Shown: in pieces, positions 1 to 64,000 of the stretch
Numbering within the stretch: position 1 is the stretch's first letter
How the letters are laid out: each line of letters opens with the position of its first letter
NCBI GenBank assembly: GCA_041650915.1
Contig: JBAZKE010000005.1
Span: forward strand, 11,310-75,309
DNA length: 64,000 nucleotides
DNA from: Patescibacteria group bacterium
Lineage (GTDB): Bacteria > Patescibacteriota > Patescibacteriia > UBA10025 > JAHIVO01
Reading direction: 5' to 3'
Position numbers and translations under genes: made by a program
The notes under the pieces: generated by a model
Told to the model about the DNA's origin: nothing
The model's database searches: none
The model's input: the letters and a program-made list of their open reading frames with translations, nothing else

Positions 1-464
1 TCCGTGAAGAAGTGCAGGCAGATTCGCTTTACCTTCATATGCCGGAACAGCGTCAGGAGAGCGAGGAGATGGTCAGGATCTGCGTGCGCAGACTGCTCCG
101 AGGTGATGAGCCCCATGAGGTGCAGCGTTGAATGGTACTTTTTTACGTGCTGTACCGCCGTATCGAAAGCCGGATTTTTAAAAAAGCTGCCCTCGTTAAT
201 TGATTTTGAAATGACCACGGAATCTTGTTCAATGACCCTCCCGGCGCCGATATTCATATGGCCCGCTTCGGAGTTGCCATCCTGGCTCGGAGGGAGCCCG
301 ACGTCTTTTCCTGACGCACCCAGCAATGAATGCGGGTAATTGTCCCACAGCATATCCATCACCGGCGTCGAACCGAGGGCGATAGCATTTCCCCTTGTTT
401 CATCCCATATCCCCCACCCGTCGAGAATCGCAAGGACAACCTGTTTCGTTCTTTTGACAGCCAT
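1..464 (-). CDS. gpmI: 2,3-bisphosphoglycerate-independent phosphoglycerate mutase (iPGM), N-terminal part, continues past the left edge of the window
   Basis: Reverse-strand translation starts at ATG 464..462 as MAVKRTKQVVLAILDGWGIWDE...PVMDMLWDNYPHSLLGASGKDVGLPPSQDGNSEAGHMNIGAGRV. The ILDGWG and GNSEAGH motifs are typical of iPGM. It starts 4 bp after the eno stop. It is absent from the ORF track because it is partial; the track's plus-strand ORFs 4..339 and 340..687 are antisense artefacts of it. Confidence 0.8.
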   Translation of the reverse strand, partial: MAVKRTKQVVLAILDGWGIWDETRGNAIALGSTPVMDMLWDNYPHSLLGASGKDVGLPPSQDGNSEAGHMNIGAGRVIEQDSVVISKSINEGSFFKNPAFDTAVQHVKKYHSTLHLMGLITSEQSAHADPDHLLALLTLFRHMKVKRICLHFFT

Positions 465-468
465 GTTA

Positions 469-1740
469 CTACTTTCCATTAACTTCTTCCTCGATTTCAA
501 CCAAGCGGTTGTACTTCCCCGTCCGTTCCCCCCTGACTGGCCCTACCTTGATATACTCAGCGTTCACCGCAGCTGCAACATCCACCATAAAGGTGTCATT
601 GGTTTCACCCCCGCCGCGGTGCGACACAATTTGCCAAAAATCATGGTCTTGCCCGAGTTTGATCGCCTGCATCGTTTCGGTGAGTGAACCGATCTGGTTG
701 AGCTTGATCAGCACTGCATTGATGGTTTTACAGTCGATTGCTTTCTGGATGCGCTCGATATTGGTCACGGTCAGGTCATCACCGACAATCCTCGTTTTAC
801 TGCCGCACTGGCGATACAGCTCAGCCCAGCCGCTCCAATCGTCTTGCGCAAGGCAATCTTCGAGGCTGATAATTGGGTACTTAGACAGCCAGTCGTTAAA
901 TAAGCCAACCATCTGATCGGATGAAAGGCCGGTCCCCTCCCGTTTGAGAACATACTTTTTAGAATCAGCATCGAACAGCTCGGACGTTGCAGGATCGAGC
1001 GAAACTGAAATATCTTTTCCGGGCACGTACCCCGCCTTCACGATGGCTTCGACGAGCAGCTTGAGCGGCTCCTCATTCGACAGGATGCCCTCGGGCGCGA
1101 AGGCGCCCTCGTTGCCGACGTTCGTATTAAGCCCGCGCTTCTTGAGAATCGACTTCAACGCAACGTACGCTTCTTCCCCCCACCGGACCGCCTCACGGGC
1201 AGTCGGTGCGCCTGAAACGCTCAGCAGGTATTCCTGAAAATCAGTAGAATTATCGGCGTGAGCGCCGCCCTCGATGACAACCATCATCGGACGCGGCAGC
1301 ACGTACTTTTTGTGGGAAACCTTATACGTCTTCCTGATGTACTCGTAGAGCGGCACGCCGGATGCCAGGGCGCCGGCACGGGCGCACGCGAGCGAAACGG
1401 CGAGAATGCTGTTACCGCCGAGTTTACTTTTGTTTTGGGTGCCATCGAGCTCAATCATCGCCCGGTCGATCTTTTCTTGCGCCGTTGCATCCATACCGGC
1501 AATCTTCGGTGCAATACTATCGTTAACATTTTTACACGCTTTCAGCATGCCCTTGCCATTGAAGCGCTTCTGGTCACCGTCATTCAGCGTCAGCGCCTCG
1601 TGGATCCCTGCAGAAACGCCGTATGGCACGGAAGCGCTGCCCGTCGTGCCGTCCGCGAGCTCGACAATAACTTCTACGGTTGGCGCCCCGCCGGAAGCGA
1701 GAATTTCACGTGCTCTGATGCTTGATATTTTTTTTGGCAT
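469..1740 (-). CDS. eno: enolase (phosphopyruvate hydratase)
   Basis: A 423-aa product that aligns along its full length with bacterial enolases (SIRAREILASGGAPTVEV..., SHRGGGETNDTF..., C-terminal ...EVNGK). It is flanked by pgk and gpmI. Confidence 0.95.
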   Translation of the reverse strand: MPKKISSIRAREILASGGAPTVEVIVELADGTTGSASVPYGVSAGIHEALTLNDGDQKRFNGKGMLKACKNVNDSIAPKIAGMDATAQEKIDRAMIELDGTQNKSKLGGNSILAVSLACARAGALASGVPLYEYIRKTYKVSHKKYVLPRPMMVVIEGGAHADNSTDFQEYLLSVSGAPTAREAVRWGEEAYVALKSILKKRGLNTNVGNEGAFAPEGILSNEEPLKLLVEAIVKAGYVPGKDISVSLDPATSELFDADSKKYVLKREGTGLSSDQMVGLFNDWLSKYPIISLEDCLAQDDWSGWAELYRQCGSKTRIVGDDLTVTNIERIQKAIDCKTINAVLIKLNQIGSLTETMQAIKLGQDHDFWQIVSHRGGGETNDTFMVDVAAAVNAEYIKVGPVRGERTGKYNRLVEIEEEVNGK

Positions 1741-1741
1741 T

Positions 1742-2923
1742 TTATTCCTTGATAAGTGGCTTAAGCGCTGGCAATAGTTCCCCCTCGAGCAGTTTCAGCA
1801 TTGCACCGCCGCCGGTCGATGCAAACGAAACCTGGCCTGCACACCCCGACCGCTGGAGCGCATCGAGGGAATCTCCTCCGCCGACGATGCTGGTCCCCGC
1901 CGAGGCGCAAACGCGCCGCGCGATTTCCCGCGTGCCCCGCGCAAACTCCTCAATCTCGAAATATCCCATCGGGCCCCCCCACACGATCGTATTGGCCTTG
2001 GCGATGATCTTCCCGTACATATCGATTGTATCCGGCCCGATGTCGAGTATATACTCGTCATCCTGCACGCTGCCCGCAGCCTTCGTAACGGTCTGCACGC
2101 CCGATGCGATTTCCTTCGCCGTCACGACATCAACCGGTATGTGGAAGTGCGTGTCAACGAGAGCGAGCTCCTTCGCAACGTCCATCATTTCCGCCTCGAA
2201 AATCGATTTCCCGATCGCCAACCCCTTCGCCTTGAGAAGGTTATTCGCCAACGCTCCGCCTATGAGGACATGGTCAGCGACTTCCAGAAACTTTTTAATG
2301 ACCTTAATCTTATCGGAAATTTTTGCGCCGCCGACAATCGCGACAAAGGGGCGGACCGGGTCAGCGATGACATGGGTCAACGTATCAAACTCCTCCTGGA
2401 GGCGAAAGCCCGCCGCCGACGGAAGGAATTCAGTTACCCCGAGCATTGATGCGTCGGCCCGGTGGCTCGCACCGAACGCTTCATTGACGTACACATCCGC
2501 CACCGAAGCCAGTTCTTTGGCAAAAGCTCGATCACCCTTCTTTTCCTCTTCGTGAAATCTCAAGTTTTCAAGGAGGACCACATCTCCGTTCTTCATTTTT
2601 TCAACCGCCGAACGCACGTCTTTTCCGATGCAGTCATCGAGCTTCCTGACTGGCTTTCCCAGCAGCTCGGAAATCCTGACGCCGACGGGATCCAGCTTAA
2701 GCCCGGCAATTACCTTGCCTTTTGGCCTCCCGAGGTGTGCGCACAGAATAACCTTCGCGCCCTGATTTACGAGGTACTGAATGGTAGGCATGCATACGGT
2801 AATGCGCTTATCGTCCGTGATCGCACCGCTATCATCTAAGGGAACGTTAAACTCGCACCGTACGAGCGTTCGCTTGCCCGTCAGCGCCATCTCTTTCACC
2901 GTTTTTAATTTCATATATATCAC
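1742..2923 (-). CDS. pgk: phosphoglycerate kinase
   Basis: 393 aa. The N-terminal RCEFNVPLD and the GGGAMLKLLEG..LP motifs are PGK signatures. It lies 1 bp upstream of eno. Confidence 0.95.
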   Translation of the reverse strand: MIYMKLKTVKEMALTGKRTLVRCEFNVPLDDSGAITDDKRITVCMPTIQYLVNQGAKVILCAHLGRPKGKVIAGLKLDPVGVRISELLGKPVRKLDDCIGKDVRSAVEKMKNGDVVLLENLRFHEEEKKGDRAFAKELASVADVYVNEAFGASHRADASMLGVTEFLPSAAGFRLQEEFDTLTHVIADPVRPFVAIVGGAKISDKIKVIKKFLEVADHVLIGGALANNLLKAKGLAIGKSIFEAEMMDVAKELALVDTHFHIPVDVVTAKEIASGVQTVTKAAGSVQDDEYILDIGPDTIDMYGKIIAKANTIVWGGPMGYFEIEEFARGTREIARRVCASAGTSIVGGGDSLDALQRSGCAGQVSFASTGGGAMLKLLEGELLPALKPLIKE

Positions 2924-2950
2924 GATAAAAGTAATTTACAGGTACTGCTC

Positions 2951-2989
2951 ATTATAACACTTTTTTCAACTTATTACAATAATGATAAC
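2951..2989 (-). promoter_or_regulatory. candidate sigma70-type promoter of the pgk-eno-gpmI operon (TTGTAA-17-TGtTATAAT, extended -10)
   Basis: Read on the minus strand: ...cattattgtaa|taagttgaaaaaagtgt|tataat|gagc, about 25 nt upstream of the pgk ATG. Confidence 0.4.
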
Positions 2990-3020
2990 ACATTCTTTTT
3001 CGTGCAATTCGGATTATTTT

Positions 3021-3281
3021 CTAGGTTTGCGCGCCCCGCACTTCTATGACGCTCAGCTCCCTTCCGGTCCCCTTTTGGATGACGAGATCCGCCCCTTCAG
3101 CAATCGTATTTTTTGAGATGAGCCCGAAGTTAAAGCGGAGATTTTCCGGTGATAGTTCCTCATTGTGCTCAACAATTTTTCCAAGCCGAATGATGACCTG
3201 AGTAATCTTCGTGAGCTTATTCTTCTCTGCCGTTTGGACAGCGGCTCTCACAATGTCCTGCGCTGCAAGTAAATCATGCAT
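3021..3281 (-). CDS. HypA-like hydrogenase nickel-insertion protein, N-terminal domain only (no Zn-finger)
   Basis: 86 aa. MHDLLAAQDIVRAAV...NTIAEGADLVIQ parallels the HypA N-terminus (MHE..A..IV... / ..IAEGAE...), including the His2 nickel ligand. The ORF ends before any CxxC...CxxC zinc motif. Confidence 0.55.
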   Translation of the reverse strand: MHDLLAAQDIVRAAVQTAEKNKLTKITQVIIRLGKIVEHNEELSPENLRFNFGLISKNTIAEGADLVIQKGTGRELSVIEVRGAQT

Positions 3282-3385
3282 ACCATGAAGTGAAAACTAT
3301 GCCGAGTTAATATACGAGGCGGCCAGGTGGCTCAACACGCAATGAAGGAAAGAAACTCCACAAAAACAGCCCGGATTCTTTCAGA

Positions 3386-4663
3386 TTAATGCGTCGCACA
3401 GGTCATGCACGGATCATAGGCGCGAATCAACATGCCAAGCTTACGTTCGTCAGCCGCGGAAAAACTCTTTTTTGAACCGATATACTGCACAAGGTCGTGT
3501 TCGAGATTATTGATCATTTGCGCGGTCGGCGTAATGATATTCACGTTCTTCAGCTTCCCGAGTTTGTTCGTCTCGTAGTAGTGGAGCAAGATGCCGCGCG
3601 GCGCTTCAATCGCACCCGTGCCCTTTCCCGGACGTACCGAATATCGAACCATCGGTTTGACGTTTTTCATCCCGAGGTACTGCCGGAGCAGTTTTTGCGC
3701 TTCCTCAATGCAGTGGATAAGCTCAATTCCCTGGCACAGGACGTTGAAAAACGAATTGTCGATCGGCAGTTTGACATTCACGCTTCTGAGCGCCTGTTTG
3801 GCAATCGGATTAAGCTGTTGCCAATTATTATTTATGCGCGCGAGCGCCCCGACAAAGTACGGCTTGTTCTTATGCGTTGTCCGTTTGACGTAGTCATCGG
3901 GCGAATGAAGCTCACGGATCGACTGCATAAATGCGGCGGGGGTTTGCTTCAAACCCTTGTTCGATGCGACCGTACCGTCGTAGATCGCATATTCATGGGC
4001 TGAGCTGAGGCAAATATTTTCAGTCGGGCGGTGGAAGTCGGTAAACCTGAGATGCGACATGAAATGGGCGAGCTCGAGCGTTTGCTGCACAATGGCCTGG
4101 CTCCCGTCGAGCAGCTTCTTCATTTCGGCGGCATCCGGCAGCTTGAGAAATCCGCCGACTTGTGAATTGACCGGGTGCAGGGGCCTTCCGCCAATCACGT
4201 GCGTTATTCTGTTCCCGAATTCCCTGATCTCAAGCGCAGCAGCGGTATACTTCGGGGCAATCGATACGAGGTCAAGCGCGGAATCCTTGCCGTAAAAATC
4301 GGGAATGCACATAAAGTACGCGTGCACGCCGTGGCTCGTTACCGTCTGACCGAGCATCATCAGCTTCCGGAGCAAAACCGTGCTCGGCGCGACCTGTATT
4401 TCCATTCCATCCTCGAGGGCTTTAATTGCCGTCAGGTTGTGGACGATCGGGCAGACGCCGCAGATGCGTGAGGTCACGAGCGGCGCGTCCATGTAGTCCC
4501 GCCCGACGAGCACCCCCTCGATAAGGCGGGCTCCCTCGAGCGTACGATACCGCGCTTCTCCCACATTGCCTTTCTTGAGCGCGCCCCAGAATGTCGCGTG
4601 CCCTTCTATTCTCGTAATATGCTTTATGGATACCGTTTTCATATAGTTACTTTTGTGCTTCAT
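3386..4663 (-). CDS. [NiFe] hydrogenase large (alpha) subunit, group 3-like (sulfhydrogenase/F420-non-reducing type)
   Basis: 425 aa. The N-terminal RIEGH with the CGVC motif and the C-terminal DPCMTCATH (DPCxxCxxH) are the Ni-Fe ligand motifs. The protein ends exactly at the His, with no C-terminal extension. Confidence 0.9.
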   Translation of the reverse strand: MKHKSNYMKTVSIKHITRIEGHATFWGALKKGNVGEARYRTLEGARLIEGVLVGRDYMDAPLVTSRICGVCPIVHNLTAIKALEDGMEIQVAPSTVLLRKLMMLGQTVTSHGVHAYFMCIPDFYGKDSALDLVSIAPKYTAAALEIREFGNRITHVIGGRPLHPVNSQVGGFLKLPDAAEMKKLLDGSQAIVQQTLELAHFMSHLRFTDFHRPTENICLSSAHEYAIYDGTVASNKGLKQTPAAFMQSIRELHSPDDYVKRTTHKNKPYFVGALARINNNWQQLNPIAKQALRSVNVKLPIDNSFFNVLCQGIELIHCIEEAQKLLRQYLGMKNVKPMVRYSVRPGKGTGAIEAPRGILLHYYETNKLGKLKNVNIITPTAQMINNLEHDLVQYIGSKKSFSAADERKLGMLIRAYDPCMTCATH

Positions 4664-5447
4664 ACCAATCTTCCTGGATGCCGAATATCTGCAGTATGCT
4701 GTTGAGCTCTTCCCTGGTATGGTTTTCGAGGATCTGCCGTTCGAGCTGCTTCGTGGAGTAGCCGGGAATCATCCCCCTGCATCCCTTGCAGAAAAATTTT
4801 GAGTTGAGGCATACCGCGTCGCACCCGCCGCGGGTGACCGGGCCGAGGCACGGTTCGCCCTTCTGCAGCACGCATTCATTGCCGTTCAGCTGGCACTCGT
4901 AGCAAACCGGATTCTCGAGAAGCTTGGGGCTGATGCCTTCCCTGACTGCATTGAGTATTGCGATGATATCCCTGCCGTCAGGCGGGCATCCGGGCAGCTC
5001 GAGATCAACTTTTACAAAATGCTTGAGCGGCCGGATGTCGGGATTGAAAACTTTCGTGTGGGTCTGCGGATACACGTAACGCACTGCCCGCTCCTTATCA
5101 ATGTGGTTTTTGATATTGGGAATAACGCCGTGGCACGCGCACGCGCCGAACGATACGAGGACTTTCGTACGCTTTCGCGCCGCCTTGAGATTCGCGATGT
5201 TCTGCTTGGTCAGCGGCGCGCCCTCGACGAACGTCACGTCATACGGCTCATTATTTTTTTCGTCCATGATGAGAAAAAAATCGCCGAGCTCAAAGTGGTC
5301 GACCGCGCCGATAAATTCCGCTCCCATGTCGATTGCGGATACCGAGCAACCGTCGCACGAGGTCAGCCCTACGATCGCTATGCGCAGTTTTTTTCGGGGC
5401 GGCGGTGTCCCTTGTTTTTTCTGAGCTTTCTTCATACGTTCGTACAC
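4647..5447 (-). CDS. [NiFe] hydrogenase small (delta) subunit
   Basis: 266 aa. The AIVGLTSCDGC N-terminal motif (proximal cluster) and further Cys clusters (GCPP, CYEC, GCDAVC) match the group-3 small subunit. It overlaps the large-subunit start by 17 bp. Confidence 0.85.
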   Translation of the reverse strand: MYERMKKAQKKQGTPPPRKKLRIAIVGLTSCDGCSVSAIDMGAEFIGAVDHFELGDFFLIMDEKNNEPYDVTFVEGAPLTKQNIANLKAARKRTKVLVSFGACACHGVIPNIKNHIDKERAVRYVYPQTHTKVFNPDIRPLKHFVKVDLELPGCPPDGRDIIAILNAVREGISPKLLENPVCYECQLNGNECVLQKGEPCLGPVTRGGCDAVCLNSKFFCKGCRGMIPGYSTKQLERQILENHTREELNSILQIFGIQEDWYEAQK

Positions 5448-5450
5448 TTA

Positions 5451-6716
5451 CTACCTGGGCAAAAAGTCAGCCTGGCGTTCAGGATCGCAAATGCTCATCG
5501 TGACATCCAACATGAAATCGCAAATCAATGACGTTTCACCAGTGCGGCCCATGAGTTCTTCGGTGCGTGAACAGTGGCCCGTATACTCCTCGTGCAAATC
5601 GACCTGCTCTTTCTCGTTGAGCACCCCGTCGATCACGAGCTCTGAACCGCGTTTCCACTCTCTGCAGAGGCTTACAGCATCAACCGTGCTGCTGACAGAT
5701 TCTGCAATAAGCTTCTCGCAGAAGTCCAAAAAAATCTCCCCGGTCATCACACTGCTCCCATGTGGATCGTAGCACGCTACAATTTCATCGTAATCACTGT
5801 GCCCGTCATCGTCCGTATCCGACGTACTGGCATCGAGTCCAAACCAGGTTTCGACGCGGTCATCAAGCTTATCATCATCCTTATCGACGGCTGCAGCCGG
5901 TATGCCGCCGGCATTAACATTCACCGCAGTGTTTGTATTTGTCGTACCGCTGTTTTTTCCGGCCAATGGATGGTATATGTGCGCATCAGCCGAATCGCTG
6001 CTCTCGGCATCCGATGCATTGACGTTTGCGGGCGTATCACTGCTTTCCGGCTCTTGTTCCGGGCTGAGCTCATCGCTGCTCATGATCACGAATCCGCCGG
6101 CGTACAGCTCAGTGACCTCCGCGATGACCTGCCTGCTCGTAATATCATACGTGCTGTCGAGCCCGACAAACCGGCTAAGATCCTCATCCCAGAATGCGAT
6201 CACAAAGTTTTTTTCCTCGTGCCGCGCTCCGTTGATGATGCCGACCTTTTCAAGGCCGTTGCTCGTATAAGCCATCATAAGCATGGCCGGTTTCTTGAGC
6301 TGGAGCCCCTTCGGTTCAAAATCTACCGTACACCCGATATCCCCGCGGTATACGGCGATGGTGATCTCAACGCCGGGATCAATCGCGTCTTCAGGCACGT
6401 CAATGCGAGCCCCGCCGTACGTCGTCACATTTTCTTCGTCAGTGCACGTTTTCGCGATCGTAATCACCCGGGTTGATCCGGCATTCGTACCGGCTGTACC
6501 CCCGCTGAAAATATCCCCAACTGCCGCATTCTGGTTCTCGTCGGTAACCTCAACCCCCCACACGAGATAGGCAGCGGCACCGATAATCACGATCAGTAGG
6601 ATCGCGATTACCATAATGAAGAGCGTATTCGAGCGCGGCGGCAATGCTGACGGCTGTTGGCCAATTTTTTTCCGGCTGCTGTTTTTTTCCGGCTGCGGAG
6701 TCATAGTGAATATCAA
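5451..6716 (-). CDS. hypothetical membrane-anchored protein with an acidic Ca-binding-like (thrombospondin type-3-like DxDxDG) linker
   Basis: 421 aa. One N-terminal TM helix (IMVIAILLIVIIGAAAYLVW), a long D/E/S-rich region containing ETWFGLDASTSDTDDDGHSDYDEIVACYDPHG, then a C-terminal globular domain. Paralogous to 6728..7465. Confidence 0.5.
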   Translation of the reverse strand: MIFTMTPQPEKNSSRKKIGQQPSALPPRSNTLFIMVIAILLIVIIGAAAYLVWGVEVTDENQNAAVGDIFSGGTAGTNAGSTRVITIAKTCTDEENVTTYGGARIDVPEDAIDPGVEITIAVYRGDIGCTVDFEPKGLQLKKPAMLMMAYTSNGLEKVGIINGARHEEKNFVIAFWDEDLSRFVGLDSTYDITSRQVIAEVTELYAGGFVIMSSDELSPEQEPESSDTPANVNASDAESSDSADAHIYHPLAGKNSGTTNTNTAVNVNAGGIPAAAVDKDDDKLDDRVETWFGLDASTSDTDDDGHSDYDEIVACYDPHGSSVMTGEIFLDFCEKLIAESVSSTVDAVSLCREWKRGSELVIDGVLNEKEQVDLHEEYTGHCSRTEELMGRTGETSLICDFMLDVTMSICDPERQADFLPR

Positions 6717-6727
6717 ATAATTTTTTA

Positions 6728-7465
6728 TTACAAACCTAGCTGGTCAAAATACAGGTTGAGCCGCTCCACATCGCATATATTGAAAGCTGCGTTCGAGAGC
6801 ACGTAACAAACCGAATCCAGGTCGAAGCCTTCGCTCGCAAACTCGGCTGACTGTTCACACAGCGCGTTAAATGCCGCGTCGTATGTCGATATTACCTCAC
6901 GGGGATCATCACCTCGCAGATGGGCATCAATTGCCCGCTCGGCGAGCGGCCACCATACCGCGCACGGCTCCTCAAGCCCGCCCTCGTACGTAAACTCATA
7001 CGACTCGAGGAACGCAGCACAGTAAGACACAAACTGCTCTTCAGTCACGTCTCCTTCGCCGTTGGGGTTCGTGCAGGCGTTGATCTCAAAATAATCTGAC
7101 GTGCCGTCTTCGTCCGAATCCTGGCTGTCCGTACTGGTGCCAAACCACGCCTCGACTTCATCGAGCAGCTTATCTTCGTCACTGTCTGGCGGGCTGGCAA
7201 ACGCAATGCGGTCCGGGTCGAAAAAACCTTCGGATTCGGCGATCTCACTCACCGTCTGCGGCAGGGTTTCATTGCCGGCTGCCGGTTGCCCGTCAGCATC
7301 CGTGCCGATCACGCTTACTGAAAAATTGCTGAAATAAAAAGCAAATCCAGCCCCCACAATACCAAGCAGCACGGCTCCGGTAACGATTACCGACAGCAGG
7401 CTGCGGCTCCGGATCTTCGTTTCCGGTTCTGGTTCAAGTGAGTATCGCTTATCGTTTCCTAGCAT
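6728..7465 (-). CDS. hypothetical membrane-anchored protein, paralog of 5451..6716
   Basis: 245 aa. N-terminal TM helix, then VEAWFGTSTDSQDSDEDGTSDYFEINACTNPNGEG, the same motif as its neighbour. Overlaps hypC by 7 bp. Confidence 0.5.
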   Translation of the reverse strand: MLGNDKRYSLEPEPETKIRSRSLLSVIVTGAVLLGIVGAGFAFYFSNFSVSVIGTDADGQPAAGNETLPQTVSEIAESEGFFDPDRIAFASPPDSDEDKLLDEVEAWFGTSTDSQDSDEDGTSDYFEINACTNPNGEGDVTEEQFVSYCAAFLESYEFTYEGGLEEPCAVWWPLAERAIDAHLRGDDPREVISTYDAAFNALCEQSAEFASEGFDLDSVCYVLSNAAFNICDVERLNLYFDQLGL

Positions 7466-7686
7466 AGGCTCGAATGATTACGGATACCCACAAAAGTTTT
7501 TAAAGTATCCGCCGCTTCTTCTTGTGTGAGTTTGCTGACCGCGAAATGGTTTTCATTGACCACGTAATCGCCTTCCTTCACGCCCGGAACAAGCCGGATA
7601 TCGAGCGTGTGCGTTTTTTTGCCGCACGCAACGGTAGCGGTCGTACCGTCGATGCTGATAATCTTATGCGGAATAGTGAGGCACAT
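7459..7686 (-). CDS. hypC: hydrogenase maturation chaperone HypC/HupF
   Basis: 75 aa. Starts MCLTIPHKIISI, matching the MC(L/I)(A/G)(I/V)P signature. Small OB-fold size. Confidence 0.85.
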   Translation of the reverse strand: MCLTIPHKIISIDGTTATVACGKKTHTLDIRLVPGVKEGDYVVNENHFAVSKLTQEEAADTLKTFVGIRNHSSLC

Positions 7687-7689
7687 ACG

Positions 7690-8544
7690 CTAGCTTGAAA
7701 ATAATACCGTATCTTTTTTTTGGAGTGGGGCTATAACGCCTTTCAAATCCTCGTCAGTCCACAGCTTTTGGAAATTGAAATCCCGCTCTGACTGCCCAAG
7801 TATCTTGCCGGCCATATCCGTTTTGAAAAAAGATTCCTTGGCGTAGTCAATTGGCTGCCTGCTCCCGAGCACCTGCTTCATTGTCTTCTGGATAAACGAT
7901 TTCCGCTGCTGCTCGCGGGCGAGCCGCCTGGCAAAGGTTTTCAACCTTTCGCTGCCAGCGGCCGCGACGACCACGCCGAAGTGGTGGAACACCGTCTGCT
8001 CCTTGGCGGCCTGCAGACCGGGAGGCACGAGTACGTGTGAAAAGTGCACCGCCCCGCCAGCGAGAACGACCTCCAGTTCAACGAGCTGCCGCTGGCCGAC
8101 GCGCTGTGCATGGGTTACCGTGCCGGTGGTGAGCACGTGCGCGAGCGCATACGCAGGCGGCATTCCGATTAACTCGGCATTTTCTTCAACGGCATCGGCA
8201 TGGTCGAGCGCAAAACATTCCAGTAAATGGGCTGCCGAAATCTCCGTAATGCCCGTACGCTGGGCGAACGACGCGACCTGCGATGGGAATGCCGTGATAA
8301 TGTGCGGAGAAATCGCTGAGAGCGGCACCGGTACGCCGGTTGCGAACGTCGCGAGGTTGATGTCAGACTTGCATCCGGGATGGATAAATAAATGAACGAG
8401 TATGCGCACTGCTTCCGGCTCGAGCACGATCGTTTCAAAATCCGGATGCGCGAGGCGGCGTGCTTTTTCTAGGTTTATAATAATGTTACGTTGTTGTTTT
8501 TTCACTCTAACATTCTTAAGAATGTTCCTACGAGAGCATGTCAC
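7690..8544 (-). CDS. hypothetical protein (function not recognised)
   Basis: A 284-aa ORF tightly packed between hypC and the ArsR gene. No motif I can assign. Confidence 0.4.
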   Translation of the reverse strand: MTCSRRNILKNVRVKKQQRNIIINLEKARRLAHPDFETIVLEPEAVRILVHLFIHPGCKSDINLATFATGVPVPLSAISPHIITAFPSQVASFAQRTGITEISAAHLLECFALDHADAVEENAELIGMPPAYALAHVLTTGTVTHAQRVGQRQLVELEVVLAGGAVHFSHVLVPPGLQAAKEQTVFHHFGVVVAAAGSERLKTFARRLAREQQRKSFIQKTMKQVLGSRQPIDYAKESFFKTDMAGKILGQSERDFNFQKLWTDEDLKGVIAPLQKKDTVLFSS

Positions 8545-8816
8545 CCACTCTCACTAATTTGTCGAAATATTCCAGAACCTTTAAATGATTTCGTCAACTT
8601 GTAATAATTGAATTTTCCTTTCCGCTCTTTTTCAAGAATACCTTCGCGCTCCATCTTTAGTAAATGAAAAGATCCAGCTTTAAATGAAATCTTTAACTTC
8701 GAGCTGATATCGACAACTGACCGAGAATCCTTTGCGAGTAGTTTTATGATTACCATCCTCCGCTCATTGGAGAGTGCCTTGAAAACGTGCGCTAACCTTT
8801 TAGTAGAGTATACCAT
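8541..8816 (-). CDS. ArsR/SmtB-family winged-helix transcriptional regulator
   Basis: 91 aa. ALSNERRMVIIKLL...SVVDISSKLKIS...HL..MEREGIL fits the ArsR HTH pattern. Confidence 0.7.
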   Translation of the reverse strand: MVYSTKRLAHVFKALSNERRMVIIKLLAKDSRSVVDISSKLKISFKAGSFHLLKMEREGILEKERKGKFNYYKLTKSFKGSGIFRQISESG

Positions 8817-8848
8817 TTTTTTTTATTCTAACATTCTAAAGAATGTTC

Positions 8849-9754
8849 CTATATCGGTCTTTTTAACTTTAGCATATTACGGAACGATTCCAAACCAACG
8901 ACAAGTACGATACCAATAATCAACACACCTACGCCTCCAATCTTTTGCGGGGACCATGTAACGCCCTCAGTTGCAACGAACGCTATCAAGCTGGTAATGG
9001 GCGCACCGAGCGCGAGTACTGACGTGGCAACAGACGCCCGCGTGTATTTCAATCCATGGTAAAAAGTATAAACATACCCTAATAACAATACGGAAGTAAT
9101 CGCAACCCACTTCCACTGCTCAGGATTATAAGCAAACAAGGAACCCAGCTGGTCCGTCAACATCAGAAATACAGCGATGAACGCCGCACCGAAAAACATA
9201 CGTCCCCAGGCAACGATTCGCGGCGAGAGCGTCGCAAGCAAACGCTTAGAAAGAATGATTTCTACTGCCCACAAAAGCGTGGCGCCCAAAATCAGCACAT
9301 CACCCCATGATACTGTCTGCACCTGGATATCGAGAAACAGGAAGTTGCCGAGCAGGAGCGCACCGAGGCCGAGTAGTACGCTCTTGTTCAGCTTTTCTTT
9401 AAGAAAAATAATCGCCAGAAAGCTGACGTAGATAAACAGCGTCTTATGGATAAACCCACCCTGTGCAGCTGACGTCATTGACAGACCCTTGAAAAACAGA
9501 AGGAACGGTACTGCGCCGCCAACCAATCCAATAAGTCCCAATCTAAGCCAGTCTTTTTTCTTGAGCTGTTTAATTCCCTGCCACTCCTTCATCAAAAGCA
9601 TGAACAACAGCAACCCCAGGCCAACAAGCAGATTCTTCATACCGGTAAATACGTACGGATTCGCGAACTTCACGCCCATACCGTTTACGTATATCGAAAC
9701 GCCCGAGATAAGCGCGGTTGCGAGTACGAACAGTATGCCTTTTCGTTCATTCAT
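8849..9754 (-). CDS. EamA/DMT-family transporter (10 TM)
   Basis: 301 aa, entirely hydrophobic helices in two 5-TM halves, typical of EamA duplication. Confidence 0.7.
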   Translation of the reverse strand: MNERKGILFVLATALISGVSIYVNGMGVKFANPYVFTGMKNLLVGLGLLLFMLLMKEWQGIKQLKKKDWLRLGLIGLVGGAVPFLLFFKGLSMTSAAQGGFIHKTLFIYVSFLAIIFLKEKLNKSVLLGLGALLLGNFLFLDIQVQTVSWGDVLILGATLLWAVEIILSKRLLATLSPRIVAWGRMFFGAAFIAVFLMLTDQLGSLFAYNPEQWKWVAITSVLLLGYVYTFYHGLKYTRASVATSVLALGAPITSLIAFVATEGVTWSPQKIGGVGVLIIGIVLVVGLESFRNMLKLKRPI

Positions 9755-9800
9755 AATGTTATCCTCATTCTGAACTTGTTTCAGAATCTAACCAATATAA

Positions 9801-10637
9801 TCACGTGTAGTACTGCGTATTATCCCGCAGCTGGTCGAATGAAAATATGGGCCCGTCTTTGCACACGTACAAGTCCCCGATCGCGCAGTGCTGGCACGTG
9901 CCGAGGCCGGCGCAGTGCATCCTCCGTTCGAGCGACAGGTAAATGTCTTCGTCTTTGTATCCAACCTTCTGCACTTCAGGCACCACAAATTTGAACATGA
10001 TCGGCGGGCCGCACAGCACCGCGACACCGTTCTTCACGATATCCGCTTTTTCAAACAGCACTGTTATCACGCCTTTGTAGCAAGAAATTGCCCCGAACGT
10101 TTCATCGTTGCCCTGGTCCATCGACATCGTGATGTTGAACTTTTTCGCGTGCTGCATGAGCTCATCACGCCACAGAATTTCTCCGTAATTCCGGCATCCG
10201 TACAGCAACTGAATCCGCCGGTTTTCCGTATCGAGTTCGTCCCTATTGGAGAGATAATGGATGAGCGAACGGAGCGGGACAAGCCCGAGGCCGCCGGCAA
10301 TGAGCAGAATATTTTTCCCCTTAAATTTTTTCAAATCGAATCCGTTGCCGTACGGGCCGCGGACGCCAAACGAATCCCCTGCATCAAACGTATGGAACTT
10401 CGAGGTAACCCTGCCGACCTTCATTACTCCGATATCATACGCATTCTTTATTGTCAGCGACTCCGCCGGCACAAACACCGACTCCCCGAAGCCGGGAATG
10501 GAAAAGACAAAGAACTGCCCCGGCAAATACTCCAATCCCTTGCCGTCTTTCATGGTAAACGTAAACGACTTCACGCTCGGCGATTGCTGCTTCGTGCTGA
10601 TGATGGTCGCTCCTCTGTGTTCGTACGGATTGCGCAT
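9801..10637 (-). CDS. hydrogenase gamma subunit (FNR-like FAD/NAD(P)-binding oxidoreductase with a C-terminal Cys cluster; HydG/AsrB-like)
   Basis: 278 aa. Has a PGQFF FAD-binding-like motif, GGLGLVP, and a C-terminal CxxGxCxxC cluster (CAGLGTCQHCAIGDLYVC) for a 2Fe-2S centre. Confidence 0.85.
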   Translation of the reverse strand: MRNPYEHRGATIISTKQQSPSVKSFTFTMKDGKGLEYLPGQFFVFSIPGFGESVFVPAESLTIKNAYDIGVMKVGRVTSKFHTFDAGDSFGVRGPYGNGFDLKKFKGKNILLIAGGLGLVPLRSLIHYLSNRDELDTENRRIQLLYGCRNYGEILWRDELMQHAKKFNITMSMDQGNDETFGAISCYKGVITVLFEKADIVKNGVAVLCGPPIMFKFVVPEVQKVGYKDEDIYLSLERRMHCAGLGTCQHCAIGDLYVCKDGPIFSFDQLRDNTQYYT

Positions 10638-10723
10638 ATGGTACTGTCATTCTGGCCCCGGACAAAGCCACGGAGGGAAAACCCCCCGTAACGCTAATAA
10701 AACTAAACCCGTTACAATAGCCC

Positions 10724-11743
10724 TCACCTGTTCTTTTCTTGCCCTTGCGTGCTTGTACGACCCCTTTCCTTATGCTCACGCAGGTACTTGAAAACGTCAG
10801 CGCGCTTAATGCCGACCGGGCATACCCTGTCGCACCTGCCGCAGTTCACGCAGCCCATGATCTGGAACTCCTTCGGCGTCCGCACCCACTTGTGCGTATA
10901 CCAGTTCTGGATGCGCTGGGCGTTCGTCTTGAGAAACTTCTGTCCGCCGCCGATCTCGGAAAAATCGTTGTAAAAGCAGGTTGTCCACTTCCGGACGCGC
11001 CTGCCGCTCCCCTTTTCCTTCGTATCCTGCTCGTCCTCAATATTGAAGCAGTAGCAGGTCGGGCAGTCTACCGCGCACTTGCCGCACGCAGTGCAGATCG
11101 CCCCCCAGTGCTCCCACGCGTCCTGTGAAGCTTCAACAATCTCCTTACGGTGGCGCTCGAGCTCGGGGTCAATGCCCTCTTCTTTCAGAAGCCCGGCAAA
11201 CTCGATGTGCTCAAAATCCTTGATGCCGAGCTCTTCGAGTATCACCTGCCCCTTTTCCGATCCGGTAAAAACCTTCCACGCCGCTTTCCCCGTCTTTGCA
11301 AGGAAAATATCGAAAATTATGTGCTCGAGAATGTCCTCCTCGTACCGTTCCCTGAGGTGCCCGGAAAAACCCGATCCCTCGAACAGCGCATGCCCGACGA
11401 GCAGGCTCGTTTGGCGTTTTTTCTGGTAGTACGGGTCGCGCTCGAACGTCTGGTGGAAAAGCCCGACAGCTTTCAGGTCCATCACGGACATCAGAAAAGC
11501 GCACTCCGGCGCATACTGCAGCTTTGGCTTGAGCATCGTGCCCTTTTTGTAATCGAAAAGTGTTTCACGCTTCGGCAGGAGCACGTGTTTGAACGTATTG
11601 ACCGGGATTTGGGGCGAGAAATCGATCTCACCTATGTCCGTTACGCGCTGTACGTACAGTTCGCTGCCGTCCCGTACCGGTGCGTACATCGCATACGCTT
11701 CCAGCAGGTGCGCGATAAATTTATGTAACGTTGCCCGATTCAT
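10724..11743 (-). CDS. hydrogenase beta subunit (HydB/AsrA-like, two 4Fe-4S ferredoxin motifs)
   Basis: Has CTACGKCAVDCP and CVNCGRCDRVCP motifs. The track ORF runs to 11959, but that would overlap the upstream gene's terminator. The start at ATG 11743 (MNRATLHKF...) gives 340 aa, the family-typical length. Confidence 0.8.
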   Translation of the reverse strand: MNRATLHKFIAHLLEAYAMYAPVRDGSELYVQRVTDIGEIDFSPQIPVNTFKHVLLPKRETLFDYKKGTMLKPKLQYAPECAFLMSVMDLKAVGLFHQTFERDPYYQKKRQTSLLVGHALFEGSGFSGHLRERYEEDILEHIIFDIFLAKTGKAAWKVFTGSEKGQVILEELGIKDFEHIEFAGLLKEEGIDPELERHRKEIVEASQDAWEHWGAICTACGKCAVDCPTCYCFNIEDEQDTKEKGSGRRVRKWTTCFYNDFSEIGGGQKFLKTNAQRIQNWYTHKWVRTPKEFQIMGCVNCGRCDRVCPVGIKRADVFKYLREHKERGRTSTQGQEKNR

Positions 11744-11752
11744 GGTGCGTGC

Positions 11753-11781
11753 ATTATAACATAAATCATCACTCTGCTCAA
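11753..11781 (-). promoter_or_regulatory. candidate promoter TTGAGC-17-TATAAT directly upstream of the hydB start (near-leaderless)
   Basis: Minus strand reads ttgagcagagtgatgatttatgttataatgcacgcaccATG. The -10 box ends 9 nt before the ATG. Confidence 0.45.
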
Positions 11782-11792
11782 CATACGTGTTC

Positions 11793-11830
11793 ATAAAAAT
11801 CCCCCACGAAGAAGCGAGGCTCCGCAGGGG
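11793..11830 (-). terminator. intrinsic terminator hairpin after the CHAP/CTD gene (copy 1 of a duplicated terminator)
   Basis: Minus strand: cccctgcggag-cctcgctt-cttcgtggggg followed by ATTTTTAT. An 11-bp stem with G-U wobbles. Nearly identical to 35530..35567. Confidence 0.6.
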
Positions 11831-11865
11831 ATTTGGATGACAGGCCTCCCGGACGGGAGGGAGTA

Positions 11866-14800
11866 CTACTTGAGCAGTACCATTTTTTTTGTTTGCACGG
11901 CGTCCCCCGCGCGGATGCGGTAAAAATAGATGCCTGATGCGTACCGGCCAGCGGCCCACGAGATTTCGTGCTGGCCAGCAGTCTGGTATTCGTCAACGAG
12001 CGTTGCTACCTTTTGTCCGAGGATGTTGTACACGGAGAGCTCGACCATGCACGCGGTCGGCAACTCATACACAACCGTCGTTACGGGGTTAAACGGATTC
12101 GGGTAGTTCTGCCGGATAACGAGTTCTTCGGGCAGGACGTCATCACCCAGCTTATACGCATAGTGCGGGATATCAAGCGGGATAATGCCGGCCTCAACGG
12201 TATCGCCCGCGTTGATAGCTGCGGCAATGTCACGAGCAAGGAGGTCGCACGGACTCGCGTTGCCGCTGATCCAGCAGTCGATGGGGCTCGCACGGATAAG
12301 CGAATCACAGTACGTAATCGCCTGGGAAACCGACGCTCCGTCAGCGCTCACGGAATCCGACAGCGAGAGCCGGTATGCCGCGGCGTTCAGCATCAGCGCG
12401 GCAAGCTGCTGCTGTGCCTGGGATTGGATCGTTACGTAGCAATACGGGCCGGTTCGTTTTGCCATGACCGCATAACGCTCGGCGTTTTTGACCTCGAATT
12501 CCCGATGGCACACGCGCCTGTTGAAGAGCCCTGCCAGCTGCCCGAGCCGAGCGGAGCATTCCGGTTCATCGCTGATCACGACGGACCGAATGGGATGCGC
12601 ACGGTTCCCGTTGAAGTGGCGTTTGATGCGGTCAGCGAACGCGCAGAGGCTGTCGACAGGCTCAACGCCGGACGAATCGCCGTACACGATCTCATTGAGT
12701 TCGTGCCGCCAGTAGCTGGACCGCTGCTGGTTCGGAACGATATCCAGCTGCGTCAGCGAAAATGCCACACTGGCGTCCGCGCCCTGCAATACGGATACCG
12801 CTGCGAGATCGGAATCGGCCGCATACCCCAGCGGCGGCAGTATTCCGACCGAGTACTCGCCCGTAAGCACGTGCGGCAGTTCAAACGATCCGCTCGCGTC
12901 GGTATGCGCCGTGTATTGGCACACGCCGAACGTATCGCACACGTCAACCGCAACGCCGCGAACGCCTGCCATCGCGTCGTCAACCACGGTTCCGGAAATG
13001 GAGCCGATCGGCGCTGATCCCGCGACGAGCGCGTACGGATACGCGTCATGCGGGATATCGATGGCCTCAACCCCAAACGTCCACTCGCCGGCTGCGTCCG
13101 GCACGAACTCCGCTGTTATCGGCGGCTGGCTGGACTGCCATTCGCCGAATACGGTCCCGTCAGGACGGTACGCCGTCAGCTTGAGCTCGCTGCCGAGCCA
13201 GTTGAGCAGCAGCCGCCAGGTCTCGTGGAAACTGTCAATTACGAAATCCCACAATGAAGTGTCGCCTTCATCTATGTAGCCTTCGACGCCGCCTTCCTGC
13301 GTATACGCATCCGGCAGCTGATCTCCAGTCTCCTCCAATAACATGGCAGCGTGGTAGAGCGCGGCGATATCTTCATCCGTCAGCGCCCGATCGTACAGGC
13401 GAACCTCATCAACCGTGCCCGGCAAAAACCCGTCGAAATTGCTGTATCGCCCGATACGAAGGTTCTTGCCATAATTCTGTATGGTTCCGCTCAGCGGGCA
13501 TGAGCCGATGAACTCCGCGTTAACGAATAGCTCTATGGCAGACCCGTCATACGTTCCCACCACGAAGTACCAATTCCCAGGCGTCCAAAAACCATTGTCA
13601 GTTCCCACAGAAGCGTGGGAGCCGGCTGTCACCGAGAAAAGGAACTTCGCGTAGTATTCGCCGTCGTACTGGTCGCCGCACGCTCCAAGGTGGTACTGGT
13701 AATACGGAAACGCGTGCCGCAGATACCCCTTGTCGAAAAGAGGATCGTTGCCCGTGCCCTGGAATGACACCGGCCGGTACCATGCCGCGAGCGTGAGAGC
13801 ATTCGGAGGATTGAGGCTGGCCGCATTGCCGAGATCGATATGGTCGTCAATGCCGTCGAAATCCAATGCCAGGCCGGATATCCCGTCAACCGGAGTAGCG
13901 CCGTATACGGTGCCGTCATTGCCATTCCCCGAATTATCGCCCGCATCCCCAGCATCGAAACTCCAGTAAGCGACCAGGCCGGCTGACAGCGGGTCTACCC
14001 GGATCTTTAGCGTCAGCCCTTCCCCGGAAAAATGCTCTCCCGAGTGCGGCCGGTACAGCGCCACGTACAGGTAGTAGTCACCCGGCGTAAAAGGAGCCTG
14101 AATCTGGAATGAATACAAACCCTGTCCGCCGGGATTAACCAATCCTTCGGGATCGCCTTCCGTAGAAACAATGGCTACACAATTGGGATCAATCCAGTCG
14201 TACGCCAATTCGGATGGCAATCCGTCACTCCACGGTTCAGCGCTTCCCGGACCGGTCACCGATTGCAGCTCCACATAGTGCGGGCTGTTCTCATCATTGG
14301 TCCAGTACGCCGTGCCGAGATTATTGAACGTAAACGACACATTCAGTACCTGCCCAGGAGCTACCGGATAATAGTCCAAGCCGGGTGGGTAGATGGGGGT
14401 TTGGGAGGACCAGCAGGCGTCGTAAGTACCACCATAGTCAGGATCCCGGAGCCAGCCTTGGGTAACATACGCACCACTACTACTAAATGATCCTACACTA
14501 TAGGGCGGGTTAGATGATAGAGAAAGCTGTTTCGGATCCGGCTCTATTTGACCATCGGTTCGATTCTGATCAATCATCAGCACATAGTCCGGCCCAACTT
14601 CCATTATGATTCCTACGTGACCAGCATTATCATGCTCCGGCGCAGGGCCAAAACAGATAATGTCGCCCGATTCCGGTGGAATAATGGACTCGCCATTTAC
14701 ATACTGATCAAGAGTGTCAGTACTCGCCCATGAATCGAAGGCATTTTTGGCCACTCCTCCACTGATGGGATTAAGTGGGTTTAATACCTCAAACTCATAG

Positions 14801-15033
14801 AAACGCTTCACATACTCGACACACTGATAAAAGCCGCAGCCTCCTCCAGTCCAATCACCATTGGAGTGGGCAGTAATTCCTCTGAACTCAGCGAGTGGAC
14901 AGCCATAGTTACCGGAAGCCCATTGCCCCTCCTGACCACAGTCTTCATCAAAGTAGATCTCAGGACAATCAGCAAACGATGGTGTGGAGAGTAAATTCCA
15001 TACCATGAGACACAAGAACATCACGTGTTTCAT
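11866..15033 (-). CDS. secreted multidomain protein: N-terminal CHAP peptidoglycan amidase/peptidase domain, LamG/concanavalin-like domain, carboxypeptidase-regulatory-like domain, C-terminal T9SS-type sorting domain
   Basis: 1055 aa. Signal peptide (MKHVMFLCLMVWNLLSTPSFA). CHAP region (CGFYQCVEYVKRFYEF ... HVGIIMEV). LamG-like (WYRPVSF...VDEVRLYDRALTDEDI). CTD NYPNPFNPVTTVVYELP...VYNILGQKV...SGIYFYRIRAGD...MVLLK. Confidence 0.8.
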   Translation of the reverse strand: MKHVMFLCLMVWNLLSTPSFADCPEIYFDEDCGQEGQWASGNYGCPLAEFRGITAHSNGDWTGGGCGFYQCVEYVKRFYEFEVLNPLNPISGGVAKNAFDSWASTDTLDQYVNGESIIPPESGDIICFGPAPEHDNAGHVGIIMEVGPDYVLMIDQNRTDGQIEPDPKQLSLSSNPPYSVGSFSSSGAYVTQGWLRDPDYGGTYDACWSSQTPIYPPGLDYYPVAPGQVLNVSFTFNNLGTAYWTNDENSPHYVELQSVTGPGSAEPWSDGLPSELAYDWIDPNCVAIVSTEGDPEGLVNPGGQGLYSFQIQAPFTPGDYYLYVALYRPHSGEHFSGEGLTLKIRVDPLSAGLVAYWSFDAGDAGDNSGNGNDGTVYGATPVDGISGLALDFDGIDDHIDLGNAASLNPPNALTLAAWYRPVSFQGTGNDPLFDKGYLRHAFPYYQYHLGACGDQYDGEYYAKFLFSVTAGSHASVGTDNGFWTPGNWYFVVGTYDGSAIELFVNAEFIGSCPLSGTIQNYGKNLRIGRYSNFDGFLPGTVDEVRLYDRALTDEDIAALYHAAMLLEETGDQLPDAYTQEGGVEGYIDEGDTSLWDFVIDSFHETWRLLLNWLGSELKLTAYRPDGTVFGEWQSSQPPITAEFVPDAAGEWTFGVEAIDIPHDAYPYALVAGSAPIGSISGTVVDDAMAGVRGVAVDVCDTFGVCQYTAHTDASGSFELPHVLTGEYSVGILPPLGYAADSDLAAVSVLQGADASVAFSLTQLDIVPNQQRSSYWRHELNEIVYGDSSGVEPVDSLCAFADRIKRHFNGNRAHPIRSVVISDEPECSARLGQLAGLFNRRVCHREFEVKNAERYAVMAKRTGPYCYVTIQSQAQQQLAALMLNAAAYRLSLSDSVSADGASVSQAITYCDSLIRASPIDCWISGNASPCDLLARDIAAAINAGDTVEAGIIPLDIPHYAYKLGDDVLPEELVIRQNYPNPFNPVTTVVYELPTACMVELSVYNILGQKVATLVDEYQTAGQHEISWAAGRYASGIYFYRIRAGDAVQTKKMVLLK

Positions 15034-15112
15034 TAGAAACCTCCTTAAGCAACTAGTTCAACAGTTACAGTTAATTGAATTGTCAATTTACTATTTTCCT
15101 CCTATGCTTTTT

Positions 15113-15820
15113 TTATGTTAGTTTAAGTGTTGAAATTATCATTTCTATAACATCAATTTCACTCGAAAGGTCTGTTGCGGCAAAGTTTTGTTCGTAGGTC
15201 GCGTTGTCCGATAGAGGATAAATGACCGAATACTCTGCGTATAACACCCTATCACCGACTTGTGGAAAAATTGTTGACTCATTTCCTAAATACCATGCTT
15301 TTATTTTACTATCAACGACAACAACGGTAGTAGGCACTTCACGTTCATGAATGGTTACTGGATCACCTGGCACATACTTTCCATTATATGTCACAAAAAA
15401 GTAAGTCCTACTGGTTAATAAATATGAATCATCAACCTTCTTGATACCTAATTCTAACTCTCGATCATTATTTTCACTTGAAAACCTCACAAATTTTGCA
15501 TCGCCTGATAGGTTTGGATTATCAATTAATTCAACATCCTCGACTGTCCACTCGGACGGGATTTTTATCGAGTATCCGTGCTCTTCATTCTCATACGTCA
15601 ACCAGTCTGAGGTATCGATGTCTGAAAGAGTGGCTGTATTTGTGTTCTCGTTTGAATTAGCATCGGTATTAATATTGGTCGCTGTATTCACATTTTCATT
15701 GGTGGCAACAATATTCGTAGTATTCGTATTCCCCTCATTATCCTGAAAAAACAGGAAATACCCGCCAGCCAGGATAATGGCGGCGATGAGGACGCTGACG
15801 ATAAGTGTTGTTTTTGACAT
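15113..15820 (-). CDS. membrane-anchored N/T-rich protein, paralog family member A (possible partner of the adjacent hydrolases)
   Basis: 235 aa. Starts MSKTTLIVSVLIAAIILAGGYFLFFQDNEGNTN, then an N/T-rich low-complexity linker, then DTSDWLTYENEEHGYSIKIPSEWTVEDVEL. Paralogous to 16705..17367 and 31881..32609, and more weakly to 35604..36266. Confidence 0.6.
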   Translation of the reverse strand: MSKTTLIVSVLIAAIILAGGYFLFFQDNEGNTNTTNIVATNENVNTATNINTDANSNENTNTATLSDIDTSDWLTYENEEHGYSIKIPSEWTVEDVELIDNPNLSGDAKFVRFSSENNDRELELGIKKVDDSYLLTSRTYFFVTYNGKYVPGDPVTIHEREVPTTVVVVDSKIKAWYLGNESTIFPQVGDRVLYAEYSVIYPLSDNATYEQNFAATDLSSEIDVIEMIISTLKLT

Positions 15821-15918
15821 GATCTTTTTTGGTTAGAGATTAAGTGTATGACATATATACAGTATATATGACCTATACCCAATTTCCAACTTCCTAACTA
15901 CCTTCTAAAAACTAACAA

Positions 15919-16608
15919 CTAACTACCAAACTTGAACGTAAACGACACATTCAGTACCTGCCCAGGAGCTACCGGATAATAGTCCAAGCCGGGTGGGTAG
16001 ATGGGGGTTTGGTCGGCGTAGGTGGCTTCGTAGAACTTGCCAGGAGTGTTTTGCACAATCCAGGCAATAGGATCAACCCAGCCGTTGTATGGAGGTGTAA
16101 CCGGTAACTCGAGTGCCCCATACGGATCGGGGGGCATGTCTCCACCAGGATGAACTCCAAAGTGTAAGTGAATCCCATATGACCACGGACCAACAATCGC
16201 AATCTCTTCACCAGCTTTAACCTCATCTCCTTCTCCCAAGCCACTTCTGACATGACCATAGACCGCAACAAACTCCGTCCCGTCTTGAAGGGTATGAAGG
16301 ATGAACAAGCCTACGTTATCATCTCCCCAGCCGCCATCACCGACATCCAGAATCTCGCCGTCTGCTATTGCATAGACGGGATCCCAAAGGTAGGTAGCGA
16401 TATCCCAGCCGATGTGATAGAAACCAGGAAAGTAGGTTCCATTAGGCGGGGGCTCCTCAAGCCACGCCGCATAGTCTCCGAGTTCACTGGTGCCAGTCGG
16501 ATAATAAAACCCGGTAGGCGTCTGCTCAAGCGTCTGTGCATTTACTATGATATTACCAAGCATCATAGTCAGCACAACAACAATTACAACCATTACTGCT
16601 TTCATCAT
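15919..16608 (-). CDS. secreted M23/LytM-family peptidoglycan endopeptidase
   Basis: 229 aa. Signal peptide. HIGWDIA...AIADGEI...GHV...GIHLHFG (HxxxD ... HxH M23 active-site pattern). The C-terminal 27 aa are identical to an internal segment of the 11866..15033 protein. Confidence 0.8.
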   Translation of the reverse strand: MMKAVMVVIVVVLTMMLGNIIVNAQTLEQTPTGFYYPTGTSELGDYAAWLEEPPPNGTYFPGFYHIGWDIATYLWDPVYAIADGEILDVGDGGWGDDNVGLFILHTLQDGTEFVAVYGHVRSGLGEGDEVKAGEEIAIVGPWSYGIHLHFGVHPGGDMPPDPYGALELPVTPPYNGWVDPIAWIVQNTPGKFYEATYADQTPIYPPGLDYYPVAPGQVLNVSFTFKFGS

Positions 16609-16704
16609 TTTCTCCTTTTTCTAGCAGTTTCTGATTATTCTGTATGTTATGTTTTCAATTTACTATTTTATTCCCTCCAGTTCTGATTTTAAAAAAGGTA
16701 TTTA

Positions 16705-17367
16705 TTATAGTAATTCAAATGTGCTGACAAACGCATCGTACAATTCTTCGCGTTCTGAAGTGAATACAGGTGCGAATTGACTCCCTGTTGCAATCTGGTA
16801 GTAATATGTTTCTCCAAGCAGAATAGAATTTGCACCAATCTTCCTTGTACCACTTTCCAACTGAGCAGTGGCATTATATCTCCATGCGTCTTTGTTGTTA
16901 ACAGAGATAGTTAAATATTCGTTTTTATCGTTAACAGAAAGAGGCACTCCACTATTTACTAACTCATTTAAAGTATTTGCACCCGCATTGTTGCTTGCTA
17001 ATATCCGAATGACCAGGTCACCTATCGAAAAATTAACAATATACCCCAAATCCTCGTCATCATTGATCCCACTAGTCAACTCTTGATAAGTCGCATCACT
17101 TGGATACTTCACAGAATACCCATACTCCTCGTTCTCATACGTCAGCCAGTCTGAGGTATCAATGTCTGAGGTAAGGGCGTTGACATTAGTATTTTCATTG
17201 TCATTAGTGGCTGTGTTGACATTGGTGGCATTCATATTCTGATTAGCAGCAACAGTATTGGCGTTATTGGTATTATCACCCTCATTATCCTGAAAAAACA
17301 GGAAATACCCGCCAGCCAGGATAATGGCGGCGATGAGGATACTGACGAGAATGGTTGGTTTTGACAT
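16705..17367 (-). CDS. membrane-anchored N/T-rich protein, paralog family member B
   Basis: 220 aa. MSKPTILVSILIAAIILAGGYFLFFQDNEGDNTNN... DTSDWLTYENEEYGYSVKYPSD. The first 30 aa are almost identical to 15113..15820. Confidence 0.6.
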   Translation of the reverse strand: MSKPTILVSILIAAIILAGGYFLFFQDNEGDNTNNANTVAANQNMNATNVNTATNDNENTNVNALTSDIDTSDWLTYENEEYGYSVKYPSDATYQELTSGINDDEDLGYIVNFSIGDLVIRILASNNAGANTLNELVNSGVPLSVNDKNEYLTISVNNKDAWRYNATAQLESGTRKIGANSILLGETYYYQIATGSQFAPVFTSEREELYDAFVSTFELL

Positions 17368-17626
17368 GATTTTTTTTAGGTTAGATGTTAGTTATTAGAT
17401 ACGTATTTATATTATATAACGTATGTACCCAATAACCTACGGCAATCAGCACGAAATTCGAAACTCATCTTGTGGCCATGTTTAGAACATTTGAATTTAA
17501 ATATTTAGATATTGTTTCGAGTTTCGGATTTAGAATTTCGGATTTAATCCCAACATGCCTCCGCAACATATACGTTGGGGAAGATTCGTATCTGCCTCAA
17601 ACCAGCTCTAAAAACCGTCCGTGCCG

Positions 17627-20506
17627 TTAACTCCTTTTTTCCTTTTCAGCGGTTGTGCTCTCCCCGCTGTGCAGCGGAATCAGAACGTTGAACGTTGATC
17701 CCTTTCCAATGCCATCGGACTCAACCCAAATATTGCCTCCGTGCGCTTCGGCGAGCCGCCGCGCAACGTACAGCCCGAGGCCGGACCCGTCGGGGTTGAC
17801 CTGCGCGATGCCGTACCCGCGCACGAACTTCGTGAACAGCTTCTTCGCCTCTTCCGGCTCTATGCCGCGGCCGGTATCCTTAACCGCAAAATGCATATAC
17901 TCGCCGTGCGGTTCGGCGATGAGCGTAACGGACCCCTCGTCAGTGTACTTGATCGCGTTGTCGGTGAAGTTGAGCACGATATCGCCGAGCTTGTCCTTAT
18001 CCGCAAACACAAGCGGAAGCTTTTTCTTCGGTTTGTGAAAAATCAGCTTGAGCTTTTTCTCGTCCGCCGCCTGCTGCACCATCGACATGACCTTGTCGAC
18101 AACCTCCTCAATGTGGACTGGCGTACGGTTGAGTTCGAGCCGCCCTGACTCGATCTTGGACACATTGAGGAACAGGTTGATGATGCGGATCATGCGCTGC
18201 GACTCCTCGAGCAATCCCACGAGTATCTTGTGCTGCTCTTTCGGCACCTTGCCGAAATCACCCTGCAGGATCATTGACAAATAGCCCATAATGCCCGTCA
18301 TCGGCGTCCGGAGCTGGTGTGACGTGATCGATACGAACTCGGATTTAGCCTGGTCGAGCTGCTGCAAATGCTTGTTCGCCTCGCCGAGGTCTTTATTTGA
18401 CCGTTCGAGCTGGCGGTACAGCTCGATGTTCCGCGATACGATGCCGGACTGGTTGGCAAGCGCTTTCATGATAGAGATGTCGGTCGGCTTGATCTGGCCG
18501 GGCTCGTGGGCGAGCAGATAGACAATAGCGCCAACGATTCCCTCTTCCGAATAGATCGGGACGGAAATCACCGTCCGCACCTTGAGCAGCTTCTGCATTT
18601 TCTGTACGATTTCCTCCGGAACGGCTGGCGAGAGAAAGTCGGTAAACTCCGTGCCGATCTGCACCTGGCCTCCCTTAACGGTTTTCACCGTCCTGCTCTT
18701 GCTCGTCGTGTAGTCGCCCCAATACTCGCTCATCGGCTTTGGCAGCAGCCCGAGGGCTTGCTTGATTGGCTGGCTTTGCGTCACCGCATCGGCAAATAGC
18801 CGATGCCGGTCTTTCCCGAGGAAGAGCACGATGCCGCCAATGTACCCGAGCTCGGTCGCGATGCTGTCCGCTATCGTCTGTGTCACTTTATGGAAATCGA
18901 GCGTGCGGGTGATGAGGTTCGTGACGTTCTGCAGCGCTGACAGGAACTTATTCCGCTCCTGGAGCTGCAGATTGGTATTGCGCAGGTCTTCCGTGGAGAT
19001 CGCAACCTCTTTTTTAAGCCGCTCGGTGAACTGCTGGGCTTCTTCATATAACCGCGACTTCTCGAGCGCGGAAGCGAGCTGCGGCCCGATCAGCTTAAGC
19101 AAGTTCAAATCTTCGGAGCCGTACGGATCGCCGGACAGCTTTTGCCCGAGCACCATAATGGCGGTGAGTTCGCTTCCCGTCGTGATCGGCGCGACGATCG
19201 TGGCATCGAGGCCATCGAGCTCTTTTTTCGACTCTTCGAGGCCTTTCCGATCCGCTTCATGCTGCGTATCTTCGATCTTCCGCTCGAGCCCCTCAAGCAC
19301 GACTACCTCCTGCGATGCGCGCATGTACTTCACGAGCGCGCTGTTGTGGCTGATGCGCTGTTTATAATCATGCTGGTCACGTTCCGCGAGTTCAGCCAAA
19401 ATTGCATCGTCAATCTTTTCACCAGTTCCCGGATCGATCCTTCCCCTGCGTTTATAAAAAGCTCCACCCGATGCTCCGGTCAGATAAATGCTCGTATTCT
19501 TTACCTTGAGGTCTTTTTCCAGTTTTCTTGAAAGTGAAAATAAGAGTATATCCAAATCAATTTCGCGATTGATGATTTCGGAAAGATCAGTTAAGAGTTT
19601 TTGGTAGTCAACACGTGCTTTAAAGAAAAGGGTGTCAGTCGCCGCGCCTATCCATTTTTTTAAAGGATCTAATATTAAGACAATAAAAATTGAAACGACC
19701 AGTGCAATTAATAATCTTAGAGGAGTGTTCAATACTGCTTGAGGCAAACTGATTGTCATAACTACCACTGTCGTGGCAATAATAAATACTAGAACAGAAT
19801 AGGTAATAGTGCGTAGCACTACAAAACGAATATCTAATAATCGATGCCTAACAATAGCATAAGACATGAAACCAATCATAAAAACAGAAAAGGATGGACC
19901 GATATTACCAAACTCCACGCTAAAAAATCGAGGCAATATTAAATTTACACTAAAAGCAGAAATGATAAAGAGTATTATTCCCAGAAAAGTATACTTCAAT
20001 TGCAATTTACTCACACCAGATGACTTTCGAAATTTCTTGACAAATAAATACAAGATATATATTACATAGATTGCAGCATATAAAATATAATAATTAACCC
20101 CTGGTCCAAATACATCTCTTGGATCCAAACCTTTAATTACAGCGACACTCGAATCAAGTTTAATTAGAAACGGACTTGTGAAAATCGTGCCTAAAAAAAA
20201 GATTCCTCCCAGAATCAAAATATAAAAGAATACTTTATTTTCTTGCCTATCTCGCCTAGGAAAATTCTTTAAAAAAATTAAAAAAACAATCAAGGCAATA
20301 GTACTAAAAAGGTAAGAAAACTTTACCCAAAGAACATGTTCACCTGATAATCTGGTGATTAGTACCGAACAATTCCACGTGGCAATAAATAACGTTGTCA
20401 ATGCAAACAAACGATTGATAACTGCCCGTTTCCGAGAATAAACAAGGTAGCCAAAAAAAATACTCAATAACGTGGTCAACCCTAAAATGATATTTTCTGG
20501 ATTCAT
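17627..20506 (-). CDS. sensor histidine kinase: N-terminal multi-TM sensor domain, GAF domains, HisKA, HATPase_c
   Basis: 959 aa. About 8 TM helices. H-box SHQLRTPMTGIMGY. G-boxes DTGRGIEPE...GSGLGL. Starts 3 bp after the upstream methyltransferase stop. Confidence 0.85.
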   Translation of the reverse strand: MNPENIILGLTTLLSIFFGYLVYSRKRAVINRLFALTTLFIATWNCSVLITRLSGEHVLWVKFSYLFSTIALIVFLIFLKNFPRRDRQENKVFFYILILGGIFFLGTIFTSPFLIKLDSSVAVIKGLDPRDVFGPGVNYYILYAAIYVIYILYLFVKKFRKSSGVSKLQLKYTFLGIILFIISAFSVNLILPRFFSVEFGNIGPSFSVFMIGFMSYAIVRHRLLDIRFVVLRTITYSVLVFIIATTVVVMTISLPQAVLNTPLRLLIALVVSIFIVLILDPLKKWIGAATDTLFFKARVDYQKLLTDLSEIINREIDLDILLFSLSRKLEKDLKVKNTSIYLTGASGGAFYKRRGRIDPGTGEKIDDAILAELAERDQHDYKQRISHNSALVKYMRASQEVVVLEGLERKIEDTQHEADRKGLEESKKELDGLDATIVAPITTGSELTAIMVLGQKLSGDPYGSEDLNLLKLIGPQLASALEKSRLYEEAQQFTERLKKEVAISTEDLRNTNLQLQERNKFLSALQNVTNLITRTLDFHKVTQTIADSIATELGYIGGIVLFLGKDRHRLFADAVTQSQPIKQALGLLPKPMSEYWGDYTTSKSRTVKTVKGGQVQIGTEFTDFLSPAVPEEIVQKMQKLLKVRTVISVPIYSEEGIVGAIVYLLAHEPGQIKPTDISIMKALANQSGIVSRNIELYRQLERSNKDLGEANKHLQQLDQAKSEFVSITSHQLRTPMTGIMGYLSMILQGDFGKVPKEQHKILVGLLEESQRMIRIINLFLNVSKIESGRLELNRTPVHIEEVVDKVMSMVQQAADEKKLKLIFHKPKKKLPLVFADKDKLGDIVLNFTDNAIKYTDEGSVTLIAEPHGEYMHFAVKDTGRGIEPEEAKKLFTKFVRGYGIAQVNPDGSGLGLYVARRLAEAHGGNIWVESDGIGKGSTFNVLIPLHSGESTTAEKEKRS

Positions 20507-20508
20507 AT

Positions 20509-21219
20509 TTACTCAGCTCTTGCTATAATCAGCTCAAACTGGTCTGAATAGGTGAGGCGGCAATCAATTATATGGAAATTGGTTTTTTCTAAAAGGCACC
20601 TAATATCATTTTGAAAAAAATATCTTAATCGTAAAGAAAAATACCGTCGCTTAATGTTGACGAGAAAGGAAGAAATAATACGAGGATTTCTAATCATCTT
20701 GTTGAGTAACCCGTGCCGTAAATCACTAAAAAATATTTTCAATCTATTCGATCCCTTTCTTGGATAAGTTAAAATAAGTAGTCCCTCTTTTCTTTTCAAT
20801 ATCCGATTAAATTCTCTTAATAACATTTCCGGCGATTGAACATCCCAAATAACGCTCAAGCATACCACGATACTAAAATAATTCTTTTTGAATGGTGTTG
20901 ATGAATCTAAATCGATATTTTGTAAGTGGACCCGCCTACCAAAAAATTTTTTCTCCAAATAACTAATAATCTCAGCTTGGTTATCAATGCCCCAAACTTC
21001 AACATAAGGGAACAAACTTTTAAATCGATCTAGGAAATTTCCAGTCCCAGTGCCCGCGTCAAGTAATCTACTTGCTCTTCTCTTTAAAATGTCACCTCTA
21101 AACTCTCCAATAATCTCGATAATGTCCGACATCATTCGATTATACGAAGGGCTGTTTTGGACAATTAAATCATAGTCGTCTAAATAGCTCGACCAAAAAT
21201 CTTTTTTTTCACTCTTCAC
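20509..21219 (-). CDS. SAM-dependent methyltransferase (class I)
   Basis: 236 aa. The LDAGTGTGNFL glycine-rich motif I. Overlaps the upstream ligase gene by 11 bp. Confidence 0.7.
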   Translation of the reverse strand: MKSEKKDFWSSYLDDYDLIVQNSPSYNRMMSDIIEIIGEFRGDILKRRASRLLDAGTGTGNFLDRFKSLFPYVEVWGIDNQAEIISYLEKKFFGRRVHLQNIDLDSSTPFKKNYFSIVVCLSVIWDVQSPEMLLREFNRILKRKEGLLILTYPRKGSNRLKIFFSDLRHGLLNKMIRNPRIISSFLVNIKRRYFSLRLRYFFQNDIRCLLEKTNFHIIDCRLTYSDQFELIIARAE

Positions 21220-22705
21220 GATTATTTACATACTTATTTTTAATCCCTGAGGACATATTCCCACGAATAAAATCTATAATAATCGGGGTATAATTTATGT
21301 GAGTTACTGCATCTGCAAACTCCCGATTATTTTCCTGGATCTCCTTAGTAATTATTTTTCTAAAATCTTCACGCAAAGATTCCGATCCCTTAATATCCTT
21401 TTTTAATTCTATCAAAATTGAAATTATGGGTTCTTGGTTTTGATTCTCCTTTTTTTCAACAATAAATCTTCCTGTATGATGACGCGCGATGTGTTTGTTG
21501 CTCAAGGCTCCTTTAATATTTTCAATGTATACATTTGCCCCCCTAAAAGTCACCCCTCCGTCACTTCGACCAGCAATCAACAAAAACGGAAACTTCATCA
21601 TCAATTGCAAAGAACCCTCGTAGGTTCCGATAATTTTCTCAATATCGATATCAAACCTCAATAACTCCGTCTTCATTCGCTGAAAAGTTATTACGTCGCC
21701 TAAATCATGGATGTTGTATCTCACCAATGGCGATATCGACCTAGTACTTGCGATGACTTCGTTATTTACAGCCTCAGCAAAAAAATTAATCGGATTATAC
21801 TGAAATAGCATTGGTGTCATATTCGAAAATCTAGAGAAAACCTCGTTTGCCACGGAGTGGTCAGCAAAACAAGCTCTACGAATCTTTATCGAAAGTGGTG
21901 TTTCAAAACCAGTACCTCGACCAAATTCCGTAACGCCATAACTCGATTGAATTCTTTGAATAATATCCCTCTCGTCACTAATTTCTAATAATTGGGCGAG
22001 ATAATCACGAAGTCCCTCAGGAAAGCCTTCTCCTCCGGTATTAATGTATACTTTTATTTTTTTATGAAACCCCAAACGATTCACCTTTTCAATTAAATTT
22101 TTTATAAAGGGGGGGTAACCAGTAATAATAACCTGATCGTAATAAGAAGAGAAAACCTCGAGAATACTAATCACTGTATTTATATCAGGGCCTGGGTTTA
22201 CACTCAAAAGAGAATATCTTTTCTTATACCCAATCTCTTTAATTAAGCGAGACACTTTCTCACCGCTCGGCCAGATACCGAATGCATAGCAATTAATAAA
22301 AAGTGTAGAACGCCTATCTACGTTACCAATAGTACGTAATAAAAACTCAAATTGTTTTCTAGTTTGATAATCTTCCTCCGGAGATCTTAAAAAAAATGTT
22401 GTTGCGCCAGAATAGCCAGAACTTCCTTCTAAAGAATGTGCCCGTTTTATAGCACTCTTAATAGATCTATCGAAAATATTAAACCTACTCAGGTAACTTG
22501 TCTTATCAATAATGGGCAATGCTCGAAATTCCTGGAAGGAATTAATTTTCTTAACCGACGCTCCTTTCTCTTTCAAAAAAATACAATAAGCCGAAACTTC
22601 ATTTATTGTATCATTATAAAGCTTAATAGCATTCTTTATACTATCTCGATGCATATTCCTTATTTTTCTCCTTGCAATAGGAAATAGTAAAGCCTGAAAA
22701 TCCAT
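21209..22705 (-). CDS. adenylate-forming enzyme of the PaaK/coenzyme F390 synthetase-like family
   Basis: 498 aa. GSSGYSGATTFF (P-loop-like), SSYGVTEFG (YGxTE), IAGRSDGGVTFRGANVY (cf. PaaK GRxDDMIIxRGVNVFP). Confidence 0.65.
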   Translation of the reverse strand: MDFQALLFPIARRKIRNMHRDSIKNAIKLYNDTINEVSAYCIFLKEKGASVKKINSFQEFRALPIIDKTSYLSRFNIFDRSIKSAIKRAHSLEGSSGYSGATTFFLRSPEEDYQTRKQFEFLLRTIGNVDRRSTLFINCYAFGIWPSGEKVSRLIKEIGYKKRYSLLSVNPGPDINTVISILEVFSSYYDQVIITGYPPFIKNLIEKVNRLGFHKKIKVYINTGGEGFPEGLRDYLAQLLEISDERDIIQRIQSSYGVTEFGRGTGFETPLSIKIRRACFADHSVANEVFSRFSNMTPMLFQYNPINFFAEAVNNEVIASTRSISPLVRYNIHDLGDVITFQRMKTELLRFDIDIEKIIGTYEGSLQLMMKFPFLLIAGRSDGGVTFRGANVYIENIKGALSNKHIARHHTGRFIVEKKENQNQEPIISILIELKKDIKGSESLREDFRKIITKEIQENNREFADAVTHINYTPIIIDFIRGNMSSGIKNKYVNNREE

Positions 22706-22711
22706 ATTAAG

Positions 22712-23410
22712 TCATAATATTGTTATATTCTTGTGATCATGTCGTAAAAAATGATAAAAAAAGGGATTCAATGTTTTTAACTTTTCATTACTATCGGTAA
22801 TATCATTAATCAAAGTGACAGAAAGACTCTTATCATCGACTCCGTAATATTTGTATGGAAAACTTATAGCACGAAAGCCAAACTGCTTATATCGCTCTCC
22901 ATGCTCTACAGAACATGTAATAACAAAATGAGTAATCCCGTTGTTAATTGCATATATAATTGCTGACTTTATTAAACCCAACGAAACAATTTTATTTCGA
23001 AAATCCTTTTTCACAACAAAACGTGATAACTCTGCATACCTCGCATTATTAGGCATATATTGCTTCACCGTATAATGCTCTTCTGTCAGAACTTGCTTTT
23101 GGTGATTTGGTATGATCCGAATTCCTCCAATTACTTGACTGTGTTGATTTGTGACTACAATTGACGTTGCATACACATCGTATTGGTCTGTCTCCATCTC
23201 GGAAGGATAATCTTCCTTCGGTAAAAATCCCTTCTCTAGACAATAAACTTGATACCTTAATCGGAATAAATATTTTTGCTCATCTTCTTTTGCGATGTGA
23301 AAAGAATACTGTCTCATCCTATAATTAACCACTGGCAGTGAGAATATTAATAGAATTTTCCTTTCAAACCATTTTTGCACATTCATATCACAATTTATAT
23401 CATACCACAA
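22712..23410 (-). CDS. LuxI/FeeM-like N-acyltransferase (autoinducer synthase / N-acyl amino acid synthase fold, GNAT-related)
   Basis: Contains the ...ARYAELSRFVV... motif characteristic of this family, and the N-terminal LFRLRYQVYCLEKGF pattern. The true start is more likely ATG 23317 (MRQYSFHIAKEDEQ..., about 201 aa) than the track's 23410. Confidence 0.5.
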   Translation of the reverse strand: MWYDINCDMNVQKWFERKILLIFSLPVVNYRMRQYSFHIAKEDEQKYLFRLRYQVYCLEKGFLPKEDYPSEMETDQYDVYATSIVVTNQHSQVIGGIRIIPNHQKQVLTEEHYTVKQYMPNNARYAELSRFVVKKDFRNKIVSLGLIKSAIIYAINNGITHFVITCSVEHGERYKQFGFRAISFPYKYYGVDDKSLSVTLINDITDSNEKLKTLNPFFYHFLRHDHKNITIL

Positions 23411-23682
23411 ATTCCTACTTTTTTCAAGTCAGAAAAAACGACAAAACATCAAATACCCTAGTATTTATATGCTCCTCGACTGTGCGAGTTATATTCATAT
23501 GATTTTTCTTTGTATTTTCTGGCGCCTTAATTATAACAAAAACTCACCCTTAAGAAAAGAGGTCTTATTAAAACATCCTTTTTACTTCCTTATCCTCTCA
23601 ACAGCCGGCAAGGCTAAACTCTAATCTTTAAATCCTAAACCCTAAACAATATCAAAATTCAAAATACTAATGTTCTAAACAG

Positions 23683-24042
23683 TTATTTTGATTTTTCCAG
23701 AATTGCCCCAAAAATCTTCATGAGCTCGGTTGATTCCTGGATGAGCTTTTTTCTACTTTCAAATTCTCTCTGGTCAGGTTCAGTAAGTTCTAACCAATAT
23801 CTCCTCTCCTTTGCTTCCTTGCGGCAGATTTTAACGCGCATTATAAAATCCTTCTTGCTTAACGCTTCGTTTGCTTCGATGTAGTTTGCACCGACAGAAC
23901 CTGCTGAACGAACTAACTGTTTTCCAAACTCATAGTGGCTCACGCTCTTTGGTAAGGTTTTGCAGTATCGAGATACACTTCTGGTATAGTTAAGCGTTCT
24001 ATCCTCCAAATCAAACCGTTTTGAATTTTGAATTTCCGTCAT
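23683..24042 (-). CDS. four-helix-bundle protein (23S rRNA intervening-sequence protein family)
   Basis: 119 aa. LVRSAGSVGANYIEANEA.SKKDF..K..IC.KEAKE...WL matches the family signature. Paralog of 26170..26547. Confidence 0.75.
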   Translation of the reverse strand: MTEIQNSKRFDLEDRTLNYTRSVSRYCKTLPKSVSHYEFGKQLVRSAGSVGANYIEANEALSKKDFIMRVKICRKEAKERRYWLELTEPDQREFESRKKLIQESTELMKIFGAILEKSK

Positions 24043-24080
24043 TTGAACTTGTTTAGTATTTCGAAATTAGGATTTAGTAT

Positions 24081-25520
24081 TTAGTGCCTCGTACCAATTC
24101 GTTCCACCGCTTGTTTATACAGCAACGCATTCGCTATTGCATTCGTCATTTGGAACTGAAGTCTGGATAAATACTCCACGTTGTCGGAGGTATATGCCTC
24201 GTTCTTTTTTTTGCGTCCGAACGTGAAAGCGCCGATGAGCTCCCCCTTTTCTCCGATCGGCAACACCATGCTGACCCCCAGCTTTTGTAACGTCGCCTCC
24301 GCATCGAGGAGGAGCTGCTTCTCGCCATTTTCCTCCTCATCAGCCCGGTACGGAATCTCTTCCGTTATCAATACTCCCAGGTGCTCGCGTAAATACTGGA
24401 ATACGGAATCGGTAGGCTCCAGCTCGATGCGCTTATCCTCTTTGTAGTAATTTTCTAGTTTGCCATTCCGTTTATTGAGCCAGATAAATTGAATGTCCTG
24501 CACTTCCAGGAAATCAGCTAACAAAAGTATTACCTTTTTAATCAGCTGGTCAAACTGGACCGAAGACGAGAGTACGATCCGCAGCTTATGCGCCTCTTCC
24601 TGGGCTGATTTTTTCCGTGCGTAGAACACCCTATCAATCATTGTCACTAAAACTCTCCGCAGTGGTTCAACGCTGGTTACAATTATCAATACCAGAATAA
24701 TCGTAGCAGTCTGTTCTTGCCAAGCGTACTGTTCGATCAGTAATCGCTGGAATATTATAAGAAGGTAAATGTATAAAAAAAGTATTATCAATAATGCAAT
24801 AAAATGTACAAACCCTTTGCGGAAAGCGAGTTTGATATCAAGCAAACGGTAACGAAGAATTGCATATGACATCCCAGCCGTCATAAAAATTGTACATAGA
24901 GGTCCGAACAATGATGGCCGTACATCCAGAGAACTAATAAAAAGAGGCCAAATTAAATTTGTGAACACTCCCCCAATAGCACTGATGGCAAAACCAGCAA
25001 TAACATACCTCAATTTTAGCTTTTCAATGGGAAGCGCACTTTTGTACGTTTGAAAAAAATAATAAAATCCGATAAAAAAATAGAGCAGGATATACATGCA
25101 ATAAAATGGGTACCAGGAACCGTAAACGGAACCATTTAAGCCGCCTATAGCATTTTGAACGGACTCTTTAAATACTAGACTTGTTAAACTAAGGCAGCAA
25201 AAAAATATTGGCAGTACTGACAATATAAAATTCTTTTTTATAGGAACTTTTTTCTCCTTTGGAAAATGTAAAACAAAATAAATAAATAAGGGTACAATCA
25301 ACGAAGCAGATACAAATGCTGCTCTACCAGTTATTAATGCCAATTGGCAATCGCTACTAATATTTGAATAATAGCTGCTTCCCACCCAAGCACTCACAAC
25401 AAACGATAAAAAGAAAAAATAAATATTGACCTTCCGCCTCACTCCTTTTAGCAGAACAAACAATCCGAGCGAGATATTCGCCACAACCACAAAAATTGTG
25501 ATAATGCCAAGTAACGTCAT
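24081..25520 (-). CDS. membrane sensor module (multi-TM + GAF) without kinase output; paralog of the histidine-kinase N-terminal half
   Basis: 479 aa. About 8 TM helices ending in ILRYRLLDIKLAFRKG (cf. IVRHRLLDIRFVVLRT in the kinase), then a GAF-like domain. No H-box or ATPase. Confidence 0.65.
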   Translation of the reverse strand: MTLLGIITIFVVVANISLGLFVLLKGVRRKVNIYFFFLSFVVSAWVGSSYYSNISSDCQLALITGRAAFVSASLIVPLFIYFVLHFPKEKKVPIKKNFILSVLPIFFCCLSLTSLVFKESVQNAIGGLNGSVYGSWYPFYCMYILLYFFIGFYYFFQTYKSALPIEKLKLRYVIAGFAISAIGGVFTNLIWPLFISSLDVRPSLFGPLCTIFMTAGMSYAILRYRLLDIKLAFRKGFVHFIALLIILFLYIYLLIIFQRLLIEQYAWQEQTATIILVLIIVTSVEPLRRVLVTMIDRVFYARKKSAQEEAHKLRIVLSSSVQFDQLIKKVILLLADFLEVQDIQFIWLNKRNGKLENYYKEDKRIELEPTDSVFQYLREHLGVLITEEIPYRADEEENGEKQLLLDAEATLQKLGVSMVLPIGEKGELIGAFTFGRKKKNEAYTSDNVEYLSRLQFQMTNAIANALLYKQAVERIGTRH

Positions 25521-26113
25521 TGCTTTCTCCCTTTAAACCCCTCATCCTTACTAATTATCTCTTCCAAAAAATCCCGCAGGAAATCCGCCTTTGTTTTTTT
25601 AACCTTTTTCGACTTCCACTCCAGGTACCGTTCCATGGTCGGCGTGATGCGGAGCGTAAACTTGACCGTCGGCTTTTCCTCGACTCCCCTGCCGGCGCCC
25701 GCCTCACTGAGAAAATCTACCACCTTCTGGTCGAGGTCTTTATTCGTGTACGGCGTCAGCCGGACAAACTCCGGCGCACTCTTCCGGGTCAAGTACCCGT
25801 ATGCGATCTTCTCCGGAGCGCCCTTCTGGTACAGGTACAGGAGCGGCTTTTTCTGCGAGATGGCGTACGCGAGCAAATATCCGATCTCCTGGTCGGGCCT
25901 CGATGCTTCGATGATGATGCAGTCCATCTTGTCGAGCAGGATCTCCCCCGACTCGTTCATCCGCTCGAGGTCTTCCTTCTTGAAATCGGAGTTGTTCTCA
26001 TCGGACGATGCGATGACGAACACGCCGGCAGCGCGCAGCGTCTCGACGATCCGCTTGTAATTCCGGTCGAGTTCGGCCGTAGATATTAATGGTGAGAAAA
26101 AGTATATCCGCAT
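25517..26113 (-). CDS. hypothetical protein, co-operonic with the upstream sensor module (4 bp overlap)
   Basis: A 198-aa ORF. The N-terminal half has an alpha/beta pattern and the C-terminus a short basic helix (KFTLRITPTMERYLEW). No family assignable. Confidence 0.45.
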   Translation of the reverse strand: MRIYFFSPLISTAELDRNYKRIVETLRAAGVFVIASSDENNSDFKKEDLERMNESGEILLDKMDCIIIEASRPDQEIGYLLAYAISQKKPLLYLYQKGAPEKIAYGYLTRKSAPEFVRLTPYTNKDLDQKVVDFLSEAGAGRGVEEKPTVKFTLRITPTMERYLEWKSKKVKKTKADFLRDFLEEIISKDEGFKGRKQ

Positions 26114-26169
26114 GAAAATTTCTAATGAATGAATATCTAATTTCTAGTCAATGAGTACTGTATCAATTA

Positions 26170-26547
26170 CTAATTAACGACTCCTCGATTCGTTGAATGC
26201 ACTATTGCATTGAAAATTAAATTCAGTTCCTTTGCTTCTTGCAGTAGTGGCTGTACTTTTTCTTCTTGAACAGAATCAGCTGCTACAACCATTCGTAACC
26301 AATGTTTTGTTTCACGCGCCTCTTTCTTACAGATTCCGATTTTGTGCTTAAAATCCTTCCTCGATTCAGCATCGTCTGCCTCGCAGTAATTTGCGCCAAC
26401 GCTTGTCGCTGACCGTACGAGTTGAGTAATGAGAGGCCGGGTTACGGAACTCTCCGGGATCTGCCGTGCGAATCCAATAACGGCTCGGCCGAACTTCGCA
26501 GTACGTTCTTCTAAATCAAACTTCTTTGTCATTCCGTCATTGGTCAT
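26170..26547 (-). CDS. four-helix-bundle protein (23S rRNA IVS protein family), paralog
   Basis: 125 aa. LVRSATSVGANYCEADDAESRKDF.HKIGICKKEARETKHWL. Confidence 0.75.
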   Translation of the reverse strand: MTNDGMTKKFDLEERTAKFGRAVIGFARQIPESSVTRPLITQLVRSATSVGANYCEADDAESRKDFKHKIGICKKEARETKHWLRMVVAADSVQEEKVQPLLQEAKELNLIFNAIVHSTNRGVVN

Positions 26548-26586
26548 TGCTGCTTGATTAGATATTAGAAATTACTAATTACTCAT

Positions 26587-27582
26587 TTACAACCCATTAC
26601 TCCACATCATCATGCGGATCTTGCCTACATCCCGCGTCTGCCCCAAAACCCACATGAAGCGGACAAACGCGGTTTCAAACGTCATGTCGTTGACGAGGAT
26701 ATACTCGCGCTTTTTCTTTTTTACGTCCAGGGCAAAGGGGTTGTGCGCGAGAATCGGCACCTTTTTCTTGTACGCACGATCGAGTACCGGCTTGTAGCTC
26801 TCCGGAAACAAATTCGTATTGAAGCTCTTGATAACGATGCCTTTGCACCCCTTTCGCATCATGCTATCCAAGAGCTCCGGCCCTGCGCCCGGGTACAGCT
26901 GCAGCAAACATACCGTATCCTCGACCGAATCAAACAGCTTGGGTTTTTGCTTCGAGCGCTTTTTGGCTGCCTCGTATACCTTGATGCCAAAATCAACCTT
27001 GCCGAGCAATCCGTCCCGATACGCGTCAAAAATGTTGAACGAAGGCGAATCGCTCTTGACCGCCTTGGTCGCCTTGAGGAGGCGGTTGCCGAACATGATC
27101 GCCGCCTCGGCGATGTCCATGGTCGCGACCTGTATCGCGTTGATGAGGTTCGCCTTCACGCCGAGCGTCTTGTAGTTGTGTATGAGGCCGGAGAGGTCCT
27201 GCTTTCCGCTGTCGGTCACCTCGACTGACAGCGGCGATCCGGTGAAGATGACCGGCTTCGGAAGGGGCTGCAGCATGTGGGCTATCATTGCGGATGAGTA
27301 GAGCATCGTATCAATTCCGTGGATAATGACAAAGCCGTCGTACCTCGGCATCCGGTCGAATATTTCGCGGGCGAGCTTTGACCAGAGCTTCGGTTCGATC
27401 TCGGACGCGTCCCCGCCGAAAACGAACACCGGCTCGACATCGGCGATAAGGTTGATTTCCGGCACAGCGGCAATCCACGCCTTCATGTCAGGCGCTTTTT
27501 GAACGGAAATCACCTTCTCCCCTGCAACGAGTGCAGATCCTCCGCAGAACAGCAATGCAATTTTTGACTTTTTTGATGACAT
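26587..27582 (-). CDS. L-asparaginase family protein (type I-like)
   Basis: 331 aa. IALLFCGGS..., and VIIHGIDTMLYSS corresponds to the asparaginase hGTDTM motif. Confidence 0.75.
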   Translation of the reverse strand: MSSKKSKIALLFCGGSALVAGEKVISVQKAPDMKAWIAAVPEINLIADVEPVFVFGGDASEIEPKLWSKLAREIFDRMPRYDGFVIIHGIDTMLYSSAMIAHMLQPLPKPVIFTGSPLSVEVTDSGKQDLSGLIHNYKTLGVKANLINAIQVATMDIAEAAIMFGNRLLKATKAVKSDSPSFNIFDAYRDGLLGKVDFGIKVYEAAKKRSKQKPKLFDSVEDTVCLLQLYPGAGPELLDSMMRKGCKGIVIKSFNTNLFPESYKPVLDRAYKKKVPILAHNPFALDVKKKKREYILVNDMTFETAFVRFMWVLGQTRDVGKIRMMMWSNGL

Positions 27583-27744
27583 TTCTGTTGGTCATTCTGG
27601 GTCCCGCTTTTCGGGACGAAGAATCTTTATGGCGTAATTGAATGACTTTCTTAAATTATTTCACGGTAGGTTTCGAAACTCCCAGCTTACTCCTTCAGAT
27701 GGCTCCTTCCCTGCCTATGGGCAGGCCCACGCGATGTCGGAAAA

Positions 27745-28010
27745 AAGCATGCCATGGCGAGGAGGAATCCCCTTCTCCCCTCCGCCACTCTGAGCCCACC
27801 GAAGCGCCATCGCGGAAGGCAGGAAAAGAATCCCCTGGCCGGAGGCTTCGAGATCGCCACGTCGCCTTCGGCTCCTTGCGATGACCCAGGGAAAAAGCAT
27901 GTCGTTGCGAGAAAGAATCCCCTTCTCCCCTCTGTCACTCTGACGACGGCGTAAGCCGGAGAAAGAGTCCCCTGGCCGGAGGCCAGGAGATACTTCGCTT
28001 TCGCTCAGTA
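27745..28010. repeat. array of degenerate ~150-bp palindromic repeat units immediately 3' of GIY-YIG gene 1
   Basis: The unit ccctggccggaggcttcgagatcgccacgtcgccttcggctccttgcgatgacccagggaaaaagcatgtc (27831..27902) recurs at 28990..29060 and partially at 29200..29262. The sub-motifs gaatccccttctcccctc.g.cactctga and gtc(a/g)t(t/g)gcgag also recur. Confidence 0.6.
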
Positions 28011-28313
28011 TGACTCGGGGAATAAGTCTTTGCTCAAGTCACGCCACGTGGGATTCAATCCTTTAATGAGCATCACCTTCTTCTTCCGTAACCATCCTTT
28101 GATCTGTTTTTCTCTCGCGATGGCTATTCGTATGTCATCTATTACCTCATAGTAGACAAGCTTGTTTGCATTGTACTTCGCCGTAAAACATTTGTTTACC
28201 TTATCACGGTGCTCATGAACTCGGCGTTGCAAATTATTCGTTACACCAGTATAAAGAACCCTGTTGAATTTATTCGTCATGATATACACGCAGTACTGCC
28301 GTTCCCGTCGCAT
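28005..28313 (-). CDS. GIY-YIG nuclease family protein (UPF0213-like), copy 1
   Basis: Internal start at ATG 28313 (MRRERQYCVYIMTNKFNRVLYTGVTNNLQRRVHEH), the GIY-YIG motif pair, about 103 aa. The track ORF, extended to 28382, would overlap the neighbouring gene. Confidence 0.8.
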   Translation of the reverse strand: MRRERQYCVYIMTNKFNRVLYTGVTNNLQRRVHEHRDKVNKCFTAKYNANKLVYYEVIDDIRIAIAREKQIKGWLRKKKVMLIKGLNPTWRDLSKDLFPESY

Positions 28314-28320
28314 AGGATTT

Positions 28321-28953
28321 TTATACGGCATCAAGGTTCTTCGCCCGCCGCGTCCGCCCAGAACGGCAAACGTAGGCCACAATTACTGCAATAATAACGG
28401 TACTGAATGCCCCGATGGTATTGAGAAGCATATCATTGCCCGTATCTGGCCCGTCGCCAAAACGGTTGCCACCAGTAATCAAATCCTCAATGTACTCTTC
28501 CAGTTCATAAAAAACTCCGAGCGTGGACGCGATCGTGAATGCAAACAAGCCCACAAGCCATGGCGACAGCGCGATCTTTCCGCTTTTTTTCAGGAGCCAC
28601 AGCGCGTTGAATGACAGGAGCGCTGCCATTGCCGTGCCGCACAAATGCCCTGCCTGGTCATACCAGTCAAATTTGTTGTACCAGTGCATCGTATCCCCGA
28701 GAGCGTCAAATGATACGCTGAAAAGCGCTCCGGCGAATACGAACCACGGCAGCGGATTGCCAGTAGACTTTTTCACCCGGTATGAAACAAACTCAACCGC
28801 AAGCCACACGAAAAACGCCGTAACGAACAGCCCGAGCCAGGTGAAGTCGAGCGTGAAATCCAGCACCCCAGCGTAGTTAAGCAATTCAAACGATATCCAG
28901 CCCGCAAATCCGAGCCGCATGGCATTGGTGAGCACTTTGTTTGTCTTTTCCAT
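28321..28953 (-). CDS. hypothetical integral membrane protein (about 6 TM)
   Basis: 210-aa hydrophobic ORF. Its last ~15 codons overlie the conserved leader of the GIY-YIG module. Confidence 0.55.
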   Translation of the reverse strand: MEKTNKVLTNAMRLGFAGWISFELLNYAGVLDFTLDFTWLGLFVTAFFVWLAVEFVSYRVKKSTGNPLPWFVFAGALFSVSFDALGDTMHWYNKFDWYDQAGHLCGTAMAALLSFNALWLLKKSGKIALSPWLVGLFAFTIASTLGVFYELEEYIEDLITGGNRFGDGPDTGNDMLLNTIGAFSTVIIAVIVAYVCRSGRTRRAKNLDAV

Positions 28954-28974
28954 AGTCGATATGTAATTCTATTT

Positions 28975-29290
28975 ATTTGTCACTCTGACCCTGGCCGGAG
29001 GCTTCGAGATCGCCACGTCGCCTTCGGCTCCTTGCGATGACCCAGGGAAAAAGCATGTCATGGCGAGCGAAGCGAATGGTCCCCTGCTCCCTCTGTTACT
29101 CTGAATGAAGAGAAGAATCCCATGACCGATGGTCTGATGATCACCACGTCCCTCCTCCTTCTGTCACTCTGACGACGGTGCAAGCCGGAGGAAGAATCCC
29201 CTGGCCGGAGGCTTCGAGATCGCCACGCCCTTCACTCCGTTCGGGCTCGCAATGACAAAGAAAAACGCAGGTCATTGCGAGGAGGGACGA
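28975..29290. repeat. second array of the same palindromic repeat family, 3' of GIY-YIG gene 2, including an 11-bp perfect hairpin ctcgcaatgac/gtcattgcgag
   Basis: 28990..29060 is almost identical to 27831..27902. 29247..29280 forms a hairpin, ctcgcaatgac-N14-gtcattgcgag. Confidence 0.6.
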
Positions 29291-29300
29291 CGAAGCAATC

Positions 29301-29600
29301 TCATTGGTACCAATCTACCGCTAGGTCCTTCCACTGTTTATTATCCTTTTCAATTAGCTGAACTTTCTTACGTCTCGAGCCTGCTTTCAGTTGCTTCTCC
29401 CGTGCGATTGCGTCCATCGGATTATCAAACACTTCGTAATAAACTAACTTATTAATATTATACTTGCTCGTAAAACCTTTGACTGCTTTTATTTTGTGTT
29501 GGTACACGCGGCCTTCTAAATGACCCGTGACCCCTATATACAAAACCGTATTCGTCTTATTCGTCATAATGTACACGCAGTACTGCCTTTCCTGACGCAT
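29301..29600 (-). CDS. GIY-YIG nuclease family protein (UPF0213-like), copy 2
   Basis: 99 aa. MRQERQYCVYIMTNKTNTVLYIGVTGHLEGRVYQHK. The upstream leader (29612..29660) resembles the leader of copy 1. Confidence 0.8.
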   Translation of the reverse strand: MRQERQYCVYIMTNKTNTVLYIGVTGHLEGRVYQHKIKAVKGFTSKYNINKLVYYEVFDNPMDAIAREKQLKAGSRRKKVQLIEKDNKQWKDLAVDWYQ

Positions 29601-29665
29601 AGGATGTATTCATACTGCATGAGGGTTCTTCGCCCGCGGCACTCGCTCAGAACGGAAAACGTTTT

Positions 29666-31135
29666 TTACCCCACCTTCTCCCCCAGCATTTGCAGCCGTA
29701 TCCGCTCTATCGCGTCGCGGTACTGCAGGGCGCTCGCCAGCGTGTACGTTACCTGGTCCCGCAGCTGCTTAAGGTACTCGACGTCTTGTACCGTATACGC
29801 CTGCTGCTTCTCCCGCTCTCCGAGCGCGATGAGCCCGATGACCTCATCTTCCGTTTTGAATCCCATGATGAGCGACAGCTTCCGTTTTTTCATCTCTTTT
29901 TCCAGCCGCCCGAGCTGCTGCGCATGCCGTTCATCGACTTCACTGATTATGTGGGGAATCTCGTCGCGGACGAGCGGCCGCCAGTGCGAGGAATAATAGT
30001 GGACGAACCCATTGCCCAAATCGAGCGACTCGTGTATGTATTCGTCAGGATGGTACGTAAGCTTGCCCTCCTTGCGATCCAGCAAAAAAAACTTAAGCTC
30101 CTGTATGCTCAAGTATTGTTTAATGTTATTCACAATCACCTCAACGAGCTCATCAATGCCGGTCTTTTTTGCAATCCGCTCCTTCAGCTCTTTTACCGCA
30201 AGATCAATGCTCTTGCGGTCTTTGAAAATGGAGTTGATAAGCCGTTCGATAAACTTCTTGAGCGGCGGAAAACCGAGCGCGACGAGTACTATGAGGATTA
30301 CCGCTGTCCAGGTTGGTGAAACATTCCACGACTCTTCAATATTTGTTTTCAGCAACAGCGCAAGGTATGTATATACCGCTAATGCAATAAAAAGTGAAAC
30401 TCCGTAAACAATACTTTTTCGGACAACGATATGAATATCCATAAAGCGATAACGAAGCATCGCATACGCACTCATAAATGCGAACAAGAACGTTACACTT
30501 ACTAAAGGTGCGTAAATTAATGGCGACAATCTGCTGTGCAAGGCATTGAAAGCACTTGCAAAAAGTGCGCAACTGATAGAGATACTATATCCAATTAGTA
30601 TATACGTAATCTGCATCCTAGTAATCGAATTTGAGTTTTTATATTTTTTGAATAAAATCAAGAGAGGAAACACTAAAAAGTAAACGACTAAAATAATAAA
30701 ATAGATAATATAGAACGTAAGGTCATACTTGGCGACGTTATACTCAACCATCATCATAACCTTGCCAATCAGTACTAGCCAGATGGCGATTAGGATTGGA
30801 ATGAATAATAGAACTGCATAGAATAACTTAATCTTTTTCGACCTAGCCGGAAAATGAAGGCAAAAAAGCGTGAACCAATACGGAATTAGTGGTGCAACAG
30901 CAAAATCAATTTTACTTAGTATGATATGTATGTGAAAAGGAATGGATGCAATCATTTCTAAAAGGGTGAGAAGAACCCAGGAAAATCCAAATAATAACGT
31001 AATAAAAAAAAGAATATAGGTACTATTCTTTTTCCAATTCAAAAGCACAAAGATGAATAGTATAACATAAGCAAGTACGTTAATTGTGGTTACTACTATT
31101 GCTACTTTGTAATCCATATCCTTGCGCCGTCTCAA
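29666..31135 (-). CDS. membrane sensor module (multi-TM + GAF) without output domain; third paralog
   Basis: 489 aa. The TM block ends with AMLRYRFMDIHIVVRKS, followed by a GAF-like region. No kinase motifs. Confidence 0.65.
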   Translation of the reverse strand: MRRRKDMDYKVAIVVTTINVLAYVILFIFVLLNWKKNSTYILFFITLLFGFSWVLLTLLEMIASIPFHIHIILSKIDFAVAPLIPYWFTLFCLHFPARSKKIKLFYAVLLFIPILIAIWLVLIGKVMMMVEYNVAKYDLTFYIIYFIILVVYFLVFPLLILFKKYKNSNSITRMQITYILIGYSISISCALFASAFNALHSRLSPLIYAPLVSVTFLFAFMSAYAMLRYRFMDIHIVVRKSIVYGVSLFIALAVYTYLALLLKTNIEESWNVSPTWTAVILIVLVALGFPPLKKFIERLINSIFKDRKSIDLAVKELKERIAKKTGIDELVEVIVNNIKQYLSIQELKFFLLDRKEGKLTYHPDEYIHESLDLGNGFVHYYSSHWRPLVRDEIPHIISEVDERHAQQLGRLEKEMKKRKLSLIMGFKTEDEVIGLIALGEREKQQAYTVQDVEYLKQLRDQVTYTLASALQYRDAIERIRLQMLGEKVG

Positions 31136-31550
31136 TAATTAGCGCCGTCGCTCGTTTTTAGCGTACCACCGTCCCCTCCGGTGTCAATCCCGGCTTCTGG
31201 ATAAGCTGTGGATAGTCATTTACAAGCTTGTTCAACCGTAGTAAACTGAGCGTATCAAGAAATACAAAAATCAATATTGTTTCCTCCATGGGCTTTCAGT
31301 CCGTTTGCAGAATGCCTTAACGCCGCATTGAGTCGCCTCAGGCGCGTGACGTGCTGGTACTCCTTCCTCCTTTGTAGCGTGGATGCCGCGACAATCCCCC
31401 CGGGTTTGGCAGTTGCCTGGGGGGAGAATATTTTCTGCCTTTGGCATGGTGCGGACGCTTCACATGGAGTGCGCTCATACATACGGATGCGCATGCAGTC
31501 CCTCCCCGAGGTCATGGCAACCGCCCGGATTGCCAGCCTCATTCCTCGCC

Positions 31551-31583
31551 GGGGTAGCGTTTCTCGCTGCCCCGTGCTTTTTT
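31551..31583 (+). terminator. intrinsic terminator (ggggtagcg-tttct-cgctgcccc + T7) with no plus-strand CDS upstream
   Basis: A 9-bp GC-rich stem followed by gtgcTTTTTTT. It lies in a 745-bp divergent intergenic region, so it implies a noncoding plus-strand transcript. Confidence 0.45.
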
Positions 31584-31880
31584 TATGCACATTGACGAAA
31601 AATATGGATTTTGTACAATACATCCAGAACGACCATCGGCCCACGATGGTTGTTCTTTTGTTTTCCTCAAGTAAACGATGCATAGAAATGGTATAATTAC
31701 CGTGTAAACAGCACTTCACACGCAAAAAAAGCGACGGCGCACGTATGAGCGCGCGGTCTCGGTTCGCGTGTGTTTACCCGCGTATAGCTGCTCGTTCTGA
31801 ACGTTCTTTACTGCGCCGTCGCACCCTTGCGCCGTCGCAAAAAGAGGTGGATAACTTGATTACTGATAAAAAATAATACT

Positions 31881-32609
31881 ATGCAAGACCAGCCAAACGA
31901 GCCAAAGGAAATGTCAAAAACAACCGCCTGGATTATCCTCGGCGCTATCGTTGTAGTACTCGCAGCGGGAGGATACTACTTCCTGGCGCAGGAAAATGGG
32001 AATACAAACAGTTCAAATGCCGTCACGGTTACGAATACAATGGCGAATGAGAACGTAAATGGATCGATGAATGCAAATACTGAGTTGAATACGAATACAA
32101 CTTCCAATACCAACGAGGTTACGAATACAAATACCGAAGTTGATACCTCAGATTGGCTGACCTACACCAACAGCGAGTATGGCTATACCATGCAGTATCC
32201 CAGTGATTGGACGGTGGAAGAGGTTAAGCTGTCCGAAGATCCAGATAGCCGAGGTAGGATACCACCGTTAAGAGCTGTTAAATTTCGTAACGAGAATAAA
32301 AGGTTCTTATTAGTAATGTATTTGAAACCAATTACTGAACTCGGAACTCCATATATGAGCGCATCTCCTGCATGGGATCAAAGTGAATTCAAAATACAGG
32401 TTGGCCAGTACACCATATCGGCAATTAAAGAAACAAGCGAAGGAAGAATTCAAACTATTTATATCCCTGGACCATCGCAATTGGTACAGCTGGGTAGTTA
32501 CGATTTTGCAGCCTATCTCATTGACTACTCCGATAATGACGCAAGGGATTTATCAAAGAACAATGAGTACTATGTAATACTCGAAATCCTCAAAACCCTC
32601 AACATATAA
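31881..32609 (+). CDS. membrane-anchored N/T-rich protein, paralog family member C
   Basis: 242 aa. A TM helix (WIILGAIVVVLAAGGYYFLAQENGNTN), an N/T-rich linker, then DTSDWLTYTNSEYGYTMQYPSDWTVEEVKL. Confidence 0.6.
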   Translation: MQDQPNEPKEMSKTTAWIILGAIVVVLAAGGYYFLAQENGNTNSSNAVTVTNTMANENVNGSMNANTELNTNTTSNTNEVTNTNTEVDTSDWLTYTNSEYGYTMQYPSDWTVEEVKLSEDPDSRGRIPPLRAVKFRNENKRFLLVMYLKPITELGTPYMSASPAWDQSEFKIQVGQYTISAIKETSEGRIQTIYIPGPSQLVQLGSYDFAAYLIDYSDNDARDLSKNNEYYVILEILKTLNI

Positions 32610-32684
32610 AACAAAAGGAGGATAATAAAAAAACGTATTTTGACAACTAGAACACTGTAACAATCAAACTGAAGGAGGTCTGAA

Positions 32685-35495
32685 ATGTTTTTCAGAACCA
32701 CTGCAATTGCAATTGCCACATTCTTTTTGGTAGTGCCAGCGTTAATCATGGCAGATGAAAATGAATGTGGTGGAGTTGTCTATCTGGGAAACCAGTATGA
32801 TTGCTGTCCCAACGGGAGTAACTGTGTATGGTGGGCATATGCCCAACGTCCTGATCTCGAAGATGAGGGTGTACATGGGTATGGGAAAGATTGGTGGGTA
32901 GACGCTCAAGGTAATGTCAGTACTGGCACTCAAGCAAAGGTTGGCGCTATCGTAGGATTTAGCGAAAACTATTTTGACGATAATCCTTACGGTCACGTTG
33001 CCTATGTACAATGGGTCAACACTGATGGATCATTTGAAGTCTCAGAAATGAGCTGTAATTACGGACCGAGTGGCGTCACTTACAAACACTATACCAGTAC
33101 TGATCAAGGTTTTATCTACGGCGGCCCCGTACCGTTCTACGAACAGCGCTCGCCGGAAGGAGCCATCAACTGGCGGGAATCTCACTTGCTGACCGAAGCC
33201 AATCCCTACTCCGGTCATACCTCGAGCCACCAGCCGTTGTCAGCATTCGGATCGCGTGACCAGTGGGGCATGCACTGGTACCACAATTACATCATTTCCA
33301 GCCAGGACAAGTTCTTCTCCGACGGTACGCCGAAAAACTGCTATGTCCAGGGCTACGTGGGTCGTTCTGGAGGGTATGGGTATGACGGTGCGGTCGTGTA
33401 CGATGCGCTTGGCGGTGCCCGGTCGGCGTACGTTGTCGGCTGGGACCAGTGGGACGTGTGGCATGAGCTGCTGCCGTACGGGGATTACCATTTTGATCCC
33501 GGTGATGGCGGTCCGAATTCATCTTTGGGCATGCCTATCACCAATTCCTATTGGACCGGCTCAGTGTGGCGGCAGGATTTCCAAAAGGGATACCTGTCGT
33601 ACGGAACTGTCCATGGGTACGGTGATGACGGCGCGCTGTGTGCTCCGGGATGGAGCACGTCAGGATGGAATCATCGTTATTCATACCTCTTTACCGAAGC
33701 GTACGAGCGTAATGGTGCAGCGGTTCGGGTCGGTAAATCGTTTAATAAGAACGGGACCAACGGCAAGGTCATGAACTACGTTGGCGATTACCTTATCCAG
33801 TACTTCAGCGGGGGAGTTAATGGAGAGGGAGCTATTGTCTACGACATGAACAACTGGGCAGGCAATCCCGCAGCCACCAACGAGGCCTACTACCTCTACG
33901 GCAACTTCTACACCTACTGGACAACGGTATCTGATATCGGCCCATGGGTACTTGGCGCTCCGACAACCGACCGCACGGGTAACGTACAGTACTTCAAGTA
34001 CGGTCGCATGGTCGATGACAACGGCGTCACCCGGGTATACCTCGGCGAGCAGGAGATCTGGAACAACCAGGTTGGTGCTGTTGGCGGCCTAGACCCGATT
34101 GCAGACGGCCACGAAGACCTCGCCTGCATGTACGGCGGGCGTTCAACCATGCATATCCCGGTATGGCTCTCCGACGGTACCCAGTTTAACCTGGATAACG
34201 GCCTGGCGGGTTGGTACGGATCGTCATCCTGGCCTGTGGCGAATATCCGGCACGTTGTGGAAGGCGATTTCAATGGGGATGGCCTCGATGATATCGCCGA
34301 TTTCTACGACTACGGACTGCAGCCAAATGGCACGTACCAGACGCGGATCCACGTATTCAAGTCAACCGGCTCCAGCTTCGTGCTCTCCGGCGGCCCGCAG
34401 GGGTGGTGGAAAGCAGATGGCTACACTGCCAGTCACGTCGTCCACGCGGTCGCAGGCGACTTCAACAACGACGGTAGGGATGACATAGCCTCCCTGTACG
34501 ACTACCCCGAAACTGAAGCGCGGATCCATGTGTTCATCTCGACCGGATCCTCGTTCACCTATTACGGCCCGGTCGGATGGTGGCACGTCACTTCCGGGTA
34601 CAACACCGATTGCGTGAGGCATATGGCCGCGGGCGACTTCAACGGGGACGGAAAGAGCGACATCGCCGCGGTCTACGACTACGGCGGCGCCCAGACGAGG
34701 ATACACATGTTCCTGTCAACGGGCAGTTCCTTTGCCTACCAGGGTCCGTCAGGATGGTGGAGTTCAACCGGATACTACGCGAGTACGGTCGTGCACGCGC
34801 TGCCCGGTGACTTCAACGGGGACGGCAGGGACGACATTGCAACCCTCTACGACTACGGCAACGGTCAATCGAGGATTCATGTATTCCTGTCGACCGGCTC
34901 GTCGTTTGTGTACCAGGGTCCTACGGGTTGGTGGAACAACATCGGGAGCGGGAGCTACCATGCGCAGAACGTCAAGCGAGCCGCAGCAGGCGACTTCAAC
35001 GGGGACGGAAAGGACGACGTGACGCTTGCCTACCGCTACTCGGCAAATGAAGCCCGGTTCCATATGTTTCTGTCGAGGGGAACGTCGTTTCGCCAGAACA
35101 ACGCAGCAACTGGCTGGTGGTCCAGTACAGGCTTCTCGCTCGATGCCGTGTACGGCATGGTGGCGGGCAGGTTCAACTGGATCGGCTCGCCGAAAATCGC
35201 ACAGCCGGAAGAAAACCGTGGGCCTCTTCCGACAGCCTTCACCCTGTCCCAGAACTACCCCAATCCATTCAACCCTACTACCACCATCTCCTACGCTTTG
35301 CCTGAGGCAACGCACGTGGAACTGCACGTGTACAACATCCTCGGACAAAAGGTAACAACGCTCGTTGACGAATACCAGACTGCTGGCCAGCACGAAATCT
35401 CGTGGGCCGCTGACCAGCACGCGTCAGGCATCTATTTCTACCGCATCAGGGCGGGCGATGCCGTGGAATCGAAAAAAATGGTACTGCTCAAGTAG
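32685..35495 (+). CDS. secreted CHAP-domain protein with multiple FG-GAP/VCBS-like repeats and a C-terminal T9SS-type sorting domain
   Basis: 936 aa. Signal peptide. CHAP region (CCPNGSNCVWWAYAQR ... GHVAYVQWV). About 7 repeats of the form GDFNGDG.DDIA..YDY. The CTD NYPNPFNPTTTISYALP...VYNILGQKV...YFYRIRAGDAVESKKMVLLK matches that of 11866..15033 almost exactly. Confidence 0.8.
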   Translation: MFFRTTAIAIATFFLVVPALIMADENECGGVVYLGNQYDCCPNGSNCVWWAYAQRPDLEDEGVHGYGKDWWVDAQGNVSTGTQAKVGAIVGFSENYFDDNPYGHVAYVQWVNTDGSFEVSEMSCNYGPSGVTYKHYTSTDQGFIYGGPVPFYEQRSPEGAINWRESHLLTEANPYSGHTSSHQPLSAFGSRDQWGMHWYHNYIISSQDKFFSDGTPKNCYVQGYVGRSGGYGYDGAVVYDALGGARSAYVVGWDQWDVWHELLPYGDYHFDPGDGGPNSSLGMPITNSYWTGSVWRQDFQKGYLSYGTVHGYGDDGALCAPGWSTSGWNHRYSYLFTEAYERNGAAVRVGKSFNKNGTNGKVMNYVGDYLIQYFSGGVNGEGAIVYDMNNWAGNPAATNEAYYLYGNFYTYWTTVSDIGPWVLGAPTTDRTGNVQYFKYGRMVDDNGVTRVYLGEQEIWNNQVGAVGGLDPIADGHEDLACMYGGRSTMHIPVWLSDGTQFNLDNGLAGWYGSSSWPVANIRHVVEGDFNGDGLDDIADFYDYGLQPNGTYQTRIHVFKSTGSSFVLSGGPQGWWKADGYTASHVVHAVAGDFNNDGRDDIASLYDYPETEARIHVFISTGSSFTYYGPVGWWHVTSGYNTDCVRHMAAGDFNGDGKSDIAAVYDYGGAQTRIHMFLSTGSSFAYQGPSGWWSSTGYYASTVVHALPGDFNGDGRDDIATLYDYGNGQSRIHVFLSTGSSFVYQGPTGWWNNIGSGSYHAQNVKRAAAGDFNGDGKDDVTLAYRYSANEARFHMFLSRGTSFRQNNAATGWWSSTGFSLDAVYGMVAGRFNWIGSPKIAQPEENRGPLPTAFTLSQNYPNPFNPTTTISYALPEATHVELHVYNILGQKVTTLVDEYQTAGQHEISWAADQHASGIYFYRIRAGDAVESKKMVLLK

Positions 35496-35529
35496 CACCG
35501 TCTTTTCCAAGAAAACCTGTCATCCAAAT

Positions 35530-35567
35530 CCCCTGCGGAGCCTCGCTTCTCCGTGGGGGATTATTTT
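35530..35567 (+). terminator. intrinsic terminator hairpin (copy 2) after the CHAP/FG-GAP gene
   Basis: cccctgcggag-cctcgctt-ctccgtggggg followed by ATTATTTT. The inverted duplicate of 11793..11830. Confidence 0.6.
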
Positions 35568-35603
35568 AAGTATGTGGTTACAAAATCGTCGGCTCGCAAA
35601 AAC

Positions 35604-36266
35604 TTATTCCACAAACCCAAATCCATCCAGTATTTTAGAGAATTCGGCAGAATATTTTTCTTTGTCATCGAGCTCGCCGACAGAGGCTGAAATCGTGTAT
35701 TCAAAATCATTGTGCCGCACGTATGCGGTAATCGTGTACCCAAGCGAATTTGCCGTCACCTGCACCGCTGGCTCGCTACCGACGACAACCTCCCGCTGCT
35801 CGAGCAGCTCGTCGGCTCCGTACCAATCCGTTTCCTCGGCAACCCACTCCCCGAGCAAGCCATATTCCGCTTCATAAGCGTACACCTCGACCTTCATGCC
35901 CTGTATGGGATCGGCATCAGGCTGCCGCAGCGCGACCGCGTCAATGAATGAGACGTACCCGAACTCATCCGGGCCGTCGATCGCCCAGCCCTCGGGTAGG
36001 GTCAGCGAGTACCCGTCGTCGTACGAGGTAAAGACAGTTTCGCCCTGTGCGGTCTCCCCGATATCGTAACCCCTGCCGGCGGGTGCTGCGGTTGTATTCT
36101 CCGCTGGCACATTCGAAGTATTCAAGAAGCCGTCCTCAAAACCGTACGTCCACCACAACGCCGCACCGATGACGATAACGACGCCGAAAATGATCCGAAA
36201 TATCAGTTTGTCCTGCCGAATGCTTACCTTCATACATTTACTATAACACATATCTGCATCCGGCAC
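35604..36266 (-). CDS. hypothetical membrane-anchored protein, distant member (D) of the anchor paralog family
   Basis: 220 aa. A TM helix (IFRIIFGVVIVIGAALWW), then a globular region with DDGYSLTLPEGW (cf. EYGY..YPS.W). Convergent with the CHAP gene. Confidence 0.5.
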   Translation of the reverse strand: MPDADMCYSKCMKVSIRQDKLIFRIIFGVVIVIGAALWWTYGFEDGFLNTSNVPAENTTAAPAGRGYDIGETAQGETVFTSYDDGYSLTLPEGWAIDGPDEFGYVSFIDAVALRQPDADPIQGMKVEVYAYEAEYGLLGEWVAEETDWYGADELLEQREVVVGSEPAVQVTANSLGYTITAYVRHNDFEYTISASVGELDDKEKYSAEFSKILDGFGFVE

Positions 36267-36279
36267 AGAAAAGGAGAGC

Positions 36280-37596
36280 CTACGGCTGCCATTCTCCGGT
36301 CTGCCGCACGATCAGCTCTTCAGCGCGCTCCGGCTCAGCCATGAGCTCCTTGACCACGCGCTCCATGCGGGATCCCTGCGATCCCTTGATAAGCATGATA
36401 TCGCCAGGTTTGATCCGTTCCTGGATAAATTTTCCGGCGCGCTCGGTGCTCCCGAAGTGGAATACCCTGTCCTCAGGCATGCCGCTCTCTTTTGCCGCTG
36501 CAGCCGTATCGAGGGAACGCCCGCCGACAGCGACGAGCACATCCGCAACCTCCGCTGCTGCCATGCCGGCCTGGCGGTGCCCCTCCTCCGTGTAGGAGCC
36601 GAGCTCGAGCATATCGCCAAGTATGACAAACTTCTTGCCCGATACGGCAAGCCCGCCGAGCACTTTAAGCGCGGCTATCGTTGCCATTGGCGATGAATTA
36701 TAGGTATCGTCAATGATTGCCGTGTGCTTAATCCCCCGCAGCAATTTCATCCTGCCAAGCGGCGACTGGTACTCCTTGAGCGCTTCCGAAATATCGGCAA
36801 GGTTCATGCCGAGGCCCAATCCAACGGCAGCTGCCGCGAGTGCCGAGTACACCTGGTGCTGCGCGAGCACCCCTTTGAGAAAAACGGGTACGGTCGAGCC
36901 TCCGTAGGACAGCTTGAAGCTCGCGCCCTCAATGTGCTGCTCAATCCACGGATCCGGAGAAGACCCGGCAGAGTGGGCAAATTCCAGGGCTCGCACGTCA
37001 GCCCCGTCCGAAAAGCCGAACGTAATAACGTTCGCCTTGACCTTTTCCCGCATTCCCATGACGCGCGCATCGTCGGCATTGAGCACTGCCCAGCCTTCCT
37101 TTTTGAGGTGCGTAACGATAATCTGCTTCTCCCTGACGACCCTGTCCAGCGTTTTAAAGAGTTCCGTGTGCACCTGCCCGACCGCGGTGACCACCCCGAC
37201 GGTGCAGGGCGCGAGCTTGGTCAGATACGCAATGTCGCCAGGGCAGTCTGCTCCCATTTCGAGGATGAGGAACTCCGGATATCGGGCGCAGCGGAAAAGA
37301 GCCATACAGAGCCCGCGAACGAACACCCTAAGCCACGCGAACGGATTTTTCTTCCCCGACTCCGACCCGATGATAGAGAGCGGCACTCCGAGTTCGTTGT
37401 TGTAGTTCTTCACGTTCTTCCGCACCGTGTGCTTGGATGACAGCACCGTATAGATCGCTTCCTTTGTCGATGTTTTCCCGACGCTGCCCGTCACGCCGAT
37501 CACCTTCGGCTTGTACACTGCCAAAATCCATCTCGCGAGAATGCGGAGCTTCCACTCTAGTAATTTTGTTATCTTCTCCTTCATTACGGTAGCCAT
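36280..37596 (-). CDS. murF: UDP-N-acetylmuramoyl-tripeptide--D-alanyl-D-alanine ligase
   Basis: 438 aa. The GVTGSVGKTSTKE P-loop typical of MurF (not MurE). The end of the dcw cluster. Confidence 0.85.
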   Translation of the reverse strand: MATVMKEKITKLLEWKLRILARWILAVYKPKVIGVTGSVGKTSTKEAIYTVLSSKHTVRKNVKNYNNELGVPLSIIGSESGKKNPFAWLRVFVRGLCMALFRCARYPEFLILEMGADCPGDIAYLTKLAPCTVGVVTAVGQVHTELFKTLDRVVREKQIIVTHLKKEGWAVLNADDARVMGMREKVKANVITFGFSDGADVRALEFAHSAGSSPDPWIEQHIEGASFKLSYGGSTVPVFLKGVLAQHQVYSALAAAAVGLGLGMNLADISEALKEYQSPLGRMKLLRGIKHTAIIDDTYNSSPMATIAALKVLGGLAVSGKKFVILGDMLELGSYTEEGHRQAGMAAAEVADVLVAVGGRSLDTAAAAKESGMPEDRVFHFGSTERAGKFIQERIKPGDIMLIKGSQGSRMERVVKELMAEPERAEELIVRQTGEWQP

Positions 37597-37606
37597 GCGT
37601 ATGCCC

Positions 37607-39361
37607 CTATTCTACCTTCTCATCGGGCGGAATGCCATAGTAGTTCAAAATGAACTGTGCGATCTGCCCGAAGAGCGGCGCGGCTGTTGATTCAGCCCAC
37701 TGCACGTCGCGCGGCACATCGATCTTGACGCACATCGTAAATACTGGATCATCGACCGGCGCGAAGCCGCAGAACGTGCCGATCGTGTGGTTCGGATCGT
37801 ACCCCGGCCCGTTCGGATTCGGGATCTGTGCCGTGCCGGTCTTGCCGGCGACGAAGTATCCGTCCACACCGGCGCTCTTGCCGTGGCCGTTGCGCACGAC
37901 ATTGACGAGCATCGCGCCGAGCGTCGTCGCGGTCTGCTGCGAGATTGCCTGGCGGATCATCCGCGGTTCCGTCTTCGTGCTGAACCCGTCCGGGCCAATC
38001 CGCTCGTCGATGATGTACGGCTCCATGAGCTTCCCGCCGTTCGCGATCGCGGCGAACGCATTCGTGATCTGCAGCGGGGTGACTGAGATTCCCTGCCCGA
38101 ACGAAGCGGTCGCCATGTAGAGCTCCTTATGTTCCGCGAGCGAGCTGATGTTGCCCTGGGCTTCCGAATTGAGCTCGATCCCGTACCGCTCCCCGAAGTG
38201 AAACCGCTTGATATAATCCTCAAACAGCTCGGGCCCGATTTGCCGCGCAGCAAAAATGACGCCGGTATTGAGCGACTGCTCGAGCACCTGGGTCATCGTA
38301 TTGATTCCGTGCGCCTTGGCGTCCCAGTTCTTGATGGTATACTTTCCGATCTCGACGCTGCCCGTATCTTCGTACGTCGTCGACGGCAGTACCGCTCCCT
38401 GGTCGAGCGCGGCGGCCATCGTGACTGGCTTGAACACCGAACCGGGTTCATAGATGTAGAAGGTTGCCGGATTGATATACGTATTGGGGTCCTCGACCTC
38501 GTTATATGCGTTCGGGTTAAAGTCGGGCGAACCGCACATGGCGATGATCGCACCCGTTTTCGGATCGATGACCGTGAGGCTGCCGCCGTCCGCTCCGTGC
38601 TTCAGCACCTCCTCGTTAAGGCTCGTGCACGCCTCGTGCTGGATCGTCCGGTCAATGGTGAGCACGAGATCATCGCCGTTTTTCGCTTCCTCGAGCAGTT
38701 TCGTGCCGAAGGTAATCCAGCGTCCTTGGGCATCCTTTTCGGCCTGCAAGTACCCCGGTTTGCCGGCGAGCTCTTCTTCCCAGTACTCCTCGAGACCGTA
38801 CCGGCCGACTTTCGTATCGCCGCTGTAGCCGATAAAGCCAAGGATATGCGAGCCGATGTTTTGCTCGGGGTAGAAGCGAAACAGCTCCTCCTGCAGCTTG
38901 ATGCCCGCAAACTCCTTGGCCCTGATCTGGTCCGCTACTTCCTCGCTCACCTGGTGCTTGATCGGCTCGTAGAGGTCGTTCTCTTTCATGAGCCGCTCAA
39001 GCAGCTCATCCTCATCGAGCTCGAGCAGCGTACTGAGCTCTTTCGCTGCTTCATTGGGATTTTCGACCCGCTTGGGCTCCGCATAGACGAGGTAGTACGT
39101 CTTATTCGTTGCGAGAGGATACAGCGTGCCCGGATTGTCCCGGTCGCGCACGAGTATTTCGCCGCGCTTGGGGAAAAGCTTCTCATAGAGCTCGTGCTGG
39201 TCAGCCGCGAGCGCTTCATAAAAGCCATGCTGGAATATCTGGATATCCCCGAGCCGTACGATGATGAGCGCCGCAAAAATAAAAACGGCGGCACGTAAAA
39301 AGTCGATCCTATCCCGCTTGCTTTCTCTCCTGCTCCTTCTGTGGAGCGATCGCCCTACCAT
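37607..39361 (-). CDS. ftsI: penicillin-binding protein 3-type transpeptidase (FtsI)
   Basis: 584 aa. An N-terminal TM helix and the SVFK (SxxK), SLNTG (SxN) and KTGTAQ (KTG) motifs. Confidence 0.85.
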   Translation of the reverse strand: MVGRSLHRRSRRESKRDRIDFLRAAVFIFAALIIVRLGDIQIFQHGFYEALAADQHELYEKLFPKRGEILVRDRDNPGTLYPLATNKTYYLVYAEPKRVENPNEAAKELSTLLELDEDELLERLMKENDLYEPIKHQVSEEVADQIRAKEFAGIKLQEELFRFYPEQNIGSHILGFIGYSGDTKVGRYGLEEYWEEELAGKPGYLQAEKDAQGRWITFGTKLLEEAKNGDDLVLTIDRTIQHEACTSLNEEVLKHGADGGSLTVIDPKTGAIIAMCGSPDFNPNAYNEVEDPNTYINPATFYIYEPGSVFKPVTMAAALDQGAVLPSTTYEDTGSVEIGKYTIKNWDAKAHGINTMTQVLEQSLNTGVIFAARQIGPELFEDYIKRFHFGERYGIELNSEAQGNISSLAEHKELYMATASFGQGISVTPLQITNAFAAIANGGKLMEPYIIDERIGPDGFSTKTEPRMIRQAISQQTATTLGAMLVNVVRNGHGKSAGVDGYFVAGKTGTAQIPNPNGPGYDPNHTIGTFCGFAPVDDPVFTMCVKIDVPRDVQWAESTAAPLFGQIAQFILNYYGIPPDEKVE

Positions 39362-39453
39362 GTCCTACGTACGGTCATTGTGTGCATATAGTTAAAGAGA
39401 GCGCGAGCCGTTGGCCGAGCTGTCTTGATCTGTCGGGTACGCTCGCACGGCTG

Positions 39454-39813
39454 TTACCTGACGGCGACAGCTGCACCGACCGCCGGCAGGTACTCAATCT
39501 GCGTCGTTGCAACGAGGTCGAGCGATGCGCTTGCCGCCTCAATCGTTACGAGCGACTGGAGCTCTGCAGCCCTCAGTTCGAGCTCCTTGTTGTCTTTGAG
39601 GAGCTGCTCTATCTCATTCTCCGCTCCCTTGATATTGAATCCGCCCGTAGCCGTTAGGTTAATCAAGTAGAGGTACGAGAAACCCGCGGCAACGACCAAA
39701 CCGAGCAGCAGGAGATGTAAGCTCACCGATCTGAGCTTCATGCGCTCTCCTCCTGTTCCGTTCTGCCTGAGGCAACCCGTACCGGCAAACTTTTTTCGTG
39801 CGAATTTTGTCAT
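39454..39813 (-). CDS. ftsL: FtsL-like cell-division protein (single TM + coiled coil)
   Basis: It sits in the expected position between rsmH and ftsI. Has a TM helix (LHLLLLGLVVAAGFSYLYLI) followed by a short coiled coil. The start may be the internal ATG ~39741. Confidence 0.55.
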   Translation of the reverse strand: MTKFARKKFAGTGCLRQNGTGGERMKLRSVSLHLLLLGLVVAAGFSYLYLINLTATGGFNIKGAENEIEQLLKDNKELELRAAELQSLVTIEAASASLDLVATTQIEYLPAVGAAVAVR

Positions 39814-39821
39814 TCTTTTTA

Positions 39822-40781
39822 TTATAGCTTTTGGACCGTACGCAAATGGGCGCTACGCGACCGGGGATTCCGCTCCATCTCCTCCCGGGTCGGCGCCACT
39901 CCGCGCCGCGTCACGAGCCGCACACGGGCGCGATGGCCGCACCTGCAGACCGGCAGCTCCGGCGGACAGATGCAATCGCGCGACAGTTCCCTGAAGAACC
40001 GCTTTACGATCCGGTCTTCGAGCGAATGGAATGTCAGCACGCAGAGCATGCCTCCCGGCACGAGCAGATCAACCGCCTGGGGCAGCACGCGTTCGAGGCT
40101 GTCGAGCTCGCCATTAACGGCAATGCGGAGCGCCTGGAACGTCCTGGTCGCGGGATGGGTCCCTCCGATCCACGGTACTTCCTTTTTAGTTTTCAATTTA
40201 TTTCTAAAGGCCGGGAGTATGGCCTCGACTAACGTTTTTGTTTTTATTATCGGATGCGTTTGGCGCGCGTTGAGAATATTTTTTGTTATTTCATGCGCCA
40301 AGGGCTCCTGGCCATACTCCCGAATTACCTTTTCAATCTTTTCAAACGGCCACGTATTGACAACCGTTGCGGCAGTGAGCTCCTGCCGGGAATCGAACCG
40401 CATATCGAGCGCCGCGTTTACCCGAAAAGAAAATCCTCTATCCTCGCCTTCGAGCTCAATACTAGAAATGCCAAGGTCAAGTAGAATGCCGTAAACTTTA
40501 TGTAGTGAAAACTGTTCATCGTATATTTGTTTTAGGTTTGCGAAGCTCCCCTGGACAAACGTGGCGCGGTTTCCGAAGCGCCTGAGCCGCTCCCTGCTGA
40601 TTTTCAGCGCCTCGCTGTCGAGGTCAATGGCGAGGAGCCTGCCGCCGGGTGCCGTTGCCTCGAGTATCCGTTTGGCATGCCCGCCGCCGCCAACTGTGCA
40701 GTCAATGTAGTGTGCGCCTGCCTTCGGCTGGAGGTGCTGCAATACTTCATCGAGCAGCACCGGTATGTGCTTCCCGGGCAT
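39822..40781 (-). CDS. rsmH: 16S rRNA (cytosine1402-N4)-methyltransferase
   Basis: 319 aa. HIPVLLDEVL...YIDCTVGGGGHA is the RsmH/MraW signature. Confidence 0.9.
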   Translation of the reverse strand: MPGKHIPVLLDEVLQHLQPKAGAHYIDCTVGGGGHAKRILEATAPGGRLLAIDLDSEALKISRERLRRFGNRATFVQGSFANLKQIYDEQFSLHKVYGILLDLGISSIELEGEDRGFSFRVNAALDMRFDSRQELTAATVVNTWPFEKIEKVIREYGQEPLAHEITKNILNARQTHPIIKTKTLVEAILPAFRNKLKTKKEVPWIGGTHPATRTFQALRIAVNGELDSLERVLPQAVDLLVPGGMLCVLTFHSLEDRIVKRFFRELSRDCICPPELPVCRCGHRARVRLVTRRGVAPTREEMERNPRSRSAHLRTVQKL

Positions 40782-40790
40782 ACGGCAGCG

Positions 40791-41222
40791 CTAAACGCCG
40801 AGCTCCCCGAGCGCCTCAGCGATATCACCGCCGCGCTTTTCGGTTCCGAGCTTGTACTTTTCCCACGCAGCTTCATCCCAAATCTCGAGCCGGTTGTAGA
40901 GGCCGGCAACGACCACCTTCTTGCGGATCGCCGCATACTTGCGGAGGTAGTCAGGCAGAATGATCCTCCCCTGCTTGTCGATCTCACAGTCCATCGCGCC
41001 GGCGAGCATAAGCCGGGCGAACGCACGGGTATTTGCCTTTGATATAGGAAGCTTTGAGAGCTTGTCGGCGAGAACCTCCCAGTCTTTTTGCGGATAGAGA
41101 AACAGGCAGCTATCGAGCCCACGCGTAACTACGGCTCCTTTCGCGAGTTCAACGCGAAACTTGATAGGCACAGCGAGCCTTCCCTTTTCATCTACTGCAT
41201 GCTGGTACTCTCCAATAAACAT
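40791..41222 (-). CDS. mraZ: transcriptional regulator MraZ
   Basis: 143 aa. MFIGEYQHAVDEKGRLAVPIKFR and a second DxxGR repeat. Confidence 0.9.
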   Translation of the reverse strand: MFIGEYQHAVDEKGRLAVPIKFRVELAKGAVVTRGLDSCLFLYPQKDWEVLADKLSKLPISKANTRAFARLMLAGAMDCEIDKQGRIILPDYLRKYAAIRKKVVVAGLYNRLEIWDEAAWEKYKLGTEKRGGDIAEALGELGV

Positions 41223-41511
41223 ATCGTATATAAAAACCAGTTGGTGTGGTGCGGCTCGATGCCTTTTCCACAGATTCGTTTACTTATCCCCACTTTTATC
41301 CACTTTCTACCCTATGCCTCCATTTTACACCACATTTCATAAAAAGGCAACCGTGTAAAAATCCGGCAACTATTGCAAAACGAATGAGGCGTAGTGTCAA
41401 GAGAATATTTTGACCATGTTGTATCCCGGCGCATTCAAAACATACTATATGTAGTTACCACGCAAAAACATCTATCATTATTGGTACTATGAGAAGAGAT
41501 TCCTGCTGTGG

Positions 41512-41554
41512 ATAAATAAAAAAAGCGCCGGATACGGAGCACCCGACGCTTTTA
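41512..41554 (-). terminator. intrinsic terminator downstream of the FG-GAP/CTD gene
   Basis: Minus strand: agcgtcgg-gtgctccgtat-ccggcgct followed by TTTTTTATTTAT. Confidence 0.5.
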
Positions 41555-41589
41555 CCAAACTAATTCTACGAAACCTCCAAATTAAATTG

Positions 41590-43467
41590 CTATTTGATGA
41601 GGAGCATTTTCAAATTCTTGTGATACTCCCCGACTGTGACCCGGCACAGGTACATGCCGGTGGCGAAGTTGCTACCCGCATTCCACTCTACGGAATACTC
41701 ACCCGGCTCCTGCTTGCCGTCGTACAAAACAGTCACTACTTGCCCGAGGACATTGTAGACATAGATGTTCACATCGCACGTTTTCGCGACCGAATAACGG
41801 ATAGTCGTGCTGGGATTGAACGGATTTGGATAGTTTGGACCTACCGAGACCGTATCGACTGGGTCACCCTTCAATTCCGACGAAGGTGATACCACAAGCT
41901 TTGGTAGCGGGCCACCGTTCGGATGACACTGCACCGGCATTACCGCAAACACACTATCGAGCGGATAGTCGTACATCTGATAAATGCCCTGCCCGCCGGA
42001 ATAATCAAAGGAGTTACCCGTCGAATAGAATGATTGCAACCGCGTCTCTTCCTCGCTGATGCGGGAAAAGAGGATAATATCACCGTAGGCATCACCGTTG
42101 AAGTACCCTGCGCAGCCAAAGAGCTTGGTTGCGGCATTGTACCCATCCGCTTGCCACCACCCTTGACCACCGGTGTAATGGAATGACGAGCCTGTCGACA
42201 GAAACGTCTGAATCCGAGTCTGGTACTGACCATTAGGCTGGAGACCGATGTCTCGCACGATCGCGATATCGTCCAGATCGTTTCCATCATAATCGCACAC
42301 GAGTACATGTACTGACCGTCGCGCCTCGTACCCGTCGGCTTGCCACCAACCCTGACCACCAGAGTAAGCGAAGTAGGTGCCCCGGGACATGAATACCTGA
42401 ATCCGGGTCTGGTACTTGCCGTTGGGCTGCAAGCCAATGTCGCGCACGATCGCGATGTCAAAACCGTCTACATGATCGAACCGACCAGCGACGAACGCAA
42501 CGCAACGCCGCGCTTCATAGCCGTCCGCGGCCCACCATGATACAGGACAGTTAAACTGCCCTGTCGCAGGATTCCATGCCGTAACGAAGATTTCCGACCG
42601 ATACTTACCGTTGAGCTGCAAGCCCCTGTCAACAAGAAACGCTAAATCCACATAGCCGTCGCGGGTAAAGTCCCCACCGGTCATATCGACCACGTCATCG
42701 ACAGTGAAATCGATCGATGGACAATCGCCGCTGAACATCGTCTCTCCGAAATCAACGTACTCTCCTTCATGATCCCAAACGGCCTGCTCTATGCAGAAAC
42801 CAACACCATTAGGGGAAGTGGCATCCGTCTTATACAAGAGCACAACGTCAGTCATGTCATCCCCGTTAAGTGACCCACTAAACGTTTGCCAGAGTGTCCG
42901 CGTAGTATCGACCGTGAACATTCTCCAACCGTACGAACCTTCATAGATGATACCGTCTCCCGTTGAAAGAAACGGCTGTGCACGAAACCGACGTTGCCCA
43001 CCATTGAATCTCCCATGTCGTCCGACCGCTAGAATATCCGTTGCCTGTACAAGACCATCGGCAGGATACACGTCACCGGTCCTGATGTACAAATCATTGG
43101 ACATTCCAGACCAATTTCCGTATGGGTCGGCAGCCCGAGCAGTCACATGGTAGCTCGTGCTCGGACTCAATCCGGTCAGGACATACGTTTCCATTACGTC
43201 CGGCAGGTGTGGCGGGAACGGATCGAAGAAATGCGTACCGTACACCTGCCACTCATTGAGTTCCGTCGGTGGAGTATCCCCGCTGATGCAGATATCATAC
43301 TTATCCACCGGCAGCTCAAGAACTACATTCGAATCATTGTCGAGATCAGCCGGCGCAGGCCAGACAATCCTCGCGGAATACGCATTGTTCGACGATGCAC
43401 TTACCGATACGGCTATCATCAGGACAACTAGTCCTACAGATACTCCTAAGAAACCTCTTCTTTCCAT
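41590..43467 (-). CDS. secreted protein with fibronectin-III-like N-terminal domain, FG-GAP-like repeats and a T9SS-type C-terminal sorting domain
   Basis: 625 aa. Signal peptide. The CTD VGPNYPNPFNPSTTIRYSV...VYNVLGQVV...GMYLCRV...LIK is a more divergent copy of the same domain. Confidence 0.75.
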   Translation of the reverse strand: MERRGFLGVSVGLVVLMIAVSVSASSNNAYSARIVWPAPADLDNDSNVVLELPVDKYDICISGDTPPTELNEWQVYGTHFFDPFPPHLPDVMETYVLTGLSPSTSYHVTARAADPYGNWSGMSNDLYIRTGDVYPADGLVQATDILAVGRHGRFNGGQRRFRAQPFLSTGDGIIYEGSYGWRMFTVDTTRTLWQTFSGSLNGDDMTDVVLLYKTDATSPNGVGFCIEQAVWDHEGEYVDFGETMFSGDCPSIDFTVDDVVDMTGGDFTRDGYVDLAFLVDRGLQLNGKYRSEIFVTAWNPATGQFNCPVSWWAADGYEARRCVAFVAGRFDHVDGFDIAIVRDIGLQPNGKYQTRIQVFMSRGTYFAYSGGQGWWQADGYEARRSVHVLVCDYDGNDLDDIAIVRDIGLQPNGQYQTRIQTFLSTGSSFHYTGGQGWWQADGYNAATKLFGCAGYFNGDAYGDIILFSRISEEETRLQSFYSTGNSFDYSGGQGIYQMYDYPLDSVFAVMPVQCHPNGGPLPKLVVSPSSELKGDPVDTVSVGPNYPNPFNPSTTIRYSVAKTCDVNIYVYNVLGQVVTVLYDGKQEPGEYSVEWNAGSNFATGMYLCRVTVGEYHKNLKMLLIK

Positions 43468-43641
43468 GATCTACAGCTCCTTTCCTTTTCTGTATATATT
43501 CAACTGTCAATTTTCTATTTTTACAACAAAGTTTACAGATGATACTACCCTAAAGTCCCAATCTTGTCAATCCCTACTGCAAACGGGCAAGACGTGTTGT
43601 TGATAAGTCAATCTTGACTTTCGGTTTTTATTCGGGTATAC

Positions 43642-44436
43642 TTACTCTATCCTCTTTATAAGGGGCCGTGCAACCAGGCTTAGCAACACCAAAACGCATA
43701 AGCTAATCGCTGCAAACAGTATCCCATACATAAGAAACTGTGCGGCAAGAAAGAGCGGCGTGGTCATCCAGGAGATGACAGTCCAGGTCATTGGTACCTG
43801 CAGCCATTGGTCAACGATAAAAAACAGCGTAAAAAGCGCTGCGATGCCTAGCAAACCAGAGAATGTATGCGAGAGATCCTCACGTGACGGCGCCGCATGC
43901 GAGCTGAGGCTCAGCATGAGGTATATGAATACATATGTTTGCCAGGAATCCCAGTTGAACGCCTGGACAAGCGAAGATACGGTATCCCAAAACTGCGAAA
44001 AGTACTGCACGGTAAAGCGGAAGAAGCTTGCGAAACTCGAGAAGTCAACAACGGCAGCCTGCACCGTCGAGAGGCTCGAGTGGTACAGATCAGGGAGTAG
44101 TGCCCAGGCCAGCAAGAGCATCGCGGCGGTGACGCCAAAGAGCGGCGCAATGGAGATCACGACCTTTTTCAGCGGATTGCCCGTGCGGTCGTGCTCGACA
44201 AAACCGAGCGAATCACCCGACGGATAAAAAAGCCTGACACGGCGCACGCGGGTGAATGTAGCAAGGCATGCAATCAAGTGTGACAGCTCATGGCATACCA
44301 CGCCGGGCCACATCGTCAACAAGTACCACCGCCGCCCAAGCCGCTGCAGCACGATACGATCAACCGCTCGCGACAACCCATACAGCAGAAGGATCTGTAT
44401 AAACAGCGGGAGAAAAATATTAGCGATGCCAATCAT
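43642..44436 (-). CDS. integral membrane protein with HExxH motif (putative membrane-embedded zinc metalloprotease)
   Basis: 264 aa, about 6 TM. HELSHLIA within a predicted helix. Divergently arranged 38 bp from lexA. Confidence 0.5.
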   Translation of the reverse strand: MIGIANIFLPLFIQILLLYGLSRAVDRIVLQRLGRRWYLLTMWPGVVCHELSHLIACLATFTRVRRVRLFYPSGDSLGFVEHDRTGNPLKKVVISIAPLFGVTAAMLLLAWALLPDLYHSSLSTVQAAVVDFSSFASFFRFTVQYFSQFWDTVSSLVQAFNWDSWQTYVFIYLMLSLSSHAAPSREDLSHTFSGLLGIAALFTLFFIVDQWLQVPMTWTVISWMTTPLFLAAQFLMYGILFAAISLCVLVLLSLVARPLIKRIE

Positions 44437-44474
44437 ATACGTTCAGTATAGCGTAAATAAGTAATACGAAACAT

Positions 44475-45089
44475 ATGGTATCCATCCTGCCGGCTAAAAA
44501 ACAGCAAATGCTCAACTACCTCCGCGAGTACATTGCCGAACGCGGCTATGCGCCGACCCTCACCGAGATCGCGCGGGAGTTTAAGCTCTCATCGCTTGCA
44601 ACAGTCCACGAGCACCTTCAGTTTCTCCACGATCACGGATTCATCCGGCGCGATAAGGATGGGAAGCGCGGCATTACCATTCCGCATCTCAGGCATGAGA
44701 AATCGCGTGAAGAAAGCGTTCTGCTGCCCGTCGTAGGGCTGATCACCGCGGGCTTACCGATCGAGGCTATCGAAAACCGAGAGTCCGAACTCCCCGTGCC
44801 GAAAAGCATCGTCCAAAATAAAAACTCTTACATCCTCAAGGTCAAGGGCGACTCGATGGTTGAAAGCTTAATCGCCGACGGTGACTATGTCATCTGCGAA
44901 AAAACGGAGTATGCAAAAGACGGCGACACGGTCGTCGCTATGCTCGAAGACGGCACTGCAACACTCAAAAAGTTTTTCAAAACCAAGCAGTACATCAGGC
45001 TCCAGCCTGCTAATAAAAAATATAAACCACTCTATGCGAAGAACGTAATTGTCCAGGGCAGGGTGCTCGGCATTATCCGCAAATTTTAA
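44475..45089 (+). CDS. lexA: LexA repressor (S24 peptidase)
   Basis: 204 aa. An N-terminal winged helix, an AG cleavage site (ITAG-LP), the GDSM serine motif and a downstream Lys (TLKKF). Confidence 0.85.
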   Translation: MVSILPAKKQQMLNYLREYIAERGYAPTLTEIAREFKLSSLATVHEHLQFLHDHGFIRRDKDGKRGITIPHLRHEKSREESVLLPVVGLITAGLPIEAIENRESELPVPKSIVQNKNSYILKVKGDSMVESLIADGDYVICEKTEYAKDGDTVVAMLEDGTATLKKFFKTKQYIRLQPANKKYKPLYAKNVIVQGRVLGIIRKF

Positions 45090-45122
45090 AACCGCACTAC
45101 AGAACGAAAAACGGAGAAACGG

Positions 45123-45551
45123 CTACGTCCTGAATGCATTCTTCTTTGGTTTGGTGATGTTTGGTTCGCTGCCATACTGCGGCAGGACGATAGACTGCTT
45201 CTGCGCCGTGGCAATCTGTGCGGCGCCCTTTCTTGCGAGGCTTGCCATCCCCCTCCCCGGCCGTTTTTGGACGCCGACGACCGGAATCTCAAGGCCGTAG
45301 GAGAGCGCATTTGCGGTACTGATTCCAACGCGGAGCGAAGTGAAACCGCCCGGTCCGGATACGACAATAATCCCCCTGAGCTGCGGAAGCGGCTGCTGCT
45401 CCGCTGTCAGCAGTGCAACTATCGACGGTAAAAGCTTTTCGGACTGGGTAAACTTGCTCTGCACGGTCCGAGAAGCGGCAATCCCGCCGTTTGCGCTGAC
45501 GAGGCCGACCGTAAAACGGTCGCCATCGCTCGTATCGATAAAGAGGAACAT
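45123..45551 (-). CDS. tsaB: TsaB/YeaZ-like protein (N-terminal domain of the t6A biosynthesis partner)
   Basis: Start at ATG 45551: MFLFIDTSDGD...VVSGPGGFTSLRVGISTANALSYGLEIPVVGV. About 143 aa. The track's N-terminal extension is Ser/Thr/Arg-rich and implausible. Confidence 0.65.
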   Translation of the reverse strand: MFLFIDTSDGDRFTVGLVSANGGIAASRTVQSKFTQSEKLLPSIVALLTAEQQPLPQLRGIIVVSGPGGFTSLRVGISTANALSYGLEIPVVGVQKRPGRGMASLARKGAAQIATAQKQSIVLPQYGSEPNITKPKKNAFRT

Positions 45552-45552
45552 G

Positions 45553-46131
45553 CTACTTGGTAAAAATTTTATCGGTAATGACGATCTTCTTGTTCTCAAG
45601 GATGTGGTACAGGAACTTATCGGTGAGGTCGTTGCGGTATTCAAACTCGCGCCTCGACATGACCGTGTACCGGATTTTCTTGTCAAAATCCCGCTGGAAC
45701 GAAGCGACGAGCCGCTTGAGCTTCGTGCGGTTCACCTTCCCGACGATGAGAATATCGGTCTGCGTATCGGTTACCCCCGTGAAGATGCCGCTGAGCGCCA
45801 GGAATGATATCTGGCCCATGCCCTTGATCTTGCCTGCAAGATTTTTTTCAACGGTGAGCTGGGACTTCAAAATGAGCGACTGGAGCTCGGGGAAGAGGAT
45901 AAACTCGCGGTCAACGCGGTAAAACTTTTTATGGCCGTCTTCGTGGGATATGATGAGGCCGATCTTCTCGAGGTTATCAAGCTCCCTCCGCACCGAATTG
46001 ATGCGCTCTTTAATCTTCCGCGTCAGCTCCCGAACAAAGTAGTCAGTCTTCGGATTTGTCAAAAAAATGCGAAGCAGTTTGACGCGCGTCCTTGAACCAA
46101 ATAATTGCTCAATCATAGCTGCATGAATCAT
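45553..46131 (-). CDS. hypothetical winged-helix DNA-binding protein
   Basis: 192 aa. N-terminal RVKLLRIFLTNPKTDYFVRELTRKI resembles a wHTH. The remainder is unassigned. Confidence 0.5.
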   Translation of the reverse strand: MIHAAMIEQLFGSRTRVKLLRIFLTNPKTDYFVRELTRKIKERINSVRRELDNLEKIGLIISHEDGHKKFYRVDREFILFPELQSLILKSQLTVEKNLAGKIKGMGQISFLALSGIFTGVTDTQTDILIVGKVNRTKLKRLVASFQRDFDKKIRYTVMSRREFEYRNDLTDKFLYHILENKKIVITDKIFTK

Positions 46132-46199
46132 CTTTACTTATTGACGTACCTGTATTATAATATGGGCGTAAAAAACAAGCAAGAAATCAAATTACCGAC

Positions 46200-48473
46200 A
46201 TGCCCGCAGCGCGACTTACGTTCGACAAACTCCTCCTCTGCGATCCAAGCAAGAGCAGGTCGACAAGCAATGTATATACATCGCAACGCTCACATGCCGA
46301 AGAGCAAAGCCTCGGCAGGCTTTTTATACTCACAGAAATCAGCTCGCGCGATAACGTTAACATCGATATCATCAGCACGATCCAGACTGAGCTTGAGGCG
46401 AGCTACTTCGGCACCGACGATCTCAACGTAGAGACCGCCTTTGAGCGGGCGCTCGAACGTGCAAACCAGAAGGTGGCGGACCTCGTGGGCGATTACGAAA
46501 TCAATTGGCTCGACAAGTTCAACGCTCTCGTCGCGATCGTCAAAGACGACGTGCTGCACTTCAGCACGGTGGGCAAAGTGCATGCATTTATCATCCGAGG
46601 CGAAAAAATCACTGACATCCTCAATACGGCAGCGGTTGACGAGTCGCTGCAGGATAAAATCAACCCCCTCAAGGCATTCTCGAATATCATTTCCGGCAAC
46701 CTCCAGGAAAACGACACCGTCGCCTTCTGCACGACGTCGCTGCTCGATTATATTTCACAAGAAAAGCTCAAACGTACGCTCATTGACGCTACGGTATCGA
46801 ATGCTGTCGCCTCTCTCGACCGAATTCTGTCAGAAGACACGAGCACTGCATTTGCGGCGATTGTTATACGCCTCCAAGCAGCTTCAGTTGCAACGCCGGT
46901 TTACAGGACGGTCGCAGGCCCAGCAGCGCTCTCCCAGCCGACAGCCAGTGCGGTGCCGACAGCTCCGCAATCATCGCTCGACGATCTCATGTACAGGCAG
47001 TCGGAAACCAATAAAGTGCTCTCGCCATCACTGACACGCCACCTCATGGAAACGGCACGGCGCTCGGGCAGCAAGGTTGCTGATTTCATCAAGCTCAAGC
47101 TGTTCAAACAGTCTCCGAGGCGGGTTACTATGGACCGCGAGATGCGCTACCGGGCACCCGCTCCGGATAAGAAGGCCGTTCGCCAGAGCACGCTCGTGTC
47201 CATATTCGCCGCAATCTACCAGGGCATTGTCGCCGTGGTGGTTTTTATCGGCAGGGCGCTCACCTCCCTCTTTAAGCAGCGGAAAAAAATCGCTTCCGAC
47301 GTCAAGGCAGCGCCAAAAACCTTTACGCAGAAAGTGTCCTCGATGATAACCGGCATCAAGCGGCTTCCGAAAATGAGCAGATACCTCCTCGCACTCGTGC
47401 TCATCGTTGCGTTCGGCCTCGCACAGAGTATTTTCTCGCTCGCCCTCTCAAAAGAGGAGGCTGTTCAGAGCGTAGAGTATGACAGCAGCATCGCTACCGT
47501 ATCGGAAAATATTCTCAAGGCAGAGGCGGCCATATCCTATGGTAATGAATCCGGCGCGCGTGAGCTGCTTGATGAAGCGCAGTCAATCATCAATAGCCTG
47601 CCGTCGAAGACGGACGAGCAGGCGGCAAAAATTGCAGAGTTGCACAGCGACATCGCACTGCAGCTTGGGAAGCTGCGGCACGTCGTTTCCGTCGAGTCGC
47701 CCACCGTGCTCGCCACGTTCGATCAGGATGGCGTTGCGGCAGGCACTACCGAGCTGGCGATCGCGGGGCAGTCGCTTTACGCGCTTGATCCGGCGAAAAA
47801 GATACTGTACCGTGCGGATAAGGAGAGCGGTGAGGTTGCGGCGCTCGCTCACGACGAAGATAAAACATTCCAATACGTTATCGGCCAAACGCCGGCTTCG
47901 CTCCTCCTCTTCACGACAGCGAACGGACTGGCAGAATTCGATACGGAGAGTGAAGAATTCAGCAACCTCGCCTTCGACCTTACGACGGGAGACGTTAATA
48001 TTATCGGCATCGCACCCTATGAGGGGAGGCTTTACCTACTCGATATTAAAAACAACCAAGTGTACCGCTCATACCGATCGGGAAACGGCTACGGCACGCC
48101 AACCGAGTGGCTCAAAGACGACACGAACCTCCGTGAAACGAAATCAATTGCGATCGACGGATTTATCTATATCCTCCAAAAAAATGGCACGGTCGACCGC
48201 CTGTTCCAGGGCGCCCGGCAAGACTGGTCGCTCGATACGGTCGATCCGCAGCTGACCCAAGCGGATTCCATCGTGACCGACACCACGACCGATAACCTAT
48301 ACGTACTCGACATACAGGGCAAGCGAATCCTGGAGTTTGCGAAAGACGGGTCTTTCTTGAACCAGTACACCTCACCCGCCTTTGCCAACATCAAAGATTT
48401 TACGGTCGACTACGGCAGTAAAAAACTGTACGTCCTGAACGGGAATACGCTCTTCGCACTCGATCTGCAGTAA
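46200..48473 (+). CDS. hypothetical large protein with central TM helices and a C-terminal beta-propeller-like repeat region
   Basis: 757 aa. A TM segment (LVSIFAAIYQGIVAVVVFIG ... YLLALVLIVAFGLA). The C-terminal ~280 aa have repeated hydrophobic/Gly/Asp beta-strand periodicity (LYALD, LYLLD, IYILQ, LYVLD, LYVLN). Confidence 0.55.
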   Translation: MPAARLTFDKLLLCDPSKSRSTSNVYTSQRSHAEEQSLGRLFILTEISSRDNVNIDIISTIQTELEASYFGTDDLNVETAFERALERANQKVADLVGDYEINWLDKFNALVAIVKDDVLHFSTVGKVHAFIIRGEKITDILNTAAVDESLQDKINPLKAFSNIISGNLQENDTVAFCTTSLLDYISQEKLKRTLIDATVSNAVASLDRILSEDTSTAFAAIVIRLQAASVATPVYRTVAGPAALSQPTASAVPTAPQSSLDDLMYRQSETNKVLSPSLTRHLMETARRSGSKVADFIKLKLFKQSPRRVTMDREMRYRAPAPDKKAVRQSTLVSIFAAIYQGIVAVVVFIGRALTSLFKQRKKIASDVKAAPKTFTQKVSSMITGIKRLPKMSRYLLALVLIVAFGLAQSIFSLALSKEEAVQSVEYDSSIATVSENILKAEAAISYGNESGARELLDEAQSIINSLPSKTDEQAAKIAELHSDIALQLGKLRHVVSVESPTVLATFDQDGVAAGTTELAIAGQSLYALDPAKKILYRADKESGEVAALAHDEDKTFQYVIGQTPASLLLFTTANGLAEFDTESEEFSNLAFDLTTGDVNIIGIAPYEGRLYLLDIKNNQVYRSYRSGNGYGTPTEWLKDDTNLRETKSIAIDGFIYILQKNGTVDRLFQGARQDWSLDTVDPQLTQADSIVTDTTTDNLYVLDIQGKRILEFAKDGSFLNQYTSPAFANIKDFTVDYGSKKLYVLNGNTLFALDLQ

Positions 48474-48494
48474 TACGCCCAATGTATATCAAAA

Positions 48495-48524
48495 GGCCCC
48501 GGCTGAGCGGGGCTTTTTTGATCG
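48495..48524. terminator. bidirectional intrinsic terminator between the convergent 46200..48473 gene and rplL
   Basis: aaaaggccccggctgagcggggcttttttg. A GC stem flanked by A-runs on one side and T-runs on the other. Confidence 0.7.
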
Positions 48525-48543
48525 TAAAAAACGTGAAAAAATT

Positions 48544-48978
48544 TTACTTGAGAGCTACCTGTGCGCCAGCTGTTTCGAGCTTTTTCTTCAGCTCTTCCGC
48601 TTCCGCTTTGCCGACGCCTTCCTTGACGACCGCCGGTGCGGCATCAACGATTGCCTTCGAGTCGGAGAGGCCCTTTTGGGTAATCTCACGGACAACCTTA
48701 ATTACTGCGATCTTGTTCGAGCCTGCCGCGGTGAGCTCAACGTTGAACGTTGACTGCTCCTCTGCTCCTTCTCCGTCTCCGCCTGCCGGCGCTGCGCCTG
48801 CCGATACGGCGATCGGAGCCTGCGCCGATACGCCAAACTTTTGTTCGAGTACCTTGACGAGCTCTGCGAGCTCCATCACGGAGAGCTTCTCGATCTTCTC
48901 TACCAGGTCCTTGAACTTTTCCGGGACCTCGATAGGCTTCTCCTCTTTCTTTTCTGCCTGCTGTTGTTCGTCTGCCAT
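48544..48978 (-). CDS. rplL: 50S ribosomal protein L7/L12
   Basis: 144 aa. [18 protein letters not shown] ... the flexible Ala-rich hinge ... [27 protein letters not shown]...[19 protein letters not shown]. Confidence 0.9.
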
Positions 48979-49020
48979 TGTATTGTTCCTTTCGTATCGT
49001 TATTGGTCAATTATTTTTTC

Positions 49021-49545
49021 TTATGCTTTCTTGTCGCCGATCGCCTTAAGCGCGTAGACAAAATTACGCATCGTGCCAGCGAGCACATTCACGAAACCGG
49101 CAGCCGGATACTGTATGAGCCAAACGAGTTTCGCCGTAAGTTCTTCCCGCGAGGGCAGCTTGGCGAGGGACGCGACTTCAGCTGCTCCGATAAACCGTCC
49201 GTTAAAGATCCCGCCGACAAGCTTGAGCGCCGGATGCTTCTTGGCGAACGTATGGAGAGTTTTTGCTGGCAGCACCTCATCTCCGTAACCGAGCGCAACC
49301 GCAATGCCTCCCTTGAGTGAATCGATCTCGGAATGTGCGAGGTCGAGGCTCTTACTCGCGATCTTGAACAGGGACCGCTTTATGACCGAGTAGTCGATAC
49401 CGGCATCCCGCAGCATGGTACGGAGCTCGTCGGTTTCCGACACGCTGAGCCCGTCAAAGTTCGTAAAGACGACCGACTTCATTTTTGAAAGCCGCTCCTC
49501 CATCTGGGATACTGCCTGCTCTTTTTGCTTCTTGGTCTTTGCCAT
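49021..49545 (-). CDS. rplJ: 50S ribosomal protein L10
   Basis: Start at ATG 49545 (MAKTKKQKEQAVSQMEERLSKMKSVVFTNFDGLSVSE...). Immediately upstream of rplL. Confidence 0.85.
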   Translation of the reverse strand: MAKTKKQKEQAVSQMEERLSKMKSVVFTNFDGLSVSETDELRTMLRDAGIDYSVIKRSLFKIASKSLDLAHSEIDSLKGGIAVALGYGDEVLPAKTLHTFAKKHPALKLVGGIFNGRFIGAAEVASLAKLPSREELTAKLVWLIQYPAAGFVNVLAGTMRNFVYALKAIGDKKA

Positions 49546-49747
49546 AGTCGTAGTGAATAAAAAATCTGTGGAAAGCCACAGACAGTCTTTTCGGTACGGC
49601 AGTGAATCCCCCAACACTCACGACTCGTACCTCCTGCGCCTCGGTAGGATATTGAGCCTGGCCTGGATACTGTCCAGATCCCCGGCACCTACGGTCTGTG
49701 GCTACTATTTAATTGGTATAGCCAGTATAGCAGGCTTTTTTAGCCTG

Positions 49748-50431
49748 TCAAGCGATTACCGTCCCGCGGAACTTTTTCCCGGTAATGACGCTGCCCAGAT
49801 TCTTGAGATCGGTTCCCCTGCACACAACGACTCTCAATCCGAGCTTCCGGGCGAGTTTTGACGCTTCCGGATCGAACGGGACATGCGCACCCGGCCTCCA
49901 GGTACTGCCGGTGAGCTTGAGGAGCCCGCCCCAGCTCATCCGCTTGATCGGTTTCGCCGTGCTGCTCTTCCGCGGGTCCGCGGTATACACGTACGGGATA
50001 TTGCTCATGTTGATGACGGTTTTTGCCTGATAAACCTTGGCAAGCATGACGGCATCTTTATCCGATGAGTGGCCTGGCCGCCACCCGCTGCCGACAATAA
50101 TGCGTTTCGCTGTCGCCACCCGGCGCATCGGATTGCCGAGTACCCCGCCGTACGCGTGCGGCCCGAATACGGAACGTACGAGCTCCGCATTGAGCCGCGT
50201 GGCCGCGATGCCGATCCAATCCAAATCCGCAGCCGATACGTGCGAAACGGCACTGGCTCCGTGCTGGTAGTGGCGGCAGATATCCCCTCCCCCGGTAACG
50301 ATGACAAACCGGTGCCCAGCCCGGACATACCTGAGCACGAGGCTGCGGAACTTTTTCAAATACGCGGTATTGATCCGGTCAGGGATAATGATCGAGCCGC
50401 CAAGCGATAGGATGATCGTTTTTCGTCGCAT
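49748..50431 (-). CDS. pyrH: UMP kinase-like amino-acid-kinase-fold protein (short archaeal-type PyrH)
   Basis: 227 aa. IILSLGGSII...VIVTGGG... fits the aspartokinase/UMP-kinase fold at the short-PyrH length. Confidence 0.65.
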   Translation of the reverse strand: MRRKTIILSLGGSIIIPDRINTAYLKKFRSLVLRYVRAGHRFVIVTGGGDICRHYQHGASAVSHVSAADLDWIGIAATRLNAELVRSVFGPHAYGGVLGNPMRRVATAKRIIVGSGWRPGHSSDKDAVMLAKVYQAKTVINMSNIPYVYTADPRKSSTAKPIKRMSWGGLLKLTGSTWRPGAHVPFDPEASKLARKLGLRVVVCRGTDLKNLGSVITGKKFRGTVIA

Positions 50432-51456
50432 TACTGTAGGTACCGCTGTTTATTCTCGAGGTGCTGCTCGTACGTTGTGCTAAACACGGTTTCCCCGTCC
50501 GGCTTCGTGAGGAAGTAAAAGTAGTCCGATTTCTGCGGATAGATTGCCGCCAGTATCGCCGACAGTGACGGATTGCAGATCGGGCCGGGCGGCAAGCCAG
50601 CATACCGGTATGTATTGTAGGGATTATCAATCTCCGTCTCTGCAATTGTCGGCTGCAGCGCCTGGTTGCCGGTTACGTAGTTGACGGTAGCGTCAGACTG
50701 CAGCGCAACGCCTGCATCGAGGCGCTCGTAAAAAATTCCGGCAGCGATTTTCCGATCCTGGTCCGTACGGACTTCTTTCTCGATAATGGAAGCGAGCGTA
50801 ACAATATTGTAGACGCTCATGTTTCCAGCCGCGGCGTCCGCCACCATCTTATCGGTAAACCGTACGCTGAAGTTATCGAGCATCCGCTCTATGATATCCG
50901 CCGTATTTGCATTCTCAAAAATGCGGTATGTGTCGGGAAACAGGTAGCCCTCCAGGCTCTTACCGGTAGGTATCTCTTCGAGGAAATCGTACGCTGCCCC
51001 GGGGATGATCGTGCTGACATCATTCGTGCTGACTGCTGATATAAAATCACTCGTGTCCGCGATTCCCTGATTTTGAAGGTAGTCCGCAATTTCCGCGTTG
51101 GTCCACCCCTCAATAATCGTTATTTGGCGTTCGGGAGCTCCCTGCCCGGTGGTCAGGACTTCCACGATATCACCCGCATCCATGCTGGGCTTGAGGAAGA
51201 AGCTGCCAACGGCGAATTTCGTTTCCGAGCCGTCAAAAAAAACGTACGCTTCAAACCAGTACGTGCTGCGGATCAATCCGGCGTCATGCAGGTTCTGCGC
51301 GATCTCCTTGACTCCCTCACCCTCAGCGACAACAAAGAGCGCCTCCTCATTCGAAGACGAAACCGGCAAGCTGGTCTGGGTCCAGTACATCAGGCCGGCG
51401 ATGACGCCGATGCCGGCGGCCGTGAGGACGATAGTGAGGAATGCCTTACGCAACAT
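50431..51456 (-). CDS. mltG: endolytic murein transglycosylase MltG (YceG-like)
   Basis: 341 aa. An N-terminal TM helix and the GYLFPDTYRI signature. Confidence 0.8.
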   Translation of the reverse strand: MLRKAFLTIVLTAAGIGVIAGLMYWTQTSLPVSSSNEEALFVVAEGEGVKEIAQNLHDAGLIRSTYWFEAYVFFDGSETKFAVGSFFLKPSMDAGDIVEVLTTGQGAPERQITIIEGWTNAEIADYLQNQGIADTSDFISAVSTNDVSTIIPGAAYDFLEEIPTGKSLEGYLFPDTYRIFENANTADIIERMLDNFSVRFTDKMVADAAAGNMSVYNIVTLASIIEKEVRTDQDRKIAAGIFYERLDAGVALQSDATVNYVTGNQALQPTIAETEIDNPYNTYRYAGLPPGPICNPSLSAILAAIYPQKSDYFYFLTKPDGETVFSTTYEQHLENKQRYLQ

Positions 51457-51466
51457 AGCGAAAACG

Positions 51467-52543
51467 TTAGAGGTACTTAGTCATGCTTTTTTTCTTGAGC
51501 TGCTCAACGATCTTCTTCACGTCCTGCGCCCGGTCGCGCGAGCAGACGAGCAAGCAGTCTTCGGTATCGATGATGATCATGTCGTTGACGTCAACCGTTG
51601 CGATGAGCTTGCCCGTATAGCTATACACCAGATTGTTGGTGGAGTCAACGGTCAGGTGCTTGCCCCGCACGACGTTTGCACCAGCCTTCGTGGCGAGAAT
51701 ATCCTTCACCGCCCGCCAGTGCCCGACATCAGCCCACCCGAAGCTCGCCGGGATGACGAGCAGCTTGAGCGTCCGCTCCATAATGCCGTAGTCTATCGAA
51801 ATGGGCTTGAGCTTCTTGAATTCCCGCTCGACGGCTTTCCGCTCCTGCTTCGTTCCGAGTGCTGGCTGCAGCTTCATGAGAATCCGGTAGTGGTTAGGCA
51901 GGTGCCTCTTGAACATGCTGAGCAGGTAGTCAACGCGCCAGCAGAACATGTTCGTGTTCCACAGGTAATCCCAGCTGCGGGCGTACGCCTGTGCCGTCTT
52001 GAGGTCCGGTTTCTCGATAAACCGCAAGCCGTAAAAAATCTCGTCACTGCCGGCCTGCTGAAAGAGCTTATTGATCTTCACGTATCCGTATCCCGTCTCC
52101 GGATAACCCGGCCGCACGCCGACGAGGAGCGAGTACGCCGGGTTGTTCTTCACCGTTCGCTCGGCGAGCCGGAGCAGGCGGATGTACTCCCGCTCGTTCC
52201 TGACGTAGTGGTCGGAACCGACCGTCATCATGATTTCTTGGGGATTGCCTTTCGCGATATACGCAGCGGCGAGCCCGATCGCAGCCGCCGTATCGCGCTT
52301 CGCTGTCTCGAGAATGCAGTTCTCCCGCCTGAAACGCGGAAGCTGCTTTTGAATGGCAGGATAGGATTTATAGTTTGTCGAAATGAATATATCCTTCGTC
52401 GCAAATCCCCTCCGCTGCCGCTCGTACGTTTTCTGCAGCAATGTCTTGCTCCCGATAAAGGGTTGCATCTGCTTTGGATTGCGCTTGCGGGAGACCGGCC
52501 AGAGCCGCGTACCACCGCCACCCGCTAAAATTACAATCTTCAT
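51467..52543 (-). CDS. mannose-1-phosphate guanylyltransferase-like sugar nucleotidyltransferase
   Basis: 358 aa. MKIVILAGGGGTRLWPVSR...PKQ is the nucleotidyltransferase signature. Confidence 0.75.
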   Translation of the reverse strand: MKIVILAGGGGTRLWPVSRKRNPKQMQPFIGSKTLLQKTYERQRRGFATKDIFISTNYKSYPAIQKQLPRFRRENCILETAKRDTAAAIGLAAAYIAKGNPQEIMMTVGSDHYVRNEREYIRLLRLAERTVKNNPAYSLLVGVRPGYPETGYGYVKINKLFQQAGSDEIFYGLRFIEKPDLKTAQAYARSWDYLWNTNMFCWRVDYLLSMFKRHLPNHYRILMKLQPALGTKQERKAVEREFKKLKPISIDYGIMERTLKLLVIPASFGWADVGHWRAVKDILATKAGANVVRGKHLTVDSTNNLVYSYTGKLIATVDVNDMIIIDTEDCLLVCSRDRAQDVKKIVEQLKKKSMTKYL

Positions 52544-52603
52544 ATATATGGGTTTACTGCATTCTCAAATCACTTTAGCCCGCCCGCGCTCCACGACTCA
52601 TTC

Positions 52604-53236
52604 CTATTCCCCCCACTCTTTCGGCACGAGCGGAACGAACTGGAAGCCCGGGTGCCGCTCTTCACGGTAATCCGTGCCGGTTACTTTGTCGATTACGACC
52701 ATATCCTGCTCGTACTTCCCGACAGGAATGACGAGCCGCCCGCCCTGCTTGAGCTGCTTGAGGTAGATATCGGGCACGCCGATCTCGGCGGCGGCCGCAA
52801 CAATTATCTTATCGAAGGGAGCGCGCTTTGTATAACCTTTCGTGCCGTCACCGGTGACGAACTCAACGTTGTTATAGCCGTATGCCTCCACGTTTTTCTT
52901 GCCGTACGTGAGGAGGTCCGGCACGCGTTCGATAGCGATGACCTTTCCACGAGCACCGACGAGCTCGGCAATGAGCGCCGTTTGCCATCCGGAGCCAGAA
53001 CCGACATCAAATATTTTTTCACCGGCCTTCGGCTGCAAGAGCTCGAGCATGAACGCAACCGTGAGGGGCTGCGAGATCGTCTGGCCGTGAGTGAGCGGAA
53101 GCGGGATATTGAGTGATGCATCTTCTTTGAGATGGTCAGGCAAAAAATCTTTGCGCTTCACCTTCCGGAACGCCTCGATGATTCGGGGGGTCTTGAGATA
53201 CCCCTCCTCGATTAAATCCCTGATCAGATCCTCCAT
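52604..53236 (-). CDS. pcm: protein-L-isoaspartate O-methyltransferase
   Basis: 210 aa. TISQPLTVAFMLELL...DVGSGSGWQTALIAELV. Confidence 0.85.
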   Translation of the reverse strand: MEDLIRDLIEEGYLKTPRIIEAFRKVKRKDFLPDHLKEDASLNIPLPLTHGQTISQPLTVAFMLELLQPKAGEKIFDVGSGSGWQTALIAELVGARGKVIAIERVPDLLTYGKKNVEAYGYNNVEFVTGDGTKGYTKRAPFDKIIVAAAAEIGVPDIYLKQLKQGGRLVIPVGKYEQDMVVIDKVTGTDYREERHPGFQFVPLVPKEWGE

Positions 53237-53299
53237 ATTGATTTTCGCTTCGAACTATGCTATAATGGAAGTACAAAAATAAAAAACAAAAGTAAAATA

Positions 53300-54067
53300 A
53301 TGGGCCCGAGAACCACTTCACTGCAAAAGTGTATGGCAGGCATTGTACTGTGCCTCTTCTTTGTCGTGCCGCTCAGCGCATCTTCCCAAACCGTCGACGA
53401 GCACCTCATCCGAGAAATAATCAACCGGCAGCGCGCTGAAAAAAATCTGCAGCCGCTAGGAAGCAATGCTGCGCTCGGCGCCGCAGCCCTCCTGAAAGCC
53501 GAAGACATGCAAGCCAAAAGCTACTTCGCGCACGAAAGCCCGGACGGCCGCATGCCATGGGATTTTATCGACCCGATTGCGTACCCGTACGAGTACGCCG
53601 GTGAAAACCTCGCACTCGACTACGACGATCCCGCCGAAGTCGTTGCGGCCTGGCTCGAGAGCCCTACGCACCGCGACAACGTGCTCAATCCCAACTTCAG
53701 CCATCTCGGACTCGCCACATCGACTGTTGACGGCAAAACGGCGATCGTCCTGCTGCTCGGCAGTGCGCCCGTTGCCGACGGTCACGCTGATGGCAGCAAC
53801 ACCGCACAAACGGACGCGATATCAAATAGTCAAGGAACAAATACCCCTGTACTGAGCATACCCATTATATCAGATAACGCTACTCCCGAAAAACGCGCGG
53901 TAGCTGGCCGATATTACGCCGGGAATGAGCCTGAAATCGGTTCACGAACCCATCAAAAAACCAGTCTCCCCTACATCCTGTTTACGGCCTATACAGTATG
54001 GCTCGCGGGAGTCTGTCTTGCCATTAAGAACGAACAATATGAGCTGCCCAAACCTGTGAAAAAGTAG
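53300..54067 (+). CDS. secreted CAP/SCP (PR-1-like) domain protein with C-terminal membrane anchor
   Basis: 255 aa. Signal peptide. YFAHESPDG...YAGENLA...AWLESPTHRDNVLNPNFSHLGLA. A C-terminal hydrophobic helix. Confidence 0.75.
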   Translation: MGPRTTSLQKCMAGIVLCLFFVVPLSASSQTVDEHLIREIINRQRAEKNLQPLGSNAALGAAALLKAEDMQAKSYFAHESPDGRMPWDFIDPIAYPYEYAGENLALDYDDPAEVVAAWLESPTHRDNVLNPNFSHLGLATSTVDGKTAIVLLLGSAPVADGHADGSNTAQTDAISNSQGTNTPVLSIPIISDNATPEKRAVAGRYYAGNEPEIGSRTHQKTSLPYILFTAYTVWLAGVCLAIKNEQYELPKPVKK

Positions 54068-54635
54068 GTATTTCTGTAGTTTTAGTTATCCACAATAGAA
54101 TAGTAGAGCGCTAATCAATGGGGTATTTTTACGGTAATGCCCTTTTTTAAGATTACATTGACAAAAGGTATGGATATTCTAAGATATATTAACGGCTAAA
54201 ACCAGCCCTTGACAAACAATTCAGGATGTACTAACATAGACTATTAAAATCGTTCATTCGGATAGAGCAAAACCTTGGAGGGATGCACATTCTACATGAG
54301 CTTTAGGAGGAGCTAAAAAAAGACCAACACCAGGCTATAAAGCCTAAAAAACAAACTTTTTCACTCAAACGATTCGCAGAAAACCTTTAATTCGCAATTT
54401 TATTGCGAAAAGTTTATAACTTGGTGTTGGTTTTTTGTTTGCTTAGCTAAATTTACGAGCCGAAGTAAAAACCCAATCAATAATAAAATCGGCGATGGAA
54501 ATTCGGCTAAACAAACAATCTGACGCAAAGCGTCATCCTGAGCTGCCCGATGCACCAAAGGACCTCCTAACGACCAAATTAAAAATCTTACATATATTTA
54601 ATCAAGCTAACAACGATTAACAATAATTAAACGAA

Positions 54636-57600
54636 ATGAGATCAACTAAGTCAAAATCTATGATAATCAATCTAATTCCAAAGAGAAAGGTCCTGCAGAC
54701 GACCTACAAAACCCTGCACTTCGTGGCTGGCTTGGCCATGGTATTTAATATGTCGATGCTCGGGACATTTCTGACGCCAAGTACGGCTCAGGCAATTACC
54801 ACCTACTGTCCTGCGAGCGGTAACCCGCTTTACATGTGGGATCGTACTCCAAGTACCGGCTGGAGTCACGGCAACATCTCCGGTTACTTTGAAGGAGAAT
54901 ACATACCCGTACAGCTTGCGTTGGACGGTCTTACGGCAGGGGTTTCGACAACGATTCGTGTCCAACACGAATATATACGCTACGGAGTAGTTGGTATTGA
55001 GCGCCTTGATCACGTAAACGCGCCGGTCGAACCTGGAGTTACTTACAACGCTGACCGTCTGAACTTCACCATGAGCGCACCGACCACGATCGGCTCCAAT
55101 CCATCAAGTAAGCGATACGTGCTTACATTCACACCAACCGGTACAACGGCAAGCCTCTACTTTGATGCTCTGCTCGGACCGCATGCACATCTGTACAACG
55201 GATCCTCTCTCCACGTGAGCTTGTCGGACTGCGGCTCAAAAGATGTACCGATCAATGTAAACCAGATACTCTATCACAACCTGACGGTTTCTAAATCAGA
55301 TAATCCAGATCCGATTTTAATCAATACCAATACCACTTACACCATCACCGCAACGAGTAACAGTAAGACTGATGGCGGAGAAAAAAACTTCACCGTCACC
55401 GATACACTTCCAGCGGGCATGGAATACGTAAACGGTTCCGCAACGCCCACTCCAACGTCGGTGAATGGCCAGGTGATCACGTGGAACTTCGGTACGGTTG
55501 CAGACGGAACGATAAAAACAATCACGTTCCAAGCAAAAGGCATCAGTGTTGGAACGCATACGAATAGCGTTAGCCTCACTGCGGATGGTGCTACGCCAGT
55601 TACTGATACCGAGCCGACGACCGTGATTGGTCAGTGTGAACTGACAATCACTAAGACGGTCAACAAGGAAACCGCCGTTCCTGGAGACACTCTTCTCTAT
55701 ACTTTGAATTTCGAAAATACCGGAACGAGTAATTGCACAGGTGGCGGCGTTCGAATTGATGATGTAATGCCAACTGGCACGACATACGTCGCCAACTCAG
55801 CCTCGGGAAGCGACGGAAGTAAAATCACGAACACCAATGATCCAGGCAGCGACGGTACGCACTTCGGATACATGAGCGGAAAATTCGGTGCGAATAACCC
55901 CGGCTTCAACGGAACAATGCTGAGCTGGAATGCACACGTCCTAAGCCCGAACGAGTCCGGCACGGTAACGTTCCAAGCGACTGTCAATCCAATCGATTAC
56001 TGCACCGAAAAAGACATCACCAACAAAGGTAAAATTTACTCAAACGAATTTCCTTCGGGAATCAACTCAAATGAGGTTACAACTCTCGTAACAAGCCCCT
56101 GCACCTACTGCGGTGACGACATCAAGCAATCGCCAAATGACGCGGGTCAGTATGAAGAGTGTGATGGCACGGACGGAGTCGGGCCTCATCAGAGTTGCAC
56201 CACGGAATGCACACTGACCAATCTCACCTACTGCGGCGACGGCATCAAACAGACGCCCAACGACGCTGGGGAAAATGAAGAGTGCGACGGGACCGACGGC
56301 ACGCCCGATCACTATACCTGCTCAGCGGAATGCACGCTCGAGTACATCCCCTATTGCGGCGACGGAATCGTGAACCAGACGAGCGAACAGTGCGATGACG
56401 GCAATACGGTTGATACCGACGGGTGCAACAATCAGTGCCAAATCCAAACCTGTGATCTTGTTATTACAAAATCAGTTAACAAACAAAACGCGCTCCCGGG
56501 CGATACTTTAACGTATACCCTGGAATACCAAAACGACGGCTCAATGATCTGCACCGGCACGGGCGTAAAAATCTACGACCCGCTCGACGCCAGGCTGGCA
56601 TACGTCGCTGGTTCAAAAGCGGTTACCATTCACAATGACGGTGAAGGAGACGGCTATAGCCCGACCGAAGGCAGCAATTACAACGGCCATGGCGATAATC
56701 TCCTATTCAACGTCCGGCGCGTTAGCCCGGGCGAATCCGGAACGGTCACGTTTGACGTGACGGTAAACGGCAGTTTTGATTGCGGGCATACGGTCGTCCC
56801 GAACAAAGGAAAAATCTGGAGCGACCAAACAGGCTATATCTGGAGCAATGAAGTTACCACCGATATATATAAAGCTTGCTACGGCTCACTGAAAGTGATC
56901 AAATACGTTGACACGGGAAACGCGACCCCTGACCAATGGAGCTTTACCGTCGGCGATACAACGCTGTCCCCGGCATCGGGCGACAACTACGTTGTATTCA
57001 ATAACCTATACATGGGTGAGTACACAGCCACGGAAAGCGAACTCGCGGGATACCACCAAGTCTCAACGACCTGCACTGACGTACAAGTCAATCCTGATGA
57101 AATGGCCGTGTGCGAGTTCCATAACGCGCATGATACGGGTGAACTCACGATCAACAAAGCGCTCGACACTGACGGTGACGAGCAAATCGACGAAACTAAT
57201 CCGGCTGGCTGGACATACGACATCGACCCCGGCAACCAAAATTACGCGATGGGCACGACCCAGACGGTTTTCACCGGTACTTACACGGTATACGAAGACC
57301 AGCAAACGAATTACCATTCACTCGGATGGGTTTGCACTGACGGTACGTCAGGCACTGGCGAACAGCTCACGGTAAACGTTACCACCGACAATGTCGCGTG
57401 TACGTTTACAAACAGCCGCGATACCGGCGACCTCAAGATCATCAAGCAGGACGGCAACCAGCAGCGCATGGAAAATGTCGAGTTTGACATCGACGGCCAG
57501 ACGTACTACACGGATGCAAACGGTGAAATCTACGTGAGCGGCGTCGAGACCGGTGACTACCTTGCGACAGAGACCGAGCCCGCGAACTACTCATTCGCGA

Positions 57601-60600
57601 GCGTATCGGGCGTGAACTGCACCAACGAGAACCCCTCGACCGCAACGGTTGTGAAGGACTCGACCACAACCTGCACGTTCACCAATACGCGCAACACAAC
57701 GAAAATCTACTTTGATAAAGTCGTCTTGGGCGGCGGCCCCGGCGTTGACGCTGACTGGGAATTCACCGTCGGCGGTCAGGCCGGCACGTACAATGACGGC
57801 GACTACATCGTACTCCCGACCAACACGGGTCCGTACGCGGTCACGGAGGCATCCCAATACGACGACCTCTATACCCTGACGCACGCGTGGGGAGCCTGTT
57901 CGCTCGACGACGGCAGCATCGTGCTGAACGTCGGCAACGGCGAAAGCACCTGCTATGTCAAAAACACGAGAAACACCGGCTCGCTCCGCATCAAGAAATT
58001 CCTGGACAAGAACGCGAATGGAGAATGGGAATCCGGGCATCCGCACTACGAACCGCTTCTGACCGGATGGGAATTCACGGTTAAGCAGGGTGACCAGGTT
58101 GTCGGCACCTACACCACCGGATCGAATCCTGGCGGCCTCTCATGGATCGTCATTCCAAACCTGCCGACCGGCGAGTATACGATTACCGAAACGCTCAAGA
58201 GCGGATGGACCAATACGACCGAGCTCACGCAGAGCGCGATAGTAACCACGGGTGAAACAACGCGTTACTTCGGCAACTTCGAGAACGTCGACATCAAGGT
58301 AATCAAGTACATGGATACTGACGGCAGCAATGCCACGACCGGTGACCGCACGCCAGAACAGAACTGGACCGTCCAGCTGTGGAAGGGCGCGGTACAGGTT
58401 GGCACTGACCAGCTGACCGGCGGAGACGGTTCCTACACCTGGACCGACCTCGGCCCGGGCACGTACACCGTTAAAGAGCTGTTCGACGTGAACGAGTACA
58501 CTGCAATTTCAGCGACCGAATATACCTTCACGGTCAGCTCAGGCACGGACGTCACCAAGAAATTCGTCAACTTCGAGAACGTCGATGTCACAGTTTGCAA
58601 ATACATTGACGTGAACGGTGACGGCAGCATCGCAAATGATCCTGTCTATACGAACGGATGGACTGTCTACCTGAACCGGACTGAAGCAACGACCGGCGAA
58701 AACGGATGCTACACCTACGAGAACCTCGGCCCTGGCGCATACAACGTGTCAGAGGGCAGCAAAGAAGGCTGGACACAGACCTATCCCGCATCGGGCGACT
58801 ACAACTTCAACGCATCATCCGGCGTGGACATGACCTACAACTTCGGCAATTTCAAGCTCGGCTTTATCTCGGGCTACAAGTTTAACGACCTCAATGGAAA
58901 CAGCGTCTGGAACGATGGCGAACCCGGCATCCCAAGCTGGAAAATCATGCTGGACAACGGCAGTGTCAGGTACACGGACAGCAATGGCTACTACTCATTC
59001 ACCGGCCTCGCTGCCGGCACGTACGTCGTGTCCGAGAAAAACCCCTACGGCTGGACTCAAACCTACCCGGCTGATCCCGGCACTCACACCGTCAATATTC
59101 AATCAGGAACGATTGACGAGAGCAACGACTTTGGCAACTTTGACAACATCGATGTTACCGTCTGCAAGTACGTCGATGCCAATGGCGATGGTTTCCTGAC
59201 TGACGAACAGCCATACATGGGTTGGAACGTATATCTTGGCGACAACATGCAGGTAACCGGAGAAAACGGCTGCTACACCTACGCCAATGTCGGTCCTGGC
59301 AATTATGACGTTACTGAAGATACCAGCGTTGCAGGATGGGTGCAGACCTATCCGGCAGAAGGCAGCTATAACTTTGACGCGGTTTCGGGCGAAGACCGGA
59401 CGTTCAACTTCGGCAACTTTGAAACGCCGCACCTGACCGTCATCAAGCACGTGATCAATGACAACGGCGGCACGGCAGTCGCGTCTGACTTCACCATGAA
59501 CGTGACCGGAACCAACGTATCTGACGATTCATTCGATGGAACTGAAGCTCCTGGTGTTACGGTGGATCTGGATGCCGGCGACTATAGCGTGGATGAGATC
59601 GAACTGGCCGGCTATGCCAAGACGCTCGGCGCTGACTGCTCCGGATCCGTCTTGAGCGGCGACCACAAAACCTGCACCATCACGAATGACGACATCACCG
59701 CACATCTGACGCTCGAAAAATTTGTTACCAATGATAATGGCGGCGACAGCGTTCCTGCTGACTGGAATCTCAGCGCAACCGGAACAGCAACTCCCCTTTC
59801 TGACTTCGGTTATGCCGATGGGGACGTTGATGCGGGCGTCTACACGCTTTCTGAATTGGGTCCTGACGGATACGACGCAACAGACTGGAGCTGCGAGGGC
59901 GGAATACTTGAGGGCAATACCATTACTCTTGCTCTCGGCGAATCAGCGTATTGCTCAATCTCAAACGACGACATCGCACCGAAGCTGAAACTCGTGAAAA
60001 CCGTTACCAATGATGACGGCGGTACGCTCGAAGTATCCGACTTCCCGCTCTTCATCAACAGTGGCGAGGTAACGAACGGCGAATGGAATACGCTCGTAGC
60101 GAACGTACTCTACACTGCGACGGAAACTGAAAATTCTGGATACGTAGCGTCCGTCTGGACCGGCGACTGTGCCGAGGACGGTACGATTACCCTGCAGCCG
60201 GGCGACGAGAAAACCTGCTACCTGACCAATGACGATATTCCAGGCCGCATCGATGGCTTTAAGCTCGATATGCACGAAAACCCGCTCAACGGCTGGATGA
60301 TCTGTCTCGTACCTGAGACCGGTGAGCAGGCACAGCCCTCGGACACCCGTGGGGAAGTACCTGAAGCAAACTGCGTGGTAACAGGCGACGGTGAATGGGA
60401 AGACGGTTATTACGCATTTGAAAACGTCCCTGCCGGCACCTATACACTCTATGAAATGCAGCAGTATGGCTGGACTCCGGTTGATCCCGATACGGGCGGC
60501 TACACGGGCGTACTAGTCGAACTTAATACGACCACCAGCAGAAACTTCATGAACCGCTTGAACGAATTCGCAGTGGACATCGAAAAGCTCGCACCAGAAA

Positions 60601-62186
60601 CCGTGGTAGCAGGCGGCCAGATGACCTACACGCTCAACTGGGCGATCACCGGCAATACTGACGTATTCAATGCGGTTGTTACAGACGTGCTGCCGGCAAA
60701 CACGACGTTCGTTTCATCGCCGGACGGTACCTATGACGAGGCTACGAACACCATCACCTGGGACCTCGGAACCGTAACGCCCGATGATTCTGGCACCGTT
60801 ACCTTCATTGTTAAGACAGCTTCGCCGCTCGATAACGGAACTGTTATCGAAAATACCGGCGAGGTATGCGGTACGGGCTATATCGTACCTGAAGGCGAGA
60901 CCGAACTCTTCGATGAGAAGGGCGTGACCAAGTGCGATTCGAGCACGACAACCACAACCGTTGAATCGGAGCCGATACTCGGCATTGAGAAGGTCAACGA
61001 CCGGCCAATTGCGAATCCGGGAGACACGGTCAACTATACCGTCTCCTGGTCGGTGGATGGCAACTCGCAGGCGACTAACGTAACCCTCGTCGATACGATT
61101 CCCGTTGAACTCACGGTCGATACCGCATCCATCAGCGATGGTGGAGCATACGACGCCTCCGCGCGCACCATCACGTGGGACCTGGGCACCCGGGTACCGC
61201 ACGCAGAAGGGTTCGTCACCTACTCCGGTAGCGTGGCTTCACCGCTCGCGGACGGCACAACCTTCGTGAACGTCGCCAAGATAACAAGCACTGAAACCGA
61301 TCCGAAATTCTGGGAAGCGCAGTCAGAGGTGCTCGTACAGGCTGGCCCGATTCTGACCATCGACAAGGTGGTTGACGCAACATTCGTCAATCCCGGCGGC
61401 ACAGTGACCTACACGGTCACGGTAGCAAACGTCGGTAACGATACGGCGTACAATGTTGAGCTTACCGACCTCCTGCCAGCCGGATTTACGTTCGTAGACT
61501 ACGCAACCGCGACACATACGTACAGCCTCGGCGACATGGCGGCCGGTGACGAAATCACCACGACGTACAAGGTGGCGGTCGGCACGAGTGTCACGGCAGG
61601 CAACTACGACAATCTCGCGACCGCATCGGCGGACAACCACGGCAACATATCGGACGATGCGACCGTCGAAGTCCGCATCCCGCAGGTACTTGCCGAAGAA
61701 GCGTATCCGAACCTGCAGCTCGTCAAGACTGTCGACAAGGAATTCATCAACCAGGGCCAGTCCGTCACATACACGCTCACGGTGTCAAACACCGGTGACG
61801 CATCGGCGCTCGCCGTCGCGGTCAACGTGCACGTGCAAGACGTGCTGCCCGCAGGCTTCACGTTTGAGGACGGCGAGGTAACCAAGGTCTGGACGCTCGG
61901 AGACATCAAGGAAGGCGAATCGAAGACGATCACCTACACCGCGATCTCCGACAAGACCATCCTCCCCGGCACGTACGAGAACCTGGCTGTCGCGTGGGCG
62001 GACAACAACGACCGCGTCACCGACTCGGTTGACGTCGAGGTGCGTGAAATCATCGTACTCGGCGAAGCGCTCCCGACCACCGGCGGCGGATTCATGAATA
62101 TCCTGTACGGTTTCGCGGCAATCCTCGTACTCGCCTTCTCGGCGTACGTGCTGCGGCTCACCGCCTCGCGCGGAAGGACTGAGTAA
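54636..62186 (+). CDS. giant (2516 aa) LPXTG-anchored surface protein with DUF11-type repeats, three Cys-rich repeats and about 12 Cna-B/prealbumin-like domains
   Basis: Signal peptide (...TPSTAQA). DUF11-like repeats (GDTLLYTLNFENTG, GQMTYTLNWAITGN, GGTVTYTVTVANVGN...). Three CGDGIKQ.PNDAG..EECDG...C..EC Cys-rich repeats. Repeated GWT/GYxxxxxxC Cna-B-like domains. C-terminal LPTTGGG + a 20-aa hydrophobic segment + RLTASRGRTE. Confidence 0.85.
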   Translation: MRSTKSKSMIINLIPKRKVLQTTYKTLHFVAGLAMVFNMSMLGTFLTPSTAQAITTYCPASGNPLYMWDRTPSTGWSHGNISGYFEGEYIPVQLALDGLTAGVSTTIRVQHEYIRYGVVGIERLDHVNAPVEPGVTYNADRLNFTMSAPTTIGSNPSSKRYVLTFTPTGTTASLYFDALLGPHAHLYNGSSLHVSLSDCGSKDVPINVNQILYHNLTVSKSDNPDPILINTNTTYTITATSNSKTDGGEKNFTVTDTLPAGMEYVNGSATPTPTSVNGQVITWNFGTVADGTIKTITFQAKGISVGTHTNSVSLTADGATPVTDTEPTTVIGQCELTITKTVNKETAVPGDTLLYTLNFENTGTSNCTGGGVRIDDVMPTGTTYVANSASGSDGSKITNTNDPGSDGTHFGYMSGKFGANNPGFNGTMLSWNAHVLSPNESGTVTFQATVNPIDYCTEKDITNKGKIYSNEFPSGINSNEVTTLVTSPCTYCGDDIKQSPNDAGQYEECDGTDGVGPHQSCTTECTLTNLTYCGDGIKQTPNDAGENEECDGTDGTPDHYTCSAECTLEYIPYCGDGIVNQTSEQCDDGNTVDTDGCNNQCQIQTCDLVITKSVNKQNALPGDTLTYTLEYQNDGSMICTGTGVKIYDPLDARLAYVAGSKAVTIHNDGEGDGYSPTEGSNYNGHGDNLLFNVRRVSPGESGTVTFDVTVNGSFDCGHTVVPNKGKIWSDQTGYIWSNEVTTDIYKACYGSLKVIKYVDTGNATPDQWSFTVGDTTLSPASGDNYVVFNNLYMGEYTATESELAGYHQVSTTCTDVQVNPDEMAVCEFHNAHDTGELTINKALDTDGDEQIDETNPAGWTYDIDPGNQNYAMGTTQTVFTGTYTVYEDQQTNYHSLGWVCTDGTSGTGEQLTVNVTTDNVACTFTNSRDTGDLKIIKQDGNQQRMENVEFDIDGQTYYTDANGEIYVSGVETGDYLATETEPANYSFASVSGVNCTNENPSTATVVKDSTTTCTFTNTRNTTKIYFDKVVLGGGPGVDADWEFTVGGQAGTYNDGDYIVLPTNTGPYAVTEASQYDDLYTLTHAWGACSLDDGSIVLNVGNGESTCYVKNTRNTGSLRIKKFLDKNANGEWESGHPHYEPLLTGWEFTVKQGDQVVGTYTTGSNPGGLSWIVIPNLPTGEYTITETLKSGWTNTTELTQSAIVTTGETTRYFGNFENVDIKVIKYMDTDGSNATTGDRTPEQNWTVQLWKGAVQVGTDQLTGGDGSYTWTDLGPGTYTVKELFDVNEYTAISATEYTFTVSSGTDVTKKFVNFENVDVTVCKYIDVNGDGSIANDPVYTNGWTVYLNRTEATTGENGCYTYENLGPGAYNVSEGSKEGWTQTYPASGDYNFNASSGVDMTYNFGNFKLGFISGYKFNDLNGNSVWNDGEPGIPSWKIMLDNGSVRYTDSNGYYSFTGLAAGTYVVSEKNPYGWTQTYPADPGTHTVNIQSGTIDESNDFGNFDNIDVTVCKYVDANGDGFLTDEQPYMGWNVYLGDNMQVTGENGCYTYANVGPGNYDVTEDTSVAGWVQTYPAEGSYNFDAVSGEDRTFNFGNFETPHLTVIKHVINDNGGTAVASDFTMNVTGTNVSDDSFDGTEAPGVTVDLDAGDYSVDEIELAGYAKTLGADCSGSVLSGDHKTCTITNDDITAHLTLEKFVTNDNGGDSVPADWNLSATGTATPLSDFGYADGDVDAGVYTLSELGPDGYDATDWSCEGGILEGNTITLALGESAYCSISNDDIAPKLKLVKTVTNDDGGTLEVSDFPLFINSGEVTNGEWNTLVANVLYTATETENSGYVASVWTGDCAEDGTITLQPGDEKTCYLTNDDIPGRIDGFKLDMHENPLNGWMICLVPETGEQAQPSDTRGEVPEANCVVTGDGEWEDGYYAFENVPAGTYTLYEMQQYGWTPVDPDTGGYTGVLVELNTTTSRNFMNRLNEFAVDIEKLAPETVVAGGQMTYTLNWAITGNTDVFNAVVTDVLPANTTFVSSPDGTYDEATNTITWDLGTVTPDDSGTVTFIVKTASPLDNGTVIENTGEVCGTGYIVPEGETELFDEKGVTKCDSSTTTTTVESEPILGIEKVNDRPIANPGDTVNYTVSWSVDGNSQATNVTLVDTIPVELTVDTASISDGGAYDASARTITWDLGTRVPHAEGFVTYSGSVASPLADGTTFVNVAKITSTETDPKFWEAQSEVLVQAGPILTIDKVVDATFVNPGGTVTYTVTVANVGNDTAYNVELTDLLPAGFTFVDYATATHTYSLGDMAAGDEITTTYKVAVGTSVTAGNYDNLATASADNHGNISDDATVEVRIPQVLAEEAYPNLQLVKTVDKEFINQGQSVTYTLTVSNTGDASALAVAVNVHVQDVLPAGFTFEDGEVTKVWTLGDIKEGESKTITYTAISDKTILPGTYENLAVAWADNNDRVTDSVDVEVREIIVLGEALPTTGGGFMNILYGFAAILVLAFSAYVLRLTASRGRTE

Positions 62187-62428
62187 CCGTTTCTCACAGC
62201 AAATCGATTGAAATAAACAAGGCGCTTGGACCGTTCCAGGCGCCTTGTTGCTTGCCAGCGCCGACTTCGCTAGTTGACAATGCTGAGCCAAAGGACAATC
62301 AGCACCCGACGATCCTGGGCGTCGAATTGCCGGTTACCGGCGCCGTCTTCTACGGCTTGCTGCTGGGCGCCATCGTACTTGCACTGGTTGCAATCGTGTA
62401 CTGGCGGCACCATAAAACAAAATACAAC

Positions 62429-62791
62429 CTATCCACTGATAATCTTCATTAATAGTTCTATTACACCAGCGATGTTTCGGTAAACATCCTGATTAGTGAC
62501 CCTCACAATCCGGATGCCGAACGACTCGATATATTTCTGGCGCTGTTTATCGTATTCAATTGCTTCCTTTGAGATATAATGCGACGGCCCGTCAACCTCA
62601 ATCCCAAGCCTGAGCCGGGGGCAATAAAAATCAAGCACATACCCGCCTACGCTGTATTGCCGGCGAAACTTATAGCCAGCCAGCTGCTTGTCTTTCAAAT
62701 AACGCCACAGTACCACCTCCGCGCGTGGTGCACTGTTCCTGAGAGCCTGGCGCCGTTGCTTCATCGAGTGTGTGTTGTAGATGATTGTCAT
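62429..62791 (-). CDS. DUF559 endonuclease-domain protein (Vsr-like fold)
   Basis: 120 aa. GYKFRRQYSVGGYVLDFYCPRLRLGIEVDGPSHY matches the DUF559 core. Confidence 0.75.
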   Translation of the reverse strand: MTIIYNTHSMKQRRQALRNSAPRAEVVLWRYLKDKQLAGYKFRRQYSVGGYVLDFYCPRLRLGIEVDGPSHYISKEAIEYDKQRQKYIESFGIRIVRVTNQDVYRNIAGVIELLMKIISG

Positions 62792-62848
62792 AGTGGTACT
62801 AACTTCTCCTCCCCTTTCAATTAAATTAAGTCCGCATTTTTACGTTTG

Positions 62849-63105
62849 TGCTCTTCCCCTCCTCAGTTGAGGAGGGGAAAACGTGACAAGTATGCCATAC
62901 CACGACGTTCGTAGAGAGGTGGTGGGGTCCTCTTCCCCTCCTCATAAAGAGGAGGTGCCTGAGGAGGGGAAAAAGCGATACGCCCGCCTTACCTGAACGT
63001 TGGTAGAGGGGTGGTGGTCCCCTTCCCCTCCTCATAAAGAGGAGGTGCCTGAGGAGGGGAAAAAGCGATACGCCCGCCTTACCTGAACGTTGGTAGAGGG
63101 GTGGT
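62849..63105. repeat. three tandem ~90-bp repeat units, each carrying a perfect 12-bp inverted repeat ttcccctcctca / tgaggaggggaa
   Basis: Units at ~62849..62925 (variant), 62926..63015 and 63016..63105. The latter two are near-identical. The track ORF 62826..63194 merely translates them. Confidence 0.8.
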
Positions 63106-63496
63106 CGTATCACACCCCCAAACGCATGTCCAAACAACCTCCCGCTCATGGGAAGGTCTGTTTCTATACTACTATTTTTCAGCCGGGCGCGCAATCATTT
63201 TTTCAGCGCTTCTTCGTTTGGCAAGCCGCAAGCTTTACCATCACGGGCGCTGAAACCCGCGATGGTTCGAGGGTGTGGCGGCGTTTCAATCTCCTCCGAA
63301 CGCAGGTGTCCCCGCCCGCGTTCACGTCCGTACGGTATACCAGCAGATGCATGGGAAAGCCTATCCTCATAGTAACCGCGCGATATCCAATTGGGTGACT
63401 TCCGCCCTCCGGGACGTTCCGATCTGCCGCCCATCTACCGCCCAATGCAAAATCCTGGAGCCGGCGGTTAAAAATCCGGCTGCATAGTTCTCCACT

Positions 63497-63525
63497 TGAC
63501 AACAATTACCACGTTTTATATAATC
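63497..63525 (+). promoter_or_regulatory. consensus sigma70 promoter TTGACA-17-TATAAT
   Basis: cacTTGACAacaattaccacgttttaTATAATcaacc, about 120 bp upstream of the partial CDS at 63646. Confidence 0.5.
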
Positions 63526-63645
63526 AACCGATTTATGATATAATAAGCCCTGCTCCCAAAAACAACGATTTCCATATATTAGCCCGCAAAAACAAAGCCA
63601 ATAAACTATATTAATAAAGGTACCTAGGAATAAGGAAAAAACTTA

Positions 63646-64000
63646 TGCACAATGTATCAACAAAAAAGGGCTTTTCTGCCCTGCCAGTTCTCATCTCAGT
63701 GGCTGCGGTTGCGTTAGCAGCAGCGTTCTTTTTGCTAGCTCCGCAACAGGCGGATGCGGCTACCGGAGTCAACTGGATAAAAGTGAATGACATGGGAGCG
63801 GTCCACGTGGCTCCAAATACTGAAGTGACAGTTAAGGTTAATGTTTCAACTTCTGGTATGTTTGAAAATGATGACTGGAAATCGACCGAATATAAAATCG
63901 AAGGCGGATCCTGGATTTGCGTAAACACAGCAGACCATACCAGTGACGGAACATATACAGAAAGTTTTTCCGTGAATGCACCTGCGTCAGCCGGTACTTA
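63646..64000 (+). CDS. secreted protein, N-terminal part (open to the right edge of the window)
   Basis: An ATG at 63646 preceded by aaggaaaaaactt. MHNVSTKKGFSALPVLISVAAVALAAAFFLLAPQQADAATGVNW... is a clear signal peptide. No stop before the window end. Confidence 0.5.

What the first reader, a model, noticed from the sequence alone, without database searches (positions are those of the whole stretch)
27745..29665. Duplicated GIY-YIG nuclease modules (leader + gene + palindromic repeat array), likely selfish or mobile cassettes
Two ~100-aa GIY-YIG genes (28005..28313 and 29301..29600) share a conserved upstream leader (ggttcttcgcccgc..c...cagaacgg.aaacg). Each is followed by an array of degenerate palindromic ~150-bp units, with a 72-bp near-exact match between 27831..27902 and 28990..29060 and hairpins such as ctcgcaatgac/gtcattgcgag. 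Both modules are wedged tightly against the 3' ends of unrelated genes, and the first overlaps the last codons of the membrane protein 28321..28953. This organisation suggests a small nuclease-associated repeat element that has copied itself locally.
Basis: seen in the sequence. Interest (0 to 1): 0.6.

Follow-up and report, generated by a model that had tools for sequence, protein, structure and literature searches.

The report
Ssn nuclease genes with hairpin repeats
The two small GIY-YIG genes and the palindromic repeats around them are a new example, in a Patescibacteria genome, of the Ssn nuclease / hairpin-repeat system described in 2025, so the finding is real but mostly already explained.

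Summary
Two intact ~100-aa GIY-YIG genes sit on the minus strand, each with a conserved upstream element and a downstream mosaic of palindromic repeats. The two mosaics share a 71-nt exact match.

The repeats are one family of oriented hairpins: GTCA, a covarying stem, then TC. The "leader" is a degenerate member of this family. In 80 loci from many phyla, 79% of intergenic regions next to a homologous gene carry such a hairpin, against 10% of other intergenic regions (p = 1e-26).

This system is published: Chenal et al. 2025 (PMC11893778), Ssn site-specific single-stranded-DNA nucleases and their NTS/SRM repeats. Both proteins align end to end, without gaps, with a gonococcal SsnA homolog (42% and 48% identity). 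The residues matching its mutated active-site positions are kept.

The genes did not copy themselves locally. They are 61% identical, and only a repeat segment is recently shared. Related genomes with the same gene order lack one or both cassettes, so gain or loss has occurred. I found no sign of recent transposition.

Modest new points:
- The host is a Patescibacteria genome.
- It carries two paralogs.
- The published SRM search string misses this hairpin class.
- Related genomes show occupied and empty sites.

The parts
29301..29600 (-). ssn-2: single-domain GIY-YIG nuclease gene, 99 aa
   Evidence: Pfam GIY-YIG E = 3.9e-16. 48% identical over 91 residues, without gaps, to a gonococcal SsnA homolog, E = 9e-31. 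Y10, Y21 and E68 are conserved.
28005..28313 (-). ssn-1: single-domain GIY-YIG nuclease gene, 102 aa. The last codons and the stop lie inside repeat unit U1.
   Evidence: Pfam GIY-YIG E = 1.5e-17. 42% identical over 93 residues, without gaps, to a gonococcal SsnA homolog, E = 3e-26. AlphaFold model pLDDT 90 with a GIY-YIG fold.
29624..29656 (-). 'Leader' 2: degenerate SRM-like unit TCC-GTTCT-GAGCG..GCGA-AGAAC-C, ending about 23 nt before the ssn-2 ATG
   Evidence: Covariance model R1 hit 29653..29624, 14.2 bits, E = 0.23. 81% identical to leader 1. The canonical hairpin is not its predicted lowest-energy fold.
28335..28367 (-). 'Leader' 1: degenerate SRM-like unit GCC-GTTCT-GGGCG..GCGA-AGAAC-C, about 20 nt before the ssn-1 ATG. 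It encodes the C-terminal tail of the DUF2238 protein.
   Evidence: R1 hit 28369..28332, 12.9 bits, E = 0.53. The DUF2238 tail CRSGRTRRAKNLDAV is unlike the tails of its homologs.
28954..29300 (.). Repeat mosaic 2, between the ssn-2 stop and the DUF2238 start. Units: 29271-29300(+), 29218-29256(-), 29163-29198(+), 29095-29119(+), 29057-29081(+, degenerate), 29008-29041(-), remnant 28979-28989(+).
27583..28004 (.). Repeat mosaic 1, between the ssn-1 stop and the asparaginase-like gene start. Units: 27989-28014(-, overlaps the stop), 27934-27969(+), 27901-27919(+, truncated), 27852-27885(-), 27784-27830(+, degenerate), 27751-27770(+, truncated), 27591-27625(+). GC palindrome at 27971-27987.
   Evidence: Best R1 hit 27986-28016(-), 29.3 bits, E = 3e-5.
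27833..27903 (.). Copy A of the 71-nt exact repeat (spacer + unit GTCATCGCAAGG..GGCGATC + GC palindrome)
   Evidence: blastn 71/71 identical to 28989-29059. D1 is 79 nt at 97%.
28989..29059 (.). Copy B of the 71-nt exact repeat
9765..9791 (+). Solitary unit of the same hairpin family (TCATTCTGAACTTGTTTCAGAATC), between an EamA transporter gene and an oxidoreductase gene
   Evidence: R1 22.7 bits, E = 0.0015. DNA fold z = -4.5.
54530..54567 (+). Possible solitary degenerate unit (GTCATCCTGAG..CAAAGGACC)
   Evidence: R1 12.1 bits, E = 0.84, which is weak

Best explanation
**What it is.** The region holds two paralogous genes of the Ssn family. These are about 95-100-aa single-domain GIY-YIG nucleases, placed in CDD cd10448 in the literature. 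Each gene is embedded in a cluster of its cognate oriented hairpin repeats, called NTS or SRM in the literature.

**Shown here:**
- Both proteins are full-length, gapless homologs of a gonococcal SsnA homolog, and the residues matching its mutated active-site positions are intact.
- The repeats are one family: T-GTCA, a 5-bp covarying stem, a G.A/A.G step, a GC-GNA-GC tip, then the closing stem and TC.
- The 'leader' in front of each gene is a degenerate unit in the same orientation as the gene.
- Units are strongly concentrated next to genes of this family, both in this window and across phyla.

**Taken from the published biochemistry of Neisseria and Wolbachia homologs, and only inferred for this organism:**
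- The protein binds the hairpin only in single-stranded DNA and only on the strand that reads GTCA...TC.
- It cuts a few nucleotides 5' of the hairpin.
- It does not act on duplex DNA or RNA.
- In Neisseria this lowers recombination of incoming transforming DNA that carries the repeats.

**Inferred history:**
- The cassettes were gained or lost on an evolutionary timescale, because related genomes with the same gene order lack them.
- The genes are old residents rather than recent copies.
- Repeat segments are still being homogenised or duplicated between the two arrays.
For: **Protein**
- Pfam GIY-YIG hits for both genes.
- BLASTP to the 94-aa gonococcal SsnA homolog gives E = 3e-26 and 9e-31, without gaps. 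That gene is itself flanked by 9 exact NTS copies.
- Y10, Y21 and E68 match the mutated Y6, Y17 and E64 of SsnA (PMC11893778).
- The predicted structure has pLDDT 90 and resembles UPF0213, Slx1 and UvrC GIY-YIG domains.

**Repeats**
- With the search anchored only on the loop motif, the flanking bases pair through compensatory changes: ATTCT/AGAAT, ATCCT/AGGAT, ATGCT/AGCAT, ATACT/AGTAT, ACCCT/AGGGT.
- An inner pair that played no part in the selection shows GC:45, AU:19 and none unpaired.
- The invariant bases of my alignment are GTC before the stem and C after it. These are the positions the paper found critical for cleavage and for binding.

**Association**
- 79% of intergenic regions adjacent to a homologous gene carry a unit, against 10% of others: odds ratio 35, p = 1e-26.
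- In the window, 4 of 4 adjacent spaces carry a hit against 2 of 41 others, p = 1e-4.
- The nearest unit upstream is mostly in the gene's orientation, and the nearest downstream unit is mostly inverted.
- The paper reports the same association: 71% of homologs have a nearby SRM, and 42% have one on both sides.

**Gain and loss**
- L087 has HisKA_7TM-DUF2238-asparaginase with no ssn gene, but has a hairpin doublet at the ssn-2 site.
- L088 has a gene only at the ssn-2 site.
Against: - The published SRM search string finds no match in the window and only 2 chance-like matches in the 80 homologous loci. The units here belong to SRM by architecture, not by the published definition.
- Most window units are weak hairpins by nearest-neighbour DNA energies. 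The two leaders do not adopt the canonical hairpin as their lowest-energy fold.
- The leaders carry GCC or TCC where the cleavage-critical GTC should be. They may be bound but not cut, or may be decayed.
- The CDD cd10448 assignment could not be checked.
- No biochemistry exists for this clade, which is 42-48% identical to the tested enzyme.
- The role of the system in a Patescibacteria cell is unknown.
Confidence: 0.85

Rival explanations
1. **Mobile cassette.** SRM-ssn-SRM is an insertion-sequence-like or REPIN/RAYT-like replicator. The GIY-YIG nuclease mobilises the hairpin doublets and its own gene through single-stranded DNA intermediates. This could be true in addition to the best explanation. 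Chenal et al. raise it as a hypothesis.
For: - In 23 of 80 loci the gene lies between a unit in its own orientation and an inverted unit, both within 80 nt.
- Away from the genes, the units occur mostly as convergent doublets with a 10-40-nt spacer: 112 of 157 adjacent pairs.
- A related genome has just such a doublet where this window has ssn-2.
- Syntenic genomes show presence and absence of the cassette.
- Homologs are 60-73% identical across many phyla.
- A homolog is wedged inside a DISARM operon on a Planktothrix plasmid.
- The absence of target-site duplications fits IS200/IS605-type elements.
Against: - Two proteins seen on 14 contigs each always occupy one and the same locus.
- The two window copies are 61% identical, with saturated third codon positions.
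- ssn-2 looks orthologous to the gene at the same site in L088, which points to long vertical residence.
- In many loci the units lie on one side only, or in other orientations.
- No junctions between closely related genomes with and without the cassette were found.
- No strand-transfer activity is known for GIY-YIG enzymes (my own knowledge).
Confidence: 0.3
2. **Free-standing homing endonuclease genes**, like the Seg genes of phage T4. The nuclease would cut duplex DNA at the empty intergenic site and be copied in by repair.
For: - GIY-YIG is a classic homing-endonuclease fold.
- Each identical protein occupies a single locus.
- Presence and absence occur at fixed sites.
Against: - There is no DNA-binding domain: the whole 99-102-aa protein is the catalytic domain.
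- The tested family members do not cut duplex DNA (PMC11893778).
- NCBIfam gives only a sub-threshold partial hit to the group I intron endonuclease model, 18.8 bits against a cut-off of 56.
- No homolog exists in 50,697 phage genomes.
Confidence: 0.05
3. **RNA-level elements.** The conserved 'leader' and the repeats would act as a cis-regulatory leader, an mRNA stabiliser or a terminator, unrelated to the nuclease activity.
For: - The leader is more conserved (81%) than the coding sequence (64%).
- It sits 20-23 nt before the start codon.
- Hairpins with G.A pairs and GNA loops can also form in RNA (my own knowledge).
Against: - The leaders fold no better than shuffles: z = +0.5 as RNA.
- Rfam has no match in the window or in 12 related loci.
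- No T-run follows the units.
- Units occur in both orientations relative to transcription.
- SsnA does not bind RNA.
- An auto-regulatory role of the upstream unit as a DNA binding site is not excluded.
Confidence: 0.07

Closest known systems
Ssn nucleases with NTS/SRM repeats (Chenal et al., Nat Commun 2025, PMC11893778; SsnA = NMV_0044 of Neisseria meningitidis)
   Same: - Single-domain ~94-102-aa GIY-YIG protein, 42-48% identical end to end, with the same catalytic residues.
- The gene is embedded in oriented hairpin repeats that carry GTC(A) before the stem and (A)TC after it.
- Repeats lie on both sides of the gene and cluster in mosaics.
   Different: - The hairpin body differs. Here it is a short A/T-rich stem plus a G.A/A.G step plus a GC-GNA-GC tip. 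NTS has the GC-rich stem TTCCCGCG/GCGGGAA.
- The published SRM search string does not match these units.
- The host is a Patescibacteria MAG with two paralogs 1 kb apart.
- The unit just upstream of each gene has lost the GTC tag.
- Activity and biological role are untested here.
REP/BIME repeats with RAYT (TnpA-REP) transposases; REPINs
   Same: - Short extragenic hairpins with a conserved tag.
- They occur as inverted doublets and mosaics.
- The associated nuclease gene is flanked by them.
- The enzyme recognises single-stranded hairpins.
- There are no target-site duplications.
- The genes are not multi-copy.
   Different: - The enzyme is a GIY-YIG nuclease, not a Y1 HUH transposase.
- The tag is GTCA, not GTAG.
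- No evidence of transposition chemistry exists.
UPF0213 / YhbQ-type stand-alone GIY-YIG proteins (PDB 1ZG2, 1YWL)
   Same: Small stand-alone GIY-YIG domain. These are the best sequence and fold matches among solved structures.
   Different: The relationship is distant (E = 2.8e-7, 24% identity). No repeat association or function is known for those entries.
GIY-YIG homing endonucleases (I-TevI, T4 Seg proteins)
   Same: The catalytic fold. The genes are found wedged between unrelated genes.
   Different: Homing enzymes have a long DNA-binding extension and cut duplex DNA. These proteins have neither feature: the first is shown here, the second is known for tested family members.

Membership tests
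Ssn nuclease family (PMC11893778) | Single-domain GIY-YIG protein of about 94 aa with no extra domain | tested here: met
   The proteins are 102 and 99 aa. The Pfam GIY-YIG match covers residues 6-79. The model is one compact domain with pLDDT 90.
Ssn nuclease family (PMC11893778) | Homology to N. meningitidis SsnA at E < 1e-10 (the paper's criterion) | tested here: met
   Against the 94-aa gonococcal homolog, which is flanked by 9 exact NTS copies: E = 3e-26 and 9e-31, 42% and 48% identity, no gaps. tblastn gave E = 1e-16 against 7.3 Gb. The meningococcal sequence itself was not available.
Ssn nuclease family (PMC11893778) | Catalytic residues equivalent to Y6, Y17 and E64 of SsnA | tested here: met
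   Y10, Y21 and E68 are present in both copies. Y10 and Y21 are invariant and E68 is nearly invariant in 32 homologs.
Ssn nuclease family (PMC11893778) | Assignment to CDD cd10448 (GIY-YIG_unchar_3) | not testable with these tools
   No CDD library is available. NCBIfam has no model above its cut-off.
Ssn nuclease family (PMC11893778) | Gene flanked by hairpin repeats on both sides | tested here: met
   Covariance-model hits and pattern hits lie on both sides of both genes.
SRM repeats (PMC11893778) | Match to the published search string HGTCWYN(0-2)YYVSBRHN(0-5)WNVSBRGN(0-2)RNCYNB | tested here: not met
   There are 0 matches in the window, against 0.29 expected in shuffles. There are 2 chance-like matches in 80 homologous loci. 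The same script recovers 9 of 9 NTS copies in the gonococcal locus.
SRM repeats (PMC11893778) | Oriented hairpin with a conserved trinucleotide upstream of the palindrome (needed for cleavage) and a C right after it (needed for binding) | tested here: met
   G3, T4, C5 and C27 are invariant in 66 units, and the stem covaries. Most window units keep both tags. The two leaders have GCC or TCC instead of GTC.
Ssn nuclease family (PMC11893778) | Cleaves single-stranded DNA only, next to its repeat, on one strand only | not testable with these tools
   This needs purified protein and oligonucleotides.
REP/RAYT system | Associated enzyme is a Y1 (HUH) IS200/IS605-type transposase; REP carries a GTAG tag | tested here: not met
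   The enzyme is a GIY-YIG nuclease and the tag is GTCA.
Insertion sequence (autonomous transposon) | Near-identical copies in different genomic contexts; target-site duplications | tested here: not met
   Identical proteins on 14 contigs each sit in one context. The window paralogs are 61% identical. There is no anchored direct repeat beyond chance at 105 doublets.
GIY-YIG homing endonuclease | Catalytic domain joined to a sequence-specific DNA-binding domain | tested here: not met
   Nothing exists beyond the catalytic domain. The group I intron endonuclease model scores 18.8 bits against a cut-off of 56.

The most novel reading that the evidence does not exclude
The hairpin doublet, with or without the ssn gene in its spacer, is a true replicator. 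It would be a bacterial mobile element whose enzyme is a GIY-YIG single-stranded-DNA nuclease, the GIY-YIG counterpart of REPIN/RAYT. It would spread across phyla and into phage genomes, where about 200 IMG/VR contigs carry exact doublets without the gene. The class seen here (G.A step, GNA tip) is invisible to the published SRM search, so the family's true extent would be underestimated.
Probability: 0.25. Interest if true: 0.7.

Novelty: new member of a known kind. Interest (0 to 1): 0.35.

Why it matters
The locus shows that the recently described Ssn / hairpin-repeat system extends to Patescibacteria (the candidate phyla radiation). It can occur as two diverged paralogs side by side.

The hairpins linked to this large, cross-phylum clade of Ssn genes keep the experimentally critical tags: GTC before the stem and C after it. 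Their hairpin body is different, and the published SRM search string misses it. Surveys that rely on that string would undercount the system.

Related genomes with occupied and empty sites give a concrete case for the open question raised by the original authors: whether repeat-ssn-repeat is, or once was, a mobile element. For annotation, the practical lesson is that these 'GIY-YIG nuclease family protein' genes and the spurious ORFs read from their repeats can be named.

Tried and rejected
1. **RNA leader.** The leaders fold no better than shuffles as RNA or as DNA. Rfam gives nothing in the window or in 12 related loci, apart from an unrelated DUF3800-IX motif in L287.
2. **Other copies of the window's own repeat variant.** A metagenome scan for the 28-nt core found 0 matches.
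3. **Other copies of the leader.** A metagenome scan for the leader pattern gave 68 matches. All lie in high-GC sequence and none is near a GIY-YIG gene, so they are chance matches.
4. **Assembly breaks as a sign of more copies.** The Logan contig breaks just past each gene fall inside the locally duplicated segments. They do not show further genomic copies.
5. **Recent transposition.** Two proteins seen on 14 contigs each lie in one locus each. A look-up of the neighbouring asparaginase-like protein found only the same population.
6. **Target-site duplications.** None beyond chance around 105 doublets.
7. **Link between the repeats and the 23S_rRNA_IVP (four-helix-bundle) genes.** No units flank them, and there is no co-occurrence in the 80 loci.
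8. **Reverse association.** Loci chosen by an exact unit in IMG/VR carry an ssn gene in only 1 of 197 cases. No other recurrent nuclease family lies next to the units there; the neighbours are phage structural genes.
9. **Defence-system libraries.** PADLOC gave no hit.
10. **Published SRM string.** No match.
11. **Literature searches** by repeat sequence and by 'GIY-YIG' plus REP/MITE terms found nothing. A broader term search then surfaced the Ssn paper.
Full report
**What is in the sequence**

All genes in this part of the window run on the minus strand. In order they are:
- a HisKA_7TM protein (31135..29666)
- a GIY-YIG gene of 99 aa (29600..29301, here ssn-2)
- 347 nt of repeats
- a DUF2238 membrane protein (28953..28321)
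- a GIY-YIG gene of 102 aa (28313..28005, ssn-1)
- 422 nt of repeats
- an asparaginase-like gene (27582..26587)
- a 23S_rRNA_IVP gene

NCBI names the source a Patescibacteria group bacterium MAG.

- The two upstream 'leaders' are 81% identical over 54 nt.
- The long match is 71 nt at 100%, 27833-27903 = 28989-29059.
- The gtcattgcgag/ctcgcaatgac hairpin exists.
- About 17 C-terminal codons of DUF2238 are read from the leader sequence.

One correction is needed. The arrays are not regular 150-bp units. Tandem Repeats Finder reports nothing there, and a 150-nt spacing appears only in the first array.

**What the repeats are**

I fetched 80 loci from one genome per species that encode a relative of the protein. 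They span Chloroflexota, Cyanobacteria, Nitrospinota, Planctomycetota, Bacteroidota, Firmicutes, several proteobacterial classes and Patescibacteria. The proteins are 55-67% identical to ssn-1.

Reading the DNA upstream of each start codon showed the same short element again and again. It reads GTCAT-NNN-GAG...GAAG-N'N'N'-ATC.

A pattern scan found 404 such units, against 68 in shuffled sequence. That scan required a paired stem, so I ran a second search anchored only on the loop motif (GAGCGNAGCGA and close variants). The flanking bases still pair, through compensatory changes: ATTCT/AGAAT, ATCCT/AGGAT, ATGCT/AGCAT, ATACT/AGTAT, ACCCT/AGGGT and ATGTT/AACAT.

In an alignment of 66 units, an inner pair that played no part in the selection reads GC in 45, AU in 19 and is never unpaired. 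The invariant bases are GTC just before the stem and C just after it.

The unit is therefore an oriented hairpin. It has a 5-bp variable stem, a G.A/A.G step and a GC-GNA-GC tip. From my own knowledge, GCGNAGC is a classically stable DNA mini-hairpin; this was not tested here.

A covariance model built only from units of other phyla places 7 of its 9 hits with E <= 1 in the 64-kb window inside 27589-29653. These include both leaders, on the gene strand, ending 20-23 nt before each ATG. The 'leader' is thus a degenerate member of the same repeat family. It has no significant fold of its own, and its GTC tag is changed to GCC or TCC.

By nearest-neighbour DNA energies most window units are weak hairpins. 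Only 27589-28 (27589-27628, z = -3.7) and 9762-9791 (z = -4.5) stand out. The case for structure rests on the comparison across loci, not on the energies.

**Association with the gene**

- In the 80 loci, 104 of 132 intergenic regions next to the GIY-YIG gene hold at least one unit. Only 9 of 94 other intergenic regions in the same loci do. Densities are 6.1 and 0.75 units per kb, the odds ratio is 35 and p = 1e-26.
- In the window, all four spaces adjacent to the two genes have a model hit, against 2 of 41 others (p = 1e-4).
- The nearest upstream unit within 80 nt is in the gene's orientation in 33 loci and inverted in 16. The nearest downstream unit is inverted in 39 and direct in 16. Both conditions hold in 23 of 80 loci.
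- The reverse association does not hold. Exact units occur in about 200 IMG/VR contigs, and only 1 of 197 such loci carries a homolog of the gene. There the units are mostly convergent doublets with a 10-40-nt spacer (112 of 157 adjacent pairs). They lie next to phage structural genes.

**It is a published system**

Searches by repeat sequence and by 'GIY-YIG' with REP/MITE terms found nothing. A broader term search surfaced Chenal et al. [quoted passage not shown] That paper reports the following:
- SsnA of Neisseria meningitidis is a 94-aa single-domain GIY-YIG protein, placed in CDD cd10448.
- It binds the hairpin repeat NTS (CGTCATTCCCGCGMAVGCGGGAATCYRG) only as single-stranded DNA and only on one strand.
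- It cuts a few nucleotides upstream of the repeat. It does not act on duplex DNA or RNA.
- The three bases before the palindrome matter most for cleavage. The C after the palindrome matters most for binding.
- 71% of homologs have such repeats (SRM) nearby, and 42% have them on both sides.
- 81% of genomes with more than 200 SRM encode a homolog.
- Deleting ssnA raises transformation with NTS-bearing DNA about five-fold.
- The authors note the resemblance of NTS-ssnA-NTS to insertion sequences and to REP/RAYT, as a hypothesis.

**Membership tests**

- A gonococcal chromosome held in the plasmid collection carries a 94-aa homolog flanked by nine exact NTS copies.
- ssn-1 and ssn-2 align with that homolog end to end without gaps: 42% and 48% identity, E = 3e-26 and 9e-31.
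- The residues matching the mutated Y6, Y17 and E64 are Y10, Y21 and E68. They are conserved in both copies and across 32 homologs.
- The predicted structure is a confident single GIY-YIG domain (pLDDT 90). Its nearest solved relatives are the uncharacterised UPF0213 proteins, Slx1 and the UvrC N-terminal domain.
- The invariant GTC and C of my independently built alignment coincide with the positions the paper found critical.
- One defining feature fails. The published SRM search string finds nothing in the window and only two chance-like matches in the 80 loci. The same script recovers all nine gonococcal NTS copies.

The repeats here are SRM in architecture and in the functional tags. They are a different hairpin class from the one that string encodes. 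CDD membership and enzymatic activity could not be tested.

**Did it copy itself, and is it mobile?**

The genes are not recent local copies:
- The proteins are 61% identical.
- The coding sequences are 64% identical, and 43% at third codon positions.
- ssn-1 has closer relatives in other samples (73%).

The leader core at 81% is better conserved than silent sites, which points to selection or conversion acting on it. The 71-nt exact match shows that repeat segments are still exchanged or duplicated between the two arrays.

Related Patescibacteria with the same gene order differ in content:
- L087 has HisKA_7TM-DUF2238-asparaginase with neither ssn gene. Only 10 nt separate DUF2238 from the asparaginase gene there. 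A convergent hairpin doublet sits where ssn-2 lies in the window.
- L088 has a gene only at the ssn-2 site, followed by two units.
- That L088 gene is 60% identical to ssn-2. The neighbouring DUF2238 proteins are 52-55% identical, so ssn-2 is plausibly an old, vertically inherited resident.

The evidence against recent transposition is as follows:
- Two homologs seen on 14 contigs each always sit in one locus.
- No close relative of the window lacks a cassette.
- No target-site duplication flanks 105 doublets.

Gain or loss has therefore happened. Active mobility is neither shown nor excluded.

**Mechanism, with its status**

- Shown here: the family membership of the proteins, the repeat anatomy, and the association between them.
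- Taken from the published biochemistry of homologs that are 42-48% identical: hairpin recognition in single-stranded DNA, cleavage 5' of the GTC tag, and strand specificity.
- Inferred: because both arrays hold units in both orientations, either strand of this region would be cut when single-stranded.
- Inferred: the tag-less upstream units may be binding-only sites.
- Unknown: the cellular role in this organism. Restriction of incoming or replicating single-stranded DNA is the only tested precedent.

**Verdict**

This is a real feature, correctly spotted. It is a new member of a known kind. What it adds to the literature is modest:
- the host lineage
- the paired paralogs
- a hairpin class that the published search string misses
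- related genomes showing occupied and empty sites
- exact doublets in viral contigs that lack the gene

Noticed in passing
window 31136-31880 (core 31270-31590 +; conserved block 31614-31663): About 745 nt with no convincing ORF. The GC-rich core folds with z = -2.3 and ends in a hairpin plus T-run. There is no Rfam or tRNA hit. A 34-50-nt hairpin plus T-run block is 94-100% identical in related loci L085, L086 and L087, whose proteins are only ~55% identical. This is a candidate conserved small RNA or terminator.
   Followed up: partly
window 26170-26547 (-) and 23683-24042 (-); L372 12460-12819: Two 23S_rRNA_IVP (four-helix-bundle) genes are wedged between unrelated genes, and they are absent from the same gene order in L087 and L088. 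On a Planktothrix agardhii plasmid, a four-helix-bundle gene and an Ssn-type GIY-YIG gene both sit inside a DISARM operon. These genes are not flanked by the hairpin units.
   Followed up: partly
window 62429-62791 (-) and 62905-63105: A DUF559 (Vsr-like endonuclease) gene lies next to a 90-nt tandem repeat of 2.2 copies at 95% identity.
   Followed up: no
window 49754-49788 (-): The hairpin GTCATTACC...GGTAATC carries the GTCA/ATC tags and lies inside the last codons of an amino-acid kinase gene. It may be a solitary unit or a chance match.
   Followed up: no
L372 17695-17765 and 18336-18406; also many of L005-L084: The outer half-arm of a unit (GTCATTCTGAG plus about 12 nt) is tandemly repeated two or more times in front of a complete unit. 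The duplications always fall on the tag side of the hairpin.
   Followed up: no
L372 14607-14726 and 16245-16424: Hairpin-unit doublets lie inside the annotated 1,560-aa MmeI-type ORF of the Planktothrix plasmid. They are either in-frame insertions or an annotation that runs through them.
   Followed up: no
L090-L286 (IMG/VR contigs): Exact copies of the generic units occur in about 200 viral contigs, mostly as convergent doublets next to phage structural genes. An Ssn gene is present in only 1 of 197 loci. No Ssn homolog exists in 50,697 deposited phage genomes.
   Followed up: partly
L287 2006-2086 (-): A DUF3800-IX RNA motif (Rfam RF02968, 52 bits) lies between a DUF3800 gene and an Ssn-type gene inside a type I restriction-modification operon. 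It is unrelated in sequence to the hairpin units.
   Followed up: no

Follow-up and report, generated by a model that had tools for sequence, protein, structure and literature searches.

The window, meaning the whole 64,000-nucleotide stretch of DNA analyzed here, encodes a giant surface protein close to its downstream end. The features of this protein and of its surroundings are as follows.

53300..54067, + strand: secreted protein with a CAP/SCP domain, immediately upstream of the giant; the same pairing occurs in related loci L002 and L004
54636..62186, + strand: coding sequence of the giant surface protein, 2516 aa
54636..54794, + strand: Sec-type signal peptide of the giant (aa 1-53), read from sequence and hydrophobicity
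54795..55280, + strand: N-terminal "head" of the giant (aa 54-215), candidate adhesive domain, matching no Pfam family
55281..56105, + strand: two DUF11/CLIPPER (CnaA-like) domains, aa 216-490 (DUF11, two stretches, 3.3e-22)
56106..56450, + strand: three acidic repeats rich in Cys (YCGDxI...C..C), with starts at aa 491, 532 and 573
56451..56888, + strand: third DUF11/CLIPPER domain, aa 606-751 (DUF11, 1.4e-10)
56889..60563, + strand: stalk of 13 CnaB/SpaA-like prealbumin-fold domains, aa 752-1976 (profiles and our own parse)
60564..62045, + strand: four C-terminal DUF11/CLIPPER domains, aa 1977-2470 (Pfam and our own parse)
62070..62183, + strand: sortase-type cell-wall sorting signal of the giant (LPTTG, GG, hydrophobic helix, RLTASRGRTE)
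62183..62449, + strand: putative fossil sorting signal, a stop-to-stop frame ending ...ILGVELPVTGAVFYGLLLGAIVLALVAIVYWRHHKTK..., with neither Met nor signal peptide
62216..62249, no strand: perfect 10-bp inverted repeat, AACAAGGCGC ... GCGCCTTGTT, 30 nt past the stop codon of the giant
63496..63524, + strand: sigma-70-like promoter with a perfect match (TTGACA-17-TATAAT), lying upstream of the second LPXTG gene
63645..64000, + strand: 5' end of a second sortase-type substrate, which leaves the window; locus L034 is identical to the window

The original prediction described a 2516-aa protein with three myxococcal-type Cys-rich repeats, several DUF11-like repeats and about a dozen Cna-B-like domains, and we conducted domain analysis of the giant. 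Its open reading frame, when re-read, has the claimed coordinates and size; the 2516-aa product is not on record as an exact database entry, both NCBI and ENA starting the protein instead at Met9 (nt 54660), which gives 2508 aa (MFA5135433.1). The signal peptide consists of a basic n-region, the hydrophobic core FVAGLAMVFNMSMLG (KD 1.72) and the end ...STAQA, followed by I. Over the whole protein Pfam reports seven DUF11 stretches (2.5e-72), in keeping with the "several" predicted, along with SpaA_2 (6.1e-41), SpaA (1.7e-28) and SdrD_B. Our own parse of the sequence yielded 13 CnaB-like units of 82-108 aa each, therefore "about a dozen" was right; every unit carries a Lys in the first strand and an Asn in the last (...xK... 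/ ...xN...), which is typical of isopeptide formation. The seven DUF11/CLIPPER and 13 CnaB/SpaA-like domains give a stalk of about 20 Ig-like domains; DUF11 corresponds to CLIPPER, an isopeptide domain of fibrillar adhesins (PMC12617251). The three Cys-rich repeats are likewise present, the third alone being supported by models (DUF4215, 4.4e-10 and 40.1 bits against a cut-off of 27; TIGR02232, 38.6 bits against 20.8) and the first two being recognized only by their similarity to it.

The C-terminus of the giant reads ...GEALPTTGGGFMNILYGFAAILVLAFSAYVLRLTASRGRTE. The LPTTG motif (aa 2479-2483, nt 62070-62084) is followed by GGFMNILYGFAAILVLAFSAYVL, with its hydrophobic stretch of about 22 aa (KD 2.33), and then by the basic tail RLTASRGRTE, and a syntenic ortholog of the giant on a 1.15-Mb contig (L004) ends in LPVTGGG, a trans-membrane segment and the basic tail ...RLTLARDDN; the predicted sequence of LPTTGGG, hydrophobic helix and basic tail is thus borne out by sequence, hydrophobicity and the ortholog. 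The LPXTG-anchor models TIGR01167 (NCBIfam, E<=0.1) and PF00746 (Pfam, E<=0.01) did not match the giant, which is a weak negative: these models are short, and divergent tails are often lost to the filters of HMMER. Of 5876 ORFs scanned in 814 kb, just four have the tripartite tail, namely the giant, its ortholog in L004, the 1152-aa neighbor and one fossil ORF, and a chance origin is excluded. The neighbor gene begins 1.4 kb downstream of the giant, and its 1152-aa product has a signal peptide, DUF11/SdrD_B domains and an LPTTG signal at its end (VLPTTGAGMLGIVAGSILAFGSAMVIKRRMK). The fossil frame between the two genes probably represents what is left of the 3' end of a further LPXTG gene. The inverted repeat that lies within it resembles a terminator stem but lacks a T-run, and a consensus terminator scan made no call there.

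These features suggest that Sec would export the giant and that the LPTTG motif, hydrophobic helix and basic tail would keep it in the membrane, where a sortase would most likely cut between Thr and Gly and join the protein covalently to peptidoglycan. As a long fibrillar adhesin, the giant could then present its 160-aa N-terminal head on the stalk to a partner cell or surface; the position of the head fits an adhesive head. Both the sortase processing and the self-forming isopeptide bonds to which the Lys/Asn signatures of the stalk may give rise are predicted from sequence, and the second LPTTG protein next door would presumably follow the same sortase pathway. The closest known systems are the sortase-anchored, MSCRAMM-like fibrillar adhesins of Gram-positive bacteria, which share with the giant the signal peptide, the non-repeat N-terminal head, the tandem Ig-like stalk of CnaB/SpaA and DUF11/CLIPPER domains with the Lys/Asn signature in every CnaB-like unit, and the LPXTG, hydrophobic and basic signal. 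Unlike them, the giant is encoded by a Patescibacteria/CPR cell, its head matches no known adhesive domain, and its stalk is interrupted by the three Cys-rich repeats, with many paired cysteines. We also considered a sortase-polymerized pilin, which we rejected as there is no YPK pilin motif, and a thioester adhesin head, which we rejected as Pfam gave no match; the sole Cys context in the head, TYCPAS, does not look like the motif of thioester domains.

Three other secreted proteins of the window (P1, P2 and P3) had been predicted to carry C-terminal domains (CTDs) of the kind associated with type IX secretion systems (T9SS). The three proteins and the genes paired with them are listed below.

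11866..15033, - strand: P1, with signal peptide, CHAP, LamG, CarboxypepD_reg and a type A T9SS CTD (nt 11869-12105), by Pfam and NCBIfam
15113..15820, - strand: partner gene directly 5' of P1, of the same family as the partner of P2 by sequence similarity
15919..17367, - strand: cassette lacking a CTD, in which a third partner gene (16705-17367) is followed by a stand-alone M23 peptidase (15919-16608)
31881..32609, + strand: partner gene directly 5' of P2, with a TM anchor, an Asn/Thr-rich linker, the motif W.TY.N..GY..YP..W and a small domain
32685..35495, + strand: P2, with signal peptide, CHAP, FG-GAP repeats and a type A T9SS CTD (nt 35256-35492), by Pfam and NCBIfam
41590..43467, - strand: P3 (MFA5135420.1), with signal peptide, a body distantly similar to P2 and a type A T9SS CTD (nt 41593-41832), by Pfam and NCBIfam

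All three CTDs exceed the curated cut-offs, as claimed: P1, P2 and P3 score 35.6, 39.1 and 31.5 bits with PF18962 (cut-off 27) and 45.0, 44.7 and 35.9 bits with TIGR04183 (cut-off 23). In each protein the CTD forms the extreme C-terminus and the hydrophobic N-terminus (KD 1.68-2.79) is a signal peptide. A profile built only from FCB sequences gave scores of 101-154 bits and matched the CPR CTDs over their full length at 125-154 bits, with all conserved motifs kept (NYPNPFNP, LGQ, GxYFYR and KKMxLLK), and the nearest named CTDs are those of Zixibacteria, Marinimicrobia, Calditrichota and Ignavibacteria (55-65% identity). The AF2 model of the CTD (pLDDT 90.9) is a 7-strand beta-sandwich; Foldseek matched it to the T9SS CTD structures 8gl8_D, 8gl6_D, 8glk_D, 8qb1 and 5m11 at 3e-3 to 2e-2, weak matches that stand among generic Ig domains and fit a T9SS CTD without singling one out. 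The P1 and P2 CTDs share a near-identical tract of about 165 nt, which shows gene conversion between the two copies in the window.

Proteins of this kind recur in MAGs labelled Patescibacteria or Parcubacteria, on contigs of up to 1.08 Mb. They combine a peptidoglycan hydrolase (M23 or CHAP) and, in some members, FG-GAP or LamG with the T9SS-type CTD, and a homologous membrane-anchored partner gene precedes the hydrolase in all ten contexts examined. The CTD is the best-conserved part of the family (61% identity against 36% in the body, higher in 150 of 153 pairs), an apparent conservation that recurrent transfer could inflate, since some cassette copies lie on mobile elements with a relaxase, a TraG-like coupling protein or a recombinase nearby. 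Positional orthologs exist for P1 (P0136, CHAP plus CTD, JAQULM010000001) and for P3, at whose syntenic position in L003 a CTD is also encoded. The partner proteins have no Pfam or NCBIfam match, NCBIfam giving only sub-threshold noise on them and on the other unannotated ORFs, and the structure predicted from four window paralogs is unusable (pLDDT 49.8); by the profile searches the partner family is novel. Within 10 kb on either side of the cassettes, about 200 kb of contexts, there are no T9SS, outer-membrane or sortase genes.

The best relatives of the organism's ManC are Patescibacteria MAGs (68-71% identity), 10-12 genes are syntenic with such MAGs, and the proteins of the window itself carry the NCBI label [Patescibacteria group bacterium]; Rfam and tRNA scans found no taxonomic markers in the window. 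Several related loci are titled "uncultured Gammaproteobacteria", titles that we judged unreliable because ManC identity places these loci with Patescibacteria-labelled genomes, as does synteny wherever it was checked. CPR bacteria are described as monoderm and sortase-rich (PMC6744442, PMC12857230, PMC12102498), with a sortase encoded in more than half of their genomes (PMC6744442). Surveys of thousands of CPR genomes report no outer-membrane markers, PilQ and the TonB system being absent, and describe T4SS and pili of monoderm type (PMC6744442, PMC12102498); the T9SS is reported in the FCB superphylum only (PMC11205867). It follows that in this organism the LPXTG protein is to be expected, and that what is anomalous is the T9SS-type CTD. 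For a lineage described as monoderm the giant would be an ordinary fibrillar adhesin of the sortase type, the kind of protein expected of a CPR epibiont.

No sortase was found by Pfam among all 44 larger ORFs of the window, nor in the 9 kb of the ENA contig beyond it, and a search of 814 kb of related loci by phmmer (with S. aureus SrtA as the query) and a TLxTC motif scan, a procedure of low sensitivity, returned nothing credible. The suggestion of a class E sortase is unsupported because the motif of the giant is LPxTG and not LAxTG.

Type A T9SS CTDs are treated as diagnostic of FCB bacteria that have a T9SS and an outer membrane, and pipelines label their carriers T9SS cargo. The original prediction implied a link between the CTDs and a diderm, FCB-type envelope, which is not supported here: by ManC, synteny and NCBI labels the organism belongs to Patescibacteria/CPR, described as monoderm (PMC12857230, PMC12102498). 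The co-occurrence of LPXTG and CTD proteins, thought unusual, recurs across several Patescibacteria genomes and is not a one-off. As for two C-terminal sorting systems in one genome, both signals are genuine, while a second pathway is probably the wrong reading of them; a single system, the sortase, is probably in operation, and the T9SS-type domain most likely functions with no T9SS involved. P1-P3 do resemble the T9SS cargo of Bacteroidota/FCB (TIGR04183 / PF18962; RgpB, RemA, ChiA) in their full-length, above-threshold CTD with all motifs at the extreme C-terminus, in its predicted 7-strand beta-sandwich, in the N-terminal Sec signal and in the presence of several such proteins per genome. 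They differ from it in that they belong to a lineage described as monoderm, from which neither a T9SS nor an outer membrane has been reported, that the cargo is narrow, consisting of M23/CHAP hydrolases always paired with a membrane-anchored partner, and that PorU processing or A-LPS attachment is implausible in CPR. We do not class P1-P3 as T9SS cargo, despite their genuine CTDs.

Taken together, we consider it fairly likely that a CPR genome encodes here a sortase-anchored giant adhesin together with CTDs that are a captured, re-purposed "orphan" module of hydrolases, a reading of the CTDs adopted in view of reports that CPR have neither an outer membrane nor a T9SS. The CTD proteins would be Patescibacteria-wide, Sec-exported enzymes, each encoded directly after its membrane-anchored partner gene. 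Their CTD is most likely no secretion signal in CPR and more probably a captured FCB-type beta-sandwich, held under strong selection as a module that targets or retains the hydrolase, directing it to the wall or surface of either the CPR cell itself or a host cell. Both this role and the absence of a T9SS are inferred, the latter for this genome from the phylum literature. The CTD, intact, recurs in peptidoglycan hydrolases and is retained vertically in a phylum that reportedly has neither an outer membrane nor a T9SS, and our literature search found no paper, in the library that it covered, linking T9SS-type CTDs to Patescibacteria. The surprise therefore lies not in the giant adhesin but in the CTDs, that is, in a tiny-genome CPR bacterium having a conserved hydrolase family with T9SS tails. 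The presence of a CTD alone is no basis for inferring envelope type or taxonomy; the domain must serve a function independent of a T9SS, or one aimed at the T9SS of another organism. The hydrolase and partner cassette offers a concrete and testable handle on how CPR remodel their own wall or attack that of a host.

Regarding the role of the hydrolases themselves, it is possible, if rather doubtful, that they are housekeeping autolysins, either FtsEX-controlled division hydrolases similar to EnvC/PcsB or VirB1-like wall-openers of a T4SS, with the CTD as a wall-binding domain; this is compatible with the orphan-module reading. The gene order ftsE-ftsX-partner-M23-CTD in three genomes (L039/L040, L049, L008), the weak PcsB similarity of the CHAP part of P2 and the copies located beside a TraG-like coupling protein and relaxase point in this direction, and hydrolases of monoderms usually bear wall-targeting domains. 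Several paralogs per genome with variable FG-GAP/LamG binding modules, however, are harder to reconcile with housekeeping, as is the carriage of some copies on mobile elements, and the window's own CTD genes adjoin neither ftsEX nor T4SS genes. Known hydrolase/partner pairs (Tae/Tai of the T6SS; FtsEX-EnvC/PcsB; VirB1-like PrgK, TraG) likewise place an M23 or CHAP enzyme beside a small envelope partner, and some CPR cassettes likewise sit beside ftsEX or a coupling protein and relaxase; the CPR pairs differ in their novel partner family and in a hydrolase that bears a T9SS-type CTD and no known wall-binding or secretion domain.

The CPR CTDs look just like FCB CTDs and keep every T9SS recognition motif, a result that simple re-purposing towards a new ligand would not predict. 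An interaction with genuine T9SS components, such as those belonging to a host, is thus conceivable. We consider it unlikely that the CTDs of a CPR epibiont bind the PorV, the SprA translocon or the PorU attachment complex of an FCB host, and thereby tether the hydrolases to the host outer membrane or smuggle them to the host peptidoglycan, much as bacteriocins exploit outer-membrane receptors. Such a role would agree with the full-length match to the FCB-only profile, with the FCB origin of the nearest CTDs and with a constraint that is stronger on the CTD than on the enzyme body. Peptidoglycan hydrolases with FG-GAP/LamG modules would suit an attack on a host wall, the adjacent membrane-anchored partner could act as an immunity protein, and CPR live as epibionts and require contact with a host (PMC12857230). 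Against this, no FCB host is known for the lineage, and the cassette beside ftsEX in three genomes fits a self-directed division hydrolase better. We also know of no precedent for reverse-direction import through a T9SS translocon. The combined proposal, in which a captured FCB secretion tag, preserved in a form like that of the host, would be a key that docks hydrolases onto, or through, the host PorV/SprA/PorU while the partner confers immunity, seems improbable to us. If it were true, this would be the first secretion signal mimicked by another bacterium for attack or attachment, and a pointer to the hosts of an uncultured CPR lineage.

It is more doubtful still that the genes or their 3' ends arrived from FCB bacteria by horizontal transfer and that the CTD is a functionless passenger that has not yet decayed. 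While the FCB-like CTDs, the family members on mobile elements and one full-length homolog labelled Zixibacteria would be in keeping with such an origin, a functionless domain should not be the most conserved region of its family, nor be kept in positional orthologs where ManC is only 68% identical. The GC and codon usage of the CTD genes are fully native, the gene conversion between P1 and P2 maintains the CTD module, and the bodies have few or no FCB homologs.

A real T9SS-like export or attachment pathway in this lineage, and hence some outer layer, with both sorting systems in operation, is very improbable. At least three CTD proteins per genome with signal peptides and intact CTDs are the usual signature of a T9SS genome. 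However, the CPR surveys and the reported FCB-only distribution cited above speak against such a pathway, genomes of about 1 Mb leave little space for some 15-20 large T9SS genes, none of these genes occurs in the cassette contexts, and no genes for T9SS machinery (SprA/Sov, PorV, PorU, GldK/L/M/N) were seen in the window.

An assembly chimera or contamination, with CTD genes from an FCB bacterium and the LPXTG gene from a Gram-positive-like organism, had been named as a possible refutation and might be suspected from the apparent incompatibility of the two signals and the heterogeneous GC of the window (35-60%), but it is hardly credible and, within the limits of sequence data, already refuted: across 30 kb the three CTD genes are interspersed among core genes, the NCBI (79-kb), ENA (273-kb) and Logan assemblies agree on the arrangement, P1 and P3 have positional orthologs in other Patescibacteria MAGs, and the CTD genes share GC, GC3 and codon usage with housekeeping genes, the low-GC genes being different ones. 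The contig is not chimeric, and both C-terminal signals are genuine and belong to one real contig of one organism.

[quoted passage not shown]

11866..15033 (-), CTD protein P1
32685..35495 (+), CTD protein P2
41590..43467 (-), CTD protein P3

In each of the three, the CTD occupies the extreme C-terminus and a hydrophobic signal is present at the N-terminus. The CTD consensus is textbook type A (NYPNPFNP...VYN.LGQ.V...SG.YFYR...KKM.LLK). Modelling with 46 sequences confidently gives a beta-sandwich of seven strands (pLDDT 91), and its structural matches include solved T9SS substrate CTDs, at the weak level to be expected of a small Ig-like fold. Within a database of 5.8 billion proteins, the closest CTDs are 55-65% identical and, where named, come from Zixibacteria, Marinimicrobia, Calditrichota, Ignavibacteria and similar lineages of the FCB superphylum. 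Additionally, a profile built solely from FCB and environmental CTDs matches the CTDs of Patescibacteria (CPR) over their full length, with 125-154 bits.

The bodies carrying these CTDs, on the other hand, are not FCB proteins. Using P2 as a query we found a family composed of an M23 or CHAP domain, with or without FG-GAP, followed by PF18962; its labelled members are almost all Patescibacteria/Parcubacteria MAG proteins, encoded on contigs between 94 kb and 1.08 Mb long. In the window, the final ~165 nt of the CTD-coding parts of P1 (11869-12040, -) and P2 (35320-35492, +) are ~95% identical at the DNA level and include a perfect run of ~75 nt. Because the two genes are otherwise dissimilar, this tract indicates gene conversion or exchange of the CTD module within the genome.

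In all ten genomic contexts inspected, the gene directly 5' of the hydrolase-CTD gene, on the same strand, belongs to an unannotated family, which we call the partner family. Its members share a trans-membrane anchor, a linker rich in Asn, Thr and Ser, the motif W.TY.N..GY..YP and a small domain of some 120 aa; the AF2 model was of too poor quality for fold classification. In Patescibacteria the gene immediately 3' of the partner gene always encodes an M23 or CHAP hydrolase, and the three copies of the partner gene in the window precede P1, P2 and a stand-alone M23 peptidase. Possible roles of the partner protein are immunity, regulation or scaffolding.

Window, 15113-15820 (-), partner gene
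Window, 16705-17367 (-), partner gene
Window, 31881-32609 (+), partner gene
Related locus L036, 6390-7022, partner gene
Related locus L039, 9189-9970, partner gene
Related locus L041, 9184-9930, partner gene
Related locus L043, 8989-9930, partner gene
Related locus L045, 9286-9930, partner gene
Related locus L047, 9231-9959, partner gene
Related locus L008, 2445-3143, partner gene

Some of these partner-hydrolase cassettes are located in mobile-element settings (relaxase, TraG-like coupling protein, serine recombinase, ArdC), and others in core settings, either among ribosomal genes or adjoining ftsEX. Cassettes with an M23-FG-GAP-CTD protein in L036-L038, L045 and L048 lie in mobile or defence-island contexts together with genes for a Replic_Relax relaxase, a TraG/VirD4-like coupling protein, a serine recombinase, ArdC, restriction-modification, GmrSD and SocA. 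One 36-kb contig of this mobile type sits in a Zixibacteria bin; mis-binning or a real inter-phylum transfer may be the cause. In three Patescibacteria genomes the cassette is encoded beside ftsEX:

L039/L040, 4943-12697, cassette beside ftsEX
L049, 4777-10051, cassette beside ftsEX
L008, 421-5836, cassette beside ftsEX

The gene order in these three is ftsE-ftsX, a DPBB+S11 carboxypeptidase gene, directly the cassette, and then PCMT-ManC-YceG; in the lineage of the window, the slot beside PCMT holds a CAP protein and a giant adhesin instead of the cassette.

The gene content of the window (enolase, PGK, a NiFe hydrogenase operon, MraW-PBP-Mur ligase, LexA, YceG, DUF559 and three 7TM histidine kinases) suggests a CPR organism. 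When species-representative genomes were scanned with the window ManC, close relatives came only from Patescibacteria-type MAGs (68-71% identity), on contigs that include ones of 651 kb and 1.15 Mb, and three of these relatives keep the same order of 10-12 genes as the window at 43.6-54 kb. Several ManC-locus relatives (L006, L007, L010, L016, L017, L025, L027, L028, L030, L032) are deposited as 'uncultured Gammaproteobacteria bacterium', probably placeholder or wrong labels from a large TPA MAG set. The window proteins carry the NCBI label '[Patescibacteria group bacterium]' and belong to a contig of 79,289 bp; the sequence also occurs on an ENA contig of 273 kb and on Logan contigs. The contig is not a chimera of two organisms, on four concordant lines of evidence: the three CTD genes are interspersed among core genes over 30 kb, their positions are conserved and their composition is native. 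The positional ortholog of P1 in JAQULM010000001, P0136 (CHAP+CTD), is likewise flanked by an Fe-S/NAD-binding/EamA/hydrogenase/PGK block and a 7TM-kinase/FeeM/asparaginase block, and that genome also has a CTD at the position syntenic with P3. The CTD genes have GC of 0.53-0.57 and GC3 of 0.59-0.66, the values of housekeeping genes and of the giant adhesin gene; the low-GC genes of the window are others.

T9SS requires an outer membrane. Surveys of CPR genomes describe outer-membrane features as absent (PMC6744442), and PMC11205867 gives T9SS as reported only from the FCB superphylum. The observation behind the original prediction, namely the giant ORF with its LPXTG tail and domains and the three CTD proteins, is correct in every material detail, and both signals do co-occur in one genome; however, the proposal of two sorting systems is probably wrong, as CPR are described as monoderm. 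The sortase/LPXTG signal fits the monoderm envelope of the lineage. The CTD cassette is a known domain where the known mechanism should not operate, together with a new partner family. Automatic annotation as 'T9SS type A sorting domain-containing protein [Patescibacteria group bacterium]' is already in place, and a full-text literature search for T9SS-type CTDs in CPR bacteria found no paper discussing them.

The most economical reading is that of a captured and re-used FCB-type CTD in CPR hydrolases. The domain would have been captured and fused to lineage-specific hydrolase bodies; the CTD would have spread through recombination and mobile elements, and would be maintained by strong selection for a T9SS-independent role. 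We infer the function of the CTD throughout: hydrolases of other monoderms are targeted or retained by wall-binding domains, and by analogy the CTD most plausibly targets or retains the hydrolase on a wall or surface. The wall in question may be the cell's own, as the ftsEX neighborhood and the analogy with PcsB and EnvC suggest, or that of a host, to which the diversification of paralogs, the binding modules (FG-GAP, LamG) and the immunity-like partner point. The CPR CTDs are without any drift from the FCB consensus, which fits simple re-purposing poorly; therefore it is conceivable, if rather improbable, that binding to the T9SS components of FCB host cells is what keeps the CTD host-like. 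Over 18 family members, mean identity is 61% in the CTD and 36% in the body, with the CTD better conserved in 150 of 153 pairs; a functionless relic is unlikely, as is a truly functional T9SS in these cells.

The giant ORF was confirmed at 2516 aa; public gene calls start eight codons later (2508 aa; MFA5135433.1, 'NEW3 domain-containing protein [Patescibacteria group bacterium]'). It has the predicted sortase-type end, ...GEALPTTGGGFMNILYGFAAILVLAFSAYVLRLTASRGRTE, in which LPTTG (aa 2479-2483) precedes a highly hydrophobic segment and then a basic tail. Pfam/NCBIfam models recognise seven DUF11 stretches (2.5e-72), the prealbumin-fold domains SpaA_2, SpaA and SdrD_B, and one Cys-rich repeat (DUF4215/TIGR02232). 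A fragment-by-fragment scan combined with direct parsing of the sequence gave the following order, in agreement with the three Cys-rich repeats, several DUF11 and about a dozen CnaB-like domains expected (7 DUF11 and 13 CnaB-like were found):

Signal peptide, aa 1-53
Head of 160 aa that matches no family
Two DUF11 domains
Three Cys-rich repeats with starts at aa 491, 532 and 573
One DUF11 domain
13 CnaB/SpaA-like units, each 82-108 aa long
Four DUF11 domains
Sorting signal at the C-terminus

In direct parsing, all 13 CnaB-like units carry the first-strand Lys and last-strand Asn, and no YPK pilin motif was found in the protein. [quoted passage not shown] Sortases are enriched among CPR genomes, whose genes for pili, T4SS and transport are of monoderm type (PMC6744442, PMC12857230, PMC12102498). 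Given the tripartite tail, the isopeptide-type stalk domains, the lack of YPK and this sortase-rich monoderm background, the giant is best read, from its sequence, as a sortase-anchored, isopeptide-stabilised fibrillar adhesin, a well-known kind of protein. No sortase gene was found in the window, over the next 9 kb or among related loci.

53300-54067, CAP-domain protein, 5' of the giant
54636..62186 (+), giant adhesin
62183-62449 (+), apparent fossil sorting-signal frame, stop-to-stop, with no Met and no signal peptide
63496-63524, sigma-70-like promoter (perfect TTGACA-17-TATAAT) upstream of the second LPXTG gene
63645-64000 (+), second sortase-type substrate gene, continued in L034 (ENA contig identical to the window) at 5779-9237 (-)

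Among 5876 ORFs examined, the tripartite LPXTG tail is present only in the giant, its syntenic ortholog on a related 1.15-Mb contig (about 1996 aa, ending ...ALPVTGGGMLLWLYSAGALIVLAFAGWALRLTLARDDN), a 1152-aa neighbor and one fossil frame. The neighbor gene starts 1.4 kb 3' of the giant and extends past the window edge; in the identical ENA contig its product has a signal peptide, DUF11/SdrD_B and an LPTTG signal, ending VLPTTGAGMLGIVAGSILAFGSAMVIKRRMK. The genes that follow it there encode a CAP-domain membrane protein of 497 aa and a He_PIG protein. Because CAP-domain genes accompany both LPXTG genes, such pairs may form a unit. The frame at 62183-62449 resembles the fossil 3' remnant of a further LPXTG gene: it lies directly 3' of the stop codon of the giant and of a perfect inverted repeat of 10 bp, it closes with another complete sorting signal (ILGVELPVTG, 22 hydrophobic residues, RHHKTK), and its end overlaps the 3' end of the DUF559 gene. 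The stretch 62856-63105 has a 90-bp tandem repeat (2.2 copies, 95% identical) that includes a perfect palindrome, TTCCCCTCCTCA...TGAGGAGGGGAA; a solo copy of the hairpin is at 62856-62880, intergenic between the DUF559 gene and the second LPXTG gene.

Two further loci were observed. A low-GC island (GC 0.33-0.35 vs about 0.54) at 20509-23410 (-), with 17627-20506, 24081-25520 and 29666-31135, has genes for a methyltransferase, an adenylating enzyme similar to PaaK and an N-acyl amino acid synthase of FeeM/autoinducer-synthase type, and is flanked by three 7TM-receptor histidine-kinase genes. FeeM adjoins a 7TM kinase in L041 and L043 too, and together these genes may form an acyl-amino-acid signalling module in CPR. 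The locus at 3386-11959 (-) encodes NiFe hydrogenase large and small subunits with Fe-S (Fer4_22) and FAD/NAD-binding subunits; HypA and HypC are found near it (L001 and L043), its layout is group-3b-like, and the synteny is kept in a related genome.
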